Source: a virus. Taken from it: a DNA stretch of 43,046 nucleotides. The notes beneath the pieces were generated by a model. The model had not been told where the DNA came from. It saw only the letters and a program-made list of their open reading frames with translations, and made no database searches. Both the position numbers and the translations under genes were made by a program. Shown piece by piece: positions 1-43,046 of the stretch. Each line of letters begins with the position of its first letter. Positions within the stretch are counted from its first letter, which is position 1. Where the stretch lies: IMG/VR virus record IMGVR_UViG_3300045988_012163. One strand, 5' to 3'.

Positions 1-7514: not shown

Positions 7515-8860
7515 TCTACCTCCGTTCCAAATGCCCCGTTTTCATTCGCAAAACTCCGGTCAATCTCTTCTGCAGCCTTCCGCTTCGCCATGTCCTTGTA
7601 CTGGTCAATGTCGCCGTTGATGGTCAGCAGCTTCTTTGTGATGTACTCGTCATCGTAATACGCCGCGCCCAGCAGAATATTTTGCGTTTCCTCGCTCTTG
7701 TTGATAATCTGATTGCGCGTGTAGCTCGGCTGATCCTCAATGCCTGCCAGACGCAGAATCTCAACAATAAACCGCGTGACCTCGGATTCAAACTTGTCCG
7801 TTTTCAGATCCAGCGGCACATAGCTTGCCTTGATTGCCGTTGCCGTTTGATTGCCCGCGGACACCGCCGCAGCGTCAAAGCTCTGAAAATCTTCATAGAG
7901 CTTCTTTTTCAGCATATCAATGGTGCTGCTCGTGCCCTCATACGGTGCCTCGATGGTCTTGCTCTCCACCTTCGCACCGTCGTCGCCGTTAGCGTGGGCA
8001 ACATGCGTGGTTTTCAAGCGCTCCACAAACTTTGCATCGTCCAGATCATCCATGCCGTTGCAATTAGAAAGCACCCAATAGATCAGGTTGCCCTCGTCCA
8101 CGTTGTTGACCATGTTCGAGGATGCAAGATCGAGCGCGTCGATGGTGTTGCGCTTTCCGGCAATTTCGGATAGGCACCGCTTGTTGTTTTTCAGCGGCAC
8201 GATGGGGAAACTCGGATAATTCCCGCCGTCGTAGATTTCGGTTTCGCCTACCTCGGCCTTGCGGATAACGAGCTTGTAGCTGCGCTTTTCCTGCAATACG
8301 CTCATATCTTTGTTCTTCGGCTGGAAATACTCGGTAAAGCCGTCGATCTCGTACAGCGTCGCTCTCAGGGGCTTATCCTGTGCCACCTGCCAAAACCGGA
8401 TGCCTGCCTTCATTGCACCGTCCTCTTCATCATAGAGGGGGACAAACTCAAGCAGGGAGAACACACGCAAATGCGTCAAATCCCAGAAGCCGAAGGACAC
8501 GCCCGCGATTTTCGCCTCACGCGCCGCATCCATGACTTCCTGATCGAAGTCCGGGCACAGCTTGTTTGGCGTTTCCTTCTCCGCAAAGGTCACACCGTTT
8601 CCCAGCAGATACGAAACCTCCTGATCCACTGCCAGACCGAAGAAGCGGCTGGCCAGCTTATGATTTGCCGTCCACATATCCGTGTGGCTGCGCCCCTGCA
8701 TATCATAGATGATCTTCTCATAGCGGTTAATGGTCGGATTTAGACCGTTATAGTATTCCTCCGCATCCGCCGCCGTTTTATATGCCGGACTCTCGCGGTG
8801 CTCATTGATCGCGCTGCGGATAAACGCCATCCGCGCCTGCTCGTCCTCGCCAACCGCCAC
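7511..8860 (-). CDS. Portal protein (SPP1 gp6-like)
   Basis: 449 aa, downstream of terL. The sequence is typical of SPP1-family portals. The start is uncertain: GTG at 8860 without a good SD, or ATG at 8830. Confidence 0.85.
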   Translation of the reverse strand: MAVGEDEQARMAFIRSAINEHRESPAYKTAADAEEYYNGLNPTINRYEKIIYDMQGRSHTDMWTANHKLASRFFGLAVDQEVSYLLGNGVTFAEKETPNKLCPDFDQEVMDAAREAKIAGVSFGFWDLTHLRVFSLLEFVPLYDEEDGAMKAGIRFWQVAQDKPLRATLYEIDGFTEYFQPKNKDMSVLQEKRSYKLVIRKAEVGETEIYDGGNYPSFPIVPLKNNKRCLSEIAGKRNTIDALDLASSNMVNNVDEGNLIYWVLSNCNGMDDLDDAKFVERLKTTHVAHANGDDGAKVESKTIEAPYEGTSSTIDMLKKKLYEDFQSFDAAAVSAGNQTATAIKASYVPLDLKTDKFESEVTRFIVEILRLAGIEDQPSYTRNQIINKSEETQNILLGAAYYDDEYITKKLLTINGDIDQYKDMAKRKAAEEIDRSFANENGAFGTEVE

Positions 8861-8895
8861 AAGGTCATTATATGTTTTGATAGCCGCTCACCGTC

Positions 8896-10116
8896 CTATC
8901 TGTTCCAAAGTGGTGTATACTCGCGCCGATACGCCTTGTTCTTCAGGACCGTATAAGCAAAATACCGTGTTTCATCCATTGCGTGATCGTTTTCTTTGAT
9001 CGGCCTGTCATCGGCGGATTTTTCGTCCCACCGATACAGGCCAAACTCGCGGATGCAGTCTTTGCAATTTCGGTGTATCTTGATTACGCCGTCCTGCAAA
9101 AACCGCGCCGTAGTCATAATACCGTTGGTTACGTCGTTGTTGGCCTTTCGCACCATATAACCACGCCGCCGCAAAACCTCGATAAACGAGGCGGCAGACG
9201 GGTCAACGATGATGCTTTTAACGTTTGCCTCGCCGATGAGCTTTTTAATTTCGTCGGCGTATTCCTCGTCCGTCTTGTTCTTCTGGTTCTCGCGCCCGGA
9301 ATAGTAATACTCGCGGATGCGCGTGGCCGTCTTGCCATCCCATCGCCACAGCCCTGCGGAAAACGGGTTAAGTGTGCCGTAGTCGCAGGACACATAGTAT
9401 TCTCCCTTTTCCGGCAGCTCGTCCACAATGCAGCTCTCGTCAAACATGGGGTAGATCAGGCCCTCGGCCACTACCCACAAGCCGCGAATGTATCGGTCGT
9501 AGAACACGCCGGAAAACATTGCCTGATAGCGTTCCAGCGTCTTTTGAGATAAGCCGGGGTTGTCCGTCATTTCAAAATGCAGATACAGCGCGTTTCGCTC
9601 CTTGTTCCGCTGTATCCACTCTGTATAAAACCAGTGCTGTGGACTTCCCGGGTTGCAAGAAAACCACAGCTTTGCGCCGTCAACGGAGCAGCGGGTCAAG
9701 GCCTGTTCCACAAACGAACGCGGCATAAGCACCACCTCGTCCAGCAGCACCCCCGCCAGCGTGCGGCCTTGTATCAGCGTATAGCTGGCCTCGTCCTTTC
9801 CTCCGAACACCTCGAAGTAATTCGTCACGGCACCGCGCCGCACTTCCATAACCTTGTCGCCGCGCCGCCAGCGGATGATATAGCGCTCCTTTGCCAAACT
9901 CATCGCCGTAAACGGCACGATGATGTTCTTGGTGCAGCTATCCACCGTGCGTCCACACACGCCGAAACGCTGACCGCTGAAATTCTCCATCGCCCAGTGG
10001 ACGAACGCCCACATCATGATGGAGGTCTTGCCGGAACGCACGGCGCCGTCGCAGATCAGCGCGTCATACTTGGAATAGGAAAAAGCAAGGATTTTTGCTT
10101 GTTTTGGGCTAATCAT
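8896..10116 (-). CDS. terL: Terminase large subunit
   Basis: Walker A CDGAVRSGKT. The C-terminal nuclease-type region ends ...HAMDETRYF. Likely start MISPKQ at 10116, overlapping the methylase stop (ATGATTAG). Confidence 0.9.
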   Translation of the reverse strand: MISPKQAKILAFSYSKYDALICDGAVRSGKTSIMMWAFVHWAMENFSGQRFGVCGRTVDSCTKNIIVPFTAMSLAKERYIIRWRRGDKVMEVRRGAVTNYFEVFGGKDEASYTLIQGRTLAGVLLDEVVLMPRSFVEQALTRCSVDGAKLWFSCNPGSPQHWFYTEWIQRNKERNALYLHFEMTDNPGLSQKTLERYQAMFSGVFYDRYIRGLWVVAEGLIYPMFDESCIVDELPEKGEYYVSCDYGTLNPFSAGLWRWDGKTATRIREYYYSGRENQKNKTDEEYADEIKKLIGEANVKSIIVDPSAASFIEVLRRRGYMVRKANNDVTNGIMTTARFLQDGVIKIHRNCKDCIREFGLYRWDEKSADDRPIKENDHAMDETRYFAYTVLKNKAYRREYTPLWNR

Positions 10117-10540
10117 GTGGCATAAATACAACTACCATAGACGGAAATGGAGCAGAATTTTTACTTCCGCCAAATTTTAATCGTCCCCTAATAAACCGAA
10201 TTTCCACATTGTTTCTTTTGTATATGTAATCGTGGAACCATTTTGTATCTGTTCTGGCAGGAAGTAGCATTACGACGGTAGACCCGCTAACGGATGCAAA
10301 TAACGCTCTCCTCACCCATTGCCCGATGCCACGCCCATATGGAGGATTGCACCACACGGTTCCTTTCCACGGATGTTTCAGTCCGTCTTGTTCCTTCGTA
10401 TAGAACTTGTCGCACTTTGCATTTTCTGGAGTTGCACACACATCAAGTGTAAATTGAAATTCATTATTCAGTTTATCAAACAAATCTTGTGGCGTTTCCC
10501 ATAAGTCTGTTTTACTGGAAAACATTAATTCTGTATTCAT
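10109..10540 (-). CDS. Phage Dam-like N6-adenine DNA methyltransferase (copy 1), wedged between terS and terL
   Basis: NPPY motif (WCNPPYGRGIGQW), DVCATPENAKC, LPARTDTKWFHD. Paralog of 16107..16553. ATGA overlap with the terS stop. AT-rich codon usage. Confidence 0.8.
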   Translation of the reverse strand: MNTELMFSSKTDLWETPQDLFDKLNNEFQFTLDVCATPENAKCDKFYTKEQDGLKHPWKGTVWCNPPYGRGIGQWVRRALFASVSGSTVVMLLPARTDTKWFHDYIYKRNNVEIRFIRGRLKFGGSKNSAPFPSMVVVFMPHD

Positions 10541-10959
10541 GTGTCGCTCTCCAACTCCTCCGCCATCTCTCTCAGGCTCTTGCTGAGTTCGTCCTCTTTG
10601 CCATTATCAGACGGCCCGCCGCTTATCATCGCCCACTTGTCGATCAGCGTCCCCATCGCCGTTGTGATTTGACTGAGATTCGCCGCCGCCAGCTTTTCGG
10701 GGTCGTTGAGCATTTCAAGCCCCTTACCGATGAACGAACACACCATGTCTTTGTGCTTGTCCATGTACGCTAATACATCGGCGGTGTTCTCTTCCTTTTT
10801 TTTCTCACACTTTTCCACAATGTCGGCATTCGCCCGCACAAGGTTCTTGACCGTCGTTGCGGACACGCCGTTGATTTTCGCTGTGGCGCAATAGTTATTC
10901 GTCTGCACATAGTCCGCCAGTATTTTCTTTTTCTGCCGGTCTGTCAGACGCGCAGCCAT
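10537..10959 (-). CDS. terS: Terminase small subunit
   Basis: N-terminal HTH-like LTDRQKKKILADYVQTNNYCATAKINGVSATTVKNL. ATG at 10959 lies 6 nt after GAGGTG. Sits upstream of terL. Confidence 0.7.
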   Translation of the reverse strand: MAARLTDRQKKKILADYVQTNNYCATAKINGVSATTVKNLVRANADIVEKCEKKKEENTADVLAYMDKHKDMVCSFIGKGLEMLNDPEKLAAANLSQITTAMGTLIDKWAMISGGPSDNGKEDELSKSLREMAEELESDT

Positions 10960-10968
10960 TGTCACCAC

Positions 10969-11445
10969 CTCGCCGCTTTTATTTGCTACCAGCCCCCTCC
11001 CCTTGGCCTTACATAGCAGATTTTACCCGCCCCGGGGGGCTACAACGTGCCGCACTCTCAGGGCAGCGGCTCTCCTCTTTTGGTGCAGATGGTGAGGATT
11101 TGCACCTCACACGCCCTCTTTTGCGCTTCGCCTCCGGATGCTCCACGCGGTTCGCAGGGCTGAACCACTTTCGTCTACTATTCCGACACATCTGCATATG
11201 TCCCCGCTGGGCCACATCGTTGAGAGGTGCGCGGGGTTCTGTGCCGCATGAGAGGTGCGACCTCTCGGCCCTGATCGTGGGCTGCATCGTGCGTGCGGCA
11301 TATCGCGGGGGCGGGTGAAAAGATGAAAAGCACCGCGCCCCGCTATGGCGCAGGAGGTAAACGCCATAAATGAGAGGACCGCAAAGGCTTTTACACCTCT
11401 GCGATCCTATTATCTCATAAGCAAATGGCTTTTTAAGTCCAACTT
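10969..11445 (-). other. 477-bp non-coding, hairpin-dense region (pac/cos region and/or structured RNA)
   Basis: Only R/P/S-rich spurious ORFs are present. Hairpins at 11092..11110, 11250..11266 and 11344..11368. The 11-mer TGAGAGGTGCG is repeated at 11221 and 11249. Lies between the late regulator and terS. Confidence 0.5.
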
Positions 11446-11757
11446 TTAATCATCGAGCAGCCCGTAGTTCCGCGCGACGCACTTGATAAAATCGGTATGC
11501 CAGCGTCTCGCCGTCCGGTCGGAACAGTTGACCGCCATCGCTGCGCCTTCAAGCGTGTGGGTCTTTTCCCAGAACACGAGGCGGATAAATTTCAATCGCT
11601 CTTCGCCGTCTTGCATTGACTTTGTTTCGCTCACCGCTTTTCGCACAGCGTTGTTTTCTAACCAAGACACTCCATGCAGCTCCTGCTCTCGGTCGGGGGC
11701 ATAGCGGCGGATAATGGCTTTTACATAGCCCCACCAGCTGTAACGAGGTTTACTCAT
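11446..11757 (-). CDS. RinA/ArpU-type late transcriptional regulator
   Basis: 103 aa. LKFIRLVFWEKTHTLEGAAMAVNCSDRTARRWHTDFIKCVA resembles a sigma region-4-like HTH. It is the last gene before the packaging module. Confidence 0.6.
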   Translation of the reverse strand: MSKPRYSWWGYVKAIIRRYAPDREQELHGVSWLENNAVRKAVSETKSMQDGEERLKFIRLVFWEKTHTLEGAAMAVNCSDRTARRWHTDFIKCVARNYGLLDD

Positions 11758-12145
11758 GGCGCGCCACCTTTCTCTTCACCCACGCCCACAGGTTTTTCCA
11801 CGGGTGGCCTTCTGCGTAATTTGCGCGCTGCTCAGCATTGCTCCATTTCTGGTGCATATAATCGCGTTCTTCTTCAACATGCCGGCAGCCAACCGTCACT
11901 CTCGATACTTCTGCATTCGCCCGCCCAAGTGCTGCCTCAGTGTCAGCAAGCTTGTTTCGCAGGCCGTCCGCGGCTGCTTTCAGCTTTGCGATCACATTCT
12001 CGCGGGTGATGGCCTCACCGTTCATTTGGCTGATCTGCACAGTCAGTGCGGCGTTTACCCGCCTTAACTTCTGCACTTCCGCCTGCGCGTCCTCCACCAT
12101 CTTCGCCATCTGTTCTTTGGTGTACTTCTTGATGTTGATGCTCAT
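11750..12145 (-). CDS. Coiled-coil hypothetical protein
   Basis: 131 aa with heptad-rich sequence. ATGA overlap with the upstream gene. Confidence 0.5.
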   Translation of the reverse strand: MSINIKKYTKEQMAKMVEDAQAEVQKLRRVNAALTVQISQMNGEAITRENVIAKLKAAADGLRNKLADTEAALGRANAEVSRVTVGCRHVEEERDYMHQKWSNAEQRANYAEGHPWKNLWAWVKRKVARHE

Positions 12146-12609
12146 TCGGCCACCGCTTCCCCGACGATCATCCAGTCATCAGCCAGCATGTCGGCCTGCG
12201 AGGCCAACCATCCGAGCTGTACGCCGGACGTGCCGACAAAGGCAAGCGCTTTGTTTCCGATGGCCTCGTGCTTGGCATTAATTACCTCGTGCGCGGCGTT
12301 CTCGTAGCTGATACGCTCCGCAAGCTCGACGTACTGGTTCTTACCGTTCCAGCCGCGGCGTGCGATCTTCATTCCTTTCTTCGCCGCCTCGATAGCAAGT
12401 CCAAAGCTCAGCCCGTCAGTCGGTCGATACGCCTCTTCAAAAACCTGCTTCGGGCTGAAAGATTCGTATCCGTCAGGATAGCGGACTTTGTAGCCGTCTT
12501 CCTCAGGATCCATGCTTCTCGGGATGGGCTGGGTCTTCTCGTAAACTTTGCCACCCTTGCGGATAGCCGGTGCTGCCTCGATAAGTTTCGTTCCGATGTA
12601 CTTTTTCAT
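12142..12609 (-). CDS. DUF2829 (Tad2-like) protein with N-terminal extension
   Basis: FGLAIEAAKKGMKIARRGWNGKNQYVEL ... GWLASQADMLADDWMIV matches the DUF2829 signature as I recall it. Confidence 0.65.
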   Translation of the reverse strand: MKKYIGTKLIEAAPAIRKGGKVYEKTQPIPRSMDPEEDGYKVRYPDGYESFSPKQVFEEAYRPTDGLSFGLAIEAAKKGMKIARRGWNGKNQYVELAERISYENAAHEVINAKHEAIGNKALAFVGTSGVQLGWLASQADMLADDWMIVGEAVAE

Positions 12610-12641
12610 AGCAAAATTCCTTTCTTTTTCGCCCGCAGGCG

Positions 12642-12794
12642 TTATTTCATTCGTAGCTGTTCTTCTCGCCCCCGGTCGCTTACGATGCTCACGACCTTCA
12701 CGTCGCCGTATCGCTCAATGTCCATGGCGATGCGCTCCTTGATGCCCTGCGCGTCAGCAGCGGGGACGTTGGCTTTAATCGTGATTGTCAGCAT
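12642..12794 (-). CDS. Small hypothetical protein (50 aa, below cutoff)
   Basis: MLTITIKANVPAADAQGIKERIAMDIERYGDVKVVSIVSDRGREEQLRMK. RBS GGAGGG. Confidence 0.45.
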   Translation of the reverse strand: MLTITIKANVPAADAQGIKERIAMDIERYGDVKVVSIVSDRGREEQLRMK

Positions 12795-13113
12795 TTGCGC
12801 CCTCCTTTCCGTCCATCTTCGCGCCGCATGCAGGACAGTAATTGGTAAATTTAGCGATCAGGTTATATCCCCGTTTGCACTCTGGGCAGATAATAATTCC
12901 ACTCTCATCTTCAATCCACTGTGCATGCACCACCGGCGCAACGTCAGCGCTTGGTATATTTTCTAGAGCATCAATAATCGCATCCCAAGCGTCATACTTC
13001 TCCCTGTCGGAGCCATAAACATAACCTCTTCCGTATCGTCCGACGGGGCATAGTTCTTTTTGCTTTTCTTCAATTATTGCAATCGCCGCTTCTCGCTCAA
13101 TGTATTCAACCAT
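12775..13113 (-). CDS. Hypothetical zinc-ribbon protein
   Basis: 112 aa with C-terminal CPECK...CPACG. Confidence 0.5.
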   Translation of the reverse strand: MVEYIEREAAIAIIEEKQKELCPVGRYGRGYVYGSDREKYDAWDAIIDALENIPSADVAPVVHAQWIEDESGIIICPECKRGYNLIAKFTNYCPACGAKMDGKEGANADNHD

Positions 13114-13282
13114 TGTCTACCCTCCTGTTCCATGCTTCGATTGCTAATAGATAATTCAAAAACCAATGTGTTCTCGGTTCGATTGGACAGTCTCTATTTG
13201 GGCAGCATGCCCGAAAGCAGTGACCGTTTCTCTGCATAACGCCCTTGGCTCCGCAAAACGGGCAAGGTTTTAATTCAAACAT
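13106..13282 (-). CDS. Lar-family restriction-alleviation-like protein (58 aa, below cutoff)
   Basis: MFELKPCPFCGAKGVMQRNGHCFRACCPNRDCPIEPRTHWFLNYLLAIEAWNRRVDNG. The pattern KPCPFCG...AIEAWNRR is the Lar-family hallmark. Overlapping stop/start codons on both sides. Confidence 0.55.
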   Translation of the reverse strand: MFELKPCPFCGAKGVMQRNGHCFRACCPNRDCPIEPRTHWFLNYLLAIEAWNRRVDNG

Positions 13283-13781
13283 CTTCCATCACCTCCACAT
13301 AGCACCAGCTCTGCGGCGCGCGCTTGATGTCATATGGCGCTGCGCCGAATCTCGTATTGCGTAGTCCGGTAAACTCGCTCAGTTCGCGCGGCGTGTCGTA
13401 GATTTTCAGGTTGGAGATATGCCAGCCGTAACCGACATTTTCGCCGAGGTAGTTTCTGAACTCTTCTGAGGTTAAACAAGTATCTTTGAGCCGATTGTCG
13501 AGCTGCTTCCCGCTATCGTCCCAAAATCCGCAGATGTTCACACGGGTAATTGCGTCGCAGGTAAACTCCCCGATGACCTTGCCGCCGCCGTAAAACTGTG
13601 GCCTTGGATAGTCCGTCGCAATGAAGTCCTCGTGCGGATATTTTGGCAGCGTGCAGTAGATATAGCACTTAAACGGCGGGTTCAGCTTTGGCCGCGTCTT
13701 GCGCACCTCAATCGTCTTTTCGCCGTTGGCAATCTTTTCGCACCAATTCGGGCGAATGCTCAGCATAACAGCCTTACTCAT
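13275..13781 (-). CDS. ASCH (PUA-like) domain protein
   Basis: 168 aa. The N-terminus MLSIRPNWCEKIANGEKTIEVRKTRP is typical of ASCH domains. Confidence 0.6.
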   Translation of the reverse strand: MSKAVMLSIRPNWCEKIANGEKTIEVRKTRPKLNPPFKCYIYCTLPKYPHEDFIATDYPRPQFYGGGKVIGEFTCDAITRVNICGFWDDSGKQLDNRLKDTCLTSEEFRNYLGENVGYGWHISNLKIYDTPRELSEFTGLRNTRFGAAPYDIKRAPQSWCYVEVMEDV

Positions 13782-14373
13782 CCTTCATCGCCCCCAATGC
13801 TTTCTCCGCCTCTTCGCGGGTGAGGAACCTGAATGAATGTCCGCCGGTTGTTTTTCGATTCCCTTTGCAAACGGCAGAAACTTTTGTATCGTGTACCCCT
13901 ACGCTTTTAGCTGCTTCTTTCACGCTATGGAAGATTGCCCCATCATCTCGAATTACAGGCTTTTCCCACTTGTATGGCTCCATGTCAACTTGGATTTTGC
14001 GTTTTATTCTCATCCATACCGCTGATTCGCTGATTCCGATGCGCCTGCTTGCTTCAGCCAGAGTTACCATTTCTCCGTTACACTCAACCATTACGTTTGA
14101 ACGCTTATTTGACTGTTGCTCTGTCATAGTAGCCCATCTGCAATTCTCGGGTTCATATCCCCTATTGACATCTATCCTATCGATAGTCAGCCCTTTTTCG
14201 TACCCGTTCAAAACTCCCCATTCAAAAAACGAATCAGGGTTTGAAAGCCACTCTTCGCAAATTCCGATTCCTCTCGCGCCGTAATTCTTATATTCAGAGT
14301 TTTTCGGATTGTAGCATCGCTGCTTCATCCCGTTATATTTGCGAGCAAGAGTTCTTCTAATATCTCTATCCAT
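13774..14373 (-). CDS. Homing-endonuclease-like DNA-binding protein with NUMOD1/IENR1-type C-terminal HTH modules
   Basis: YNGMKQRCYNPKNSEYKNYGARGIGICEEW, LTIDRIDVNRGYEPENCRWAT and FHSVKEAAKSVGVHDTKVSAVCKGNRKTTGGHSFRF. AT-rich. Paralog of 28873..29538. Start ATG at 14373. Confidence 0.5.
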   Translation of the reverse strand: MDRDIRRTLARKYNGMKQRCYNPKNSEYKNYGARGIGICEEWLSNPDSFFEWGVLNGYEKGLTIDRIDVNRGYEPENCRWATMTEQQSNKRSNVMVECNGEMVTLAEASRRIGISESAVWMRIKRKIQVDMEPYKWEKPVIRDDGAIFHSVKEAAKSVGVHDTKVSAVCKGNRKTTGGHSFRFLTREEAEKALGAMKDE

Positions 14374-14686
14374 GATTTTCCCCTTTTTCAAGCACCACCA
14401 GCCGCCCGCCCTTGTCGGCCTCGGCCAGCTCGCGCAGGCGGTCATAGTTGCCGATGCTGTTAAGAACTCGCATCATGGCGGTCCATTCACCCCATAAGCT
14501 GCGCACCTCTCCCGGTGTCAGCCGCGTGTCCTCGTAGTCGGCAAGGCGGCTCCACGCCGCTTCTTCCCACTTGCAATTCATGGCGCAGTTCCCGCCAACT
14601 TCGAGGCATTCGGGACCGCGAAAATGTGTGCAGCAGATACCGTTTTCGTGCGATGTTTGCTTGCTATGTTTTGTCAGTCGTTCCAT
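14366..14686 (-). CDS. Cys-rich hypothetical protein
   Basis: Start MERLTKH at 14686 (TGATG overlap). ICCTHFRGPECLEVGGNCAMNCKWEE. Confidence 0.5.
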   Translation of the reverse strand: MERLTKHSKQTSHENGICCTHFRGPECLEVGGNCAMNCKWEEAAWSRLADYEDTRLTPGEVRSLWGEWTAMMRVLNSIGNYDRLRELAEADKGGRLVVLEKGENHG

Positions 14687-15051
14687 CACTCTACCTCCTG
14701 CATCCAGAACTCTCGGCGGCATTCAACACATAATCCTCTGTTCTCGCAATCTTCTACAGATCCACCATGAATCAACCCAGCACATAGCTGACACGGCGCG
14801 ACCTCTGGCAATTCGTCATCGCTAATAATAGCATCTGGACACTGCTCCAGAAACACGCTCTGCCGCGTCTTGCGCGGGTGCTCCTTCGACCACTGCTCAA
14901 CGGCAGCGATAACCTTTTCGCAAGAATCATCTGCACAAAAGTCAGCTGTCCAACAACCCATATTTTCCAAAGGGCACTCTTTGCATTCGGCCTTTTCAAA
15001 GTAAACTTCGCACAGCCGTTTACGCTCTTTCAAAAACTCTAAAGCGTCCAT
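14686..15051 (-). CDS. Cys-rich hypothetical protein
   Basis: 121 aa with several CxxC-like pairs (CKECP, CQLC, CVEC). Confidence 0.5.
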   Translation of the reverse strand: MDALEFLKERKRLCEVYFEKAECKECPLENMGCWTADFCADDSCEKVIAAVEQWSKEHPRKTRQSVFLEQCPDAIISDDELPEVAPCQLCAGLIHGGSVEDCENRGLCVECRREFWMQEVE

Positions 15052-15606
15052 TTATGCCTCCATCCTATCGATCACTTTTCGAATCACATCGCCGCCGTAA
15101 GCATCTTTTGTCAGCTCCAAAAACTCCGCAAGCGTCATCATACCGTGCTCAAGGTCAACACCGTGGTCTTTGGCAAACTGCTTTCGCCCCATGTCGCATG
15201 AACCGGTCAATCGGTGGTGCCAGTCGTAAAAGTACTGCGTCGGATACGGTTTTTCGTTGTCTGTTTCGCGCAGGAACGCATCAATGCGTTCATCTTCCGG
15301 CATATCCTCAAACAGCTTATCTCGAAGATCCTCCATTGCTCCGCGCAGCGTTTCGCCGTGTGCGAAAAGATTGTCCTGCTTGACGATGTAGCACGGCGTG
15401 AGCGTCAAATCGCCGTTCAAGATTGCCCCGTGTGCGGTGTTGCCGCGCACGGAACGAATCAGCGTATTGACGCCGTCGATTTGATAGACCGCTTTCCCAT
15501 TGAAGTTTTTAACGCCGGAGCCGTCGCCGGAGCCGGAGCCGTAGCCGTCGCCGAAGTGCACTGACAGGAATGCCTTGACCTTATCATCAAGCGTCATCTC
15601 TTCCAC
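15052..15606 (-). CDS. Hypothetical protein
   Basis: 184 aa ORF in operon phase. Contains a GDGYGSGSGDGSG linker. Confidence 0.5.
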   Translation of the reverse strand: MEEMTLDDKVKAFLSVHFGDGYGSGSGDGSGVKNFNGKAVYQIDGVNTLIRSVRGNTAHGAILNGDLTLTPCYIVKQDNLFAHGETLRGAMEDLRDKLFEDMPEDERIDAFLRETDNEKPYPTQYFYDWHHRLTGSCDMGRKQFAKDHGVDLEHGMMTLAEFLELTKDAYGGDVIRKVIDRMEA

Positions 15607-15884
15607 TCCTTTACGCCGCGAAGCGATACCGATGCGTCATCTGTGCAAGGGATAATCTGGATTGCCCCAAGTACGGTCATTTCTGGAATCGTCACGGTAA
15701 AACGGCAGTTGCCCGGTGCTTTTGTGCCGTCCTGCGCCAGCTGCTCCACGGCACAGGCACCGTCCCAGCTCCACAGCTTGCGAACCTCAGTCATGGTAAC
15801 CTCGGAGCCGTTGCGCTCCTTGATCTTGCCGAAAAACACGCCTGCGCGGTCGCAGCGAACGATATAGTCCTGATTGTTATTCAT
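15594..15884 (-). CDS. Hypothetical protein
   Basis: 96 aa ORF in operon phase. Confidence 0.5.
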   Translation of the reverse strand: MNNNQDYIVRCDRAGVFFGKIKERNGSEVTMTEVRKLWSWDGACAVEQLAQDGTKAPGNCRFTVTIPEMTVLGAIQIIPCTDDASVSLRGVKEWKR

Positions 15885-15908
15885 GGTAAAAATTCCTCCT
15901 GATTTTTA

Positions 15909-16100
15909 TTAAAATTTGAAGCTCGCTCTGAGCTTATTCCCATTGAAATCGGCCTCCGCCGTAAAGTAGCGGTGCGCCTCGTTGATGTAGACGACGCGCC
16001 CGTGCGCAGTCGTCTCTTTCGTGGTCACGCTCATAATGCCGTTGCTGCCCTGAAATGCGGCAGGCTTCCAGCTAAATGGTTCACCGATGTACATGGTCAA
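15909..16100 (-). CDS. Hypothetical protein
   Basis: 63 aa ORF in operon phase. Confidence 0.4.
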   Translation of the reverse strand: MTMYIGEPFSWKPAAFQGSNGIMSVTTKETTAHGRVVYINEAHRYFTAEADFNGNKLRASFKF

Positions 16101-16106
16101 TCCTCC

Positions 16107-16553
16107 CTAATGTAGCGCTTTCGCGGGGCGGCGAAAAATCACCACCATGCTTGGGAATGGGGCACTGTTCTTTTCTCCGCCGAACTTTAATCTCCCACGC
16201 ACAAAATTGATGGTTGCATATTTGTCGTTGTAGCAGTAATCGTGGAACCAAGCGGTATCCGTCCGCGCCGGAAGCAGCATCACAACTGTTGCGTCTGATT
16301 CCTCGGCGGTTCGATGCGCTTTCTCTACCCACGCCCCAACGCCGCGTCCATATGGGGGATTGCACCACACAACGCCGTCCCAGTCCTGTTTCAGTCCGTC
16401 CATCTCCGGGGTGAAATAGCGTTCGCATTTCGCGTTTTCTGGCGTTGCGCAGGCATCCAGCGTAAATTGGAAGAGGTTGTTGAGATCGTCAAAGAAGGCT
16501 TGCGGGGTCTCCCACATTTCAGATTTTGACGAAAACATTAAATCGTTGTTCAT
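16107..16553 (-). CDS. Phage Dam-like N6-adenine DNA methyltransferase (copy 2)
   Basis: WCNPPYGRGVGAW, DACATPENAKC, LPARTDTAWFHD. Colinear with 10109..10540 but GC-richer. ATGA overlap with the upstream methyltransferase. Confidence 0.8.
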   Translation of the reverse strand: MNNDLMFSSKSEMWETPQAFFDDLNNLFQFTLDACATPENAKCERYFTPEMDGLKQDWDGVVWCNPPYGRGVGAWVEKAHRTAEESDATVVMLLPARTDTAWFHDYCYNDKYATINFVRGRLKFGGEKNSAPFPSMVVIFRRPAKALH

Positions 16554-17260
16554 TGTCTCCCCTCATAGTCCCTAATATCTCCGCCCCATTGCTCCGCCAT
16601 GGCTTTGGCGATGCCGGGAAAAGTCTTTGCGCGGTTTTTTGCTCTATCGGTCGTAAACATACCCCTATGCTGTTCACCGTGCCGATGGCTGTATGACCCG
16701 CTGGGACACCATGTAGCCGCAGGCTTAACCGGTTCAACCGCTTCGAGCTTTGTCACGTTCTTCAACCATAGGCAGGTTTTCTTGCTGTACGGATGATCTT
16801 TACCGTAAAAATCAAATGGCTGAATCGCCTGCGTATATGGCGGCAGTTCGTAGACTTTCGACGGGATGGGATTCTCAACAACGATATGCTCACAATCGGC
16901 ATTCAAAAATTCCATAAAGAACGCCTTTGCTTCAAGTCCTTTTGCATACCGTTCTTCGTTAAGCCGATGTCCTTTCCACAGGTGCCGCGCGCCTGCGTTG
17001 CTCAAATACGTGCAGGGCGGGTGACAAATCAGCAAATCCCATTGCCCGTCAATGCGGTGCTCAACACCGTCAACCGTCTTAAACGTGCAATCGCCATTGA
17101 TAAGCGGTAACACGTCCTGCTGGATATGCCACTCGGGATGCCCGCCCGAACACGGCTCAATATCGCAGCTGTACGCCTCCCAGCCCTTCGCGCGAAACGC
17201 AATGCATACGCGCTGGCTTTCCTCACAGCAGACTAAAAGTTTCGGGATTTTATCGCTCAT
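16550..17260 (-). CDS. C5-cytosine-type DNA methyltransferase-like protein
   Basis: Start MSDKIPK at 17260 behind GAGGGGAG. Motifs ICHPPCTYLSNAG (PC motif) and VVENP (ENV-like). Confidence 0.6.
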   Translation of the reverse strand: MSDKIPKLLVCCEESQRVCIAFRAKGWEAYSCDIEPCSGGHPEWHIQQDVLPLINGDCTFKTVDGVEHRIDGQWDLLICHPPCTYLSNAGARHLWKGHRLNEERYAKGLEAKAFFMEFLNADCEHIVVENPIPSKVYELPPYTQAIQPFDFYGKDHPYSKKTCLWLKNVTKLEAVEPVKPAATWCPSGSYSHRHGEQHRGMFTTDRAKNRAKTFPGIAKAMAEQWGGDIRDYEGRQ

Positions 17261-17502
17261 CTTCTCCCCTCGCATTCCCCAAACAGCTCCCGGAACGTCA
17301 TCCCCGTCATGTCTTCCAGCGCCAGCAACAGCCTCACCGTTGTATCGCGGTCGCCGCGCACCCACGCCGACACCGTAAACTGCGACGTACCGAGAGATTG
17401 CGCCAGTTCGGCTTGGTTATAGTTCATCTTTTCTAACGCCTCCTTGAGCACCGGATAAGCGCAGAACTCAAACGGCGTTTTCGGTCTCATGATCTTGCTC
17501 AT
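17257..17502 (-). CDS. XRE-family HTH protein
   Basis: NYNQAELAQSLGTSQFTVSAWVRGDR. Stop overlaps the methyltransferase start. Confidence 0.65.
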   Translation of the reverse strand: MSKIMRPKTPFEFCAYPVLKEALEKMNYNQAELAQSLGTSQFTVSAWVRGDRDTTVRLLLALEDMTGMTFRELFGECEGRR

Positions 17503-17942
17503 GCGTGCACCTCCCCGTAGATCAGTGCGTCAAGCGACACGCCCAGCGCTTCGGCGATGTACTGATATGTCAGTAGGAAACTCATGCACTTGCCGGTCTC
17601 AAGGTTTCGGATGCTGTTGCGCGATACGCCCGACTTTTCCGCCAGTTTCTTCACGCCAAGCCCACGCATGATTCTCCATTTGCGGATGTTTGCGCCGACT
17701 TCCTCCGGCGAAAGCATCCCATCCTTTGATGGCGGAGATTCCGACAAAATATCGCTTACGGAAATATTCAGCGCTTCGCTGATCTTGTACAGCGTCGGCA
17801 ACTTCGGGTAGTGCTCACCCTTTTCCAGTTTCCCGATATGTCCCTGCCCGCATTCCACCATTTCGCCAAGCCGGAACTGGCTGATGCGGCGCACTTCGCG
17901 AACGTTTTTGAGCCGTTCGCCCAACTCTTTTTCTGTCAACAT
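17499..17942 (-). CDS. Tandem double XRE-HTH protein
   Basis: Two HTH units: ISQFRLGEMVECGQGHIGKLEKGE and LGVKKLAEKSGVSRNSIRNLETGK. Confidence 0.65.
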   Translation of the reverse strand: MLTEKELGERLKNVREVRRISQFRLGEMVECGQGHIGKLEKGEHYPKLPTLYKISEALNISVSDILSESPPSKDGMLSPEEVGANIRKWRIMRGLGVKKLAEKSGVSRNSIRNLETGKCMSFLLTYQYIAEALGVSLDALIYGEVHA

Positions 17943-17956
17943 CTTTTCTTGCTCCC

Positions 17957-18151
17957 TTATTTCGTTCGTTGATAGCGTCTTGTCTTAAACTGCCGCGCGC
18001 CCCAATAGGCACCGCGTTCCTGCGTTTGGCGCGCTTCTTCTTCCTTCGCCTCGTTGTACTTGGCGATATCCGCCTGATAGTACGGGCAATCGCCGTGACA
18101 ACCTACGTGCCGCGTCGGCGGCTTGCAGCTGTGGCAGTGCTCAAAGCTCAT
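17957..18151 (-). CDS. Cys/His-rich small protein
   Basis: HCHSCKPPTRHVGCHGDCPYYQ. Confidence 0.45.
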   Translation of the reverse strand: MSFEHCHSCKPPTRHVGCHGDCPYYQADIAKYNEAKEEEARQTQERGAYWGARQFKTRRYQRTK

Positions 18152-18152
18152 C

Positions 18153-18590
18153 TCACACCTCGCGGATCGTGATGCCGTACTTGTCCTGCATCAGCTTCTT
18201 TTTCAGCAGATAGTCTTTCGTTTTCGCGCCCTTTGCGTCCTCGACCTCGCGCAGCCAGTGCACCGTGCCGTTGCAGTCCGGCTCAGTCGTCCGCTCGTAA
18301 GTAAAATCCGCGCGGTAGACCATCGGCTTGATTCTCTCACCTTCGATAGTTGTGTATCCCTCCACGAGGGTAAAATTCACTTGCAGCCGCAAATCCCGAA
18401 TCTTGCCCATCGCGCGCAGCACTTTCAGCTCGCCGAACCGCGCCGCCTCACGCTCGGAATCGAACTTGATGCCGTCGCGCACGACCTTGCGGTTGCCGTA
18501 CTTGCTGCGCTTCTTGACTTCCTGCACGGCCATCTTTGCCATGACCTGCGCTTGAGCGTCCTTGCCCAGCCGAGAAATATCAATGCCCAT
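18153..18590 (-). CDS. DUF1064 (resolvase/nuclease-like) protein
   Basis: KYGNRKVVRDGIKFDSEREAARFGELKVL...YRADFTY...VEDAKGAKTKDYLLKKKL matches the DUF1064 pattern. Confidence 0.65.
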   Translation of the reverse strand: MGIDISRLGKDAQAQVMAKMAVQEVKKRSKYGNRKVVRDGIKFDSEREAARFGELKVLRAMGKIRDLRLQVNFTLVEGYTTIEGERIKPMVYRADFTYERTTEPDCNGTVHWLREVEDAKGAKTKDYLLKKKLMQDKYGITIREV

Positions 18591-18966
18591 TGCTTCCCTC
18601 CATTTCGGCAGCCGCCGCTTCCCACGTCAGCCCGTGTTCTCTCGCATAACGCGATACGCTCGGCAGGAATGATTCCTGTTCGGCTGTCCGCTCGATGTAT
18701 GGCTTCATCCACGCCACCGAGACGTGCGGGGAAGCGGTGCCCCTGATCTTTGCCAGCACTTGGCCGACCTTTGGCGGAAATCCCCTCGTGTCCTCGGCGA
18801 TCAGCGCATTCACTGCGCCCATCGCCTCGGCAGGATCTTCCCCGCCCAGCATGTCCGACCAGAGGGACACCATCTCTTCGGCTTCTGTGCGGGTCATCTT
18901 GGCATAGGCCTGCGGATAAGCCTGTTTTAATCGCCCCAAAAGGCTAATCACGTCAGCTCTTTCCAC
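18580..18966 (-). CDS. G39P-like helicase loader / replisome organizer C-domain protein
   Basis: Probable GTG start at 18966 after GAGGAGG. LLGRLKQAYPQAYAKMTRTEAEEMVSLWSDMLG...FPPKVGQVLAKI. Confidence 0.5.
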   Translation of the reverse strand: MERADVISLLGRLKQAYPQAYAKMTRTEAEEMVSLWSDMLGGEDPAEAMGAVNALIAEDTRGFPPKVGQVLAKIRGTASPHVSVAWMKPYIERTAEQESFLPSVSRYAREHGLTWEAAAAEMEGSNGH

Positions 18967-19666
18967 GGTTCTTTTCCTCCTCAAGCATCTCGGCGAATAC
19001 ATCACCGCCGGTAAAAGCCCCAGTGTTCCGATACCCCCCCGCGCTCTCGGGCAGCTCATCGTCCCACCGGCCTTGATTCAGCCATGTGGCGGGGTGTGGA
19101 ATAAACTGCCCGTTGTTCTGCGTCCATTGGTCGCTGCACTTCTGCCGCTCCACCGCGGTCACAAGTGTTTCGAGGGGGGCTTTGACCCGCTCGAAAGCTC
19201 TCTTAGCAGACTGTTTCCCGATTTTTCGCGGGTAAACTGACCAGAAACGCTCGAATGCGTCCCCCGTAGAGGGGGATTTAGGGGGTATATGTCCTTGTCC
19301 TTGTTCTTGTCCTTGTCCTTGTCCTTGTCCTTGTCCTTGGCTTTTTTTGGTTTCCGAAAAACCGCTTTGGTTTTTTTGGTTTCCCTTGGTTTCCGAAAAA
19401 CCGCTTGCTTTCGGCGGTCTGCCGCCCTTTTTCCCGTTCTCTCGACAGGCATTGGCGGCGGCTTCCTGCGCCTTTATGGACTCGTCAATATCCCGCTGAA
19501 TCGCGGGCCAAATAAACCGTTCGGGGCCTTCAAACTGCGGCTGTTCTCCGTTTTTCCGGTAAGCGAGCATCGCCCGGACGATAGCCCCGATCGACTCGTC
19601 GTCATACTCGCGGAAATAGTCCTCGTAGCTCAGCCAGAGTTTGACATATTCTTTGCTCTCCGCCAT
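18953..19666 (-). CDS. Replication initiator / replisome organizer
   Basis: 237 aa. C-terminal FERFWSVYPRKIGKQSAKRAFERV motif. Contains an internal (GQ)n linker and iteron-like DNA repeats. Confidence 0.6.
   Translation of the reverse strand: MAESKEYVKLWLSYEDYFREYDDESIGAIVRAMLAYRKNGEQPQFEGPERFIWPAIQRDIDESIKAQEAAANACRENGKKGGRPPKASGFSETKGNQKNQSGFSETKKSQGQGQGQGQGQEQGQGHIPPKSPSTGDAFERFWSVYPRKIGKQSAKRAFERVKAPLETLVTAVERQKCSDQWTQNNGQFIPHPATWLNQGRWDDELPESAGGYRNTGAFTGGDVFAEMLEEEKNRGKS
19291..19338. repeat. Hexanucleotide microsatellite (GTCCTT x8, one GTTCTT variant)
   Basis: Read directly from the sequence. Encodes the (GQ)n/QE linker of the replication protein on the minus strand. Confidence 0.95.
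19349..19406. repeat. Two copies of 19-mer GGTTTCCGAAAAACCGCTT (39 bp apart); candidate iterons/ori
   Basis: Exact copies at 19349..19367 and 19388..19406. Each contains the small dyad GGTTT-N5-AAACC. Located inside the replication gene. Confidence 0.55.
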
Positions 19667-19678
19667 GCCTCCACCGCC

Positions 19679-20092
19679 TTAAAACGGTAGATCGCCGTCG
19701 TCCTCACTGATCACCGCAAAGTTGCCTGCGGCGCTCTCTACGGTGAAATGCGGCTCGGTAGCATCGTTGCGCTTGCTGTCACCGAAATAGATATTATCGG
19801 CGATGATCTCCGCGTTGCGGCGCTTATTGCCGTCCTTGTCCGTCCAGTCGCGGACGGTGAGCTTGCCTTCAACCACGACCATGCGGCCTTTGCCGAGATA
19901 CTGGCAAGCGAACTCTGCCGTCTGCCGCCACGCCACCACATCGAGGAAATAGGTTTTCTTCTCGCCGGTTGCTTTGCTCTTGAAATCGTCATCGACGGCG
20001 ACGGTGAAGCTCGTGACCGCCGTTCCGTCCTGCGTGCGGCGCAGTTCCAGATCGCGCGTAATGCGACCCATGATGCAAACTCTGTTCAACAT
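19679..20092 (-). CDS. ssb: Single-stranded DNA-binding protein
   Basis: OB-fold N-terminus MLNRVCIMGRITRDLELRRTQDG and acidic tip DDGDLPF. Confidence 0.9.
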   Translation of the reverse strand: MLNRVCIMGRITRDLELRRTQDGTAVTSFTVAVDDDFKSKATGEKKTYFLDVVAWRQTAEFACQYLGKGRMVVVEGKLTVRDWTDKDGNKRRNAEIIADNIYFGDSKRNDATEPHFTVESAAGNFAVISEDDGDLPF

Positions 20093-20385
20093 GATTCGTC
20101 CTCCAAATAGTTTTTCTTAAATACGGCCATAAAAGTATCGTGGCCGTAAAGCTCTTCAAAGCGCTTCTGACACTCGCGTTTCAGCCGCATATCCAGTTCG
20201 TGACCGTCGTTCCCGTGCACGCCGTAGTCGGCCATATTGTGCCAGTCGGCACGCAGCCACACCCAGCAGCCCCAAATATCGGATAGCTGCCGACGCCCAC
20301 CACCGTAAATGTGATGCCGCGCGAGGTTCGTTGAGAATCCTGAGATATAGCACTCCCGCTTGTCCTGCATGATGCTTTTAGTCAT
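20086..20385 (-). CDS. Hypothetical protein (His/Cys motifs, possible HNH-like)
   Basis: Start MTKS at 20385 (ATGA overlap, RBS AAGGAGGAA). CYISG...RHHIYGG...WLRADWHN...VHGNDGHE. Confidence 0.45.
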   Translation of the reverse strand: MTKSIMQDKRECYISGFSTNLARHHIYGGGRRQLSDIWGCWVWLRADWHNMADYGVHGNDGHELDMRLKRECQKRFEELYGHDTFMAVFKKNYLEDESC

Positions 20386-20903
20386 TTGCCCCATTCCTCC
20401 TTTAGCGCGTCAAGCTGTTGTGGGGTCAAGGTCTCAATGCCCAGATCCTTGCAGTCCTGCACGATGTTGTCGATCAGGCGTGACATTTGCTTTGTGTCAA
20501 AGGTGGACGAGCCGTAATACAGCACCACGTTCTTACAGCCGTCGATTTTGCTGTCCATCACTTCCGTCTGCCAGCCGACACCATTCTTGTTCCAGCCGTC
20601 GCATAGCTTCTGCACGGCTTTCTCGCGCACACAGACTGTTTCTGTGTTGCCGCCAACGTCCCTGACCTCTCGGCGGTAAATCTCACTCTTTGGCGTTCCT
20701 GTGGATTCTGCGAGCTTATCCAGCAACACCCATGAGTAAGCATTGGCATCGAGGCTCCGCTTCTCACGGTGCTTCTTGACGGTCACGTCAACGTCTACCT
20801 CGTGCAGCTCGTCGTATAGTGTGCCGACGTTCTCCCGCGTAGCGATGGTGAGCAAATACCCACCATCGCGCGCAAGGGATAGATCATGCAGTCGGGCTTT
20901 CAT
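20382..20903 (-). CDS. NinB/Orf-like recombination mediator
   Basis: KRSLDANAYSWVLLDKLA and GSSTFDTKQMSRLIDNIVQDCKDLGIE parallel lambda NinB RSLDQN... and STSRM..EF..L. Confidence 0.5.
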   Translation of the reverse strand: MKARLHDLSLARDGGYLLTIATRENVGTLYDELHEVDVDVTVKKHREKRSLDANAYSWVLLDKLAESTGTPKSEIYRREVRDVGGNTETVCVREKAVQKLCDGWNKNGVGWQTEVMDSKIDGCKNVVLYYGSSTFDTKQMSRLIDNIVQDCKDLGIETLTPQQLDALKEEWGK

Positions 20904-21522
20904 TCGCTTTTCTCCTCGCCATCATGCACGCCCAGCAGAGCGGCGCTTTATAGGTCTTTCTCGCGTTCTCCGCGATCTCCGAAACGGAATACGACTTGCC
21001 GCCGTGCGTCACCGGGTAGATGGGCTTGCCGCAGTCCTTGCAAACCGGTTTTCCAGCCACCTCGTTTGGTTGCTGTCTCTCCGGCCTTTGTGTGTACTTG
21101 GTCGCGTCCTTCGCCCAATACACATCCGCGCCAAAACCGAGAGCCTTGCAGGCAACGGAAATAGCATCGGTCAGCGCCATTTTGTAGCACTCGTCAGAGG
21201 TGTAAAGGCCGTTTCGTTCGCTAGCGACAAACGCGCTGCCGCCTGTGCCGGGAATCGCGTCCGACCACTCCCCGTCGACTTTGATGTAAAGGTCAATGTC
21301 TACAAATGCGGAAACCTCATTGTTCGCGCCATTTTCAAGGCGCTTATCGGTGATGGTATATTTCCAACCAATACCGCAAGGGCCGAACTGCTCCGTCAGC
21401 GCCTTAATGCGCCACATTGGGTTGATATCAGTCTTGCCTTTCAGTCGTCCCGCTTGAATCTCACGTTGCGCGGACGTTGGGACTTGCCGAACGCGCTCAT
21501 AAATTTCAAGGTTCTCCATCAC
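20884..21522 (-). CDS. Rad52/Sak-type single-strand annealing protein with C-terminal zinc ribbon
   Basis: INPMWRIKALTEQFGPCGIGWKY... plus CKDCGK...CWAC. Confidence 0.65.
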   Translation of the reverse strand: MMENLEIYERVRQVPTSAQREIQAGRLKGKTDINPMWRIKALTEQFGPCGIGWKYTITDKRLENGANNEVSAFVDIDLYIKVDGEWSDAIPGTGGSAFVASERNGLYTSDECYKMALTDAISVACKALGFGADVYWAKDATKYTQRPERQQPNEVAGKPVCKDCGKPIYPVTHGGKSYSVSEIAENARKTYKAPLCWACMMARRKANESPTA

Positions 21523-22004
21523 TTCACCCCCATGCTCATGCCCTGTACAAGCGTCGCACCGTCGATTTCAGCGCCATTTTTCAGCAACGGGGCAAGGTCA
21601 GTCTTGCTCACCGTGGGGGCGTTGTAAGTAACCTCGCCGTCGTGACCGTTGGCGAGCATCCACGCCACCACCGCGCCCATGTCGGAGACCTCCACGCTGG
21701 TGGTTTTGCGATAACTGATAGAGCATCGGGGAGTGGAAAACTTCTCGCCGTTCAGAACAGAATCGAGATATTTTTTCTTTCTCTCTGCCGCGCGCTCTAA
21801 AGCCTGTCTGCGCGCCGCAAGGGTCTTCTCTTCTTCGCGGATCGCCTTTGCTTCGGCAACATCGTTTTTAATCCAAAGCGCGATGTTCTCAATCTTCTGC
21901 TCTCTTGCCATGTTCAGCTCTAAGAGCTTTTCAACGTCAAGGATTTCGCCGGTCTCGGCATCTACACATTCCGCAAGCGCGGAATCAATCTGATAAAGGT
22001 TCAT
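21519..22004 (-). CDS. Siphovirus Gp157-family protein
   Basis: MNLYQIDSALAECVDAETGEILDVEKLLELNMAREQKIENIALWIKN is the typical Gp157 N-terminus. Confidence 0.65.
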   Translation of the reverse strand: MNLYQIDSALAECVDAETGEILDVEKLLELNMAREQKIENIALWIKNDVAEAKAIREEEKTLAARRQALERAAERKKKYLDSVLNGEKFSTPRCSISYRKTTSVEVSDMGAVVAWMLANGHDGEVTYNAPTVSKTDLAPLLKNGAEIDGATLVQGMSMGVK

Positions 22005-22149
22005 CTTTTACCTCCGTAATATTGTCTGTGCCACAGTAAGGGCACACGGTTTGAGTGGTAATCGTCCAGTTCTCATCGTCCAGATTTTCGCGGTACGCAT
22101 AAAGAGCCGGCTCTCGGAAATCCGCGCCGCAAGCCCAGCAGTGCATCAT
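21985..22149 (-). CDS. Small zinc-ribbon protein
   Basis: MMHCWACGADF...CPYCGTDN. Start overlaps the upstream stop. Confidence 0.45.
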   Translation of the reverse strand: MMHCWACGADFREPALYAYRENLDDENWTITTQTVCPYCGTDNITEVKDEPLSD

Positions 22150-22685
22150 TCCTCCACCTCCAAATACACCATCGCGCTCTGCACGCCGAACACGCGCGCC
22201 GCCTGATGGCCGTTGAAAAACACGTCGATGTGGTTGCCGTTCACACCGCCGCCGCAATCCTCCGCGATATAGCTGTGCTGTGTGCCGTCCGGCCAGATCA
22301 GCAGGACGCGCGAACCGTATGGAATAACCTTCGGGTCAACCGCGATCGTGCGCCCTTCGGTGGCCAGCGCGCCGGTCGCGGTGTAGCCGCTCGCCCACTT
22401 GCCGCAGCAGCAGCGTCCGGGGCAATAGGCCGTCAGCGTAAATTCGCCGAGAAACACGTCATTGCAAACGGCGCTCTCCGTCGCGGGAATGTCCCACGCG
22501 GGATCATACTCCTCTACGATGGGCGCTTCTTCCGGTTCCGCATCGACCGCCTGCGCGCTGGTGGCGAGGATTGAGATCACGATCAAAAGGATCGTTGCGC
22601 CCAAGCACGCCGCCGCAAACAGCGCCGATTCATCGGCCTTGCGCTGCTCTCTCGTGCGCTTGTCGTGCCGTCTCATCGCCTGCAC
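22146..22685 (-). CDS. Membrane-anchored/secreted 3D-domain (MltA/RlpA-like) protein
   Basis: N-terminal TM FAAACLGATILLIVISILATSAQA. Then FTLTAYCPG..CCGKWASGYTATGALATEGRTIAVDPKVIPYGSRV...YIAEDCGGGVNGNHIDVFF, a 3D-domain pattern. Confidence 0.65.
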   Translation of the reverse strand: MQAMRRHDKRTREQRKADESALFAAACLGATILLIVISILATSAQAVDAEPEEAPIVEEYDPAWDIPATESAVCNDVFLGEFTLTAYCPGRCCCGKWASGYTATGALATEGRTIAVDPKVIPYGSRVLLIWPDGTQHSYIAEDCGGGVNGNHIDVFFNGHQAARVFGVQSAMVYLEVEE

Positions 22686-22828
22686 CCCCTGTCGATGTAG
22701 GGCAGCAGGTCATACAGCGCCTTGCATACCGCGCACGCGCCGATGACAGAAAGCCCCGTCGTAAAGTCGCAGCCGTTGAGCGCGATCACCGCAGCGGCGA
22801 TGCCGCCGAAAAACAGCGTGTCAATCAT
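22673..22828 (-). CDS. Small membrane protein (51 aa, below cutoff)
   Basis: MIDTLFFGGIAAAVIALNGCDFTTGLSVIGACAVCKALYDLLPYIDRGCRR. ATGA overlaps at both ends. Confidence 0.45.
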   Translation of the reverse strand: MIDTLFFGGIAAAVIALNGCDFTTGLSVIGACAVCKALYDLLPYIDRGCRR

Positions 22829-23070
22829 TTCGTGCCTCCGATCAGCATGAGCTTTTCCGCGTCCGTAAATTGCAAAACTCGGTCAAGTTCCCAGATTTCT
22901 TCTAACGTCCAGCGGGAACGCCCCGCCATTCTGTTACAGATTTGCGTTTCCGATAAGCCGATTTCCTCGCCCAGCTCCTTGCCGGTGCGAATCAGCGCCC
23001 GTCCCATCGCGCCGCGCACGGCTCGCTCAAGGTCATTTCGCCGGCGCGTTAACTGTTGTGGCTTTAGCAT
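22825..23070 (-). CDS. HTH-type early regulator
   Basis: Likely start MLKPQQL at 23070 (the ORF extends to a GTG at 23112). ELGEEIGLSETQICNRMAGRSRWTLEE. Confidence 0.5.
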   Translation of the reverse strand: MLKPQQLTRRRNDLERAVRGAMGRALIRTGKELGEEIGLSETQICNRMAGRSRWTLEEIWELDRVLQFTDAEKLMLIGGTK

Positions 23071-23185
23071 CTTGCCTTTTCCTTTCTTCCGTGCTACAAT
23101 GAGCACGGACACAATATCTTGTGGTGAGATTTGTCCGGTGCCCTGTTCGGCCTGCTACGCTGAACAGGGCTTTTCTTATGCCCCT

Positions 23186-23551
23186 TCATTCGATCGGCTC
23201 CAGATCAAAAATGCTGTCTGGGTAAAAGCTCCAACTCCCGAATCGGGATTTGCTGCACTGTGCGTCATAAAGCCACTCATTCAGCTCGATTTTCTTGGAA
23301 GTCAACGCCGCATCTTCCACGGCGTTTTTCGCTTCGTGCATTTCGATGTATGCCTTCTGGCGGTTAAAGTTATTGATGGACTGTGGCGTTTCGAGCACGC
23401 CCACAAGGATAACCACTACCGCCGTGACTATGGCAATGATAGAGATTGTTTCTACTGCAAACAGGCACAAAGAGGAACCTATCTTTCCATCAAACCAATG
23501 TGAAACGCAGATGGCAATGATCCCGGCAACGATTACAATAATCCAGTTCAT
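23186..23551 (-). CDS. Membrane protein (about 3 TM segments plus a soluble C-domain)
   Basis: MNWIIVIVAGIIAICVSHWF...ISIIAIVTAVVVILVGVL. It is the second gene of the early operon. Confidence 0.55.
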   Translation of the reverse strand: MNWIIVIVAGIIAICVSHWFDGKIGSSLCLFAVETISIIAIVTAVVVILVGVLETPQSINNFNRQKAYIEMHEAKNAVEDAALTSKKIELNEWLYDAQCSKSRFGSWSFYPDSIFDLEPIE

Positions 23552-23772
23552 GCGCCCTCCTTATCCGCTCTTGCAGTCTGCGCGGCTTCCGATGCCGCTC
23601 TGATTTCCTTTTCGGTCACGCCGTACAATCTGGTCAGTGGTCTAATGTACTTGCTTGCGATACCATTCACACCGCGTTCCCAGTTAGACACCGCGGAAAC
23701 TCTTACGCGGAGTTTCTTTGCTACGTCTTCCTGCCGCAAACCGGCATTTTCTCGGATTGCCTTTAATTCCAA
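23548..23772 (-). CDS. Cro-like XRE HTH regulator
   Basis: TTG start 7 nt after AAGGAGGGG. LRQEDVAKKLRVRVSAVSNWERG. First gene of the leftward early operon. Confidence 0.75.
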   Translation of the reverse strand: MELKAIRENAGLRQEDVAKKLRVRVSAVSNWERGVNGIASKYIRPLTRLYGVTEKEIRAASEAAQTARADKEGA

Positions 23773-23787
23773 GCGTTCTCCCCTCCT

Positions 23788-23808
23788 TATAAAGTTCAGA
23801 ACTTTATA
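23788..23808. promoter_or_regulatory. 21-bp perfect palindrome TATAAAGTTC-A-GAACTTTATA (operator candidate)
   Basis: Read directly from the sequence. It abuts the -35 of the rightward promoter and lies in the cro leader next to its SD. Confidence 0.6.
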
Positions 23809-23837
23809 TTGACAAACGCAACCAACACCGCTATTAT
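23809..23837 (+). promoter_or_regulatory. Rightward sigma-A-type promoter (TTGACA-17-TATTAT)
   Basis: TTGACA at 23809..23814, 17-nt spacer, TATTAT at 23832..23837. Confidence 0.65.
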
Positions 23838-23935
23838 GTAAGTGTCAGCCAACAAAATATCGGTTATAAGTCCGCAAAATGGGAAATCCGTTGGGGGCTT
23901 GGTTTTTTGTTGCCTTAATTAAGTTCTGTAAGGCT

Positions 23936-23964
23936 ATTATATTCACTATTTTAGTGAAAGTCAA
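23936..23964 (-). promoter_or_regulatory. Leftward early promoter (TTGACT-17-TATAAT) with 17-bp palindromic operator O1 filling the spacer
   Basis: Minus strand reads TTGACT (23964..23959), spacer TTCACTAAAATAGTGAA (23958..23942), TATAAT (23941..23936). Confidence 0.7.
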
Positions 23965-23970
23965 TCGATT

Positions 23971-23987
23971 TTCGCTAAAATAGTGAA
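23971..23987. promoter_or_regulatory. Operator O2 (TTCGCTAAAATAGTGAA, one mismatch to O1)
   Basis: 29 bp centre-to-centre from O1, just upstream of the -35 of the leftward promoter. Confidence 0.55.
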
Positions 23988-24057
23988 TCTTGGTGCATTA
24001 CACAATTTTCTCAGGTTTGAATTAGCGGATAAATACAAAATGGCATAGGAGATAAAA

Positions 24058-24621
24058 ATGCCAATCGGTGATTTTATTAAAACCCAAGGGGTAAGCTTTT
24101 TAGTGGCAAGAAACAAAGAAACCGTATCCACTGAAAAGGGTTTGCCGAATTGCGATAAAATGCGGGGGAAAGATGCTATCACTTTCCTCCCAACGGTCGA
24201 TATAAAAGAAGGAGACTCCCTGACTTTCCCTGACGGAAGAACGGTATATGTTTCTGAAATTTCAACAGAATACTTTAATGGCGTCGCAAATTATTTGACC
24301 GTTTACTATCAGAAAACACCTAACCCGGAACCCCCTGTACCTCAATCGCAAACAATTTTTAATATTGGAACCGTTACAAACTCGGTAATTGGCAATAACA
24401 ATTCTGTCTCCGTTTCTATCCAAGAGATGAAAGAGCGTGCTGAGCGAGACGGCGGGGATGATAAAGAAACCCTGCAAGAGATCATTTCCATTTTAGAAAA
24501 GATTCTCGCAGGGCAAGAAACGCCAAAACCGGGGCTATTAAGTAAATTCGGTGCTTGTATGGAGCGCAATTCGTGGATAACGGGAGCTATCGCGTCTGCT
24601 TTAATCAACTGGCTGATTTAA
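24058..24621 (+). CDS. Unknown 187-aa protein; first gene of the rightward (lysogenic-side) transcript
   Basis: RBS GGAGATAAAA-ATG, AT-rich. Central TIFNIGTVTNSVIGNNNSVSVSI segment, a helical acidic region, and a hydrophobic tail WITGAIASALINWLI. Confidence 0.65.
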   Translation: MPIGDFIKTQGVSFLVARNKETVSTEKGLPNCDKMRGKDAITFLPTVDIKEGDSLTFPDGRTVYVSEISTEYFNGVANYLTVYYQKTPNPEPPVPQSQTIFNIGTVTNSVIGNNNSVSVSIQEMKERAERDGGDDKETLQEIISILEKILAGQETPKPGLLSKFGACMERNSWITGAIASALINWLI

Positions 24622-24798
24622 GGCCGCCTGAGTTTCCGCAAAACAGCAATCAAGATCGAGCGTCAAGCGTGCACTACCATCGCTGTTCTGCTCCAAATGA
24701 TACGCCTTGACATTATTGATCTCAACGCCGCTAATTTTTACACTGTAATACTTCCCAAAGCACGAAACGGTAATGGATTGCAAGTTTTCTTTTTTCAT
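24601..24798 (-). CDS. Unknown 65-aa protein driven by an O3-controlled promoter
   Basis: Start MKKENLQ at 24798 behind GGAGGAG. Its 3' end overlaps the convergent 24058..24621 gene by 21 nt. Confidence 0.5.
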   Translation of the reverse strand: MKKENLQSITVSCFGKYYSVKISGVEINNVKAYHLEQNSDGSARLTLDLDCCFAETQAALNQPVD

Positions 24799-24832
24799 AA
24801 GGCAGCTCCTCCCTATTTGATAAGGCAATTTT

Positions 24833-24861
24833 ATTGTATTCACTATTTTAGTGAAAGGCAA
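24833..24861 (-). promoter_or_regulatory. Second leftward promoter (TTGCCT-17-TACAAT) with operator O3 identical to O1 in the spacer
   Basis: The 22-nt block TATTCACTATTTTAGTGAAAG (24836..24857) is identical to 23939..23960. Confidence 0.65.
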
Positions 24862-24868
24862 GCATATT

Positions 24869-25237
24869 ATGGATTTATTTAATGATAAGATTAAACCGCT
24901 TTTTGACAGTTCTGGAATGACGGATAGGGAAATTGAAATAGCCCTGGGTCTCCCACGAGGAGTAATTTATAAATGGAAATCCGGGAAGTATAAAAGTTAT
25001 ACGGACTATCTTCCACAAATTTCAAAACACTTTCATATATCCGCCGATTATCTGATGGGCATTGACGCCCCCAAGTCTCCGGTCGAGGCCGAGGGCGTAA
25101 AAGAAGCCCACGATCCGAAGGCCGAGGGTGAGGATGCGCAGCTTGCGCAGCTTATTGCCGGGTTTAGCCGATTGTCTCCGCAGCAGAAGAGTGCAGTGCT
25201 TGCTGTGATAGAAGGTTGTCAACCATCGCAAGAATAA
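24869..25237 (+). CDS. XRE-family HTH protein; candidate immunity repressor
   Basis: MDLFNDKIKPLFDSSGMTDREIEIALGLPRGVIYKWKSGK...ISADYLMG. Lies adjacent to the O3 operator. The ORF also has an upstream GTG at 24851. Confidence 0.6.
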   Translation: MDLFNDKIKPLFDSSGMTDREIEIALGLPRGVIYKWKSGKYKSYTDYLPQISKHFHISADYLMGIDAPKSPVEAEGVKEAHDPKAEGEDAQLAQLIAGFSRLSPQQKSAVLAVIEGCQPSQE

Positions 25238-25301
25238 TATTTTTCTGCTCTGGCGTCAGGTTGGCAAAAAGTTCTGCCGCTTTTTTCGTTTGTTCGTCCA
25301 T
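25164..25301 (-). CDS. Possible small ORF (45 aa) convergent with and overlapping the repressor 3' end
   Basis: GGAGGGACATAATT-ATG. MDEQTKKAAELFANLTPEQKNIILAMVDNLLSQQALHSSAAETIG. The 74-nt overlap with 24869..25237 makes one of the two ends doubtful. Confidence 0.3.
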   Translation of the reverse strand: MDEQTKKAAELFANLTPEQKNIILAMVDNLLSQQALHSSAAETIG

Positions 25302-25392
25302 AATTATGTCCCTCCAAATATTTTTGTAACGGGGCTATATGTTGATTATTGCACTTTGTGCAGTCGAAAATATAAGAAAATGGAGAGTTGAG

Positions 25393-25827
25393 ATGAAAAA
25401 GTTTTTGCTTATCGCGCTGTCTTCGGCTCTCGCGCTCGGCATGTTAACCGCCTGCGGGGAAACAAATCAGTCCGAGCCAGAAAATGAGCCGGAAACTCCG
25501 CCCGATCTCGTTGGAGAATGGAAGCAGACAAACAGCGATGCAGAGGACGCATGGCAGGCCGCTACTATTTCCGGAGATGCCATTGAGGTGTATTGGGTAT
25601 CTGATAACGGAGACACAAAAGCCCTCTATTGGGCCGGTTCTTTCGATGCCCCTACCACGGCGGATGAGCCGTACACCTGGGAATCGGAAAATGATAAAGA
25701 CCAGACCGATATGGCAATTCTCGCCAGCGGCGATGACACCAAGACGTTTACCTATCAGGGCGGCGTAATCAGTTACGAAGTGTCTGCCATGGGAGTTACG
25801 CAGACCGTAAAACTTGAGAAGCAATAA
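25393..25827 (+). CDS. Lipoprotein (candidate superinfection-exclusion / surface protein)
   Basis: MKKFLLIALSSALALGMLTAC with lipobox LTAC. RBS GGAGAG. Followed by a strong terminator. Confidence 0.75.
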   Translation: MKKFLLIALSSALALGMLTACGETNQSEPENEPETPPDLVGEWKQTNSDAEDAWQAATISGDAIEVYWVSDNGDTKALYWAGSFDAPTTADEPYTWESENDKDQTDMAILASGDDTKTFTYQGGVISYEVSAMGVTQTVKLEKQ

Positions 25828-25833
25828 GTAACT

Positions 25834-25876
25834 AAAGGCACTGCCGCCCTCTGCAACAAACGGCAGTGCCTTTTTG
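25834..25876 (+). terminator. Intrinsic terminator after the lipoprotein gene
   Basis: AAAGGCACTGCCG-N14-CGGCAGTGCCTTTTT. Confidence 0.8.
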
Positions 25877-26039
25877 CAGCCAGCGGGAAGCGGTCGCCGC
25901 TGCATGTCTTGACCATACTCCGCTTTACCTTGGCAATTCAACACCGAAACATTGCAATAAGACAGCGCTCGACACGGTTCGACAAGCCCTCATCTTGCGA
26001 CTTTGCGGCGCAAAAATCGAAAAAATTAAGGTGGCGTAA

Positions 26040-26432
26040 ATGAACATTCAAGAAGTGTGCAGAATCCGTAAAGAAGATTTGAAACTGACCTATCAAGACA
26101 TTTCCGACGTTTCCGGCGTACCGCTGTCCACCGTGCAGAATTTCTTTTCCAAGTTTTCTAAAGCTCCGTCCATCTACACCGTCGTGCCAATCTGCAAATC
26201 GCTTGGAATATCGCTTGATGAAGTGTTCGATATCTCCGAACACTTGACGCCAACAGAAGAAACCTTGCAAGCGCGGAATGATGAGTTGGAACGTCACGTT
26301 GATGCGAAAGCGGACATGATCGAGATCATGCGGCGCGGCGTCCGTATCCGCAACGGCGTGATTGCTGTAATGTTTGTCATTATCATTCTGCTGGCTGCAT
26401 GGTGCTTGTACATTGATTGGAGGGGGATTTGA
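26040..26432 (+). CDS. Membrane-anchored XRE HTH protein
   Basis: HTH LTYQDISDVSGVPLSTVQNFFSK, a coiled-coil segment, and a C-terminal TM VIAVMFVIIILLAAWCLYI. Its TGA overlaps the integrase ATG (TGAATG). Confidence 0.7.
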   Translation: MNIQEVCRIRKEDLKLTYQDISDVSGVPLSTVQNFFSKFSKAPSIYTVVPICKSLGISLDEVFDISEHLTPTEETLQARNDELERHVDAKADMIEIMRRGVRIRNGVIAVMFVIIILLAAWCLYIDWRGI

Positions 26433-27446
26433 ATGAAGATACCGAAAGCAAAACTGCTACCGTCCGGCAACTGGAATGTCAGCGTCATGGTAGACGGAAA
26501 GCGCGTGTCCGTCACAGCTCTTACCAAAAGGCAGGCAGAGAATGAAGCGGCCGCGTTGAAGTCCGGCGCAAAGTCTGCCGCTCGTGCGTCCGAGCGCACG
26601 GTTGGTGATGCTATCGACCGATATATTGACAGCAAGGACGCGATACTCTCCCCCTCCACCGTCAACGGGTACAGAAAACTCCGCAAGGCGGTTTTCCCGG
26701 AGCTGATGAGCGTTAAGTGCTCCGCGTTGACGCAGGATCGCGTGCAGCGTGCCGTGAATAAGATGGCGCGGGAAAAGTCGCCCAAGTACGTCCGCAACGC
26801 TTACGGCCTGTTTACTGCGACAATGGCAGAGGAATTCCCAGATAAAGTGTTCCGTATATCTCTCCCTCAGAAGGAAGCACCTAAAATCAAAATCCCTACC
26901 ATGGACGAGATCAGAATTCTACACGAAGACTGCAAGGGCACGGACTTTGAATTGCCTTTCCTTCTGGCTGTCTGGCTCGGTCTCCGTACATCGGAGATCA
27001 GAGGTCTAACATGGGATTGTCTTGACGGTGATATCCTGACGATTAAGCAAGCAATGGTAGACGGTGAGAACGGCCCGCAGCTCAAGCAGCCCAAAACTTA
27101 CAGTGGAAACAGAAAACTGAAAGTGCCGCCGTATATTATGGGGCTGCTTGACGCAACACCGCACACAGATGAGTATATTGTCCACGCAACCAGAAATGTC
27201 CTATATAAGCATCTGCAACGCGCGTGTGCCCGCTGCGGAGTTCAGCCGTTCCGCTTCCACGACCTCCGCCATGTAAACGCGTCGGTCATGCTCAGGCTCA
27301 ATGTCCCGGACAAATACGCAATGGAGCGCATGGGGCACTCCACAAACAACATGCTTAAAAACGTATATCAGCACACCATGGATGATAAAGCCGTAGCAGT
27401 GGCAGATGCCGTTGACGGCTTTTTTGAATCCGAATTTCATCTGTAA
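26433..27446 (+). CDS. int: Tyrosine integrase
   Basis: LRTSEIRGL (Arg), HDLRHVNAS, GHSTNNMLKNVYQHT (His/Tyr) catalytic signature. Adjacent attP. Confidence 0.9.
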   Translation: MKIPKAKLLPSGNWNVSVMVDGKRVSVTALTKRQAENEAAALKSGAKSAARASERTVGDAIDRYIDSKDAILSPSTVNGYRKLRKAVFPELMSVKCSALTQDRVQRAVNKMAREKSPKYVRNAYGLFTATMAEEFPDKVFRISLPQKEAPKIKIPTMDEIRILHEDCKGTDFELPFLLAVWLGLRTSEIRGLTWDCLDGDILTIKQAMVDGENGPQLKQPKTYSGNRKLKVPPYIMGLLDATPHTDEYIVHATRNVLYKHLQRACARCGVQPFRFHDLRHVNASVMLRLNVPDKYAMERMGHSTNNMLKNVYQHTMDDKAVAVADAVDGFFESEFHL

Positions 27447-27460
27447 TTTCATCTGCAATT
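27438..27460. repeat. attP arm repeat CATCTGTAATTTCATCTGCAATT (copy 1)
   Basis: 22/23 identical to 27666..27688. Extra ATCTGCAA motifs at 27462 and, inverted, at about 27496. Confidence 0.7.
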
Positions 27461-27553
27461 CATCTGCAAAAGTCGTGTTTTAACGGAATATAACTTGCAG
27501 ATATCGCAAGTAATGCGTAAACATGTAAGCTTGAAAACCCTTGCAAATACAAG

Positions 27554-27589
27554 AAAAACCCCGCAGCCGTTGAAACTGCGAGGTTTTTT
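27554..27589 (+). terminator. Bidirectional-looking terminator (AAAAACCCCGCAG-N9-CTGCGAGGTTTTTT)
   Basis: Hairpin at 27559..27583 flanked by an A-run and a T-run. Lies after the integrase and directly after the tRNA-like 3' end on the other strand. Confidence 0.65.
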
Positions 27590-27592
27590 CAT

Positions 27593-27630
27593 TGGTGGAG
27601 GCGGCGGGAGTCGAACCCGCAACCGAAACC
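27593..27630 (-). other. 3' fragment of a tRNA/tmRNA (T-arm, acceptor 3' strand, ACCA): attP core
   Basis: Minus strand reads GGTTT-CGGTT-GCGGG-TTCGACT-CCCGC-CGCCTCC-ACCA. No D-arm or normal anticodon arm lies upstream. Confidence 0.7.
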
Positions 27631-27665
27631 GCAAAAGCATTGATATTACACGGTTTTTTGATACG

Positions 27666-27688
27666 CATCTGTAATTCCATCTGCAATT
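27666..27688. repeat. attP arm repeat CATCTGTAATTCCATCTGCAATT (copy 2)
   Basis: Direct repeat of 27438..27460, flanking the tRNA-like core. Confidence 0.7.
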
Positions 27689-28008
27689 TACTTTTCCAGT
27701 TTGCGCATGACGCTATTATAGACGCGCTCGTTTACAATTTTCAAGCTGTCCATCAGCTCGTCCATAATCACCCATGCCTTGTCTGGCGGAACGTCTGCCA
27801 CAGCCCGCAGAAAATCGCTGTCGCCGTATGTTTCGACGTTGACCGGCGCGGGCGCTGCGGAGTATGCCATTGGCAAAGCCCTCTCTCTGCTGCCGCTTTG
27901 CTGGTCCCGGATGGCATACAGCACGGCAAGGCGCTCATAGTTTGTCCAACTTGATTCTTCCGTCTCGAGGCGAGCTATCCAGCGATTGACCTCATTTTCG
28001 TCAACCAT
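27688..28008 (-). CDS. Hypothetical protein
   Basis: 106 aa. Last gene of a three-gene minus-strand set next to attP. Confidence 0.5.
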   Translation of the reverse strand: MVDENEVNRWIARLETEESSWTNYERLAVLYAIRDQQSGSRERALPMAYSAAPAPVNVETYGDSDFLRAVADVPPDKAWVIMDELMDSLKIVNERVYNSVMRKLEK

Positions 28009-28023
28009 AGGGGTGCACCCCCT

Positions 28024-28431
28024 TTAGCCCTCAATCGTGTCCATGCAACGCTGGATGGCTCTGCGGATGCTTTCGTCGTCGGCGTTGTCCAGCATTTCCT
28101 GCAACTGGCGTTTCATGTTGTCGATGCCGCCGTCGCGGGAGTAGTGGCCACGGACGTAGTGCGTGCCGCGTCTCGCATTGGACATGTCACGGTCATAAGC
28201 GCCGCGCATACCCGACTGCCAGTCTCCGTCGCGGGAATAGCGGCGAGAATAGTCTTCATCGCGGGAATAGCCGTCGTCCTCCAACATCTCGATTTTATCG
28301 ATGTTTTTGATGGTGTCCGTCAGCTTGTGCGCAATTTCGAGATCGCCCGCGCCAAGCTCACCCTTACGTGCCAGCTCGTCGAGTTCGTCGCACAGCATAT
28401 TACGCAGATCATACATTGCTTTCTTGCTCAT
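28024..28431 (-). CDS. Hypothetical charged protein (D/R/Y/S-rich centre)
   Basis: Start MSKKAMYDL at 28431, 7 nt after AGGAGA. Central DDGYSRDEDYSRRYSRDGDW...HYVRGHYSRDGG. Confidence 0.5.
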   Translation of the reverse strand: MSKKAMYDLRNMLCDELDELARKGELGAGDLEIAHKLTDTIKNIDKIEMLEDDGYSRDEDYSRRYSRDGDWQSGMRGAYDRDMSNARRGTHYVRGHYSRDGGIDNMKRQLQEMLDNADDESIRRAIQRCMDTIEG

Positions 28432-28444
28432 GTCCATTCTCCTT

Positions 28445-28876
28445 TCACGCGATTCTCTCAACCGTCAGGTTCGAGTTGGCGAAGTTGACGGCCTGATTGC
28501 TGGTGTTTTCCATTGCGACCGTCAGGAAGCAGCCTTTCGGGACGCAGACTTGCGCGGAAACGTAAATGTTAAAGTAGTTCCCTACCGCCGCAGGCGTGAC
28601 AGTCGCCGTTGCACTGGTCAGCGGCTCTCCGTTAATGGCAAGCGCCGCCGTGATGGCCTCAACCGTGCCTCCGGTGGGAATAGCGATGTTGCCGCCAAAG
28701 GAGACCCTAAACAGAGCGCGGTTTTGATTGGTGAGGCCGCGCAGCGTGATTTGGCCGCTTCCTTCTCTATGCACAATACACGCTTTCCCGCTTACCGCTG
28801 TAGCATCCAAAGGAACGCTTTGATTTGACGCAACAGTTACAATGTTGTTATTTACATATTCTGCCATAAATATCAT
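28445..28876 (-). CDS. BclA-C-terminal-domain / BxpB-like (TNF/C1q-fold type) protein
   Basis: About 140 aa all-beta sequence ending ...NSNLTVERIA, compared with BclA ...IIIEKVA and BxpB ...ALTVAQIS. No collagen-like repeat. Assignment is by recalled similarity only. Confidence 0.45.
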   Translation of the reverse strand: MIFMAEYVNNNIVTVASNQSVPLDATAVSGKACIVHREGSGQITLRGLTNQNRALFRVSFGGNIAIPTGGTVEAITAALAINGEPLTSATATVTPAAVGNYFNIYVSAQVCVPKGCFLTVAMENTSNQAVNFANSNLTVERIA

Positions 28877-29538
28877 TCCTTTCGTTTACAAATTCTTTTT
28901 GGCTTTTCAAATATTTCCTCGCCCGTCCATCCTCTCGAATGTCTATGATATGCAAGCGCTCTATCAAAATTAAGCAAGTCGCACCACTCGGCTATTGTCT
29001 TGGAATCCCCTTTATAAGTAACATAAACATTGTCTCGCCTGGTTCTACATTGCCATTTATTGTTTATCCAACGACAATTTTCAGGGCAATAGCCTTTTTC
29101 ATTGTCTTTTCTATCAAGCGATAAAGTTTCATTATACCCATTGGCTATCGCCCAATTATAAAAACAAGAAAAATCGTTTGCCCATTCGGAACATACCGAA
29201 ACGCCCCTACCGCCATATCTGCCGAAGTCTTTTGAACTCTGATTATTGCATCGGCATTTCATGCCATGCCATATACGATAAAGACGCGTATTTTTCATTC
29301 CGTGCGTTTTATGCTTATCTCCAGATAGTTTACCGGCCATACATCCACAACTATTTATCCTCCGGTCTTTTAACTGGTCAGAACGAACGCGAACATACTT
29401 TCCGCAATCACACTTACAAAGCCATCTTCTGGTGTCTTTGTTTATACTATATCCCTCTCGCTCATTTGCCGGAATGAAACGGACAACAGTTAAATAGTTT
29501 ATGCGCTGGCCTGTGTAATCTACTTTTGGTGTTTTCAT
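28873..29538 (-). CDS. Homing-endonuclease-like DNA-binding protein (paralog of 13774..14373)
   Basis: NTRLYRIWHGMKCRCNNQSSKDFGRYGGRGVSVCSEW and LSLDRKDNEKGYCPENCRW. Strongly AT-rich relative to the flanks. Confidence 0.5.
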   Translation of the reverse strand: MKTPKVDYTGQRINYLTVVRFIPANEREGYSINKDTRRWLCKCDCGKYVRVRSDQLKDRRINSCGCMAGKLSGDKHKTHGMKNTRLYRIWHGMKCRCNNQSSKDFGRYGGRGVSVCSEWANDFSCFYNWAIANGYNETLSLDRKDNEKGYCPENCRWINNKWQCRTRRDNVYVTYKGDSKTIAEWCDLLNFDRALAYHRHSRGWTGEEIFEKPKRICKRKE

Positions 29539-29556
29539 AAGGTACGTCCTCCTACA

Positions 29557-29584
29557 ATAATTTAATTAAGCTTAATTAAATTAT
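29557..29584. promoter_or_regulatory. 28-bp perfect palindrome ATAATTTAATTAAGCTTAATTAAATTAT (operator), plus an extra half-site at 29626..29637
   Basis: Read directly from the sequence. Lies in the divergent intergenic region between the endonuclease-like gene and the RHH gene. Candidate promoter TTGATT-17-TAAACT at 29599..29627. Confidence 0.6.
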
Positions 29585-29651
29585 ATCACACTTTTTTCTT
29601 GATTTCAAGAAATAATTGTGTTAAACTTAATTAAATTTTAGGAGGTGTGTT

Positions 29652-29813
29652 ATGGCCCAAAACGAACTAAAGAACAGAGCGCGTTTCTCTACCACCATAA
29701 GCTTCGAGACAGAGCGAGCGCTAAAAGAGTATTCAAAGGAAACCGGTGTTCCAATTAGCAAAATTGTTGACAAAGCAATTCGCCAATATTTAGAAAGCAA
29801 AGGAAATACTTAA
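29652..29813 (+). CDS. Ribbon-helix-helix (CopG/Arc-like) protein, 53 aa (below cutoff)
   Basis: TAGGAGGTGTGTT-ATG. MAQNELKNRARFSTTISFETERALKEYSKETGVPISKIVDKAIRQYLESKGNT is a typical RHH beta-alpha-alpha pattern. Confidence 0.65.
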   Translation: MAQNELKNRARFSTTISFETERALKEYSKETGVPISKIVDKAIRQYLESKGNT

Positions 29814-29845
29814 AAAATACAGCGGCGAGGCAATAGCCCCGCCGC
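29812..29845 (-). terminator. Intrinsic terminator of the 31888..29927 operon (also closes the RHH gene)
   Basis: Minus strand reads GCGGCGGGG-CTATTG-CCTCGCCGC-TGTATTTTTT. A second hairpin lies at 29877..29908. Confidence 0.7.
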
Positions 29846-29926
29846 GTTGTTGTCAGTATCGGCACGGGGCCGACCATCTCGGTAGCGTCACCGATATGGT
29901 GACCGAGAAGCTATGCTATGCAGTTG

Positions 29927-30661
29927 TCAGCAGCCGCAGCCCTGATTGCAGCCGCAGCCGCCGTAACCGCTGCCTGCCCACGGGTTACAGGTAATGTAGG
30001 CAGGCGAAGGGCACGGACGAAGCTGAGAGATCAGATAGTTGTTCTGCGCGGCCTGAGATGCCGCCAGCTTCAGATTCTGATTCTCGGTCTGGAGGTCGGA
30101 CAGTTTGCTCTGCGTCAGGAAGTCGAGGATGGCGCGGCTGTTCTGGTTGTTCGCGTCAATAATGTCGCGCGTGGCGTTCTGTACGGTGTTGCGCGTGTCG
30201 CACGCCTGCGTCGCCATGTCGTAGCGCACCTGGGCGATAGCTGCACGGTTTTCGCAGCAACACTCAGCGGCCTGCATCTGCATGGCAGTCAACTGCTGCA
30301 TGAGAGCCGCCTGCTGGTTACTGCGGGAAAGCTCAGCCTGTGCAAAGCCGTTGGCCATTGCCATGTTGGTGCCGTTGACAAGCTGCGCCTGCTGGTAAAA
30401 TCCGTCGCAAAGGCCCTGATTTACACTGTCGATCTTACGCTCGACATTAGCAAAATCAGAGGTCAGCACATAGCCATCGACCACGCCGCCGGAATTGCCA
30501 GCGTTGTTGCCCCAGCCGTTGCCGCCCCAGCCAAAGACGGCAAAAATGAGGAAGAGAATAATGAGCCATGCGCCGTCACCGCCCCAGCCGAAACCGCCGC
30601 CGTTGTTGGTAGGCGAGACCGGCATGGTCAGCATGGGAGCGCCGCCATCGGAAAGAGACAT
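29927..30661 (-). CDS. Unknown membrane protein: G/W-rich N-terminus plus TM, Q-rich coiled coil, Cys/Gly-rich C-terminus
   Basis: GGGFGWGGDGAWLIILFLIFAVFGWGGNGWGNNAGNSGG. Then ...QQAALMQQLTAMQMQAAECCCENRAA... Ends CNPWAGSGYGGCGCNQGCGC. Confidence 0.6.
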   Translation of the reverse strand: MSLSDGGAPMLTMPVSPTNNGGGFGWGGDGAWLIILFLIFAVFGWGGNGWGNNAGNSGGVVDGYVLTSDFANVERKIDSVNQGLCDGFYQQAQLVNGTNMAMANGFAQAELSRSNQQAALMQQLTAMQMQAAECCCENRAAIAQVRYDMATQACDTRNTVQNATRDIIDANNQNSRAILDFLTQSKLSDLQTENQNLKLAASQAAQNNYLISQLRPCPSPAYITCNPWAGSGYGGCGCNQGCGC

Positions 30662-30695
30662 AGTATCACTCCTTTGAAAGATTTTTATTCATCAA

Positions 30696-30709
30696 ATCGT
30701 GGCCACGAT
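30696..30709. promoter_or_regulatory. 14-bp perfect palindrome ATCGTGGCCACGAT
   Basis: Read directly from the sequence, in the 104-nt gap between 30766..30972 and 29927..30661. Confidence 0.4.
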
Positions 30710-30739
30710 GTTGATTTTGCCAAAAGTTGAACAAACACT

Positions 30740-30768
30740 TTGCTTAAATCTTGCTTAGACTTTGCTTA
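30740..30768. repeat. Three direct TTGCTTA repeats at 11-bp spacing
   Basis: TTGCTTA at 30740, 30751 and 30762. Confidence 0.6.
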
Positions 30769-30972
30769 TTGCATCAGACTTTGAAACTGCTTTGCCATCT
30801 GTTGCAGCTGGTTTAACTGCGCCTGAGAGAGCTTACCGCTCTGCAAAAGTTTTTCAACCTCCGCTTTGGGGTCACCATGAAAATTTGCCTTGAATTGCTG
30901 GAACTGCTGCAGCATCTGCATGAAGCCGTTCCCTCCGCCGAGCGCTCCGAAAAAGGGATTATTCATCGCCAT
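30766..30972 (-). CDS. Unknown Q-rich 68-aa protein
   Basis: MAMNNPFFGALGGGNGFMQMLQQFQQFKANF...QAQLNQLQQMAKQFQSLMQ. Confidence 0.5.
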   Translation of the reverse strand: MAMNNPFFGALGGGNGFMQMLQQFQQFKANFHGDPKAEVEKLLQSGKLSQAQLNQLQQMAKQFQSLMQ

Positions 30973-31393
30973 CGTCCTCCTTGTGCTTCTTCTTGCCCTT
31001 TATTTCGCCCACAAGCGCCGCCAGACGGTCGAACTCATCGCGGGTGACAAACTTATCATCCATTTTTTTAGTATCATGAGGTTTGTTTTCAGCGTCTTCC
31101 GTGTAATTAAACGTCCTCATTGGAATAGGCGTGCCGCTTGCGTCTCGCTCCTTGATGTGGAAAACCATCGAGTTTGTTTCAAAGATAATTACTCGAGAAT
31201 TTGGGGCGACCATAAACCCATTTGCTTCTTCTTTTCCTCCGCTAATCCATACAACGCTTGTCTGCATTTGCTGCGGTTGAGCCGTTTGCGCAGGCATTTG
31301 TGGCTGCATCATCTGTTGCTGCCGCATCTGCATGAGGTTGTCCGGCATCGGCGGCGGATAATAGGGGTTGAAATAGGGATATGCCATGTTCAT
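30959..31393 (-). CDS. Unknown protein with P/Q/M-rich N-terminus and beta-rich core
   Basis: MNMAYPYFNPYYPPPMPDNLMQMRQQQMMQPQMPAQTAQPQQMQ, then VVWISGGKEEANGFMVAPNSRVIIFETNSMVFHIKERD, then a charged tail. Confidence 0.55.
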   Translation of the reverse strand: MNMAYPYFNPYYPPPMPDNLMQMRQQQMMQPQMPAQTAQPQQMQTSVVWISGGKEEANGFMVAPNSRVIIFETNSMVFHIKERDASGTPIPMRTFNYTEDAENKPHDTKKMDDKFVTRDEFDRLAALVGEIKGKKKHKEDDGDE

Positions 31394-31773
31394 TCCTCCG
31401 TTTCTTTTACCCAGTAATAAAGCGGGATTTCGTTCTCACTGTTCCAGCTGTCGTAGATCGTCCCATCCTGCACGCACACTACATGTCCGGAGAGGGCGAG
31501 AATATACGTACCGTGCGGGTGGTCATCGGCAAACCTCCCGACCGTGTAGCAGTCCGGGCAAGTGTCCGGCATGATGTAGCGCCGATAGCCGAGAGACCGC
31601 AGATACGCGCCCCAACAGGCATTTGCATTGGGAAGATCGCCGTCTAAGTATCCCTGTATGCACAGAGCTAAATAGATCTCGCCCCAGTCTTTCCCGGTCG
31701 CCTTGCAAATCGCGCGCACGGTGCAGTCGCTGACGTTGCGTCCGTTTGGATTCGGGTTGAAATAGCTATACAT
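31390..31773 (-). CDS. Putative papain-like cysteine peptidase fold protein
   Basis: Start MYSYFNPNPNG at 31773 (ATGTATAG overlap). Candidate triad C17 (SDCTVRAI), H97 (LSGHVV), D108/N111 (YDSWNS). Confidence 0.45.
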   Translation of the reverse strand: MYSYFNPNPNGRNVSDCTVRAICKATGKDWGEIYLALCIQGYLDGDLPNANACWGAYLRSLGYRRYIMPDTCPDCYTVGRFADDHPHGTYILALSGHVVCVQDGTIYDSWNSENEIPLYYWVKETEE

Positions 31774-31888
31774 GGAACATCTCCGCAAAGTAAACGTATG
31801 TTCTCAATTCGTCAGGGTCAGGAAAAAGCGCGAGAATGTCCATCGCCATTTGCTCGGTAAATCCACAAGCCAAAAGTCGTTCGTACAT
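31769..31888 (-). CDS. Small hypothetical protein (39 aa, below cutoff)
   Basis: AAGAAGGTG RBS. MYERLLACGFTEQMAMDILALFPDPDELRTYVYFAEMFHV. First ORF of the operon. Confidence 0.4.
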
Positions 31889-31944
31889 CTCGCGCACCTT
31901 CTTTCTTATTCTGTTTTTATGATGCCATAAAATTCGTTTGCCAA

Positions 31945-31973
31945 ATGGTCATCGTTTGGTCATTATTTGGTCA
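31945..31973. repeat. Three direct (A/T)TGGTCA repeats at 11-bp spacing
   Basis: ATGGTCA at 31945, TTGGTCA at 31956, TTGGTCA at 31967. Located in the divergent control region. Confidence 0.6.
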
Positions 31974-31994
31974 AAAAATATTTCAAAAAAGCTC

Positions 31995-32023
31995 TTGACA
32001 TACCACGCATTGCGTGGTATTAT
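31995..32023 (+). promoter_or_regulatory. Strong rightward promoter (TTGACA-17-TGgTATTAT) overlapped by the 21-bp palindrome ATACCACGCA-T-TGCGTGGTAT
   Basis: TTGACA at 31995..32000, extended -10 TGG-TATTAT at 32015..32023, palindrome at 32000..32020. Confidence 0.7.
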
Positions 32024-32067
32024 AATCACGTAAACAAAAGAGGGCAACAGCCCAGGAGGATATAAAA

Positions 32068-32337
32068 ATGAAGCTTACCGATGGAAAGAAGACCGTGGAG
32101 ATCAAGATCCAGCGTTGGAACGGTTCCGGCTATGACCCTGATTGGAGCGCCGATTACTTTAACGCAGGCTCCCTCCCGTACGATGAAGAGACCGACACCT
32201 ACACCGTCGAAGATGTAGATTACTGCATCGAGACCGCGAACAAAACAAACGAAGACGGCGCTTGCGGCAAGTACGACGAGAACGGCGATCTTGTCCGCGA
32301 CGAAGACATGTTCGTTTTTGTCGAGGAGCTGAATTAA
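32068..32337 (+). CDS. Small strongly acidic protein (anti-defence candidate)
   Basis: AGGAGG RBS. 89 aa with runs DEETD, VEDVD and DEDMFVFVEE. Confidence 0.6.
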   Translation: MKLTDGKKTVEIKIQRWNGSGYDPDWSADYFNAGSLPYDEETDTYTVEDVDYCIETANKTNEDGACGKYDENGDLVRDEDMFVFVEELN

Positions 32338-32351
32338 AGGAGGAGTTTACC

Positions 32352-32729
32352 ATGACCGATAAGCAGTTTTACAGCATCTTTTCGGACGCGCTCTCGAACG
32401 AGGGCGCGCCCCGCGAAGCCTTTGTCTCCGATTGGGCCCTTAGTTCCATTTGGGACGACGATAATCAAGATGTTCCGGAGGAGCGTATTGCCGAGGTCGG
32501 TGGTATTTGGGATGTTGCTCATCTATCGATCTGCGACATCCGCCAGTATACGGGTCTGTCTCAGGCGAAATTTGCAACTCGCTTTTGCATCCCTCGCCGA
32601 TCTATCGAGGACTGGGAGTCCGGTGCAAGGCACTGCCCCGACTATCTGCGGTTGTTGCTTGCACAGGCCGTTGGATTGTACAACGATCGTCGGTTTTGCG
32701 GCCAGATCAATTCTCGCCATGCGGACTAA
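32352..32729 (+). CDS. HTH protein (Aca/antitoxin-like)
   Basis: AAAGGAGG RBS, start MTDKQ. C-terminal HTH ICDIRQYTGLSQAKFATRFCIPRRSIEDWESGARHCPDYL. Confidence 0.6.
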   Translation: MTDKQFYSIFSDALSNEGAPREAFVSDWALSSIWDDDNQDVPEERIAEVGGIWDVAHLSICDIRQYTGLSQAKFATRFCIPRRSIEDWESGARHCPDYLRLLLAQAVGLYNDRRFCGQINSRHAD

Positions 32730-33309
32730 AAAATGTGTAACCTGCGGCAAGATTTTTTCCACCGATCGCGCAGAGCAGGCGAAGTGCGAGGACTGCCTTG
32801 CCGCATCCCGGTCAACCACCCTGCGCACGCGAACCTGCCACACCTGCGGGGCCAACTTCATCGGAGGGCCCAGAGCCAGCTACTGCCCAACCTGTCGGGC
32901 AGAGCGGCAGAAGGCCCAGAAGCAAAAGTACCGGGCCACCGGTTTTTCCCGGCATCTGGGAGATATCGATAACTGCGTGATCTGCGGTGGAGAGTATGTC
33001 ATCCAATCTGGCTTGCAAAAGTATTGTCCAAAATGCGCCCCGGATGCCGTCCGCGAGATCGACCGCGCGCAGTCAAAAAACTGGAATACCGCACACGATT
33101 ACTACATAAAACGCCGCAAAAAATCCCGCAGCGGCGTAAAGGTCTGTGTTGTCTGCGGCCGGGAGATAGTGCCCGGTACCCCTACCGTCACCTGTTCCCC
33201 CGAGTGCGCCGCCGCCCACCGAAAAGAGGTTCAGAAACGCGCGGACGCCAAGCGCCGGAGCGGGACGAAATCAAAGCAAAACGAAGTCAAAAAAGAGAGC
33301 ACCGATTAA
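32719..33309 (+). CDS. Basic protein with four CxxC...CxxC zinc-ribbon repeats
   Basis: CVTCG..CEDC, CHTCG..CPTC, CVICG..CPKC, CVVCG..CSPEC. K/R-rich tail. Overlaps the upstream gene by 11 nt. Confidence 0.55.
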   Translation: MRTKKCVTCGKIFSTDRAEQAKCEDCLAASRSTTLRTRTCHTCGANFIGGPRASYCPTCRAERQKAQKQKYRATGFSRHLGDIDNCVICGGEYVIQSGLQKYCPKCAPDAVREIDRAQSKNWNTAHDYYIKRRKKSRSGVKVCVVCGREIVPGTPTVTCSPECAAAHRKEVQKRADAKRRSGTKSKQNEVKKESTD

Positions 33310-33551
33310 CCTCGGTGCTCTCTTTGCCCATCCGCGATTTTTTTGTATGCTCGCCTGCGGCAGCGGTTGACCGCCTCCGGCGACAGGTGCAGCGCTGCAC
33401 ACACTTGCGCGTAGCTCTTGCGCCGCACGTCGCACTCGATAATGCACGCCGCCTCGTCCTGCGGCAGCTCGAAGGATAAGATATACGCCACGGCCCGCTT
33501 GGGGGCCATAGAGGATAATTGCGCGCGGATTGACCTGTGCTGACTGTCCAT
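33306..33551 (-). CDS. Sigma-70 region-4-like small HTH protein
   Basis: 81 aa. PKRAVAYILSFELPQDEAACIIECDVRRKSYAQVCAALHLSPEAVNRCRRRAYKKI. Weak RBS. The long ORF to 33746 overlaps the endolysin gene. Confidence 0.45.
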   Translation of the reverse strand: MDSQHRSIRAQLSSMAPKRAVAYILSFELPQDEAACIIECDVRRKSYAQVCAALHLSPEAVNRCRRRAYKKIADGQREHRG

Positions 33552-33628
33552 GCCCGTGTAGGGCTTGCAGAGGCGCTTGCGCGTGGGCTTTCGCCGCCCG
33601 CTCCTTCCTGTGCCCGAATCGGACACCG

Positions 33629-34237
33629 TTATTTTGTTGCTCTCTGGATCATCGTCACGACTTCCTGCCGCGTGATAAGTCTCTGCGGCGCGCTGCCGTC
33701 CGTAATGCCAGCCGCCTTTGCCGCCGCCCAGTCCTTCGCCGCCCACGAAGAGACGGGCTTGGTGCCGAGCTGCGATAAATAGCTGTCCATCATCTTGTTA
33801 AACGTTGCCTGATCCATGTACTCCTCCATTTCCGGCGGGTACTTCCCCGCCAAGATCATGCTCCCTGTGTATCGCATATGGTCGTCCCATTGAAAATGCG
33901 GCTTGTCGGGGAATTTCTTCCAGTCGCCCCCCCACGAAAAACCGACTTGCTTGCCGATCTGCCCGCAGCGGGCGAAGAACGACGGATCGTCGTACTCATG
34001 CCCCTTGACGTTTTTGCAGATGTCGAACGCCAGCCCCGCCTTAACGCCGTGGAACGTCGGCCTTGTCGCGTTTTTCGCCGCGTAGCCCATGCGCGCAAGA
34101 TAGCGCTGATACTCGTCATCTCGCACCGTCTCCGTCACCAGAACCGGAAGCCCCGCTTCCTTGCAGAGGTCGAGGAAGATGACACAGTTTGCGCGCACGT
34201 CCGCCCGCAGGTCAGCAATGTCCCTACTGTGATACAT
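33629..34237 (-). CDS. Endolysin, peptidase M15 (VanY/LD-carboxypeptidase-like)
   Basis: Start MYHSRD at 34237. TFHGVKAGLAFDI (S/T-x-H-x-x-G-x-A-x-D type) and KPHFQWD motifs. Follows the holins. Confidence 0.75.
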   Translation of the reverse strand: MYHSRDIADLRADVRANCVIFLDLCKEAGLPVLVTETVRDDEYQRYLARMGYAAKNATRPTFHGVKAGLAFDICKNVKGHEYDDPSFFARCGQIGKQVGFSWGGDWKKFPDKPHFQWDDHMRYTGSMILAGKYPPEMEEYMDQATFNKMMDSYLSQLGTKPVSSWAAKDWAAAKAAGITDGSAPQRLITRQEVVTMIQRATK

Positions 34238-34469
34238 CGCTGTCACCCTTGCCGTCCTCGTCCTTGCTTTTGTTGTAGCTGGACGTCGACACGCCGATGA
34301 GCGCGCCGATAAACAGCGCCACGGCGCTGATGGTGGTCGTGACCTGCTCGGTGTACCCCCACCCCCACACACCCGCGAGGGCGGCGTAGAGGCCGGAGCA
34401 GGCGGGCAGTACGATGAGCACGAGCCACTTGAGCACATCGTACACCTTGTTATTCAGTTCAAATTTCAT
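34224..34469 (-). CDS. Holin
   Basis: Start MKFELNNKVYDVLKWLVLIVLPA at 34469. Two TM segments and a charged C-tail KSKDEDGKGDSD. Confidence 0.7.
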   Translation of the reverse strand: MKFELNNKVYDVLKWLVLIVLPACSGLYAALAGVWGWGYTEQVTTTISAVALFIGALIGVSTSSYNKSKDEDGKGDSDVSQ

Positions 34470-34707
34470 TGTTCTTCTCCTTTCGTTTCCGTCCAACGAT
34501 AATTTCTACCAGTGTCAACAGCCCAGTAAAGGCTTCAATGATGCCGCCCGTACCCAGCAGGTACGGGAAGAGGTTGTCCCACTGCCACCCTTTGATGCTG
34601 TAAAAGATGACCGTGTAGATCACAAAAGCGGCGATGAAAATGCCAACGATAATCAAAATGATGTTCCTCGTTCGCAATTTTGACGCCTTTTTGATAAGGT
34701 GCTTCAT
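34459..34707 (-). CDS. Second holin-like two-TM protein
   Basis: Start MKHLIKK at 34707. TM segments IILIIVGIFIAAFVIYTVIFY and GGIIEAFTGLLTLVEIIV. Basic tail. Confidence 0.55.
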   Translation of the reverse strand: MKHLIKKASKLRTRNIILIIVGIFIAAFVIYTVIFYSIKGWQWDNLFPYLLGTGGIIEAFTGLLTLVEIIVGRKRKEKNNEI

Positions 34708-35006
34708 CCGACCGCCCCACTCAGCAGCCACGCGATAAAAGCGCCCGCCAGCGCCGCGAGAGCCTTGTCGACCAGCCCGTCCCAGCGCTTCCCTGCCTTG
34801 CCCGTAATGGCTTTCACGTCCTCTTTGATCTCCTTGACATCGCCCTCGACGGTCTCCTGCTTGGTCGCCAGCACCTCGACCGACGTTGCCAGCCTGTCAA
34901 GCGCCGTTTGGTGCTCCTGTAACTCATTGATTCGGTGTGTATTGCTCTTGCATCGGCTTTCGATCAGCGCGATCTCTGCATCATCGTAGTGCTTTGCATT
35001 ATCCAT
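34704..35006 (-). CDS. xhlA: XhlA-family lysis protein
   Basis: Coiled coil plus C-terminal TM (ALAALAGAFIAWLLSGAV). Lies upstream of the holin and endolysin, as in the PBSX-like cassette. Confidence 0.6.
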   Translation of the reverse strand: MDNAKHYDDAEIALIESRCKSNTHRINELQEHQTALDRLATSVEVLATKQETVEGDVKEIKEDVKAITGKAGKRWDGLVDKALAALAGAFIAWLLSGAVG

Positions 35007-35028
35007 ATCCCGCTCCCTTTCTGCGGCC

Positions 35029-35856
35029 TTAGACCGCCGTGAAATAGTTCCCTACCAGCTCGTGCGGCAAATACTGCAAGACGATCTTCCCGCCCGCGGC
35101 CTCGCCCGTGCGCTCGCAGAGGTACAGCTTAGTGTCCTCGGGGTCTTTGTAATAAAGACCATAGGTGTACTCCATACCACGAGCGGCCGGAATCGGGTCA
35201 TCTTGCGTGCCCGCGTGGTCGACGTTGATGATCGTCCACACGGCAGGGGTGGAGTGCGGCGGCCAGTTCTCTTGCGTGGTGTGGCCCTGACCTTTGTTGA
35301 CGCGGTAGACGTGCAGCACGCCGCTTTCGTCCATATCGCTGCGGCGGTCGCCGGGCTTGACGGTCTCGCCGATGTGATCCGCCCAGCGCGGGAACAACTC
35401 GGGCGACTTCGCCGCCTCGCCGTCAGAGAGCGACGCGCTGGCCTGCTCGATGACCGGGCGCAGCCTTGCCGCGCGCTGCGGCGTGATGCTCTGGCCGACC
35501 AGCGCCGTAACGGTCGCCTCCGAAAGCTCGGATTCCGTGGGCTTTCCCATCTTAACGCTCACCGTACCATTGCGGTGGTCAGTGATGTCGCCAGCAAGGC
35601 TGTACTCGCTGTTGTCGTACTCGTTGACGACCTCTTTGGTCTCGCCTGTGGGCTTGCCCTGCTCGTCCAACACGTCCACCATGTCGCGCTGCACAATGCT
35701 CCACGGGGTGTTGTCGGGCAGCAGCGCCGCGACCTCGGCGGAGGTCATCGTGAGTGTGATGGCCTTGGTGTCGCGCTCGCCCCACGAGCGGTCTTTGGGG
35801 TTGCCGTTGATCTCTGCGGGGTATTCGGTGTTGTTGACTTTGATGTAGATTGCCAT
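35029..35856 (-). CDS. Tail-fibre-associated / carbohydrate-binding-like structural protein
   Basis: 275 aa. Last structural gene before lysis. The C-terminal W/Y/H-rich region resembles small carbohydrate-binding modules. Confidence 0.4.
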   Translation of the reverse strand: MAIYIKVNNTEYPAEINGNPKDRSWGERDTKAITLTMTSAEVAALLPDNTPWSIVQRDMVDVLDEQGKPTGETKEVVNEYDNSEYSLAGDITDHRNGTVSVKMGKPTESELSEATVTALVGQSITPQRAARLRPVIEQASASLSDGEAAKSPELFPRWADHIGETVKPGDRRSDMDESGVLHVYRVNKGQGHTTQENWPPHSTPAVWTIINVDHAGTQDDPIPAARGMEYTYGLYYKDPEDTKLYLCERTGEAAGGKIVLQYLPHELVGNYFTAV

Positions 35857-35873
35857 GAATATCAGTCCTTTCC

Positions 35874-36662
35874 TTAGAAACAGAAGCCGAAGGACACGCT
35901 CAGCTCCTCGCTCGCGTAGTCGGCGTCGGCGATGCCGTTGAGGCCGGCAAGGCAGAACTTCTCGGAGTTGCTGTTATCCGGAGAGCGCCCCCACCAGTCG
36001 GCATTGATGCCGTTTCGGGTCTTTTTTTTGTTGTTGTTGTCCGCCTTGTAGTAGTCGTACTGCGTTCCCTCGCCCTTATAGGAATAAGTGACGCTGCCGA
36101 AAATCTCGATCTCGCTCAGCAGGAACAGCTTGTCCGCCGTGGTTTTTGGGCGGATGCTGCTGCTCAACATTGTCCGCTTATTCACCTCCCGGATGCTGTT
36201 CTGTACTTCTATCGGCATCAGCGCCAGAATGGCAGGCAAGTGCGTCTGCCGCATGGCGCAGCTCGTCCAGCCGCTCTTGCTGGTGTCGGAGCTATTCATC
36301 TGCTTTGTGTCCGCGTAGCAGTCGTGCAGCTGGAAGGTCAGCGGTGCCTTTCCGCCCGCAGTGTAGGTGTCGTGGTTTTTGCCGATGATGTCGATCTGGT
36401 AGTCCATTCCGTTGATGGTCATGGGCTTCTGGTCTTCCACCTTCCACGTGTCCGGCACTTCGTTATTGTGGCACGCTGCGATGATCTGCTCCCACGTATT
36501 GTTGGCAAACACAGGGTCGTAGGACGGCGCAAACGTGATATCATACCCCGTCCCGCCGATAAGCGTCCTGCCCTTCTTGATGCTGTACACAGTGCCATTG
36601 ACGAGGCATTTCCCGCCCTTTACTTCGTAGGCCGTACCATTGATGAGGGTCTTATGGCTCAT
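35874..36662 (-). CDS. Tail/receptor-binding accessory protein (unknown family)
   Basis: 262 aa. N-terminal repeated motifs LINGTAYEVKGGKCLVNGTVYSIKKGRTLIGGTGYDI. Confidence 0.45.
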   Translation of the reverse strand: MSHKTLINGTAYEVKGGKCLVNGTVYSIKKGRTLIGGTGYDITFAPSYDPVFANNTWEQIIAACHNNEVPDTWKVEDQKPMTINGMDYQIDIIGKNHDTYTAGGKAPLTFQLHDCYADTKQMNSSDTSKSGWTSCAMRQTHLPAILALMPIEVQNSIREVNKRTMLSSSIRPKTTADKLFLLSEIEIFGSVTYSYKGEGTQYDYYKADNNNKKKTRNGINADWWGRSPDNSNSEKFCLAGLNGIADADYASEELSVSFGFCF

Positions 36663-36823
36663 GCGCGCACCTCCACAGGCAACCCGCGTAGCCGCGCGTA
36701 CTCGGTCACGGCGTAGTGCAGCGGCGTACCTTCCTTGATGTGCACAGGCGCACCGTCCTTGAAAACGTACATAGCCTTGACCCTGTGCTTCTCGCCGCGC
36801 TCGTCTTTGATGTAAATCTCCAT
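36659..36823 (-). CDS. Small hypothetical protein (54 aa, below cutoff)
   Basis: AAGGAGG RBS. MEIYIKDERGEKHRVKAMYVFKDGAPVHIKEGTPLHYAVTEYARLRGLPVEVRA. ATGA overlap. Confidence 0.45.
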   Translation of the reverse strand: MEIYIKDERGEKHRVKAMYVFKDGAPVHIKEGTPLHYAVTEYARLRGLPVEVRA

Positions 36824-36835
36824 CTCCGCCCCTCC

Positions 36836-38086
36836 TTAGCCGTACACCCAGTTGATAGCGTAGTTCTCGGTGGGCGTGGTCTCCGTTGCAACCAGCGTCT
36901 GCTTGACGATGTTTCCGCTCGCGATATAGTCGCTGCCACGCGTCGCCGCCACCAGCCCGCCCGAGCCATTGCCCTTGATAAGAGAGGTGGTGGATGGGAC
37001 AGACGGGATGACTGTCGTGTCTGGAAGTGCGCCTACTTCAGAGGCTGTATAACTCGGCTTTGTCGCCGCTTTTGCCCACTCAGGCACGGTCGGGTCGGTT
37101 TCCTTGTAGCTCTGCAAAGCGCTGTCAGCCTTGCTCAAACTCGTCTGCACGTCTCTTGCAAGGTCAGATTTTGCCACTGTCGACTTAAACGCCAGACTGC
37201 CGAGATCGCTAAACCACTTTGCGATTTTCCCGAACAGCACGGAGAGCTTTTCGCCCGTCGCAATGTTTGTGCGGGTACTCGTTGCTGTGAACGCCGCCGT
37301 GACGTTGCTGCCGTCGCCGGTTTTGCCCAGCTTATCGACGAGTGCCGAGTACACGCCGCCAGACTGTACAGGGTTGGTGCTGCCCTGCGTAGGCGTTGCG
37401 TCGGTAGTTACCTTGACGTCCTTGATAGCATTATCAATGTATGCAAAGATGTCCTGGTGCTTGTTTTGAGGGTCATACACTGAGGCCAGCATGTCACCCG
37501 TACCAGCACCAGAAGCGCCACGGCAATAGCCTGCGTCATAGCTCGTGCCGTTCGACAGCGTCACGATAAGGTGATAGTCGCTCTGCCGGATGGTGATGCC
37601 AGTAATCGTGGGAGCATCTGCGCCGGGATTGCCCTGTGGACCAATTTCACCCTGAATACCCTGCTTACCCTGTTCACCCTGAATACCCTGCTTACCCTGT
37701 TCACCCTTGTCGCCTTTTTCGAGCACAAGGTTAAGCACCTGATTCGGAGCTTCGCCGGTAATGGTCGCGCTCGCCACCTTCCCGGACGTGACCGAGCCGA
37801 TGGTCAGCACGTTTGCGGGGCCGGTCGCGCCAGTCGCGCCGGTGTCGCCCTTGCTGCCCTGCGGGATGCCAAGCGCCAGCGTACCAGTCGACTTTTCGTA
37901 AGTTGCCGTTGCCGAGCTTCCAGCGGGTAGCGTTGTCACCGTGACTGATACAACACTCAGCGTGACAAAGTTCAGCAGCGTTTCGCCTTTCAGCTTCTTC
38001 GCCTTGCCGCTCTGCTCAAGCACAAAAAGGTCTTCGCCCGTGATCTGTAACGCTTGCGTGAGGTCGGAAATTGCTTTATCAGCCAT
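36836..38086 (-). CDS. Tail fibre with collagen-like G-x-y repeats
   Basis: GDKGEQGKQGIQGEQGKQGIQGEIGPQGNPGAD and GDTGATGATGPAN segments. 416 aa. Confidence 0.8.
   Translation of the reverse strand: MADKAISDLTQALQITGEDLFVLEQSGKAKKLKGETLLNFVTLSVVSVTVTTLPAGSSATATYEKSTGTLALGIPQGSKGDTGATGATGPANVLTIGSVTSGKVASATITGEAPNQVLNLVLEKGDKGEQGKQGIQGEQGKQGIQGEIGPQGNPGADAPTITGITIRQSDYHLIVTLSNGTSYDAGYCRGASGAGTGDMLASVYDPQNKHQDIFAYIDNAIKDVKVTTDATPTQGSTNPVQSGGVYSALVDKLGKTGDGSNVTAAFTATSTRTNIATGEKLSVLFGKIAKWFSDLGSLAFKSTVAKSDLARDVQTSLSKADSALQSYKETDPTVPEWAKAATKPSYTASEVGALPDTTVIPSVPSTTSLIKGNGSGGLVAATRGSDYIASGNIVKQTLVATETTPTENYAINWVYG
37647..37700. repeat. 27-bp tandem duplication inside the collagen-like segment
   Basis: CACCCTGAATACCCTGCTTACCCTGTT occurs twice in tandem, with a partial third copy. 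Confidence 0.9.
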
Positions 38087-38306
38087 CAGTTACCTCGCTT
38101 TCTTTCTCGAGCTTCGTCTTGCCCTCTTTGGCGGGCGGCTCTGCGGGGACGTGCGCCGCCTGCTGGTCAAGCCGCTCGAGGATCGCATATGCCTGCCTCA
38201 GCTCTCCCTTGACCTTTGCCATCTTCTCCGCGTCGTTCGCGGAGATCATCACCAAGGACAGCGTATTAAATGCGCTGTCAAGGATCTGCATTGCCTGCTT
38301 TGTCAT
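38079..38306 (-). CDS. Hypothetical protein
   Basis: 75 aa, helical, in tail-operon phase. Confidence 0.45.
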   Translation of the reverse strand: MTKQAMQILDSAFNTLSLVMISANDAEKMAKVKGELRQAYAILERLDQQAAHVPAEPPAKEGKTKLEKESEVTDG

Positions 38307-38315
38307 AGTGCCTCC

Positions 38316-43046: not shown

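Follow-up and report, generated by a model that had tools for sequence, protein, structure and literature searches.

Organisation, predicted expression and possible function of a convergent gene pair in a phage immunity region

“Moron” loci that are expressed in the lysogen often make it resistant to phages (PMC7067206; PMC10884400). The immunity region of the phage studied here holds two genes, encoding proteins of 187 and 65 residues, which point towards each other and overlap at their 3′ ends. We wondered when each of the two would be expressed, what their products could do, and whether the pair is a functional unit or two neighbours that happen to meet. The genes were analysed in the window, by which we mean the whole 43,046-nucleotide stretch of viral DNA, and in related loci, where we call their homologues the large gene and the small gene.

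The locus and its two genes

Both open reading frames lie where the initial annotation had placed them, and the 21-nt overlap of their 3′ ends is confirmed (Table 1). Each is preceded by a Shine-Dalgarno sequence: AGGAGA ahead of 24058 for the 187-aa gene, and GGGAGGAG ahead of the ATG at 24798 on the minus strand for the 65-aa gene. The pN/pS of the 65-aa gene is low in its own frame and exceeds 1 in all but one of the five others; the exception is an antisense frame which has its wobble positions in common, and it contains no open reading frame here. Judged by this conservation, by their homologues and by their structural models, the 187-aa and the 65-aa gene are both real.

The pair is AT-rich compared with the phage, as had been noted, if moderately so: the GC content is 42.6% for the 187-aa gene, 42.4% for the 65-aa gene and 42.5% for the two together, against 53.6% for the window. 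To the left, a 74-aa Cro-like gene heads a long leftward early lytic operon. To the right, the 122-aa gene is followed by a lipoprotein gene, a gene for a 130-aa HTH-plus-transmembrane protein and the integrase gene.

Table 1 Features of the immunity region, with positions in the window.
Feature	Position	Strand	Basis or remark
74-aa Cro-like XRE HTH gene	23548-23772	-	Pfam HTH_3 E 2e-11; TTG start, AAGGAGGGGAG upstream
Candidate promoter of the 187-aa gene, TTGACA-17-TATTAT	23809-23837	+	11/12 match; faces the early lytic promoter
Early lytic promoter, TTGACT-17-TATAAT	23964-23936	-	sigma-70-like, 11/12; O1a fills the 17-nt spacer; precedes the Cro-like gene
Operator O1a, 17-bp palindrome TTCACTATTTTAGTGAA, exact	23942-23958	.	
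Operator O1b, copy of TTCACTATTTTAGTGAA with one mismatch	23971-23987	.	
187-aa gene	24058-24621	+	family of 535 clusters; PHROG 21028; AF2 model; pN/pS 0.30 (12 relatives)
N-domain of the 187-aa protein, residues 1-90	24058-24327		
FNIG..SVIG motif and four-helix C-module of the 187-aa protein, residues 91-187	24328-24618		
65-aa gene	24601-24798	-	homologues; AF2 model; pN/pS 0.20 in its own frame (12 relatives)
21-nt 3′ overlap of the 187-aa and 65-aa coding sequences	24601-24621	.	ORF coordinates
Promoter of the 65-aa gene, TTGCCT-17-TACAAT	24861-24833	-	sigma-70-like, 9/12; O2 fills the 17-nt spacer
Operator O2, TTCACTATTTTAGTGAA exact	24839-24855	.	
122-aa XRE-type HTH gene, putative immunity repressor	24869-25237	+	PHROG 8/4 transcriptional regulator/repressor
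Integrase gene	26433-27446	+	

Repressor control and predicted expression

Matches to the palindrome TTCACTATTTTAGTGAA are expected by chance at 0.06, and exact copies occupy both the early lytic promoter and the promoter of the 65-aa gene (Table 1; the promoter assignments are consensus matches only). A search of Rfam returned only spurious miRNA matches on these palindromic operators. The protein that binds them is indicated by two heteroimmune relatives (L021 and L026), which are ~91-95% identical to the window across 23540-25260. In these relatives O1a, O1b and O2 have all given way to another palindrome, and the N-terminal HTH half of the 122-aa gene has changed with them; its C-terminal half has been kept, as have the Cro-like gene and the 187-aa and 65-aa genes. 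A third relative, L022, groups with the window. Because the operators co-vary with the HTH half of the 122-aa gene, we infer that the 122-aa protein is the immunity repressor, that it recognises these operators and that it acts on both promoters.

With its promoter under such control, the 65-aa gene should be silent in lysogens and turned on by induction. The initial annotation had proposed this behaviour from an operator common to the 65-aa promoter and the early lytic promoter; the palindrome is indeed exact in both, and its co-variation with the repressor's HTH half makes the prediction well founded. Whatever the function of the pair, the repressor and operators of this phage group are cleanly assigned through their heteroimmune relatives.

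The 187-aa gene is co-oriented with the repressor and integrase genes, and both hexamers of its candidate promoter are invariant in the window, L021, L022 and L026, despite the differing adjacent operators. No other plus-strand promoter matching at least 9/12 consensus positions was found between 23982 and 25215, so the repressor gene, whose ribosome-binding site lies just past O2, is probably read through the 187-aa gene and shares its transcript.

In close relatives the large gene lies directly behind a repressor homologue. L005, whose large protein is 60% identical, has the same operator pair ahead of a plus-strand operon made up of a gene for a 236-aa protein, the repressor homologue and the large gene, with 11 nt between the last two, and L027 likewise has an HTH gene upstream of its large gene, in the same orientation. 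Distant phages have a classic layout: the repressor gene (plus strand) diverges from cro (minus strand), and the small gene, also on the minus strand, converges with the large gene on the plus strand. Operators are found there only in the repressor/cro intergenic region, and the large gene is antisense within the cro-small-early lytic operon (L001, L013, L014, L120 and L129). In the distant L001 and L009, a sigma-70-like promoter immediately precedes the large gene. As the large gene is co-oriented, and in relatives co-operonic, with the repressor gene, it would be expressed in the lysogen; its earlier assignment to the lysogenic side agrees with the conserved promoter, the orientation and the position downstream of the repressor homologue in relatives.

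No terminator-like site was found at the convergent junction, so the two transcripts must overlap or collide. The RNA fold of the junction gave z = +1.0 for the plus strand and z = -2.1 for the minus strand, the latter owed to a hairpin at 24470-24513, inside the large gene, without a clear U-tract. The candidate promoter of the 187-aa gene and the early lytic promoter also face each other, ~85 nt apart (23809-23964), as do the lytic and lysogenic promoters pR and pL of coliphage 186, whose convergence gives transcriptional interference (principle: PMC5001618). In lambda, the oop RNA opposes the 3′ end of cII; here, likewise, convergent transcripts would run over each other's 3′ ends in the absence of a terminator. 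The 186 and oop systems regulate the repressor, the integrase or CII, whereas the gene affected here would encode an accessory protein, and the interference is predicted. The expression logic of the pair, with the large gene on the side of the repressor and the small gene under its control, is well supported.

Families and folds of the two proteins

The 187-aa protein belongs to a large family. A word-indexed search returned 31 clusters only; a full HMMER profile search returned 535 representative clusters at E≤1e-3 (254 at E≤1e-10), and the matches are mostly 185-205 aa long and aligned end to end. PHROG 21028 is matched by the C-terminal half only (residues 97-184 against positions 92-186 of 191 in the profile, E 1.4e-10); this group carries no function annotation, and the N-domain lies outside the match. 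Every named database homologue is a “hypothetical protein”, and the GenBank phage collection yielded only one unannotated metagenomic phage and gp51 of the Clostridioides difficile phage phiCDHM1, likewise a “hypothetical protein”. Sequence searches of Pfam, NCBIfam, PADLOC and the PDB with both proteins returned nothing above threshold, and PADLOC-DB v2 gave no defence family at E≤1 for either. A Pfam match of VMAP-M1 (vWA-MoxR associated protein middle region; 13.2 bits against a gathering cut-off of 25, E 0.14) was taken as chance, and matches of FANCI_HD2 and MlaD were rejected as chance.

The AlphaFold (AF2) model of the 187-aa protein shows a beta-rich N-domain (residues 1-85, pLDDT ~90), an N/S/V/I/G-rich stretch that is modelled as disordered in the monomer (FNIG..SVIG..N, residues 91-118, pLDDT <50) and four helices (residues 121-186, pLDDT ~70). 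No HTH was detected, and the N-domain has no DNA-binding fold by Pfam or Foldseek. The model thus bears out the anatomy initially read from the sequence. The suggestion that the central stretch is of amyloid type finds no such backing, its basis being the low-confidence segment only.

The N-domain displays fold similarity to phage neck proteins. Its Foldseek matches in the PDB include the connector of mycobacteriophage Douge (8zdj_M; E 3.8e-3, target TM 0.54) as well as 9l0e, 9gb5, 7z4w_1 and 3f3b, and among its PDB fold matches are the T1 stopper, the phiCD508 neck, SPP1 gp16 and PBSX XkdH. Matches in BFVD (E down to 8.6e-5, target TM 0.5-0.6) are named head-tail connector, joining or closure proteins. 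No Pfam or PHROG structural family matched the 187-aa protein, and its gene sits in the immunity region, not in the structural module. A search of the phage's own proteins in the window with an N-domain HMM found nothing else; no stand-alone N-domain was found in structural modules, and the short matches were frameshifted or truncated copies of the large gene. Going by the models, the N-domain resembles head-closure/neck proteins at the level of fold only, and the protein is not a virion neck protein.

The C-module is the conserved part of the family and the N-domain the variable one. Elsewhere, the C-module is fused to an XRE HTH (P0147; Pfam HTH_3 E 5e-13), to YjcQ-like winged helices or to other domains. 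The N-domain also evolves faster (pN/pS 0.38, against 0.21 for the C-module): between the window and L001, the N-domains are 26% identical and the C-modules 53%.

The features of the 187-aa protein had been considered compatible with a membrane-acting effector, and its hydropathy speaks against this. The best Kyte-Doolittle mean over 19 residues is 0.71 (range in 22 family members, 0.66-1.14), whereas control proteins of the window, transmembrane proteins and lipoproteins, reach 2.0-3.0, with true transmembrane segments at ~3.0. No transmembrane helix is predicted from hydropathy, and the C-terminal tail was ruled out as a transmembrane segment. A membrane Abi or exclusion effector (RexB, Sie or holin-like) was rejected as well, no transmembrane helix, lipobox or signal peptide having been found.

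Homologues of the 65-aa protein reach down to ~15-20% identity with the strand pattern kept. Its AlphaFold (AF2) model is a four-stranded beta sheet, with the strands at residues 9-49 and a pLDDT of 76, and Foldseek found no match to it in the PDB at E <0.5.

Conservation of the pair and its possible roles

We collected 98 loci with a gene of the large family (54 distinct genes) from viral contigs, genomes and metagenomes, with hosts including Lachnospiraceae, Blautia producta and Waltera (W. acetigignens); L014 is the prophage at ~5.564-5.577 Mb of B. producta DSM 2950 (NZ_CP039126). In 94 of the loci an HMM-confirmed small gene runs against the large gene and into its 3′ end: the overlaps measure 9-56 nt, with no spacer, and this direct overlap is kept across large-protein identities down to ~35%. 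The small gene is missing from four loci: L011, one in Bacillus, one in Paenibacillus and a short contig that encodes an HTH-fused variant. The position of the pair is constant: the immunity region, between the repressor and the early genes. For scanning viral contigs the small-protein alignment was too divergent, and a scan with the single protein P0050 gave no confirmed match.

We tentatively take the pair to be a conserved “moron”, an accessory module that temperate phages of gut Clostridia carry in their immunity region. That the 187-aa protein is an accessory protein, probably directed against phages, which is made in the lysogen and shut off at induction by convergent transcription, by the small protein or by both is a possible reading, somewhat short of probable, which we favour. 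The 122-aa repressor would act through its 17-bp operator within two minus-strand promoters, those of the Cro-like early operon and of the 65-aa gene. The 65-aa gene would thus stay silent until induction, and the 187-aa gene, behind a strong conserved promoter, would behave in the opposite way, its product acting against superinfecting phages. The fast-evolving, exchangeable N-domain, here with a neck/head-closure-like fold, may recognise a phage component, and the C-module, comprising the beta-prone FNIG..SVIG stretch and the four helices, may oligomerise or execute the effect. Upon induction, loss of the repressor would allow the 65-aa promoter to fire, which would bring head-on transcription and antisense RNA over the 3′ end of the 187-aa gene; in addition, the C-module may be bound by the small beta protein. 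The combined switch-off of the 187-aa function would spare the phage's own lytic cycle.

This reading has a parallel in Tab/anti-Tab of the Pseudomonas phage JBD26: tab is located inside the lytic operon, on the opposite strand and with its own promoter, and is expressed from the prophage, and the adjoining lytic-operon gene encodes an inhibitor that sequesters Tab (PMC10884400). Like tab, the large gene is on the opposite strand, has its own candidate promoter, lies within or abuts the lytic operon and has a convergent lytic neighbour. Tab targets a component of virion assembly, a suggestive parallel to the neck-like fold of the N-domain here. There are also differences. Tab has 83 aa and is encoded between the terminase genes of the late operon, whereas the protein described here has 187 aa and two domains and is encoded in the immunity/early region. 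Unlike in Tab/anti-Tab, the partner's promoter here appears to be directly repressor-controlled, and while tab and its partner are always found together, the coupling here is not obligatory. The likeness is one of gene topology and genetic logic.

BstA/aba and lambda cI-rexAB are looser analogues than Tab/anti-Tab. In lambda cI-rexA-rexB, and in sieA/sieB of P22, exclusion genes are expressed along with the repressor. The accessory gene here is likewise co-oriented with the repressor gene, and relatives have both in the same operon. However, the pair has no homology to lambda rex, RexB is a polytopic membrane protein, and lambda has no convergent early partner gene. BstA/aba, where BstA is an abortive-infection protein, likewise links a prophage defence that is harmful to the phage's own lytic cycle to a cis-encoded element of self-immunity, but aba is a DNA element inside bstA and not a convergent protein gene, and there is no homology.

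If the proposed function is correct, the pair would give the Tab/anti-Tab principle, in which a prophage defence comes with an antidote for the lytic cycle, a second example unrelated to the first. It would be at work in temperate phages of human-gut Clostridia, which are very abundant but have seen little experimental study (Blautia, Lachnospiraceae, Oscillospiraceae-like hosts, and C. difficile with phiCDHM1). A role would be assigned to a large protein family, so far without annotation, whose recognition domain can be exchanged, and a small-protein family would be one that could serve as anti-defence. The logic of the pair would be a variant of a known principle, and both families are uncharacterised; the pair has a clean organisation and is common among the abundant prophages of the gut. 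We give little credence to a more specific scheme, in which the pair would be a two-gene module widespread in prophages of gut Firmicutes (more than 500 protein clusters). The large proteins, co-expressed with the repressor, would use a domesticated neck/head-closure-like domain (or, in other members, a DNA-binding domain) as bait for a component of superinfecting phage and their C-module to block virion completion or abort infection. The convergent gene would let the prophage escape this weapon at induction, both as a head-on/antisense off-switch of transcription and, through its small beta protein, as an inhibitor, and phages with the small gene only would use it as anti-defence against lysogens that carry the large gene.

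To judge by its gene content, the locus fits a variable accessory/defence hotspot. In L100-L103, which have a related backbone (at least 24 contigs), the slot of the large gene holds other cargo, namely an Mrr-like nuclease and proteins of 123 and 87 aa. A PDC-S25 (SIR2-type) gene is present in the lysogeny module of L001 (E 6e-156), and AbiTii adjoins the Paenibacillus member of the large family.

The main alternative is that the two genes are neighbours by position: the 65-aa gene would be an ordinary early gene of the backbone, with a function of its own, that borders a cargo hotspot, the 187-aa gene a moron expressed in the lysogen, for defence or otherwise, and in need of no antidote, and the overlap a result of compaction with interference as a by-product. 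Each gene does occur alone. The small gene is intact in L100-L103, where the large gene is reduced to an N-terminal remnant, and a small homologue is found without a large gene in L115-L119; the large gene is found without a small gene in L011, the Bacillus and Paenibacillus loci, phiCDHM1, P0120 and P0106. In phiCDHM1, gp51 consists of a wHTH and the C-module, is antisense in the early operon and faces an unrelated, helical 61-aa gp50. The C-terminal tail of the small protein within the overlap is poorly conserved, as if merely running over the conserved end of the large gene, and the genes for the 123-aa and 87-aa proteins of L100 form another convergent overlapping pair in the same slot.

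Since each gene is found without the other, dependence on an antidote is not obligatory, and we rejected a strict toxin/antidote co-dependence. What stands of the earlier proposal of a lysogen effector with a lytic neutraliser is the convergent unit and its Tab/anti-Tab topology; the antidote role is weakened.

Position by itself is nonetheless hard to reconcile with the overlap without spacer in nearly all loci, kept over such divergence of the large protein, and with the low GC content common to both genes. A variant with a different, winged-helix-type N-domain (P0124) also retains the convergent overlapping small gene (E 9e-11). Furthermore, the small protein tracks the C-module: its divergence has a partial r of 0.62 with that of the C-module and 0.15 with that of the N-domain, and a recombinant (L099) combines an N-domain of the L009 type with a C-module and small gene of the L001 type. 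As the small protein and the C-module are adjacent in the DNA, this tracking could be simple linkage. On balance, we find a purely positional explanation rather doubtful.

It seems improbable to us that the pair tunes the lysis-lysogeny decision rather than host defence. In one possible form of this idea, the lysogen-side protein would sequester or antagonise the early small protein, an anti-repressor-like factor; in another, convergent transcription from the large-gene promoter would damp leaky early transcription and feed repressor expression. The constant position in the immunity region would suit either form, as would a large gene in or upstream of the repressor transcript, a small gene in first or second place in the early operon that the repressor controls, the face-to-face promoters similar to those of coliphage 186 (principle: PMC5001618) and the HTH or wHTH N-domains of some family members. 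However, a closely related backbone (L100) can do without the large gene, which is AT-rich like acquired cargo, the N-domain of the 187-aa protein is without a DNA-binding fold, and the slot-mates are genes of the defence type.

The accessory anti-phage module that we favour also differs from the classical toxin-antitoxin types. Type II systems were rejected because they need one co-transcribed operon, and the genes here run towards each other from opposite strands. In type I systems the toxin is a short hydrophobic peptide of less than ~60 aa and the antitoxin a non-coding antisense RNA; this class was rejected for the 187-aa protein with its folded beta domain and for a partner that is protein-coding and under purifying selection. 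Very unlikely, finally, is the version of the initial annotation, in which an amyloid-like protein would act on the membrane as a toxin of abortive infection and have a protein or antisense RNA as its antitoxin, similar to type I: the transcripts do converge with overlapping 3′ ends, the N/S/V/I/G stretch is disordered in the monomer model and the C-terminus has a 15-residue hydrophobic stretch (Kyte-Doolittle mean 1.59), but the 19-residue mean stays at or below 1.14 in all family members, the 187 residues include a folded soluble domain, the family members P0113 and P0135 are without the FNIG motif, and the tail of the large protein runs on into polar residues (..WLTTQIH) in most members.

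Exchange of the operators and the repressor HTH

In heteroimmune relatives of the phage (L021 and L026), which are ~91-95% identical to the window overall by sequence comparison, one set of elements is exchanged together, made up of all three operators plus the HTH half of the gene for the 122-aa repressor. The segments compared were window 23936-23987 and 24833-25050 against L021:4880-4935 and 5780-5950, and against L026. The operator palindromes of the relatives are of the type TTCGTAAT.TTACGAA, versus TTCACTA...TAGTGAA in the window, and the Cro-like gene is unswapped.

Further convergent and antisense elements

The candidate 45-aa ORF, for which the only match is a weak one to DUF7438, would make a convergent overlapping pair with the repressor gene, the second such pair in the immunity region (coordinates of this and other features are collected in the table). 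The promoter-like site inside the 65-aa gene would produce a short antisense RNA covering the 3' end of the 187-aa gene, independently of the operator-controlled promoter. In the related phage of Blautia producta DSM 2950 (L014), a hairpin lies 20 nt past the stop codon of the homologue of the 187-aa gene and within the coding sequence of the small gene, and could act as terminator of the large gene transcript; the window contains no counterpart of this hairpin.

Features in the window and in related loci
Feature	Location	Strand	Description
~145-aa paralogue	window 10109-10540	-	N-terminus near-identical to that of the other paralogue
~145-aa paralogue	window 16107-16553	-	N-terminus near-identical to that of the other paralogue
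Promoter-like site	window 24697-24725	-	TTGAGA-17-TATCAT, 10/12 match; inside 65-aa gene
Candidate 45-aa ORF	window 25164-25301	-	Convergent on repressor gene; 74-nt overlap of its 3' end
Lipoprotein gene	window 25393-25827	+	Lipobox ..LTAC|G; between repressor and integrase genes
130-aa protein gene	window 26040-26432	+	XRE HTH and C-terminal transmembrane helix
Gene cluster with 301-aa family member	L016:4128-7129		Paenibacillus sp. ACRSA; family member has wHTH, beta domain and C-module (conserved C-terminal half of the 187-aa protein); genes on same strand
Hairpin	L014:6602-6635	+	13-bp stem; Blautia producta DSM 2950

Cargo of the slot and neighboring genes

On a related phage backbone (L100:5281-7176, also L101-L103), the slot of the 187-aa gene is occupied by a repressor homologue and an Mrr-like nuclease, the latter matching ZorD-nuclease/PDC-S02 in PADLOC. 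This slot keeps a 43-aa remnant of the N-terminus of the large gene, as well as another convergent overlapping pair, in which a 123-aa protein with a wHTH and a hydrophobic tail opposes an 87-aa protein. The Paenibacillus cluster, which looks like a defence island, also encodes AbiTii, an Excalibur-domain membrane protein, a protein of 197 aa and one of 73 aa that combines an IG.NN.I repeat with a transmembrane helix.

The lipoprotein gene of the window lies where Gram-positive prophages typically carry Ltp-like superinfection-exclusion lipoproteins, and its PHROG matches are all weak. It is absent or replaced in L021, L026 and L022, where the alignment to the window is interrupted at 25354-25830. 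The 130-aa protein gene is directly upstream of the integrase gene and overlaps its start; L027 and L100 have homologues in the equivalent place, of 137 aa and 208 aa respectively, and the one in L100 adjoins a serine recombinase.

Paralogues and a putative attachment site

One of the two ~145-aa paralogues adjoins the terminase region and the other is within the early region. They share the N-terminus MN.ELMFSSK...WETPQ..F..LN..FQFTLD.CATPENAKC and presumably resemble phage DNA N6-adenine methyltransferases. ARAGORN detected no tRNA in the whole window. Just past the integrase gene, at window 27446-27700, a translated stretch (..VEAAGVEPAT..) resembles the 3' end of a tRNA in reverse complement, and may represent part of a tRNA located at the attachment site.

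Follow-up and report, generated by a model that had tools for sequence, protein, structure and literature searches.

The locus analysed here resembles, in one part or another, several described systems. Morons such as HK97 gp15 or the T5 Llp-type exclusion genes are self-contained units of one or two genes in late regions, and their occurrence is sporadic. Rz-type i-spanins have an N-terminal transmembrane (TM) segment in N-in/C-out (type II) topology, a long polar region that forms a periplasmic coiled coil, conserved cysteines, a lipoprotein partner and a diderm host. BclA (PF18573), the C1q/TNF-like trimer of the Bacillus exosporium nap, has collagen-like repeats and an N-terminal exosporium-targeting region. 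In the clan CA papain-like enzymes (C39, Josephin, NlpC/P60-type such as Tae4, transglutaminase-like) the Cys stands at the N-terminus of a helix, which is followed by a sheet bearing His and Asp, and the C39/double-glycine export systems are characterized by a C39 domain, an ABC transporter and double-glycine leaders of 15-30 aa.

The locus lies in a 43,046-nt stretch of viral DNA (IMG/VR record IMGVR_UViG_3300045988_012163), the whole of which is called the window below. An earlier note, made from the letters of the window, had described an unexplained minus-strand operon of five genes. Gene order in related phages indicates that these five genes only make up the promoter-proximal half of a module of seven to eight genes, which is very common and highly variable among viruses of gut bacteria and, judged from its sequence, matches no characterized phage system. 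Most likely it is a late specificity module that is either envelope-acting or virion-linked.

Organization of the cassette

The genes and signals of the five-gene operon are the following:
32047 to 32019, minus strand: sigma-70-like promoter match, TTGCCC-17-TATAAT, upstream of pep40 (consensus match only)
31766-31888, minus strand: pep40, 40 aa with Met; the gene overlaps D by 8 nt
31390-31773, minus strand: D, 127 aa, papain-like Cys-His-Asp protein; phrog_3754
30959-31393, minus strand: C, 144 aa, Y/P/Q/M-rich N-terminus and conserved core; phrog_21718
30766-30972, minus strand: B, 68 aa (66-68 aa in the family), Q-rich; phrog_22984
30696-30709, minus strand: palindrome/hairpin ATCGTGGCCACGAT in the B-A gap, followed by TTGATGAATAAA and then the SD
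29927-30661, minus strand: A, 244 aa, predicted single-pass membrane protein; phrog_16490
29812-29845, minus strand: intrinsic terminator-like hairpin 3' of A, 10 bp, 9 GC, plus T-run; match at 29845 to 29822

D and C overlap by 4 nt (ATGA), C and B by 14 nt if counted from the first ATG of B; a second ATG, 6 nt downstream, has the better SD spacing. GGAG-type ribosome-binding sites precede all five genes. The 8-nt overlap between pep40 and D, which are translationally coupled, is kept among homologous loci. This tight coupling and the strong terminator-like hairpin bear out the claim that the five ORFs form one operon with a terminator, and the gap that had been noticed before the 244-aa gene does measure 104 nt between B and A. 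The small peptide at the start of the operon was also correctly recognized as an ORF, only its length is 40 aa counting Met, not 39 aa. Against homologues, the median dN/dS was 0.07 for pep40, 0.10 for D, 0.32 for C, 0.11 for B and 0.17 for A, indicating that all five genes are under purifying selection.

The hairpin in the B-A gap is conserved in position, its end being 28-36 nt before the start of A in most loci, and its sequence covaries across the family, with at least 12 different stem sequences, some with G.U pairs. The terminator-like hairpin is kept in relatives directly before the BclA_C-like gene, and the same hairpin occurs at 8798-8821 of one related locus (L036). Comparison of the loci suggests that A is bracketed by two conserved RNA hairpins.

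The composition of the proteins, described earlier as Q/P/M/G/Cys-rich, was found to be biased in A (see below), B and C when measured. B contains 20.6% Q, compared with a window background of 3.4%, and residues 1-46 of C contain 24% Q, 20% P and 20% M. C is the most divergent member of the module, with 32-54% identity where its neighbours have 80-95%. B has a conserved N-terminal motif, NP(F/L)FxA(L/M)GGG, and N-P-aromatic motifs occur at the termini of A, B, C and D. No hydrophobic segment was found in the module proteins other than A, and no signal peptide in any module product. The searches of Pfam, NCBIfam and PDB yielded no assignment for the module proteins, the PHROG matches of the five operon products are all of 'unknown function', and none of the eight module proteins had a PADLOC match at E<=0.01. 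These searches agree with the view of the earlier note that none of the products resembles a standard phage function.

Extent of the module and conservation of gene order

The module and its surroundings include these further features:
33306-33548, minus strand: sigma-70 region-4-only protein, about 80 aa from Met (MDSQHR...); Pfam Sigma70_r4_2 E 6.4e-9, above cut-off
32068-33309, plus strand: inserted block with genes for an acidic protein of 89 aa, an HTH protein of 125 aa and a Cys4-rich/HNH-like protein; stands between the module and the late operon
29652-29813, plus strand: RHH (Arc-like) gene between A and the rest of the module; Pfam RHH_3 E 3e-12
28873-29538, minus strand: inserted free-standing HNH endonuclease; phrog_374 E 2e-62; own promoter-like site 29608 to 29580
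28445-28876, minus strand: BclA_C/C1q-like protein, 143 aa; phrog_20016; follows A in 80 of 80 loci
28024-28461, minus strand: X, R/D/Y/S-rich, helical ends; phrog_28802; probable start 28437
27688-28008, minus strand: Y, 106 aa; last gene before the convergent integrase (26433-27446, plus strand)

The unit is thus not limited to five genes, as had been thought, but continues with the BclA_C-like gene, X and Y, in the order [sigma-r4-like] - pep40 - D - C - B - A - BclA_C-like - X - Y. From D to the BclA_C-like gene this order was conserved in all 80 IMG/VR loci, X was present in 78 and Y in 61 of them (dN/dS of Y 0.07 against homologues), and pep40 was represented by 35 distinct homologues in 55 loci. 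A homologue of the sigma-r4-like gene was located upstream of pep40/D in 59 of the 80 IMG/VR loci and in 49 of 49 endolysin-selected loci. The same gene order was found in Dulem viruses 33 and 35, Butyrivibrio virus Ceridwen, MT835739 and Clostridia genomes, with the identity of A going down to 33%; the co-occurrence of the genes beyond this phage, which the earlier note had made a touchstone of its operon, is therefore real and extends to distant phages. The RHH gene was at the module in only 2 of 109 loci, and related HNH genes occupy other intergenic points of the module in relatives. This distribution identifies the RHH and HNH genes within the module as insertions, and the constant core of the cassette, by the same comparison, as the membrane protein A followed by the BclA_C/C1q-like protein.

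Genomic context and allelic types

Most relatives carry the module on the same strand as the endolysin and the sigma-r4-like gene and immediately behind them. All three genes of the inserted block were present outside this phage in only one of the 80 IMG/VR loci, on a 100%-identical contig (L010), and homologues of the HTH gene in 10 of 80 loci, only 4 of those on the opposite strand. The 'divergent control region' from which the earlier note had the operon transcribed is therefore not a feature of the module, it arose because the plus-strand block was inserted. We infer that the cassette is the distal end of a late (virion/lysis) transcription unit, and that the module of the window probably uses its own promoter because the insertion cut it off from this unit.

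The module is directly behind the lysis cassette in the window group, in Dulem virus 33, in Ceridwen and in an Amidase_3 backbone, where a 90%-identical A stands behind a different (Amidase_3) endolysin; in the window and many relatives it lies between the lysis genes and the integrase/att end. In three other lineages it is flanked by the MuF minor capsid gene on one side and the scaffold/major capsid genes on the other. In these head clusters D begins at, or just after, the MuF stop codon, and no promoter or terminator was found within the module copies. A alone occurs in crAss-like phages beside holin genes and virion structural genes; in three genera of Suoliviridae it comes after the holin and a LysB/FtsL-like protein. 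D occurs without the other module genes in Bacillus Tsamsa-like, Geobacillus and Lak phages, and may therefore have an independent role. The hosts of the module-carrying phages are mostly Clostridia. From these locations, the cassette is a self-contained unit that moves between phage backbones.

Seventy-two loci were chosen by endolysin identity alone (88-100% identical). Forty-one of them carried type 1, 24 type 2 and 6 hybrid cassettes, and only one, L141, had none; the other 71 had both an A-family gene and a BclA_C-like gene. Because a close relative lacks it, the cassette is dispensable for at least one phage. The cassette is thus near-universal in close relatives, yet its alleles recombine and fall into at least two types that differ greatly from each other, besides the hybrids. 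The types co-vary with distal tail genes: a tail275 homologue was present in 29 of 41 type 1 but 5 of 24 type 2 loci, a fiber416 homologue in 21 of 41 and 3 of 24, respectively, a co-variation that could be due to mere physical linkage or a shared host.

Protein D and pep40

In the AF2 model of D (pLDDT 93.9) Cys17 opens helix 17-26, His97 opens strand 97-102 and Asp108 closes strand 105-108. All three residues are invariant in 95 sequences, and this topology supports the peptidase triad that had been proposed for the 127-aa protein. On the strength of the model D can confidently be assigned a small papain-like fold. D had no Pfam match at E<=1 and no PDB match by sequence search, and a Foldseek search of the PDB gave 0 matches at E<=0.001; the best was Josephin-2 (E 0.53, TMq 0.45), and the weak neighbours also included TssM, the peptidoglycan amidase Tae4 and PaTox. 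In BFVD 21 uncharacterized phage proteins matched at E<=1e-3, and a weak match (E 0.017) was annotated as C39 domain. D thus shares with the clan CA enzymes the Cys at a helix N-terminus and the subsequent sheet with His and Asp, but it is unusually small, has no significant sequence or structure similarity to C39, C1, Josephin, NlpC/P60 or transglutaminase core, and belongs to a phage-only fold family without a characterized member. The pep40 protein belongs to a conserved family of 40-49 aa with the pattern M-Y-E-R-L-x-x-C/L-G-F-T-x-Q-M-A...H-V, and had no Pfam or PDB match.

D could be a C39-like peptidase that trims Gly-Gly-ended leaders from B, perhaps also from A, and frees an active peptide, with pep40 as inhibitor or immunity partner. 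D is similar to C39 peptidase domains in its Cys17...His97...Asp108 spacing and its D-C dipeptide, and the BFVD match just mentioned, the ...F-x-A-L/M-G-G-G part of the conserved N-terminal motif of B and the translational coupling of pep40 and D point in the same direction. We nevertheless consider this role highly improbable. There was no Pfam C39 match even at E<=1 and no C39 structure among the Foldseek PDB matches, the module contains no ABC transporter, and B is hydrophilic and Gln-rich, unlike known bacteriocins. Where C39 systems have a double-glycine leader, the module shows only the short GGG motif of B, and the putative leader would be only about 13 residues long, without the usual leader pattern.

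The membrane protein A

A starts with an acidic N-tail, which is followed by a G/W-flanked hydrophobic segment (about residues 31-47; KD19 1.8 at residue 31) and a Q/N-rich region with an invariant CCC at 134-136, an RPCPxPAYxTCNP motif and a Cys/Gly tail. Residues 1-65 contain 28% G and 6% W, residues 66-215 14% Q and 11% N, and residues 216-244 21% C and 24% G. Composition, single hydrophobic segment and invariant CCC agree with the earlier description of a G/W-rich N-terminus, one TM helix and CCC. Only the TM helix was modelled by AF2 (mean pLDDT 44.6), and because of the failure of this model the coiled coil and the Cys clusters are without structural support. In 91 sequences the N-tail had on average 0.43 K/R and 2.8 D/E, and the 30 residues after the TM segment 1.34 K/R; the C-flank had more K/R than the N-tail in 67% of the sequences and fewer in 4%. 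This charge bias, the sole basis of the prediction, suggests an N-out/C-in topology. The family comprises at least 1645 clusters at 50% identity, with thousands of near-identical copies in human-gut assemblies, and ranges over Oscillospiraceae, Lachnospiraceae and C. perfringens phages and a family of crAss-like phages.

It is instructive to compare A with the Rz-type i-spanins. A likewise has an N-terminal TM segment, a long polar, probably helical region and conserved cysteines, and it adjoins lysis genes, in crAss-like phages following the holin. It differs in its predicted topology, which is opposite, and in its hosts, mostly Clostridia, which we take as monoderm; monoderm Clostridia need no spanin. 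A lipoprotein partner was not noticed either. A matched no holin family in Pfam or PHROG, and had no sequence similarity to any spanin family in these databases. A role as lysis accessory, in which A and its partners would act with holin and endolysin, A perhaps resembling a spanin or regulating the holin from the membrane, and D would serve as an additional hydrolase of cell wall or S-layer freed at lysis, would fit the position behind the lysis cassettes, the gene order in Suoliviridae and the weak fold match of D to Tae4. We regard it as improbable, since the lysis cassette of the window is already complete (XhlA-like protein, Dp-1-type holin, endolysin; Phage_holin_Dp1 gene at 34224-34496, E 9.5e-22), the C-terminus of A is predicted to be inside, in the head-cluster lineages a long distance separates the module from the lysis genes, and D had no significant match to any peptidoglycan hydrolase family.

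The BclA_C-like protein and the spore-surface question

The 143-aa protein of the window had no direct Pfam or PDB match. The type-2 allele in the same slot matched Pfam BclA_C (PF18573) with E 2.5e-6 and 27.8 bits (cut-off 38), and hhalign linked the window family to the type-2 family over 133 columns (prob 73%, E 3e-5). Through these two steps the protein may be seen as a remote BclA_C/C1q-like domain, and in this sense the neighbour gene could be called BclA-like. The type-2 allele resembles the BclA domain over its whole length, but the phage proteins are bare domains of 133-143 aa without N-terminal exosporium-targeting region; the protein encoded at 28445-28876 (143 aa) contains no collagen-like GXX repeats. 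Unlike BclA, the BclA_C-like gene is found here in phages, one of them with a host not known to form spores. No A-BclA_C fusion was found among the 150 best A representatives, the longest of which had 340 aa.

The earlier note placed the operon in the classical moron/lysogenic-conversion slot and was reminded of spore-coat/exosporium proteins. Accordingly, the module could be a conversion operon, expressed from the prophage, that builds a self-assembling Cys/Gln-rich envelope or spore-surface layer related to coat/exosporium. Like a moron, the cassette is self-contained, in the window with consensus matches to a promoter and a terminator of its own. It stands beside the integrase at the prophage end and has been transferred between backbones, one of its products is a membrane protein, and its alleles co-vary with tail genes. 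The remote BclA_C-like domain of the neighbour gene fits a spore-surface role, as does the lack of signal peptides, which would suit assembly in the mother-cell cytoplasm. Composition also recalls coat proteins: A is Cys-rich, B and C are Gln-rich, X is R/S/Y-rich, and the Cys-His-Asp enzyme is like the coat transglutaminase. The G-rich, hydrophobic N-terminus of A resembles the YjcZ-family small sporulation membrane proteins in composition only.

Several observations nevertheless make a conversion operon quite unlikely. The cassette has seven to eight genes, not one or two; 71 of 72 close relatives keep an allele, which is not the sporadic pattern of a moron; the promoter region was created by an insertion specific to the window; and in other lineages the module is embedded in late head-gene clusters without promoter or terminator. 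Neither Butyrivibrio nor the Bacteroidales, to which the hosts of crAss-like phages are usually assigned, are known to sporulate. The module proteins matched no coat or exosporium family in Pfam or NCBIfam, and YjcZ (TIGR01732) gave no NCBIfam match at E<=1. The spore-coat reading, based on composition and a remote BclA_C fold without collagen-like region, is thereby weakened. The module is also present in an apparently virulent phage, Butyrivibrio virus Ceridwen, for which only a lytic cycle was observed (PMC7372960).

Discussion

Our preferred explanation is an envelope-acting late assembly cassette. A would insert with its short acidic N-tail outside, leaving the Q/N- and Cys-rich 190 residues in the cytoplasm, where it would nucleate assembly with B, C, the BclA_C-like trimer, X and Y, all without signal peptide. 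The partners may recognize one another through the N-P-aromatic motifs that they share at their termini. D, produced jointly with pep40, would cleave the Gln-rich partners or cross-link them in a transglutaminase-like manner. Late in infection this assembly would exert its effect at the cell envelope, one that is specific for the type of phage or host, for example in the exclusion of related phages or in conditioning release, and it would be because of this type specificity that the alleles diversify and co-vary with distal tail genes. Every functional step of this proposal is inferred, and as a whole we put it forward tentatively, as an explanation that is possible but may well be wrong.

A role in the virion would agree just as well with the BclA_C-like fold and with the position in head clusters. 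The products would then be packaged in or attached to the particle, the BclA_C-like trimer as fibre or decoration head, A as stalk or as an ejected protein inserting in the membrane of the next host, and D as a packaged effector travelling with the MuF protein. BclA_C/C1q-type trimers form fibre tips, and homing HNH endonucleases, which sit within the module, often target structural regions. The location between MuF and scaffold/major capsid genes in three lineages, the virion structural genes adjoining A in crAss-like phages and the lack of signal peptides are consistent with packaging, while near-universality, allelic diversity and tail-gene co-variation are typical of fibres and decoration proteins. 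On the other hand, the module of the window and of most relatives is placed outside the structural genes, behind the lysis cassette, and has hairpins and a terminator around it. The hydrophobic G/W-flanked segment of A is typical of a membrane anchor, the 150 best A representatives included no fusion to BclA_C, one close relative does without the module, and no member has a PHROG structural annotation. Packaging in the virion therefore seems to us somewhat unlikely.

If the envelope-acting assembly is taken further, gut Clostridia siphophages, and for A crAss-like phages too, would share an unrecognized late function: a phage-made, covalently stabilized protein layer or condensate at the host membrane, built by self-assembly from A, prion-like and Arg/Asp/Tyr-rich partners and a C1q-like trimer, its Gln-rich parts cross-linked or processed by the papain-like enzyme, and its rapidly diversifying alleles setting phage-phage or phage-host specificity. 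We consider this extended picture speculative and, as it stands, unlikely. The cassette is kept by almost all members of a phage group yet swapped between divergent alleles, and in this it behaves like a specificity determinant, though it differs from the known ones, i.e. receptor-binding protein, immunity repressor or recognized exclusion gene. Elucidation of its role might bring to light a step not yet described in how the dominant human-gut phages infect their hosts, and would assign a function to five PHROG families, to one DUF-linked neighbourhood and to the miniature papain-like enzymes, a family found throughout phages.

Genome and host range

The window, about 43 kb long, represents the complete, circularly permuted genome of a temperate siphophage. 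Its landmark genes outside the module are the following.

Late, lysis and integration genes of the window
8896-10131, minus strand, terminase (late gene)
7511-8860, minus strand, portal (late gene)
4820-6505, minus strand, MuF-like minor head protein (late gene)
2407-3309, minus strand, major head protein (late gene)
635-1222, minus strand, major tail protein (late gene)
40923-42473, minus strand, tape measure; the late block runs on across the window ends, with tail and fibre genes next
34704-35006, minus strand, XhlA-like protein, after the tail and fibre genes
34224-34496, minus strand, Dp-1-type holin, after the XhlA-like gene
33629-about 34237, minus strand, endolysin, after the holin
26433-27446, plus strand, tyrosine integrase, convergent with the module region

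The endolysin reading frame as listed (33629-34438, minus strand, 269 aa) carries a Pro/Ser/Arg/Cys-rich N-terminal extension, which overlaps the holin gene; the conserved endolysin begins at Met68 (MYHSRDIADL...) and has about 202 aa. IMG/VR contains an essentially identical contig, L010. A homologue of protein A with 84% identity is named at NCBI as Hominenteromicrobium sp. (Oscillospiraceae), and genome scans located relatives in Oscillospiraceae, Ruminococcus bicirculans, Dysosmobacter and Lachnospiraceae.

Gene order and extent of the module

The earlier note described a five-gene operon of low-complexity proteins. The five minus-strand reading frames are present where it placed them, and their genes are indeed coupled; the peptide has 40 residues including the Met, not 39, and the unit is larger, as it extends through the gene of a 143-aa protein and the genes X and Y. 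By tblastn and iterated profile searches the order is fixed:

Genes of the module
31766-31888, minus strand, pep40 (40 aa)
31390-31773, minus strand, D (127 aa)
30959-31393, minus strand, C (144 aa)
30766-30972, minus strand, B (68 aa)
29927-30661, minus strand, A (244 aa)
28445-28876, minus strand, BclA_C-like protein (143 aa)
28024-28461, minus strand, X
27688-28008, minus strand, Y

Each of the first five genes is preceded by a GGAG-type ribosome-binding site. The pep40/D, D/C and C/B junctions overlap and the gap between B and A is 104 nt; across about 100 loci the junctions are kept at -8, -1 and -8, followed by a median gap of 57 nt before A. The proposed operon terminator, a 10-bp GC-rich hairpin with a T-run, was found at 29845-29822. 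Compared with the other proteins of the window the compositional biases are strong, and among the five products a hydrophobic segment occurs in A only. All five genes, including that of the peptide, are under purifying selection (median dN/dS 0.07-0.32).

The same order is kept in Dulem viruses 33 and 35, the Butyrivibrio virus Ceridwen, MT835739, 80 IMG/VR loci and 20 bacterial contigs. Among the 80 IMG/VR loci, which were picked via A, the genes for D, C, B and the 143-aa protein were each present in 80, X in 78, Y in 61 and pep40 in 41, and a gene encoding sigma-70 region 4 only (sigma-r4-like) lay directly upstream in 59.

Link to the late genes and inserted genes

The sigma-r4-like gene matches Pfam Sigma70_r4_2 (E 6.4e-9). 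In the window the long GTG-initiated frame at 33306-33746 (minus strand) runs into the end of the endolysin gene, and the true product is probably a protein of about 80 aa consisting of sigma-70 region 4 alone. Most relatives have this gene ahead of the module, and the copies located in head-gene clusters contain shorter versions of it. The usual arrangement in relatives, endolysin, sigma-r4-like gene, pep40, D and so on, all on a single strand, suggests that the late transcription unit normally ends with the module. The window differs by the following features.

Inserted genes and promoter match in the window
32068-33309, plus strand, inserted block of three genes between the sigma-r4-like gene and the module
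32047 to 32019, minus strand, sigma-70-like promoter (consensus match)
29652-29813, plus strand, RHH (Arc-like) gene, inserted between A and the 143-aa gene
28873-29538, minus strand, free-standing HNH endonuclease, inserted between A and the 143-aa gene

The three-gene block encodes an acidic 89-aa protein, a 125-aa HTH protein and a third product, which has many CxxC pairs and weakly matches an HNH-endonuclease PHROG. No phage besides this one and its identical contig has the complete block, thus the "divergent control region" noticed earlier at 31.9 kb is a secondary feature. The copy in the window appears to be cut off from the late unit and would rely on the promoter match in the junction.

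In relatives, a related HNH gene or a cytosine methyltransferase gene occupies other gaps (B/A, A/143-aa, 143-aa/X, upstream of pep40). Free-standing HNH endonucleases were seen at four different junctions of the module, and the gaps flanking A are hot spots for selfish or accessory genes (28873-29538 and 29652-29813 in the window; 5280-5831, 7445-8239 and 9120-10154 in the related loci L001, L004 and L108, respectively). The cargo of these hot spots also includes an Arc-like RHH gene and, in a Lachnospiraceae prophage, a DNA cytosine methyltransferase.

Distribution among phages

The copies in Dulem virus 35, MT835739 and a prophage of Lachnospiraceae bacterium JLR.KK009 have the MuF minor capsid gene on one side and the scaffold/major capsid genes on the other. 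The interior of the MT835739 module showed no promoter-like or terminator-like site above chance. On another backbone, a 90% identical A and the whole module follow an unrelated Amidase_3 endolysin. The position in head-gene clusters bears on the main rival of our preferred reading, namely that the products have a virion-linked role, as a fibre, a decoration or ejected cargo adjoining MuF; we regard this as possible but doubtful.

The earlier note saw a moron or lysogenic-conversion slot here and thought of a spore-surface function. This idea conflicts with the head-cluster copies, with the full module in Ceridwen, a phage that was observed in the lytic cycle only and judged virulent by the authors (PMC7372960), with the full-length A homologues in three genera of crAss-like Suoliviridae, and with the near-universal retention of the cassette among close relatives (see below). 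We consider it unlikely.

In the crAss-like phages A comes after a holin, a LysB/FtsL-like protein and a DUF7841 protein, and before structural genes. An extended module in these phages was rejected: comparison of h146, h187, DUF7841 and the LysB-like protein with the BclA_C-like protein, C, X, Y, B and D gave hhalign probabilities of at most 0.6% throughout. A DUF7841 protein with an Arg/Gly/Asp/Tyr-rich tail is located immediately upstream of the A homologue in the crAss-like loci L003 (2741-3376), L110 and L111; near the module proper DUF7841 was found in one Clostridia locus only (L098, 9659-10156), where the domain is fused to the Y protein. We found no papers on DUF7841. TAG is a sense codon in the crAss-like loci (48 in-frame TAG across 18 genes). 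Phages of C. perfringens contain the C-terminal two thirds of A, and a literature search on these phages gave no functional or proteomic data on the A homologue.

Retention and allelic types

Retention was assessed in 80 loci chosen by a close endolysin homologue alone (88-100% identity), 72 of which were evaluable. On the first pass about 30% seemed to have no module, but these seeming absences proved to be a different gene set in the same slot, a divergent form that we call type 2 (the form of the window being type 1). A sporadic accessory module was rejected on this ground; a strictly core or essential module was likewise rejected, as the related locus L141 has no cassette. In the type-2 A-like protein (180 aa), which matches phrog_16490 (E 3.7e-6), a hydrophobic segment flanked by G occurs together with a CCC motif and a Cys tail. 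A 133-aa type-2 protein matches Pfam BclA_C end to end (E 2.5e-6, under the gathering score). The type-2 cassette was seen at L133 (11011-13199) and 23 other loci (L112, L114, L121, L134 and others) in phages with near-identical endolysin; its other products include a 134-aa protein, a 114-aa protein and a 103-aa rubrerythrin-like helical protein.

The evaluable loci comprised 41 of the window type, 24 of type 2, 6 hybrids and 1 with neither type. The constant core is thus an A-family gene followed by a BclA_C-like gene, and its alleles are highly divergent and recombine. Divergent alleles of C and the 143-aa protein are seen even among type-1 loci; C, for instance, is at about 50% identity in cases where D, B and A share 80-95%. 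When the loci L112-L191 were compared with window positions 35029-38086, tail275 was present in 29/41 type-1 and 5/24 type-2 loci, and the collagen-like fibre in 21/41 and 3/24. The endolysin and XhlA-like genes, which lie between the tail genes and the cassette, are more than 90% identical across the types. The association of allele type with tail genes may reflect function, host or simple linkage.

The module proteins

Pfam, NCBIfam and PADLOC scans gave no assignment for any module protein, and PDB sequence searches with A, D, C and the BclA_C-like and pep40 profiles gave no match. All components are already clustered in PHROGs, each with "unknown function". The earlier view that the products resemble no standard phage function agrees with these results, and because neither a family model in these databases nor a solved structure places the module in a known system, we rate it, as far as sequence can tell, as outside the known kinds; its function and cellular location are predictions.

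The model of D (pLDDT 93.9) has a helix (17-26), further helices and a sheet; Cys17 opens the helix, His97 is the first residue of one strand and Asp108 the last residue of another. These three residues are invariant, as are D16, R20, W30 and W110. A Foldseek search of solved structures gave nothing significant, the weak top matches being papain-like (Josephin-2, TssM, Tae4, PaTox). The confident model, the invariant residues and these matches support the papain-like fold with a Cys/His/Asp triad proposed earlier, as a statement at the fold level, and D is a predicted enzyme. Foldseek also matched D to 21 uncharacterised phage proteins from many hosts, and D occurs without the rest of the module in Tsamsa-like Bacillus phages, Geobacillus GBK2 and Lak phages. 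That D serves in C39-type peptide processing seems very improbable to us. The pep40 peptide is conserved and of the size of two or three helices. It has no detectable relatives, and a PDB search with its profile did not support a UBA-like identity.

The A family is large (at least 1645 clusters at 50% identity, E<=1e-3). Lengths are 220-340 aa and no fusions were seen among the best 150 representatives. Among 116 representatives CCC was found in 108, SQxxQ in 98, P-x-P-A/S-Y/F in 87 and a CxC tail in 75. With a 62-sequence alignment AF2 modelled the hydrophobic helix alone (mean pLDDT 44.6) and gave no support for a coiled coil. Averaged over 91 representatives, the N-tail has 0.43 K/R and 2.8 D/E, as against 1.34 K/R in the 30 residues that follow the segment. 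These charge statistics favour an N-out/C-in topology, which would put the Cys-rich part of A in the cytoplasm, alongside partners that have no signal peptides. A as the holin of the phage was rejected, as a Dp-1 holin is already present. A lysis-accessory role for the cassette strikes us as quite unlikely. The 143-aa protein has no collagen-like region and is tied to BclA_C only transitively, through the type-2 family (hhalign probability 73%, E 3e-5).

Stem-loops around A and a shared terminal motif

The gap between B and A contains a palindrome, which has the same position in about 60 related loci:

30696-30709, minus strand, hairpin ATCGTGGCCACGAT in the B-A gap

In nearly all loci, 28-36 nt separate the end of the hairpin from the A start codon downstream; after the hairpin come a (T)GATAAAT-like motif and a strong SD. 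The position of the hairpin is conserved, whereas the stems comprise at least 12 unrelated sequences, and G.U pairs or real loops occur in some of them. The hairpin that type-2 loci have in this position is unrelated, even though these loci share the sigma-r4-like gene (62-88% identity). This finding points to a structural (RNA) role over a sequence-specific operator and weakens the idea that the sigma-r4-like protein binds the palindrome. The terminator hairpin after A, directly ahead of the BclA_C-like gene, is also conserved, thus A is bracketed by two stem-loops. Such a layout would fit an A message that is stabilised or differentially expressed.

N-P-aromatic motifs, whose background frequency is 0.18 per 1000 aa, were found at the termini of four of the five proteins.

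N-P-aromatic motifs of the window proteins
D, aa 4-9
C, aa 7-12
B, aa 4-8
A, aa 225-228

NP[YWF] lies within the last 45 residues of A in 62/116 representatives, as opposed to 1/116 elsewhere in the protein. The motif is N-terminal in 66/73 B proteins and terminal in 68/88 C proteins, and 100/120 D proteins have NPNP. Possibly the motif serves the four proteins as a shared signal for recognition or targeting.

Possible role of the cassette

The comparisons reveal a portable, late-operon-linked cassette, nearly always retained and allelically diverse, with a membrane protein and a C1q/BclA_C-like protein at its core and with low-complexity partners and a predicted papain-like enzyme around them. 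As a whole it is best read, tentatively, as encoding a late envelope-acting assembly around A, in which D acts on the Gln-rich members. The cassette would be expressed late and A would be oriented toward the cytoplasm; A, B, C, the BclA_C-like protein, X and Y would assemble at the membrane, where D would process or cross-link the Gln-rich members, and the action of this assembly at the cell envelope would be specific to the phage or host.

Follow-up and report, generated by a model that had tools for sequence, protein, structure and literature searches.

A self-contained phage operon, probably of the acr-aca type, in which a conserved XRE-type protein and its operator accompany exchangeable small acidic genes

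The window analysed here, a stretch of 43,046 nucleotides recorded as IMGVR_UViG_3300045988_012163, belongs to a temperate siphovirus of human-gut Oscillospiraceae-like Clostridia. Amid genes on the minus strand it carries a plus-stranded cassette, which is convergent with a sigma-70 region-4 gene and a lysin gene. The cassette is found between the lysis genes on one side and the integrase or prophage end on the other, a placement also seen for the C. difficile acrIB2 locus (bioRxiv 10.1101/2023.05.22.541795), and adjoins host smpB or the integrase. Its promoter, operator and genes can be read directly from the DNA:

31995-32023, plus strand: sigma-70-type promoter with a -35 hexamer TTGACA (31995-32000), a 17-nt spacer and an extended -10 element TGgTATTAT (32015-32023)
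32000-32020: operator palindrome ATACCACGCA-T-TGCGTGGTAT, with perfect 10-nt arms, filling the promoter spacer and overlapping both hexamers
32042-32053, plus strand: 5'-UTR hairpin GGGC-AACA-GCCC, immediately 5' of the Shine-Dalgarno sequence AGGAGG (32054-32059)
32068-32337, plus strand: ORF1, an 89-aa acidic protein of pI 4.05 in an exchangeable cargo slot; candidate anti-defence effector
32352-32729, plus strand: XRE-type HTH protein of 125 aa, whose N-terminal three-helix domain is unmatched; predicted to be an Aca-like autorepressor
32719-33309, plus strand: basic zinc-ribbon protein of 196 aa, pI 9.6, with four ribbons; recurs in acr-type cassettes
33292-33325, no strand assigned: stem-loop with a perfect 14-bp stem across the stop codon of the zinc-ribbon gene; resembles a terminator on the minus strand

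The original prediction had described a near-consensus promoter overlapped by a perfect 10-1-10 palindrome and driving a strongly acidic 89-aa protein, an HTH protein and a basic protein with four CxxC…CxxC ribbons, all on the plus strand and convergent on the lysis module, and each of these elements was recovered. It had given no start for the HTH gene, which begins with the ATG at 32352. The three proteins (89, 125 and 196 aa) are encoded on one strand with gaps of 14 nt and -11 nt, the latter being an overlap of the zinc-ribbon start with the HTH stop, and fall within the operon definition used by AcaFinder, namely one strand, intergenic distances <250 bp, proteins <200 aa and an HTH protein <150 aa (PMC9765179).

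The promoter has 11 of 12 consensus matches (-10 TATTAT at 32018-32023) in addition to the extended TG, and is one of 4 sites in the 43-kb window that fit TTGACA-N17-TATAAT with at most one mismatch, against 0.06 expected from shuffles. The palindrome occurs once in the window even with 3 mismatches tolerated (0.02 expected). An inverted repeat inside a near-consensus core promoter is the arrangement (IR1) described for known acr-aca promoters (PMC9410906). This arrangement is retained across relatives: 79 of the 99 loci encoding HTH homologues have TTGACA and a palindrome filling a 17-bp spacer, at 353-1489 nt 5' of the HTH gene, and the operator position is constant across ~80 loci irrespective of the cargo. 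Variants of the operator are symmetric (GCA/TGC, CAA/TTG, CGA/TCG) and co-vary with residue 87 in the recognition helix of the HTH protein, which is without exception Asp where the operator has ACCAC-G (38 distinct HTH-operator pairs) and Asn where it has ACCAC-C/T (17 pairs), 55 distinct pairs in total. Two sister phages with identical flanks (L001 and L274) combine a different operator, ACGCTAATATTAGCGT, with a different HTH protein in an otherwise conserved promoter and UTR. Comparison of the loci indicates that the operator goes with the HTH protein and that the two are linked.

The AF2 model of the HTH protein has an XRE fold; Pfam HTH_3 scores the protein at 20.6 bits, just under the cut-off of 23, which many of its homologues pass. 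Foldseek with this model matched the generic XRE domain alone, and the N-terminal 55-aa helical domain was without a match. The nearest solved relatives are the HigA2 antitoxin and Atu1735, and the MqsA-family model TIGR03830 is matched weakly. Among named Aca families with solved structures, Aca10 (7XI5) was matched with an e-value of 0.17, Aca1 and Aca2 were unmatched by sequence, and Aca1 (7VJN) stood 46th in the Foldseek list (e-value 2.7). In the sequence and structure searches made, none of the three proteins of the cassette could be assigned to a known Acr, Aca or anti-defence family. The HTH family was found in ~100 phage loci, its N-terminal domain being conserved though the partners change. 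A genome scan, yielding mostly distant matches to the HTH domain only and a coarse host range, recovered Oscillospiraceae, Dysosmobacter, Ruminococcus and Clostridiales MAGs. Source names of cluster members gave no useful information. A tractable relative, the Flavonifractor phage Cormatin, has a sister form of the module; this phage is a prophage from the OMM12 mouse consortium and can be induced. We rejected the HTH protein as the main lysogeny repressor of the phage because the window contains its operator only once and has a distinct pair of divergent promoters next to the integrase module.

The genes that accompany the HTH family vary: among the 99 loci, 18 encode ORF1, 8 only the zinc-ribbon protein and 15 the two together, and the other 58 lack both. 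Statistics on the cargo were confined to the promoter-to-HTH interval because the simple gene-calling method overlooked starts that overlap and continued into opposite-strand genes past the HTH gene. This interval holds at least 10 unrelated gene families, mostly small and acidic, six of them with a pI of 4.1-4.8. These cargo families gave no Pfam, functional PHROG or PDB match in Pfam and PHROGs searches covering ten families besides ORF1 and a PDB sequence search whose single query joined nine cargo proteins end to end. The HTH protein is the constant part of the cassettes and the cargo the variable part. In other phages the same cassette adjoins the terminase.

ORF1 has a net charge of -15.5, with 23 Asp and Glu residues in 89 aa, and displays the strong net negative charge of DNA mimics (Ocr, ArdA, Ugi, AcrIF2, AcrIIA4 and others). 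Structure prediction, which had been proposed as a check on this protein, produced a confident model (pLDDT 97) but not the fold of a known mimic: a Foldseek search against the PDB gave a best e-value of 3.2, with no known DNA mimic among the matches and no solved structure matched, and otherwise Foldseek returned uncharacterised virome proteins alone. The most conserved feature of ORF1 is an aromatic/Asp loop, WNGSGYDPDWSxDYF, rather than a general acidic surface. Searches against Pfam, PHROGs, NCBIfam and PADLOC returned nothing informative; neither the PDB sequence search nor the AcrIC5 model PF22147 (gathering score 27 bits) gave a match, and no known-Acr homologue was found in the window operon when ORF1 and the zinc-ribbon protein were compared with Pfam, PHROG and PDB. 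The ORF1 family is widespread, forming at least 374 clusters when grouped at 50% identity. A literature search for DUF3849 found no papers. ORF1 homologues also occur in early-gene regions of large, unrelated phages. At 47 of 78 loci with an ORF1 homologue the window-type HTH is missing and the homologue stands alone behind a strong promoter; the pair is therefore not obligate.

The slot held by ORF1 in the window is occupied by a recognised anti-CRISPR gene in certain related cassettes. At locus L328, TTGACA-TACCACCAATTTGGTGGTA-TAAT is followed by AcrIC5 (PF22147, e-value 4.6e-24) in that slot, then by an HTH gene whose product is 50% identical to the window HTH protein over its full length (e-value 1e-38), and a zinc-ribbon homologue. 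L351 has the same order, and L359, L364 and L365 have AcrIC5, the zinc-ribbon protein and then the HTH protein; in all of these the HTH family shares an operon with a known Acr. At L264 an AcrIC5 gene (e-value 1.9e-23) and an ORF1-domain gene each stand behind a copy of a duplicated 92-nt promoter region, the copies being 85% identical, and at L266 TTGACT-CCGCAAGCTTGCGG-TATAAT precedes AcrIC5 and, further on, the zinc-ribbon protein and a short HTH protein. The AcrIC5 proteins of L328, L266, L264 and L348 score 65-85 bits against PF22147, well clear of its gathering score. Loci with the window-type HTH are a minority among AcrIC5 loci, about 5 of 80. These comparisons show an association of the HTH family with AcrIC5, and would tie the cassette to anti-CRISPR through guilt by association. 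Small, highly acidic Acrs, AcrIC5 included, act by obstructing the site at which the CRISPR complex binds DNA (PMC10478522).

The zinc-ribbon protein has 16 cysteines in seven CxxC motifs and one CxxxC motif, and hence four ribbons. Like ORF1, it found no match in Pfam (PF22147 included), PHROG or the PDB. It recurs in AcrIC5 loci with three operator and HTH types, and some members of its family have a C-terminal AP2 domain, which the window member lacks; no C. difficile phage was among the tblastn matches. The earlier reading of the window had missed that this protein itself repeatedly accompanies acr-type loci. A role as an operator-specific repressor was rejected because a 94%-identical copy follows a different operator and HTH protein in the sister phage L274.

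Of 45 distinct UTRs from related cassettes, 37 have a GC hairpin at the position of the 32042-32053 element, where 3.2 would be expected; its stem sequence varies from group to group. This statistic is a per-sequence hairpin count compared with shuffles, used in place of RNAalifold, which found no consensus structure for the 5' UTRs because the hairpins are misaligned in the MAFFT alignment. At the other end, the 33292-33325 stem-loop is kept in the sister phage L001, whose cassette differs, and forms the right-hand boundary of the swappable cassette.

Set beside the acr-aca operons of Aca1, Aca2, Aca10 and AcrIIA1 (PMC9410906, PMC13551039, PMC9410881), the window cassette has the same near-consensus promoter with an inverted repeat, the same short same-strand operon of small genes with an HTH autorepressor (predicted in the window), and the same variable, often acidic first genes. 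Its HTH protein is HigA2-like, as are Aca6, Aca9 and Aca10; its GC hairpin parallels the structured 5'-UTR element reported for Aca1 and Aca2; and AcrIC5 is present in homologous cassettes. It differs in that the HTH protein is no sequence relative of Aca1, Aca2 or Aca10 and has the unmatched 55-aa N-terminal helical domain, that its cargo is no known Acr, and that the four-zinc-ribbon gene is an added component. The clostridial loci marked by AP2 proteins (C. difficile acrIB2 and C. curtum AcrIC5; bioRxiv 10.1101/2023.05.22.541795) likewise have Firmicutes or gut Actinobacteria as hosts and adjoin the lysis module and lysogenic-conversion region. They too place an AcrIC5 homologue beside a DNA-binding accessory protein of ~200 aa, and the AP2 domain of some zinc-ribbon family members adds to the likeness, although the window protein is without it.

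Other kinds of operon share parts of this architecture. A type II toxin-antitoxin system of the HigBA2 or MqsRA kind, with the HTH protein as self-repressing antitoxin and ORF1 or the zinc-ribbon protein as toxin, would agree with the HigA2, Atu1735 and TIGR03830 matches, since the HTH domain is matched best, in structure and in sequence, by antitoxin repressors of the HigA2/MqsA type, which, like the window protein, have an XRE HTH at the C-terminus behind an N-terminal extension, and carry a palindromic operator within their own promoter. Promoter-overlapping palindromes are typical of toxin-antitoxin operons too, and a basic zinc-ribbon protein beside an acidic partner is readable as a toxin and its neutraliser. 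We nevertheless consider such a system very unlikely, as no gene matches a toxin family in Pfam, NCBIfam or PADLOC and the cassette has no recognised toxin obligately paired with an antitoxin. Instead, the HTH partners are many, unrelated, interchangeable and mostly very acidic small proteins, and the HTH N-terminal domain is conserved nonetheless. ORF1 homologues are able to stand alone, and the zinc-ribbon protein is missing from most cassettes and pairs with three HTH/operator types. The same slot holds AcrIC5, and a resemblance to HigA2 is also known from several genuine Aca families (PMC9410906).

The site at the prophage end, by host smpB or integrase, the own promoter and terminator, and the strand opposite to the neighbours would equally well suit a lysogenic-conversion 'moron' that has its own regulator and aids the lysogen through superinfection exclusion or a block on competitor phages, rather than being aimed at host immunity; Aca-type regulators also control genes outside anti-defence, and are predicted to control other conflict genes (PMC13551039). 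This is unlikely given the absence of PADLOC matches and of membrane or enzymatic domains, and the presence of AcrIC5 in the slot of related cassettes. The placement is also not specific to lysogeny, because the cassette lies by the terminase elsewhere and ORF1 homologues occur in early regions of large phages. Those early-gene rows of unrelated phages, together with the wide spread of ORF1, its unmatched fold and its sharply conserved loop, which suggests a specific conserved target, could alternatively speak for a host-takeover operon, in which ORF1 inhibits a housekeeping protein (RNA polymerase, a nucleoid protein or the division machinery) and the HTH protein limits the dose. This we regard as quite unlikely: ORF1 and AcrIC5 have slot and regulator in common, and at L264 a common promoter region, and the fast turnover of unrelated small acidic proteins in the slot is a pattern typical of anti-defence loci.

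The cassette is, then, probably an autoregulated, self-contained accessory operon of the acr-aca type. The acr/aca-like reading first proposed for it holds for the architecture, through the conserved operator, the residue-87 co-variation and AcrIC5 in L328 and L351, and is only a prediction for ORF1 itself, which resembles no known Acr; the supposed hallmark order of strong promoter, operator, small acidic gene and HTH gene stands, with the operator fixed in ~80 loci and AcrIC5 within that order in the same two. Our verdict is that the HTH protein probably represents a new Aca-like regulator family, and ORF1 and the other cargo new candidate anti-defence genes. In such an operon the near-consensus promoter would be fired by host RNA polymerase once the DNA is available, and the HTH protein would accumulate until its dimer binds the 21-bp palindrome in the promoter spacer and turns transcription off. 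The first position would serve as an exchangeable inhibitor slot, held in the window by a member of the large, uncharacterised ORF1 family, which most likely binds and blocks a component of host immunity. The zinc-ribbon protein, which travels with such cassettes whatever the operator type, may act as a further effector or as an accessory factor that binds nucleic acid.

A more far-reaching, conceivable but doubtful joint reading is that ORF1 founds a large inhibitor family of new fold (at least 374 clusters) directed against the immunity of gut Clostridia, that the zinc-ribbon or HTH protein binds the GC hairpin by the ribosome-binding site and throttles translation as a second layer of control, and that the Asp87-G and Asn87-C/T pairs of HTH protein and operator form a simple, swappable recognition code.

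To our knowledge, almost no anti-defence genes of phages on strictly anaerobic gut Clostridia are known, because cultured phage-host pairs are few. Here, the place taken in the window by an uncharacterised acidic protein is taken by a recognised anti-CRISPR gene in relatives that share the predicted repressor and its operator. The HTH family and its operator offer an easy search handle and flag at least 10 uncharacterised small-protein families, ORF1 included, as anti-defence candidates, with the zinc-ribbon protein as a second marker of acr-type loci across three operator types. The co-variation of Asp/Asn with G/C would furthermore provide a directly testable rule of DNA recognition.

The window is a temperate siphovirus. 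By the strands and positions of the surrounding genes, the cassette is an island of plus-strand genes flanked on one side by the lysis module and on the other by the integrase side of the genome:

Principal features of the cassette and its setting
7.5-10.1 kb, minus strand: terminase and portal
26.4-27.4 kb, plus strand: integrase
28.9-29.5 kb (gene 28873-29538), minus strand: HNH endonuclease
31995-32000, plus strand: promoter -35 element TTGACA, followed by a 17-nt spacer
32000-32020: palindrome ATACCACGCA-T-TGCGTGGTAT, perfect 10-nt arms, filling the promoter spacer
32018-32023, plus strand: promoter -10 element, within TGgTATTAT
32042-32053: 5'-UTR hairpin GGGC-AACA-GCCC, directly upstream of the Shine-Dalgarno sequence
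32068-32337: ORF1, 89 aa, pI 4.05, charge -15.5
32352-32729: HTH protein, 125 aa, XRE-type HTH
32719-33309: zinc-ribbon protein, 196 aa, pI 9.6, 16 Cys in seven CxxC and one CxxxC
33292-33325: terminator, a perfect 14-bp hairpin spanning the zinc-ribbon stop codon
33.6-35.0 kb, minus strand: lysis genes
40.9-42.5 kb, minus strand: tape measure protein

The original prediction of a near-consensus promoter overlapped by a palindrome and followed by acidic, HTH and basic zinc-ribbon genes convergent on the lysis module thus holds in each of these elements. Only four TTGACA-N17-TATAAT sites occur in the 43-kb window with at most one mismatch (0.06 expected), and the palindrome is unique in the window even when three mismatches are allowed (0.02 expected). 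The zinc-ribbon gene overlaps the HTH gene by 11 nt, and the terminator faces the minus-strand lysin and a gene directly after it (33306-33746, minus strand), whose 146-aa product is essentially sigma-70 region 4 alone (PF08281, E 1.5e-7); a Sigma70_r4_2 gene also adjoins the zinc-ribbon cassette in another locus, L268. Just upstream of the -35 element, three TGGTCA direct repeats with an 11-nt period (31946, 31957 and 31968; 31946-31973) are kept in the sister phage L001 despite its different cassette, and hence belong to the insertion slot rather than to the cassette. A second palindrome-gated promoter of the window (29557-29608) lies upstream of the HNH endonuclease gene, the 28-nt perfect palindrome ATAATTTAATTAAGCTTAATTAAATTAT overlapping the -10 element of a near-consensus minus-strand TTGAAA-17-TATAAT. 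This palindrome (29557-29584) shares the core TTAATTAAG with the palindrome CTTAATTAAG at 23914-23923, which sits between divergent near-consensus promoters (23809-23837, plus; 23964-23936, minus) beside the integrase module; this pair is probably the lysis/lysogeny switch.

The databases contain at least 172 homologues of the HTH protein, and 99 loci encoding such a homologue were compared. In 79 of the 99, independent of the cargo, the HTH gene is preceded at a distance of 353-1489 nt by TTGACA with a palindrome in the 17-bp spacer. Across the operator variants the outer half-site ACCAC/GTGGT is retained, save for one lineage with ACCCC/GGGGT, and the inner triplet varies on both arms together (GCA/TGC, CAA/TTG or CGA/TCG). 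At the HTH position aligned to Asp87 of the window's protein (IPRRSIE-D-WE), each of the 38 distinct protein/operator pairs with ACCAC-G has Asp and each of the 17 with ACCAC-C or -T has Asn, with zero exceptions among pairs that are not phylogenetically independent; the rule holds also in the independently fetched phage L328. Furthermore, the sister phages L001 and L274 share flanks, -35, -10, UTR and terminator with the window and combine a different spacer palindrome, ACGCTAATATTAGCGT, with a different HTH. Together these comparisons mark the palindrome as the predicted operator of the HTH protein, which very probably autoregulates through it. The alternative module occupies the same genomic slot at L001 2070-3340, L274 2600-4090 and L349 2580-3884, the last being Flavonifractor phage Cormatin, a cultured relative that was induced as a prophage from F. 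plautii of the OMM12 consortium (PMC10197239). Its HTH has 93 aa with an N-terminal four-Cys motif, a second ACGCTAATATTAGCGT copy is often present upstream of the -35, and the small acidic cargo is a different one; the zinc-ribbon gene is present in L274 and, as a zinc-ribbon-like third gene, in Cormatin.

The HTH protein scores slightly under the Pfam HTH_3 threshold. Among proteins of solved structure, Atu1735 (2PPX) and the antitoxin HigA2 come nearest in sequence; Aca10 (7XI5, identified as such from PMC9410881) reaches E 0.17 at best. The AF2 model is all-helical (pLDDT 82), and Foldseek alignments, covering only the C-terminal ~60 residues, retrieve HigA2, P2 C, ImmR, R-M controller proteins and HipB, with Aca1 at rank 46. 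The same resemblance to HigA2 has been reported of Aca6, Aca9, Aca10 and AcrIIA1 (PMC9410906). The N-terminal three-helix domain, without a Foldseek match, may mediate dimerisation.

The cargo, unlike the regulator, is exchangeable. ORF1 and the zinc-ribbon protein are both absent from 58 of the 99 HTH loci; 18 have ORF1 only, 15 have both and 8 have the zinc-ribbon protein only. The promoter-to-HTH interval houses at least ten unrelated families, five at pI 4.1 (ORF1/F2, F5, F20, F30 and F34), F69 at pI 4.6, F4 at pI 4.8, and F3, F8 and F28 near neutrality, none with a Pfam family, functional PHROG or PDB sequence relative.

A known anti-CRISPR occupies this slot in L328, a 41.8-kb IMG/VR phage. 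Behind the promoter TTGACA-TACCACCAATTTGGTGGTA-TAAT, where the operator is repeated once ahead of the -35, it encodes Pfam AcrIC5 (PF22147, E 4.6e-24; 84.7 bits, cut-off 27), then an HTH 50% identical to that of the window over its full length (E 1e-38), then a zinc-ribbon homologue: the architecture of the window, with AcrIC5 replacing ORF1. L351 has the same arrangement, and in L359, L364 and L365 AcrIC5 is followed first by the zinc-ribbon protein and then by the HTH. In L266, TTGACT-CCGCAAGCTTGCGG-TATAAT leads into AcrIC5 (E 8.5e-20); three small genes separate it from a zinc-ribbon homologue, after which comes a short HTH. In L389, L395 and L397, AcrIC5 directly precedes the zinc-ribbon gene; the two follow a TTGACT...TATACT promoter whose spacer contains a third palindrome, CTATTTGTACAAATAG, ~60-90 nt ahead of the AcrIC5 start, and neither the HTH type of the window nor the alternative one was detected there. 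In L264 a 92-nt promoter region with the spacer dyad ATTACyAC...GTGGTAAT is duplicated (629-720 and 2924-3015; 85% identical), one copy preceding AcrIC5 (E 1.9e-23) and the other a 189-aa protein whose N-terminal part is an ORF1 domain; in this high-GC phage contig the two genes flank an integrase. AcrIC5 was discovered adjoining aca1; Firmicutes and Actinobacteria have orthologues, and the protein inhibits CRISPR-Cas of type I-C, that of Eggerthella lenta included (PMC7913775). Like certain other small, highly acidic Acrs, it acts by blocking the DNA-binding site (PMC10478522). In L269 a Tad2-like gene (6453-6687, minus; PF11195, Thoeris anti-defence) lies on the opposite strand ~2.8 kb from a zinc-ribbon/HTH cassette, which hints at a wider anti-defence neighbourhood.

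For ORF1, the close homologues number at least 199 and the clusters at 50% identity at least 374 (E <= 1e-3), with no named member among them; conservation centres on residues 1-58, chiefly WNGSGYDPDWSxDYF and DVDYCI. For its AlphaFold2 model (pLDDT 96.9, pTM 0.83), Foldseek retrieves no PDB match (best E 3.2); its BFVD hits are all uncharacterised proteins of the gut virome. The HTH is missing from 47 of 78 loci with ORF1 homologues; some are solitary, with their own strong promoter beside the gene for the small terminase, some are found in rows of early genes in large phages, and others make up the N-terminal part of longer proteins. The ORF1 domain also occurs fused to DUF3849 (P0427, P0468) and to HTH_3 (P0476), the latter resembling bifunctional Acr-Aca proteins. 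Nine stretches of the 1577-aa P0467 match the ORF1 profile.

These contexts bear on whether the cassette might instead be a toxin-antitoxin module, with ORF1 as a toxin dependent on the antitoxin-like HTH: the HTH-less loci, solitary copies and fusions disfavour this, and fit an autonomous inhibitor domain. Integrated prophages carry an 88%-identical cassette as the final element before host smpB or adjoining the integrase, and genomes encoding full-length HTH homologues include Oscillospiraceae, Dysosmobacter, Ruminococcus and Clostridiales MAGs; the cassette is also 100% identical to the matching stretch of IMG/VR contig 3300045988_012134. The best reading of the cassette is a self-repressed acr-aca-type operon; a set of lysogenic-conversion or exclusion genes, a takeover operon with a housekeeping target and the toxin-antitoxin module are all less likely. 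The acr/aca-like reading originally proposed is favoured by the operon architecture, the HTH-operator co-variation and AcrIC5 in the same slot of L328 and L351, although ORF1 matches no known Pfam or PDB family. We consider an anti-defence role of ORF1 somewhat probable, and the more specific role of a DNA-mimicking anti-CRISPR rather unlikely.

The zinc-ribbon family comprises 62 homologues, some with Pfam double-zinc-ribbon models, some with a C-terminal AP2 domain and one fused to the HTH family of the window. They pair with HTHs of either type or with short ones, on either side and often with an 11-nt overlap. AP2-domain proteins have been noted beside acr loci, including that of the C. 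curtum AcrIC5 homologue (bioRxiv 10.1101/2023.05.22.541795). We rejected an operator-specific repressor role, because a 94%-identical copy follows the alternative operator in L274; the protein may itself be an effector, or it may bind nucleic acids as an accessory factor.

Of 45 distinct UTRs from such cassettes (window and L002-L099), 37 have a GC hairpin whose end lies 13-18 nt ahead of the start codon (3.2 expected from shuffles), with group-specific stems (GGGC/GCCC or GCCGC/GCGGC) and commonly an ACA loop. Aca1 and Aca2 have been described to bind structured motifs in the 5' UTR (PMC13551039); by analogy, the hairpin may serve in translational control or stability.

The HTH regulator family is, as far as our comparison reached, previously undescribed, and its cargo uncharacterised. 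Systems of the acr-aca kind are already known; new here are the members, the zinc-ribbon companion and what would be, from the aligned protein/operator pairs, a simple operator/recognition-helix code.
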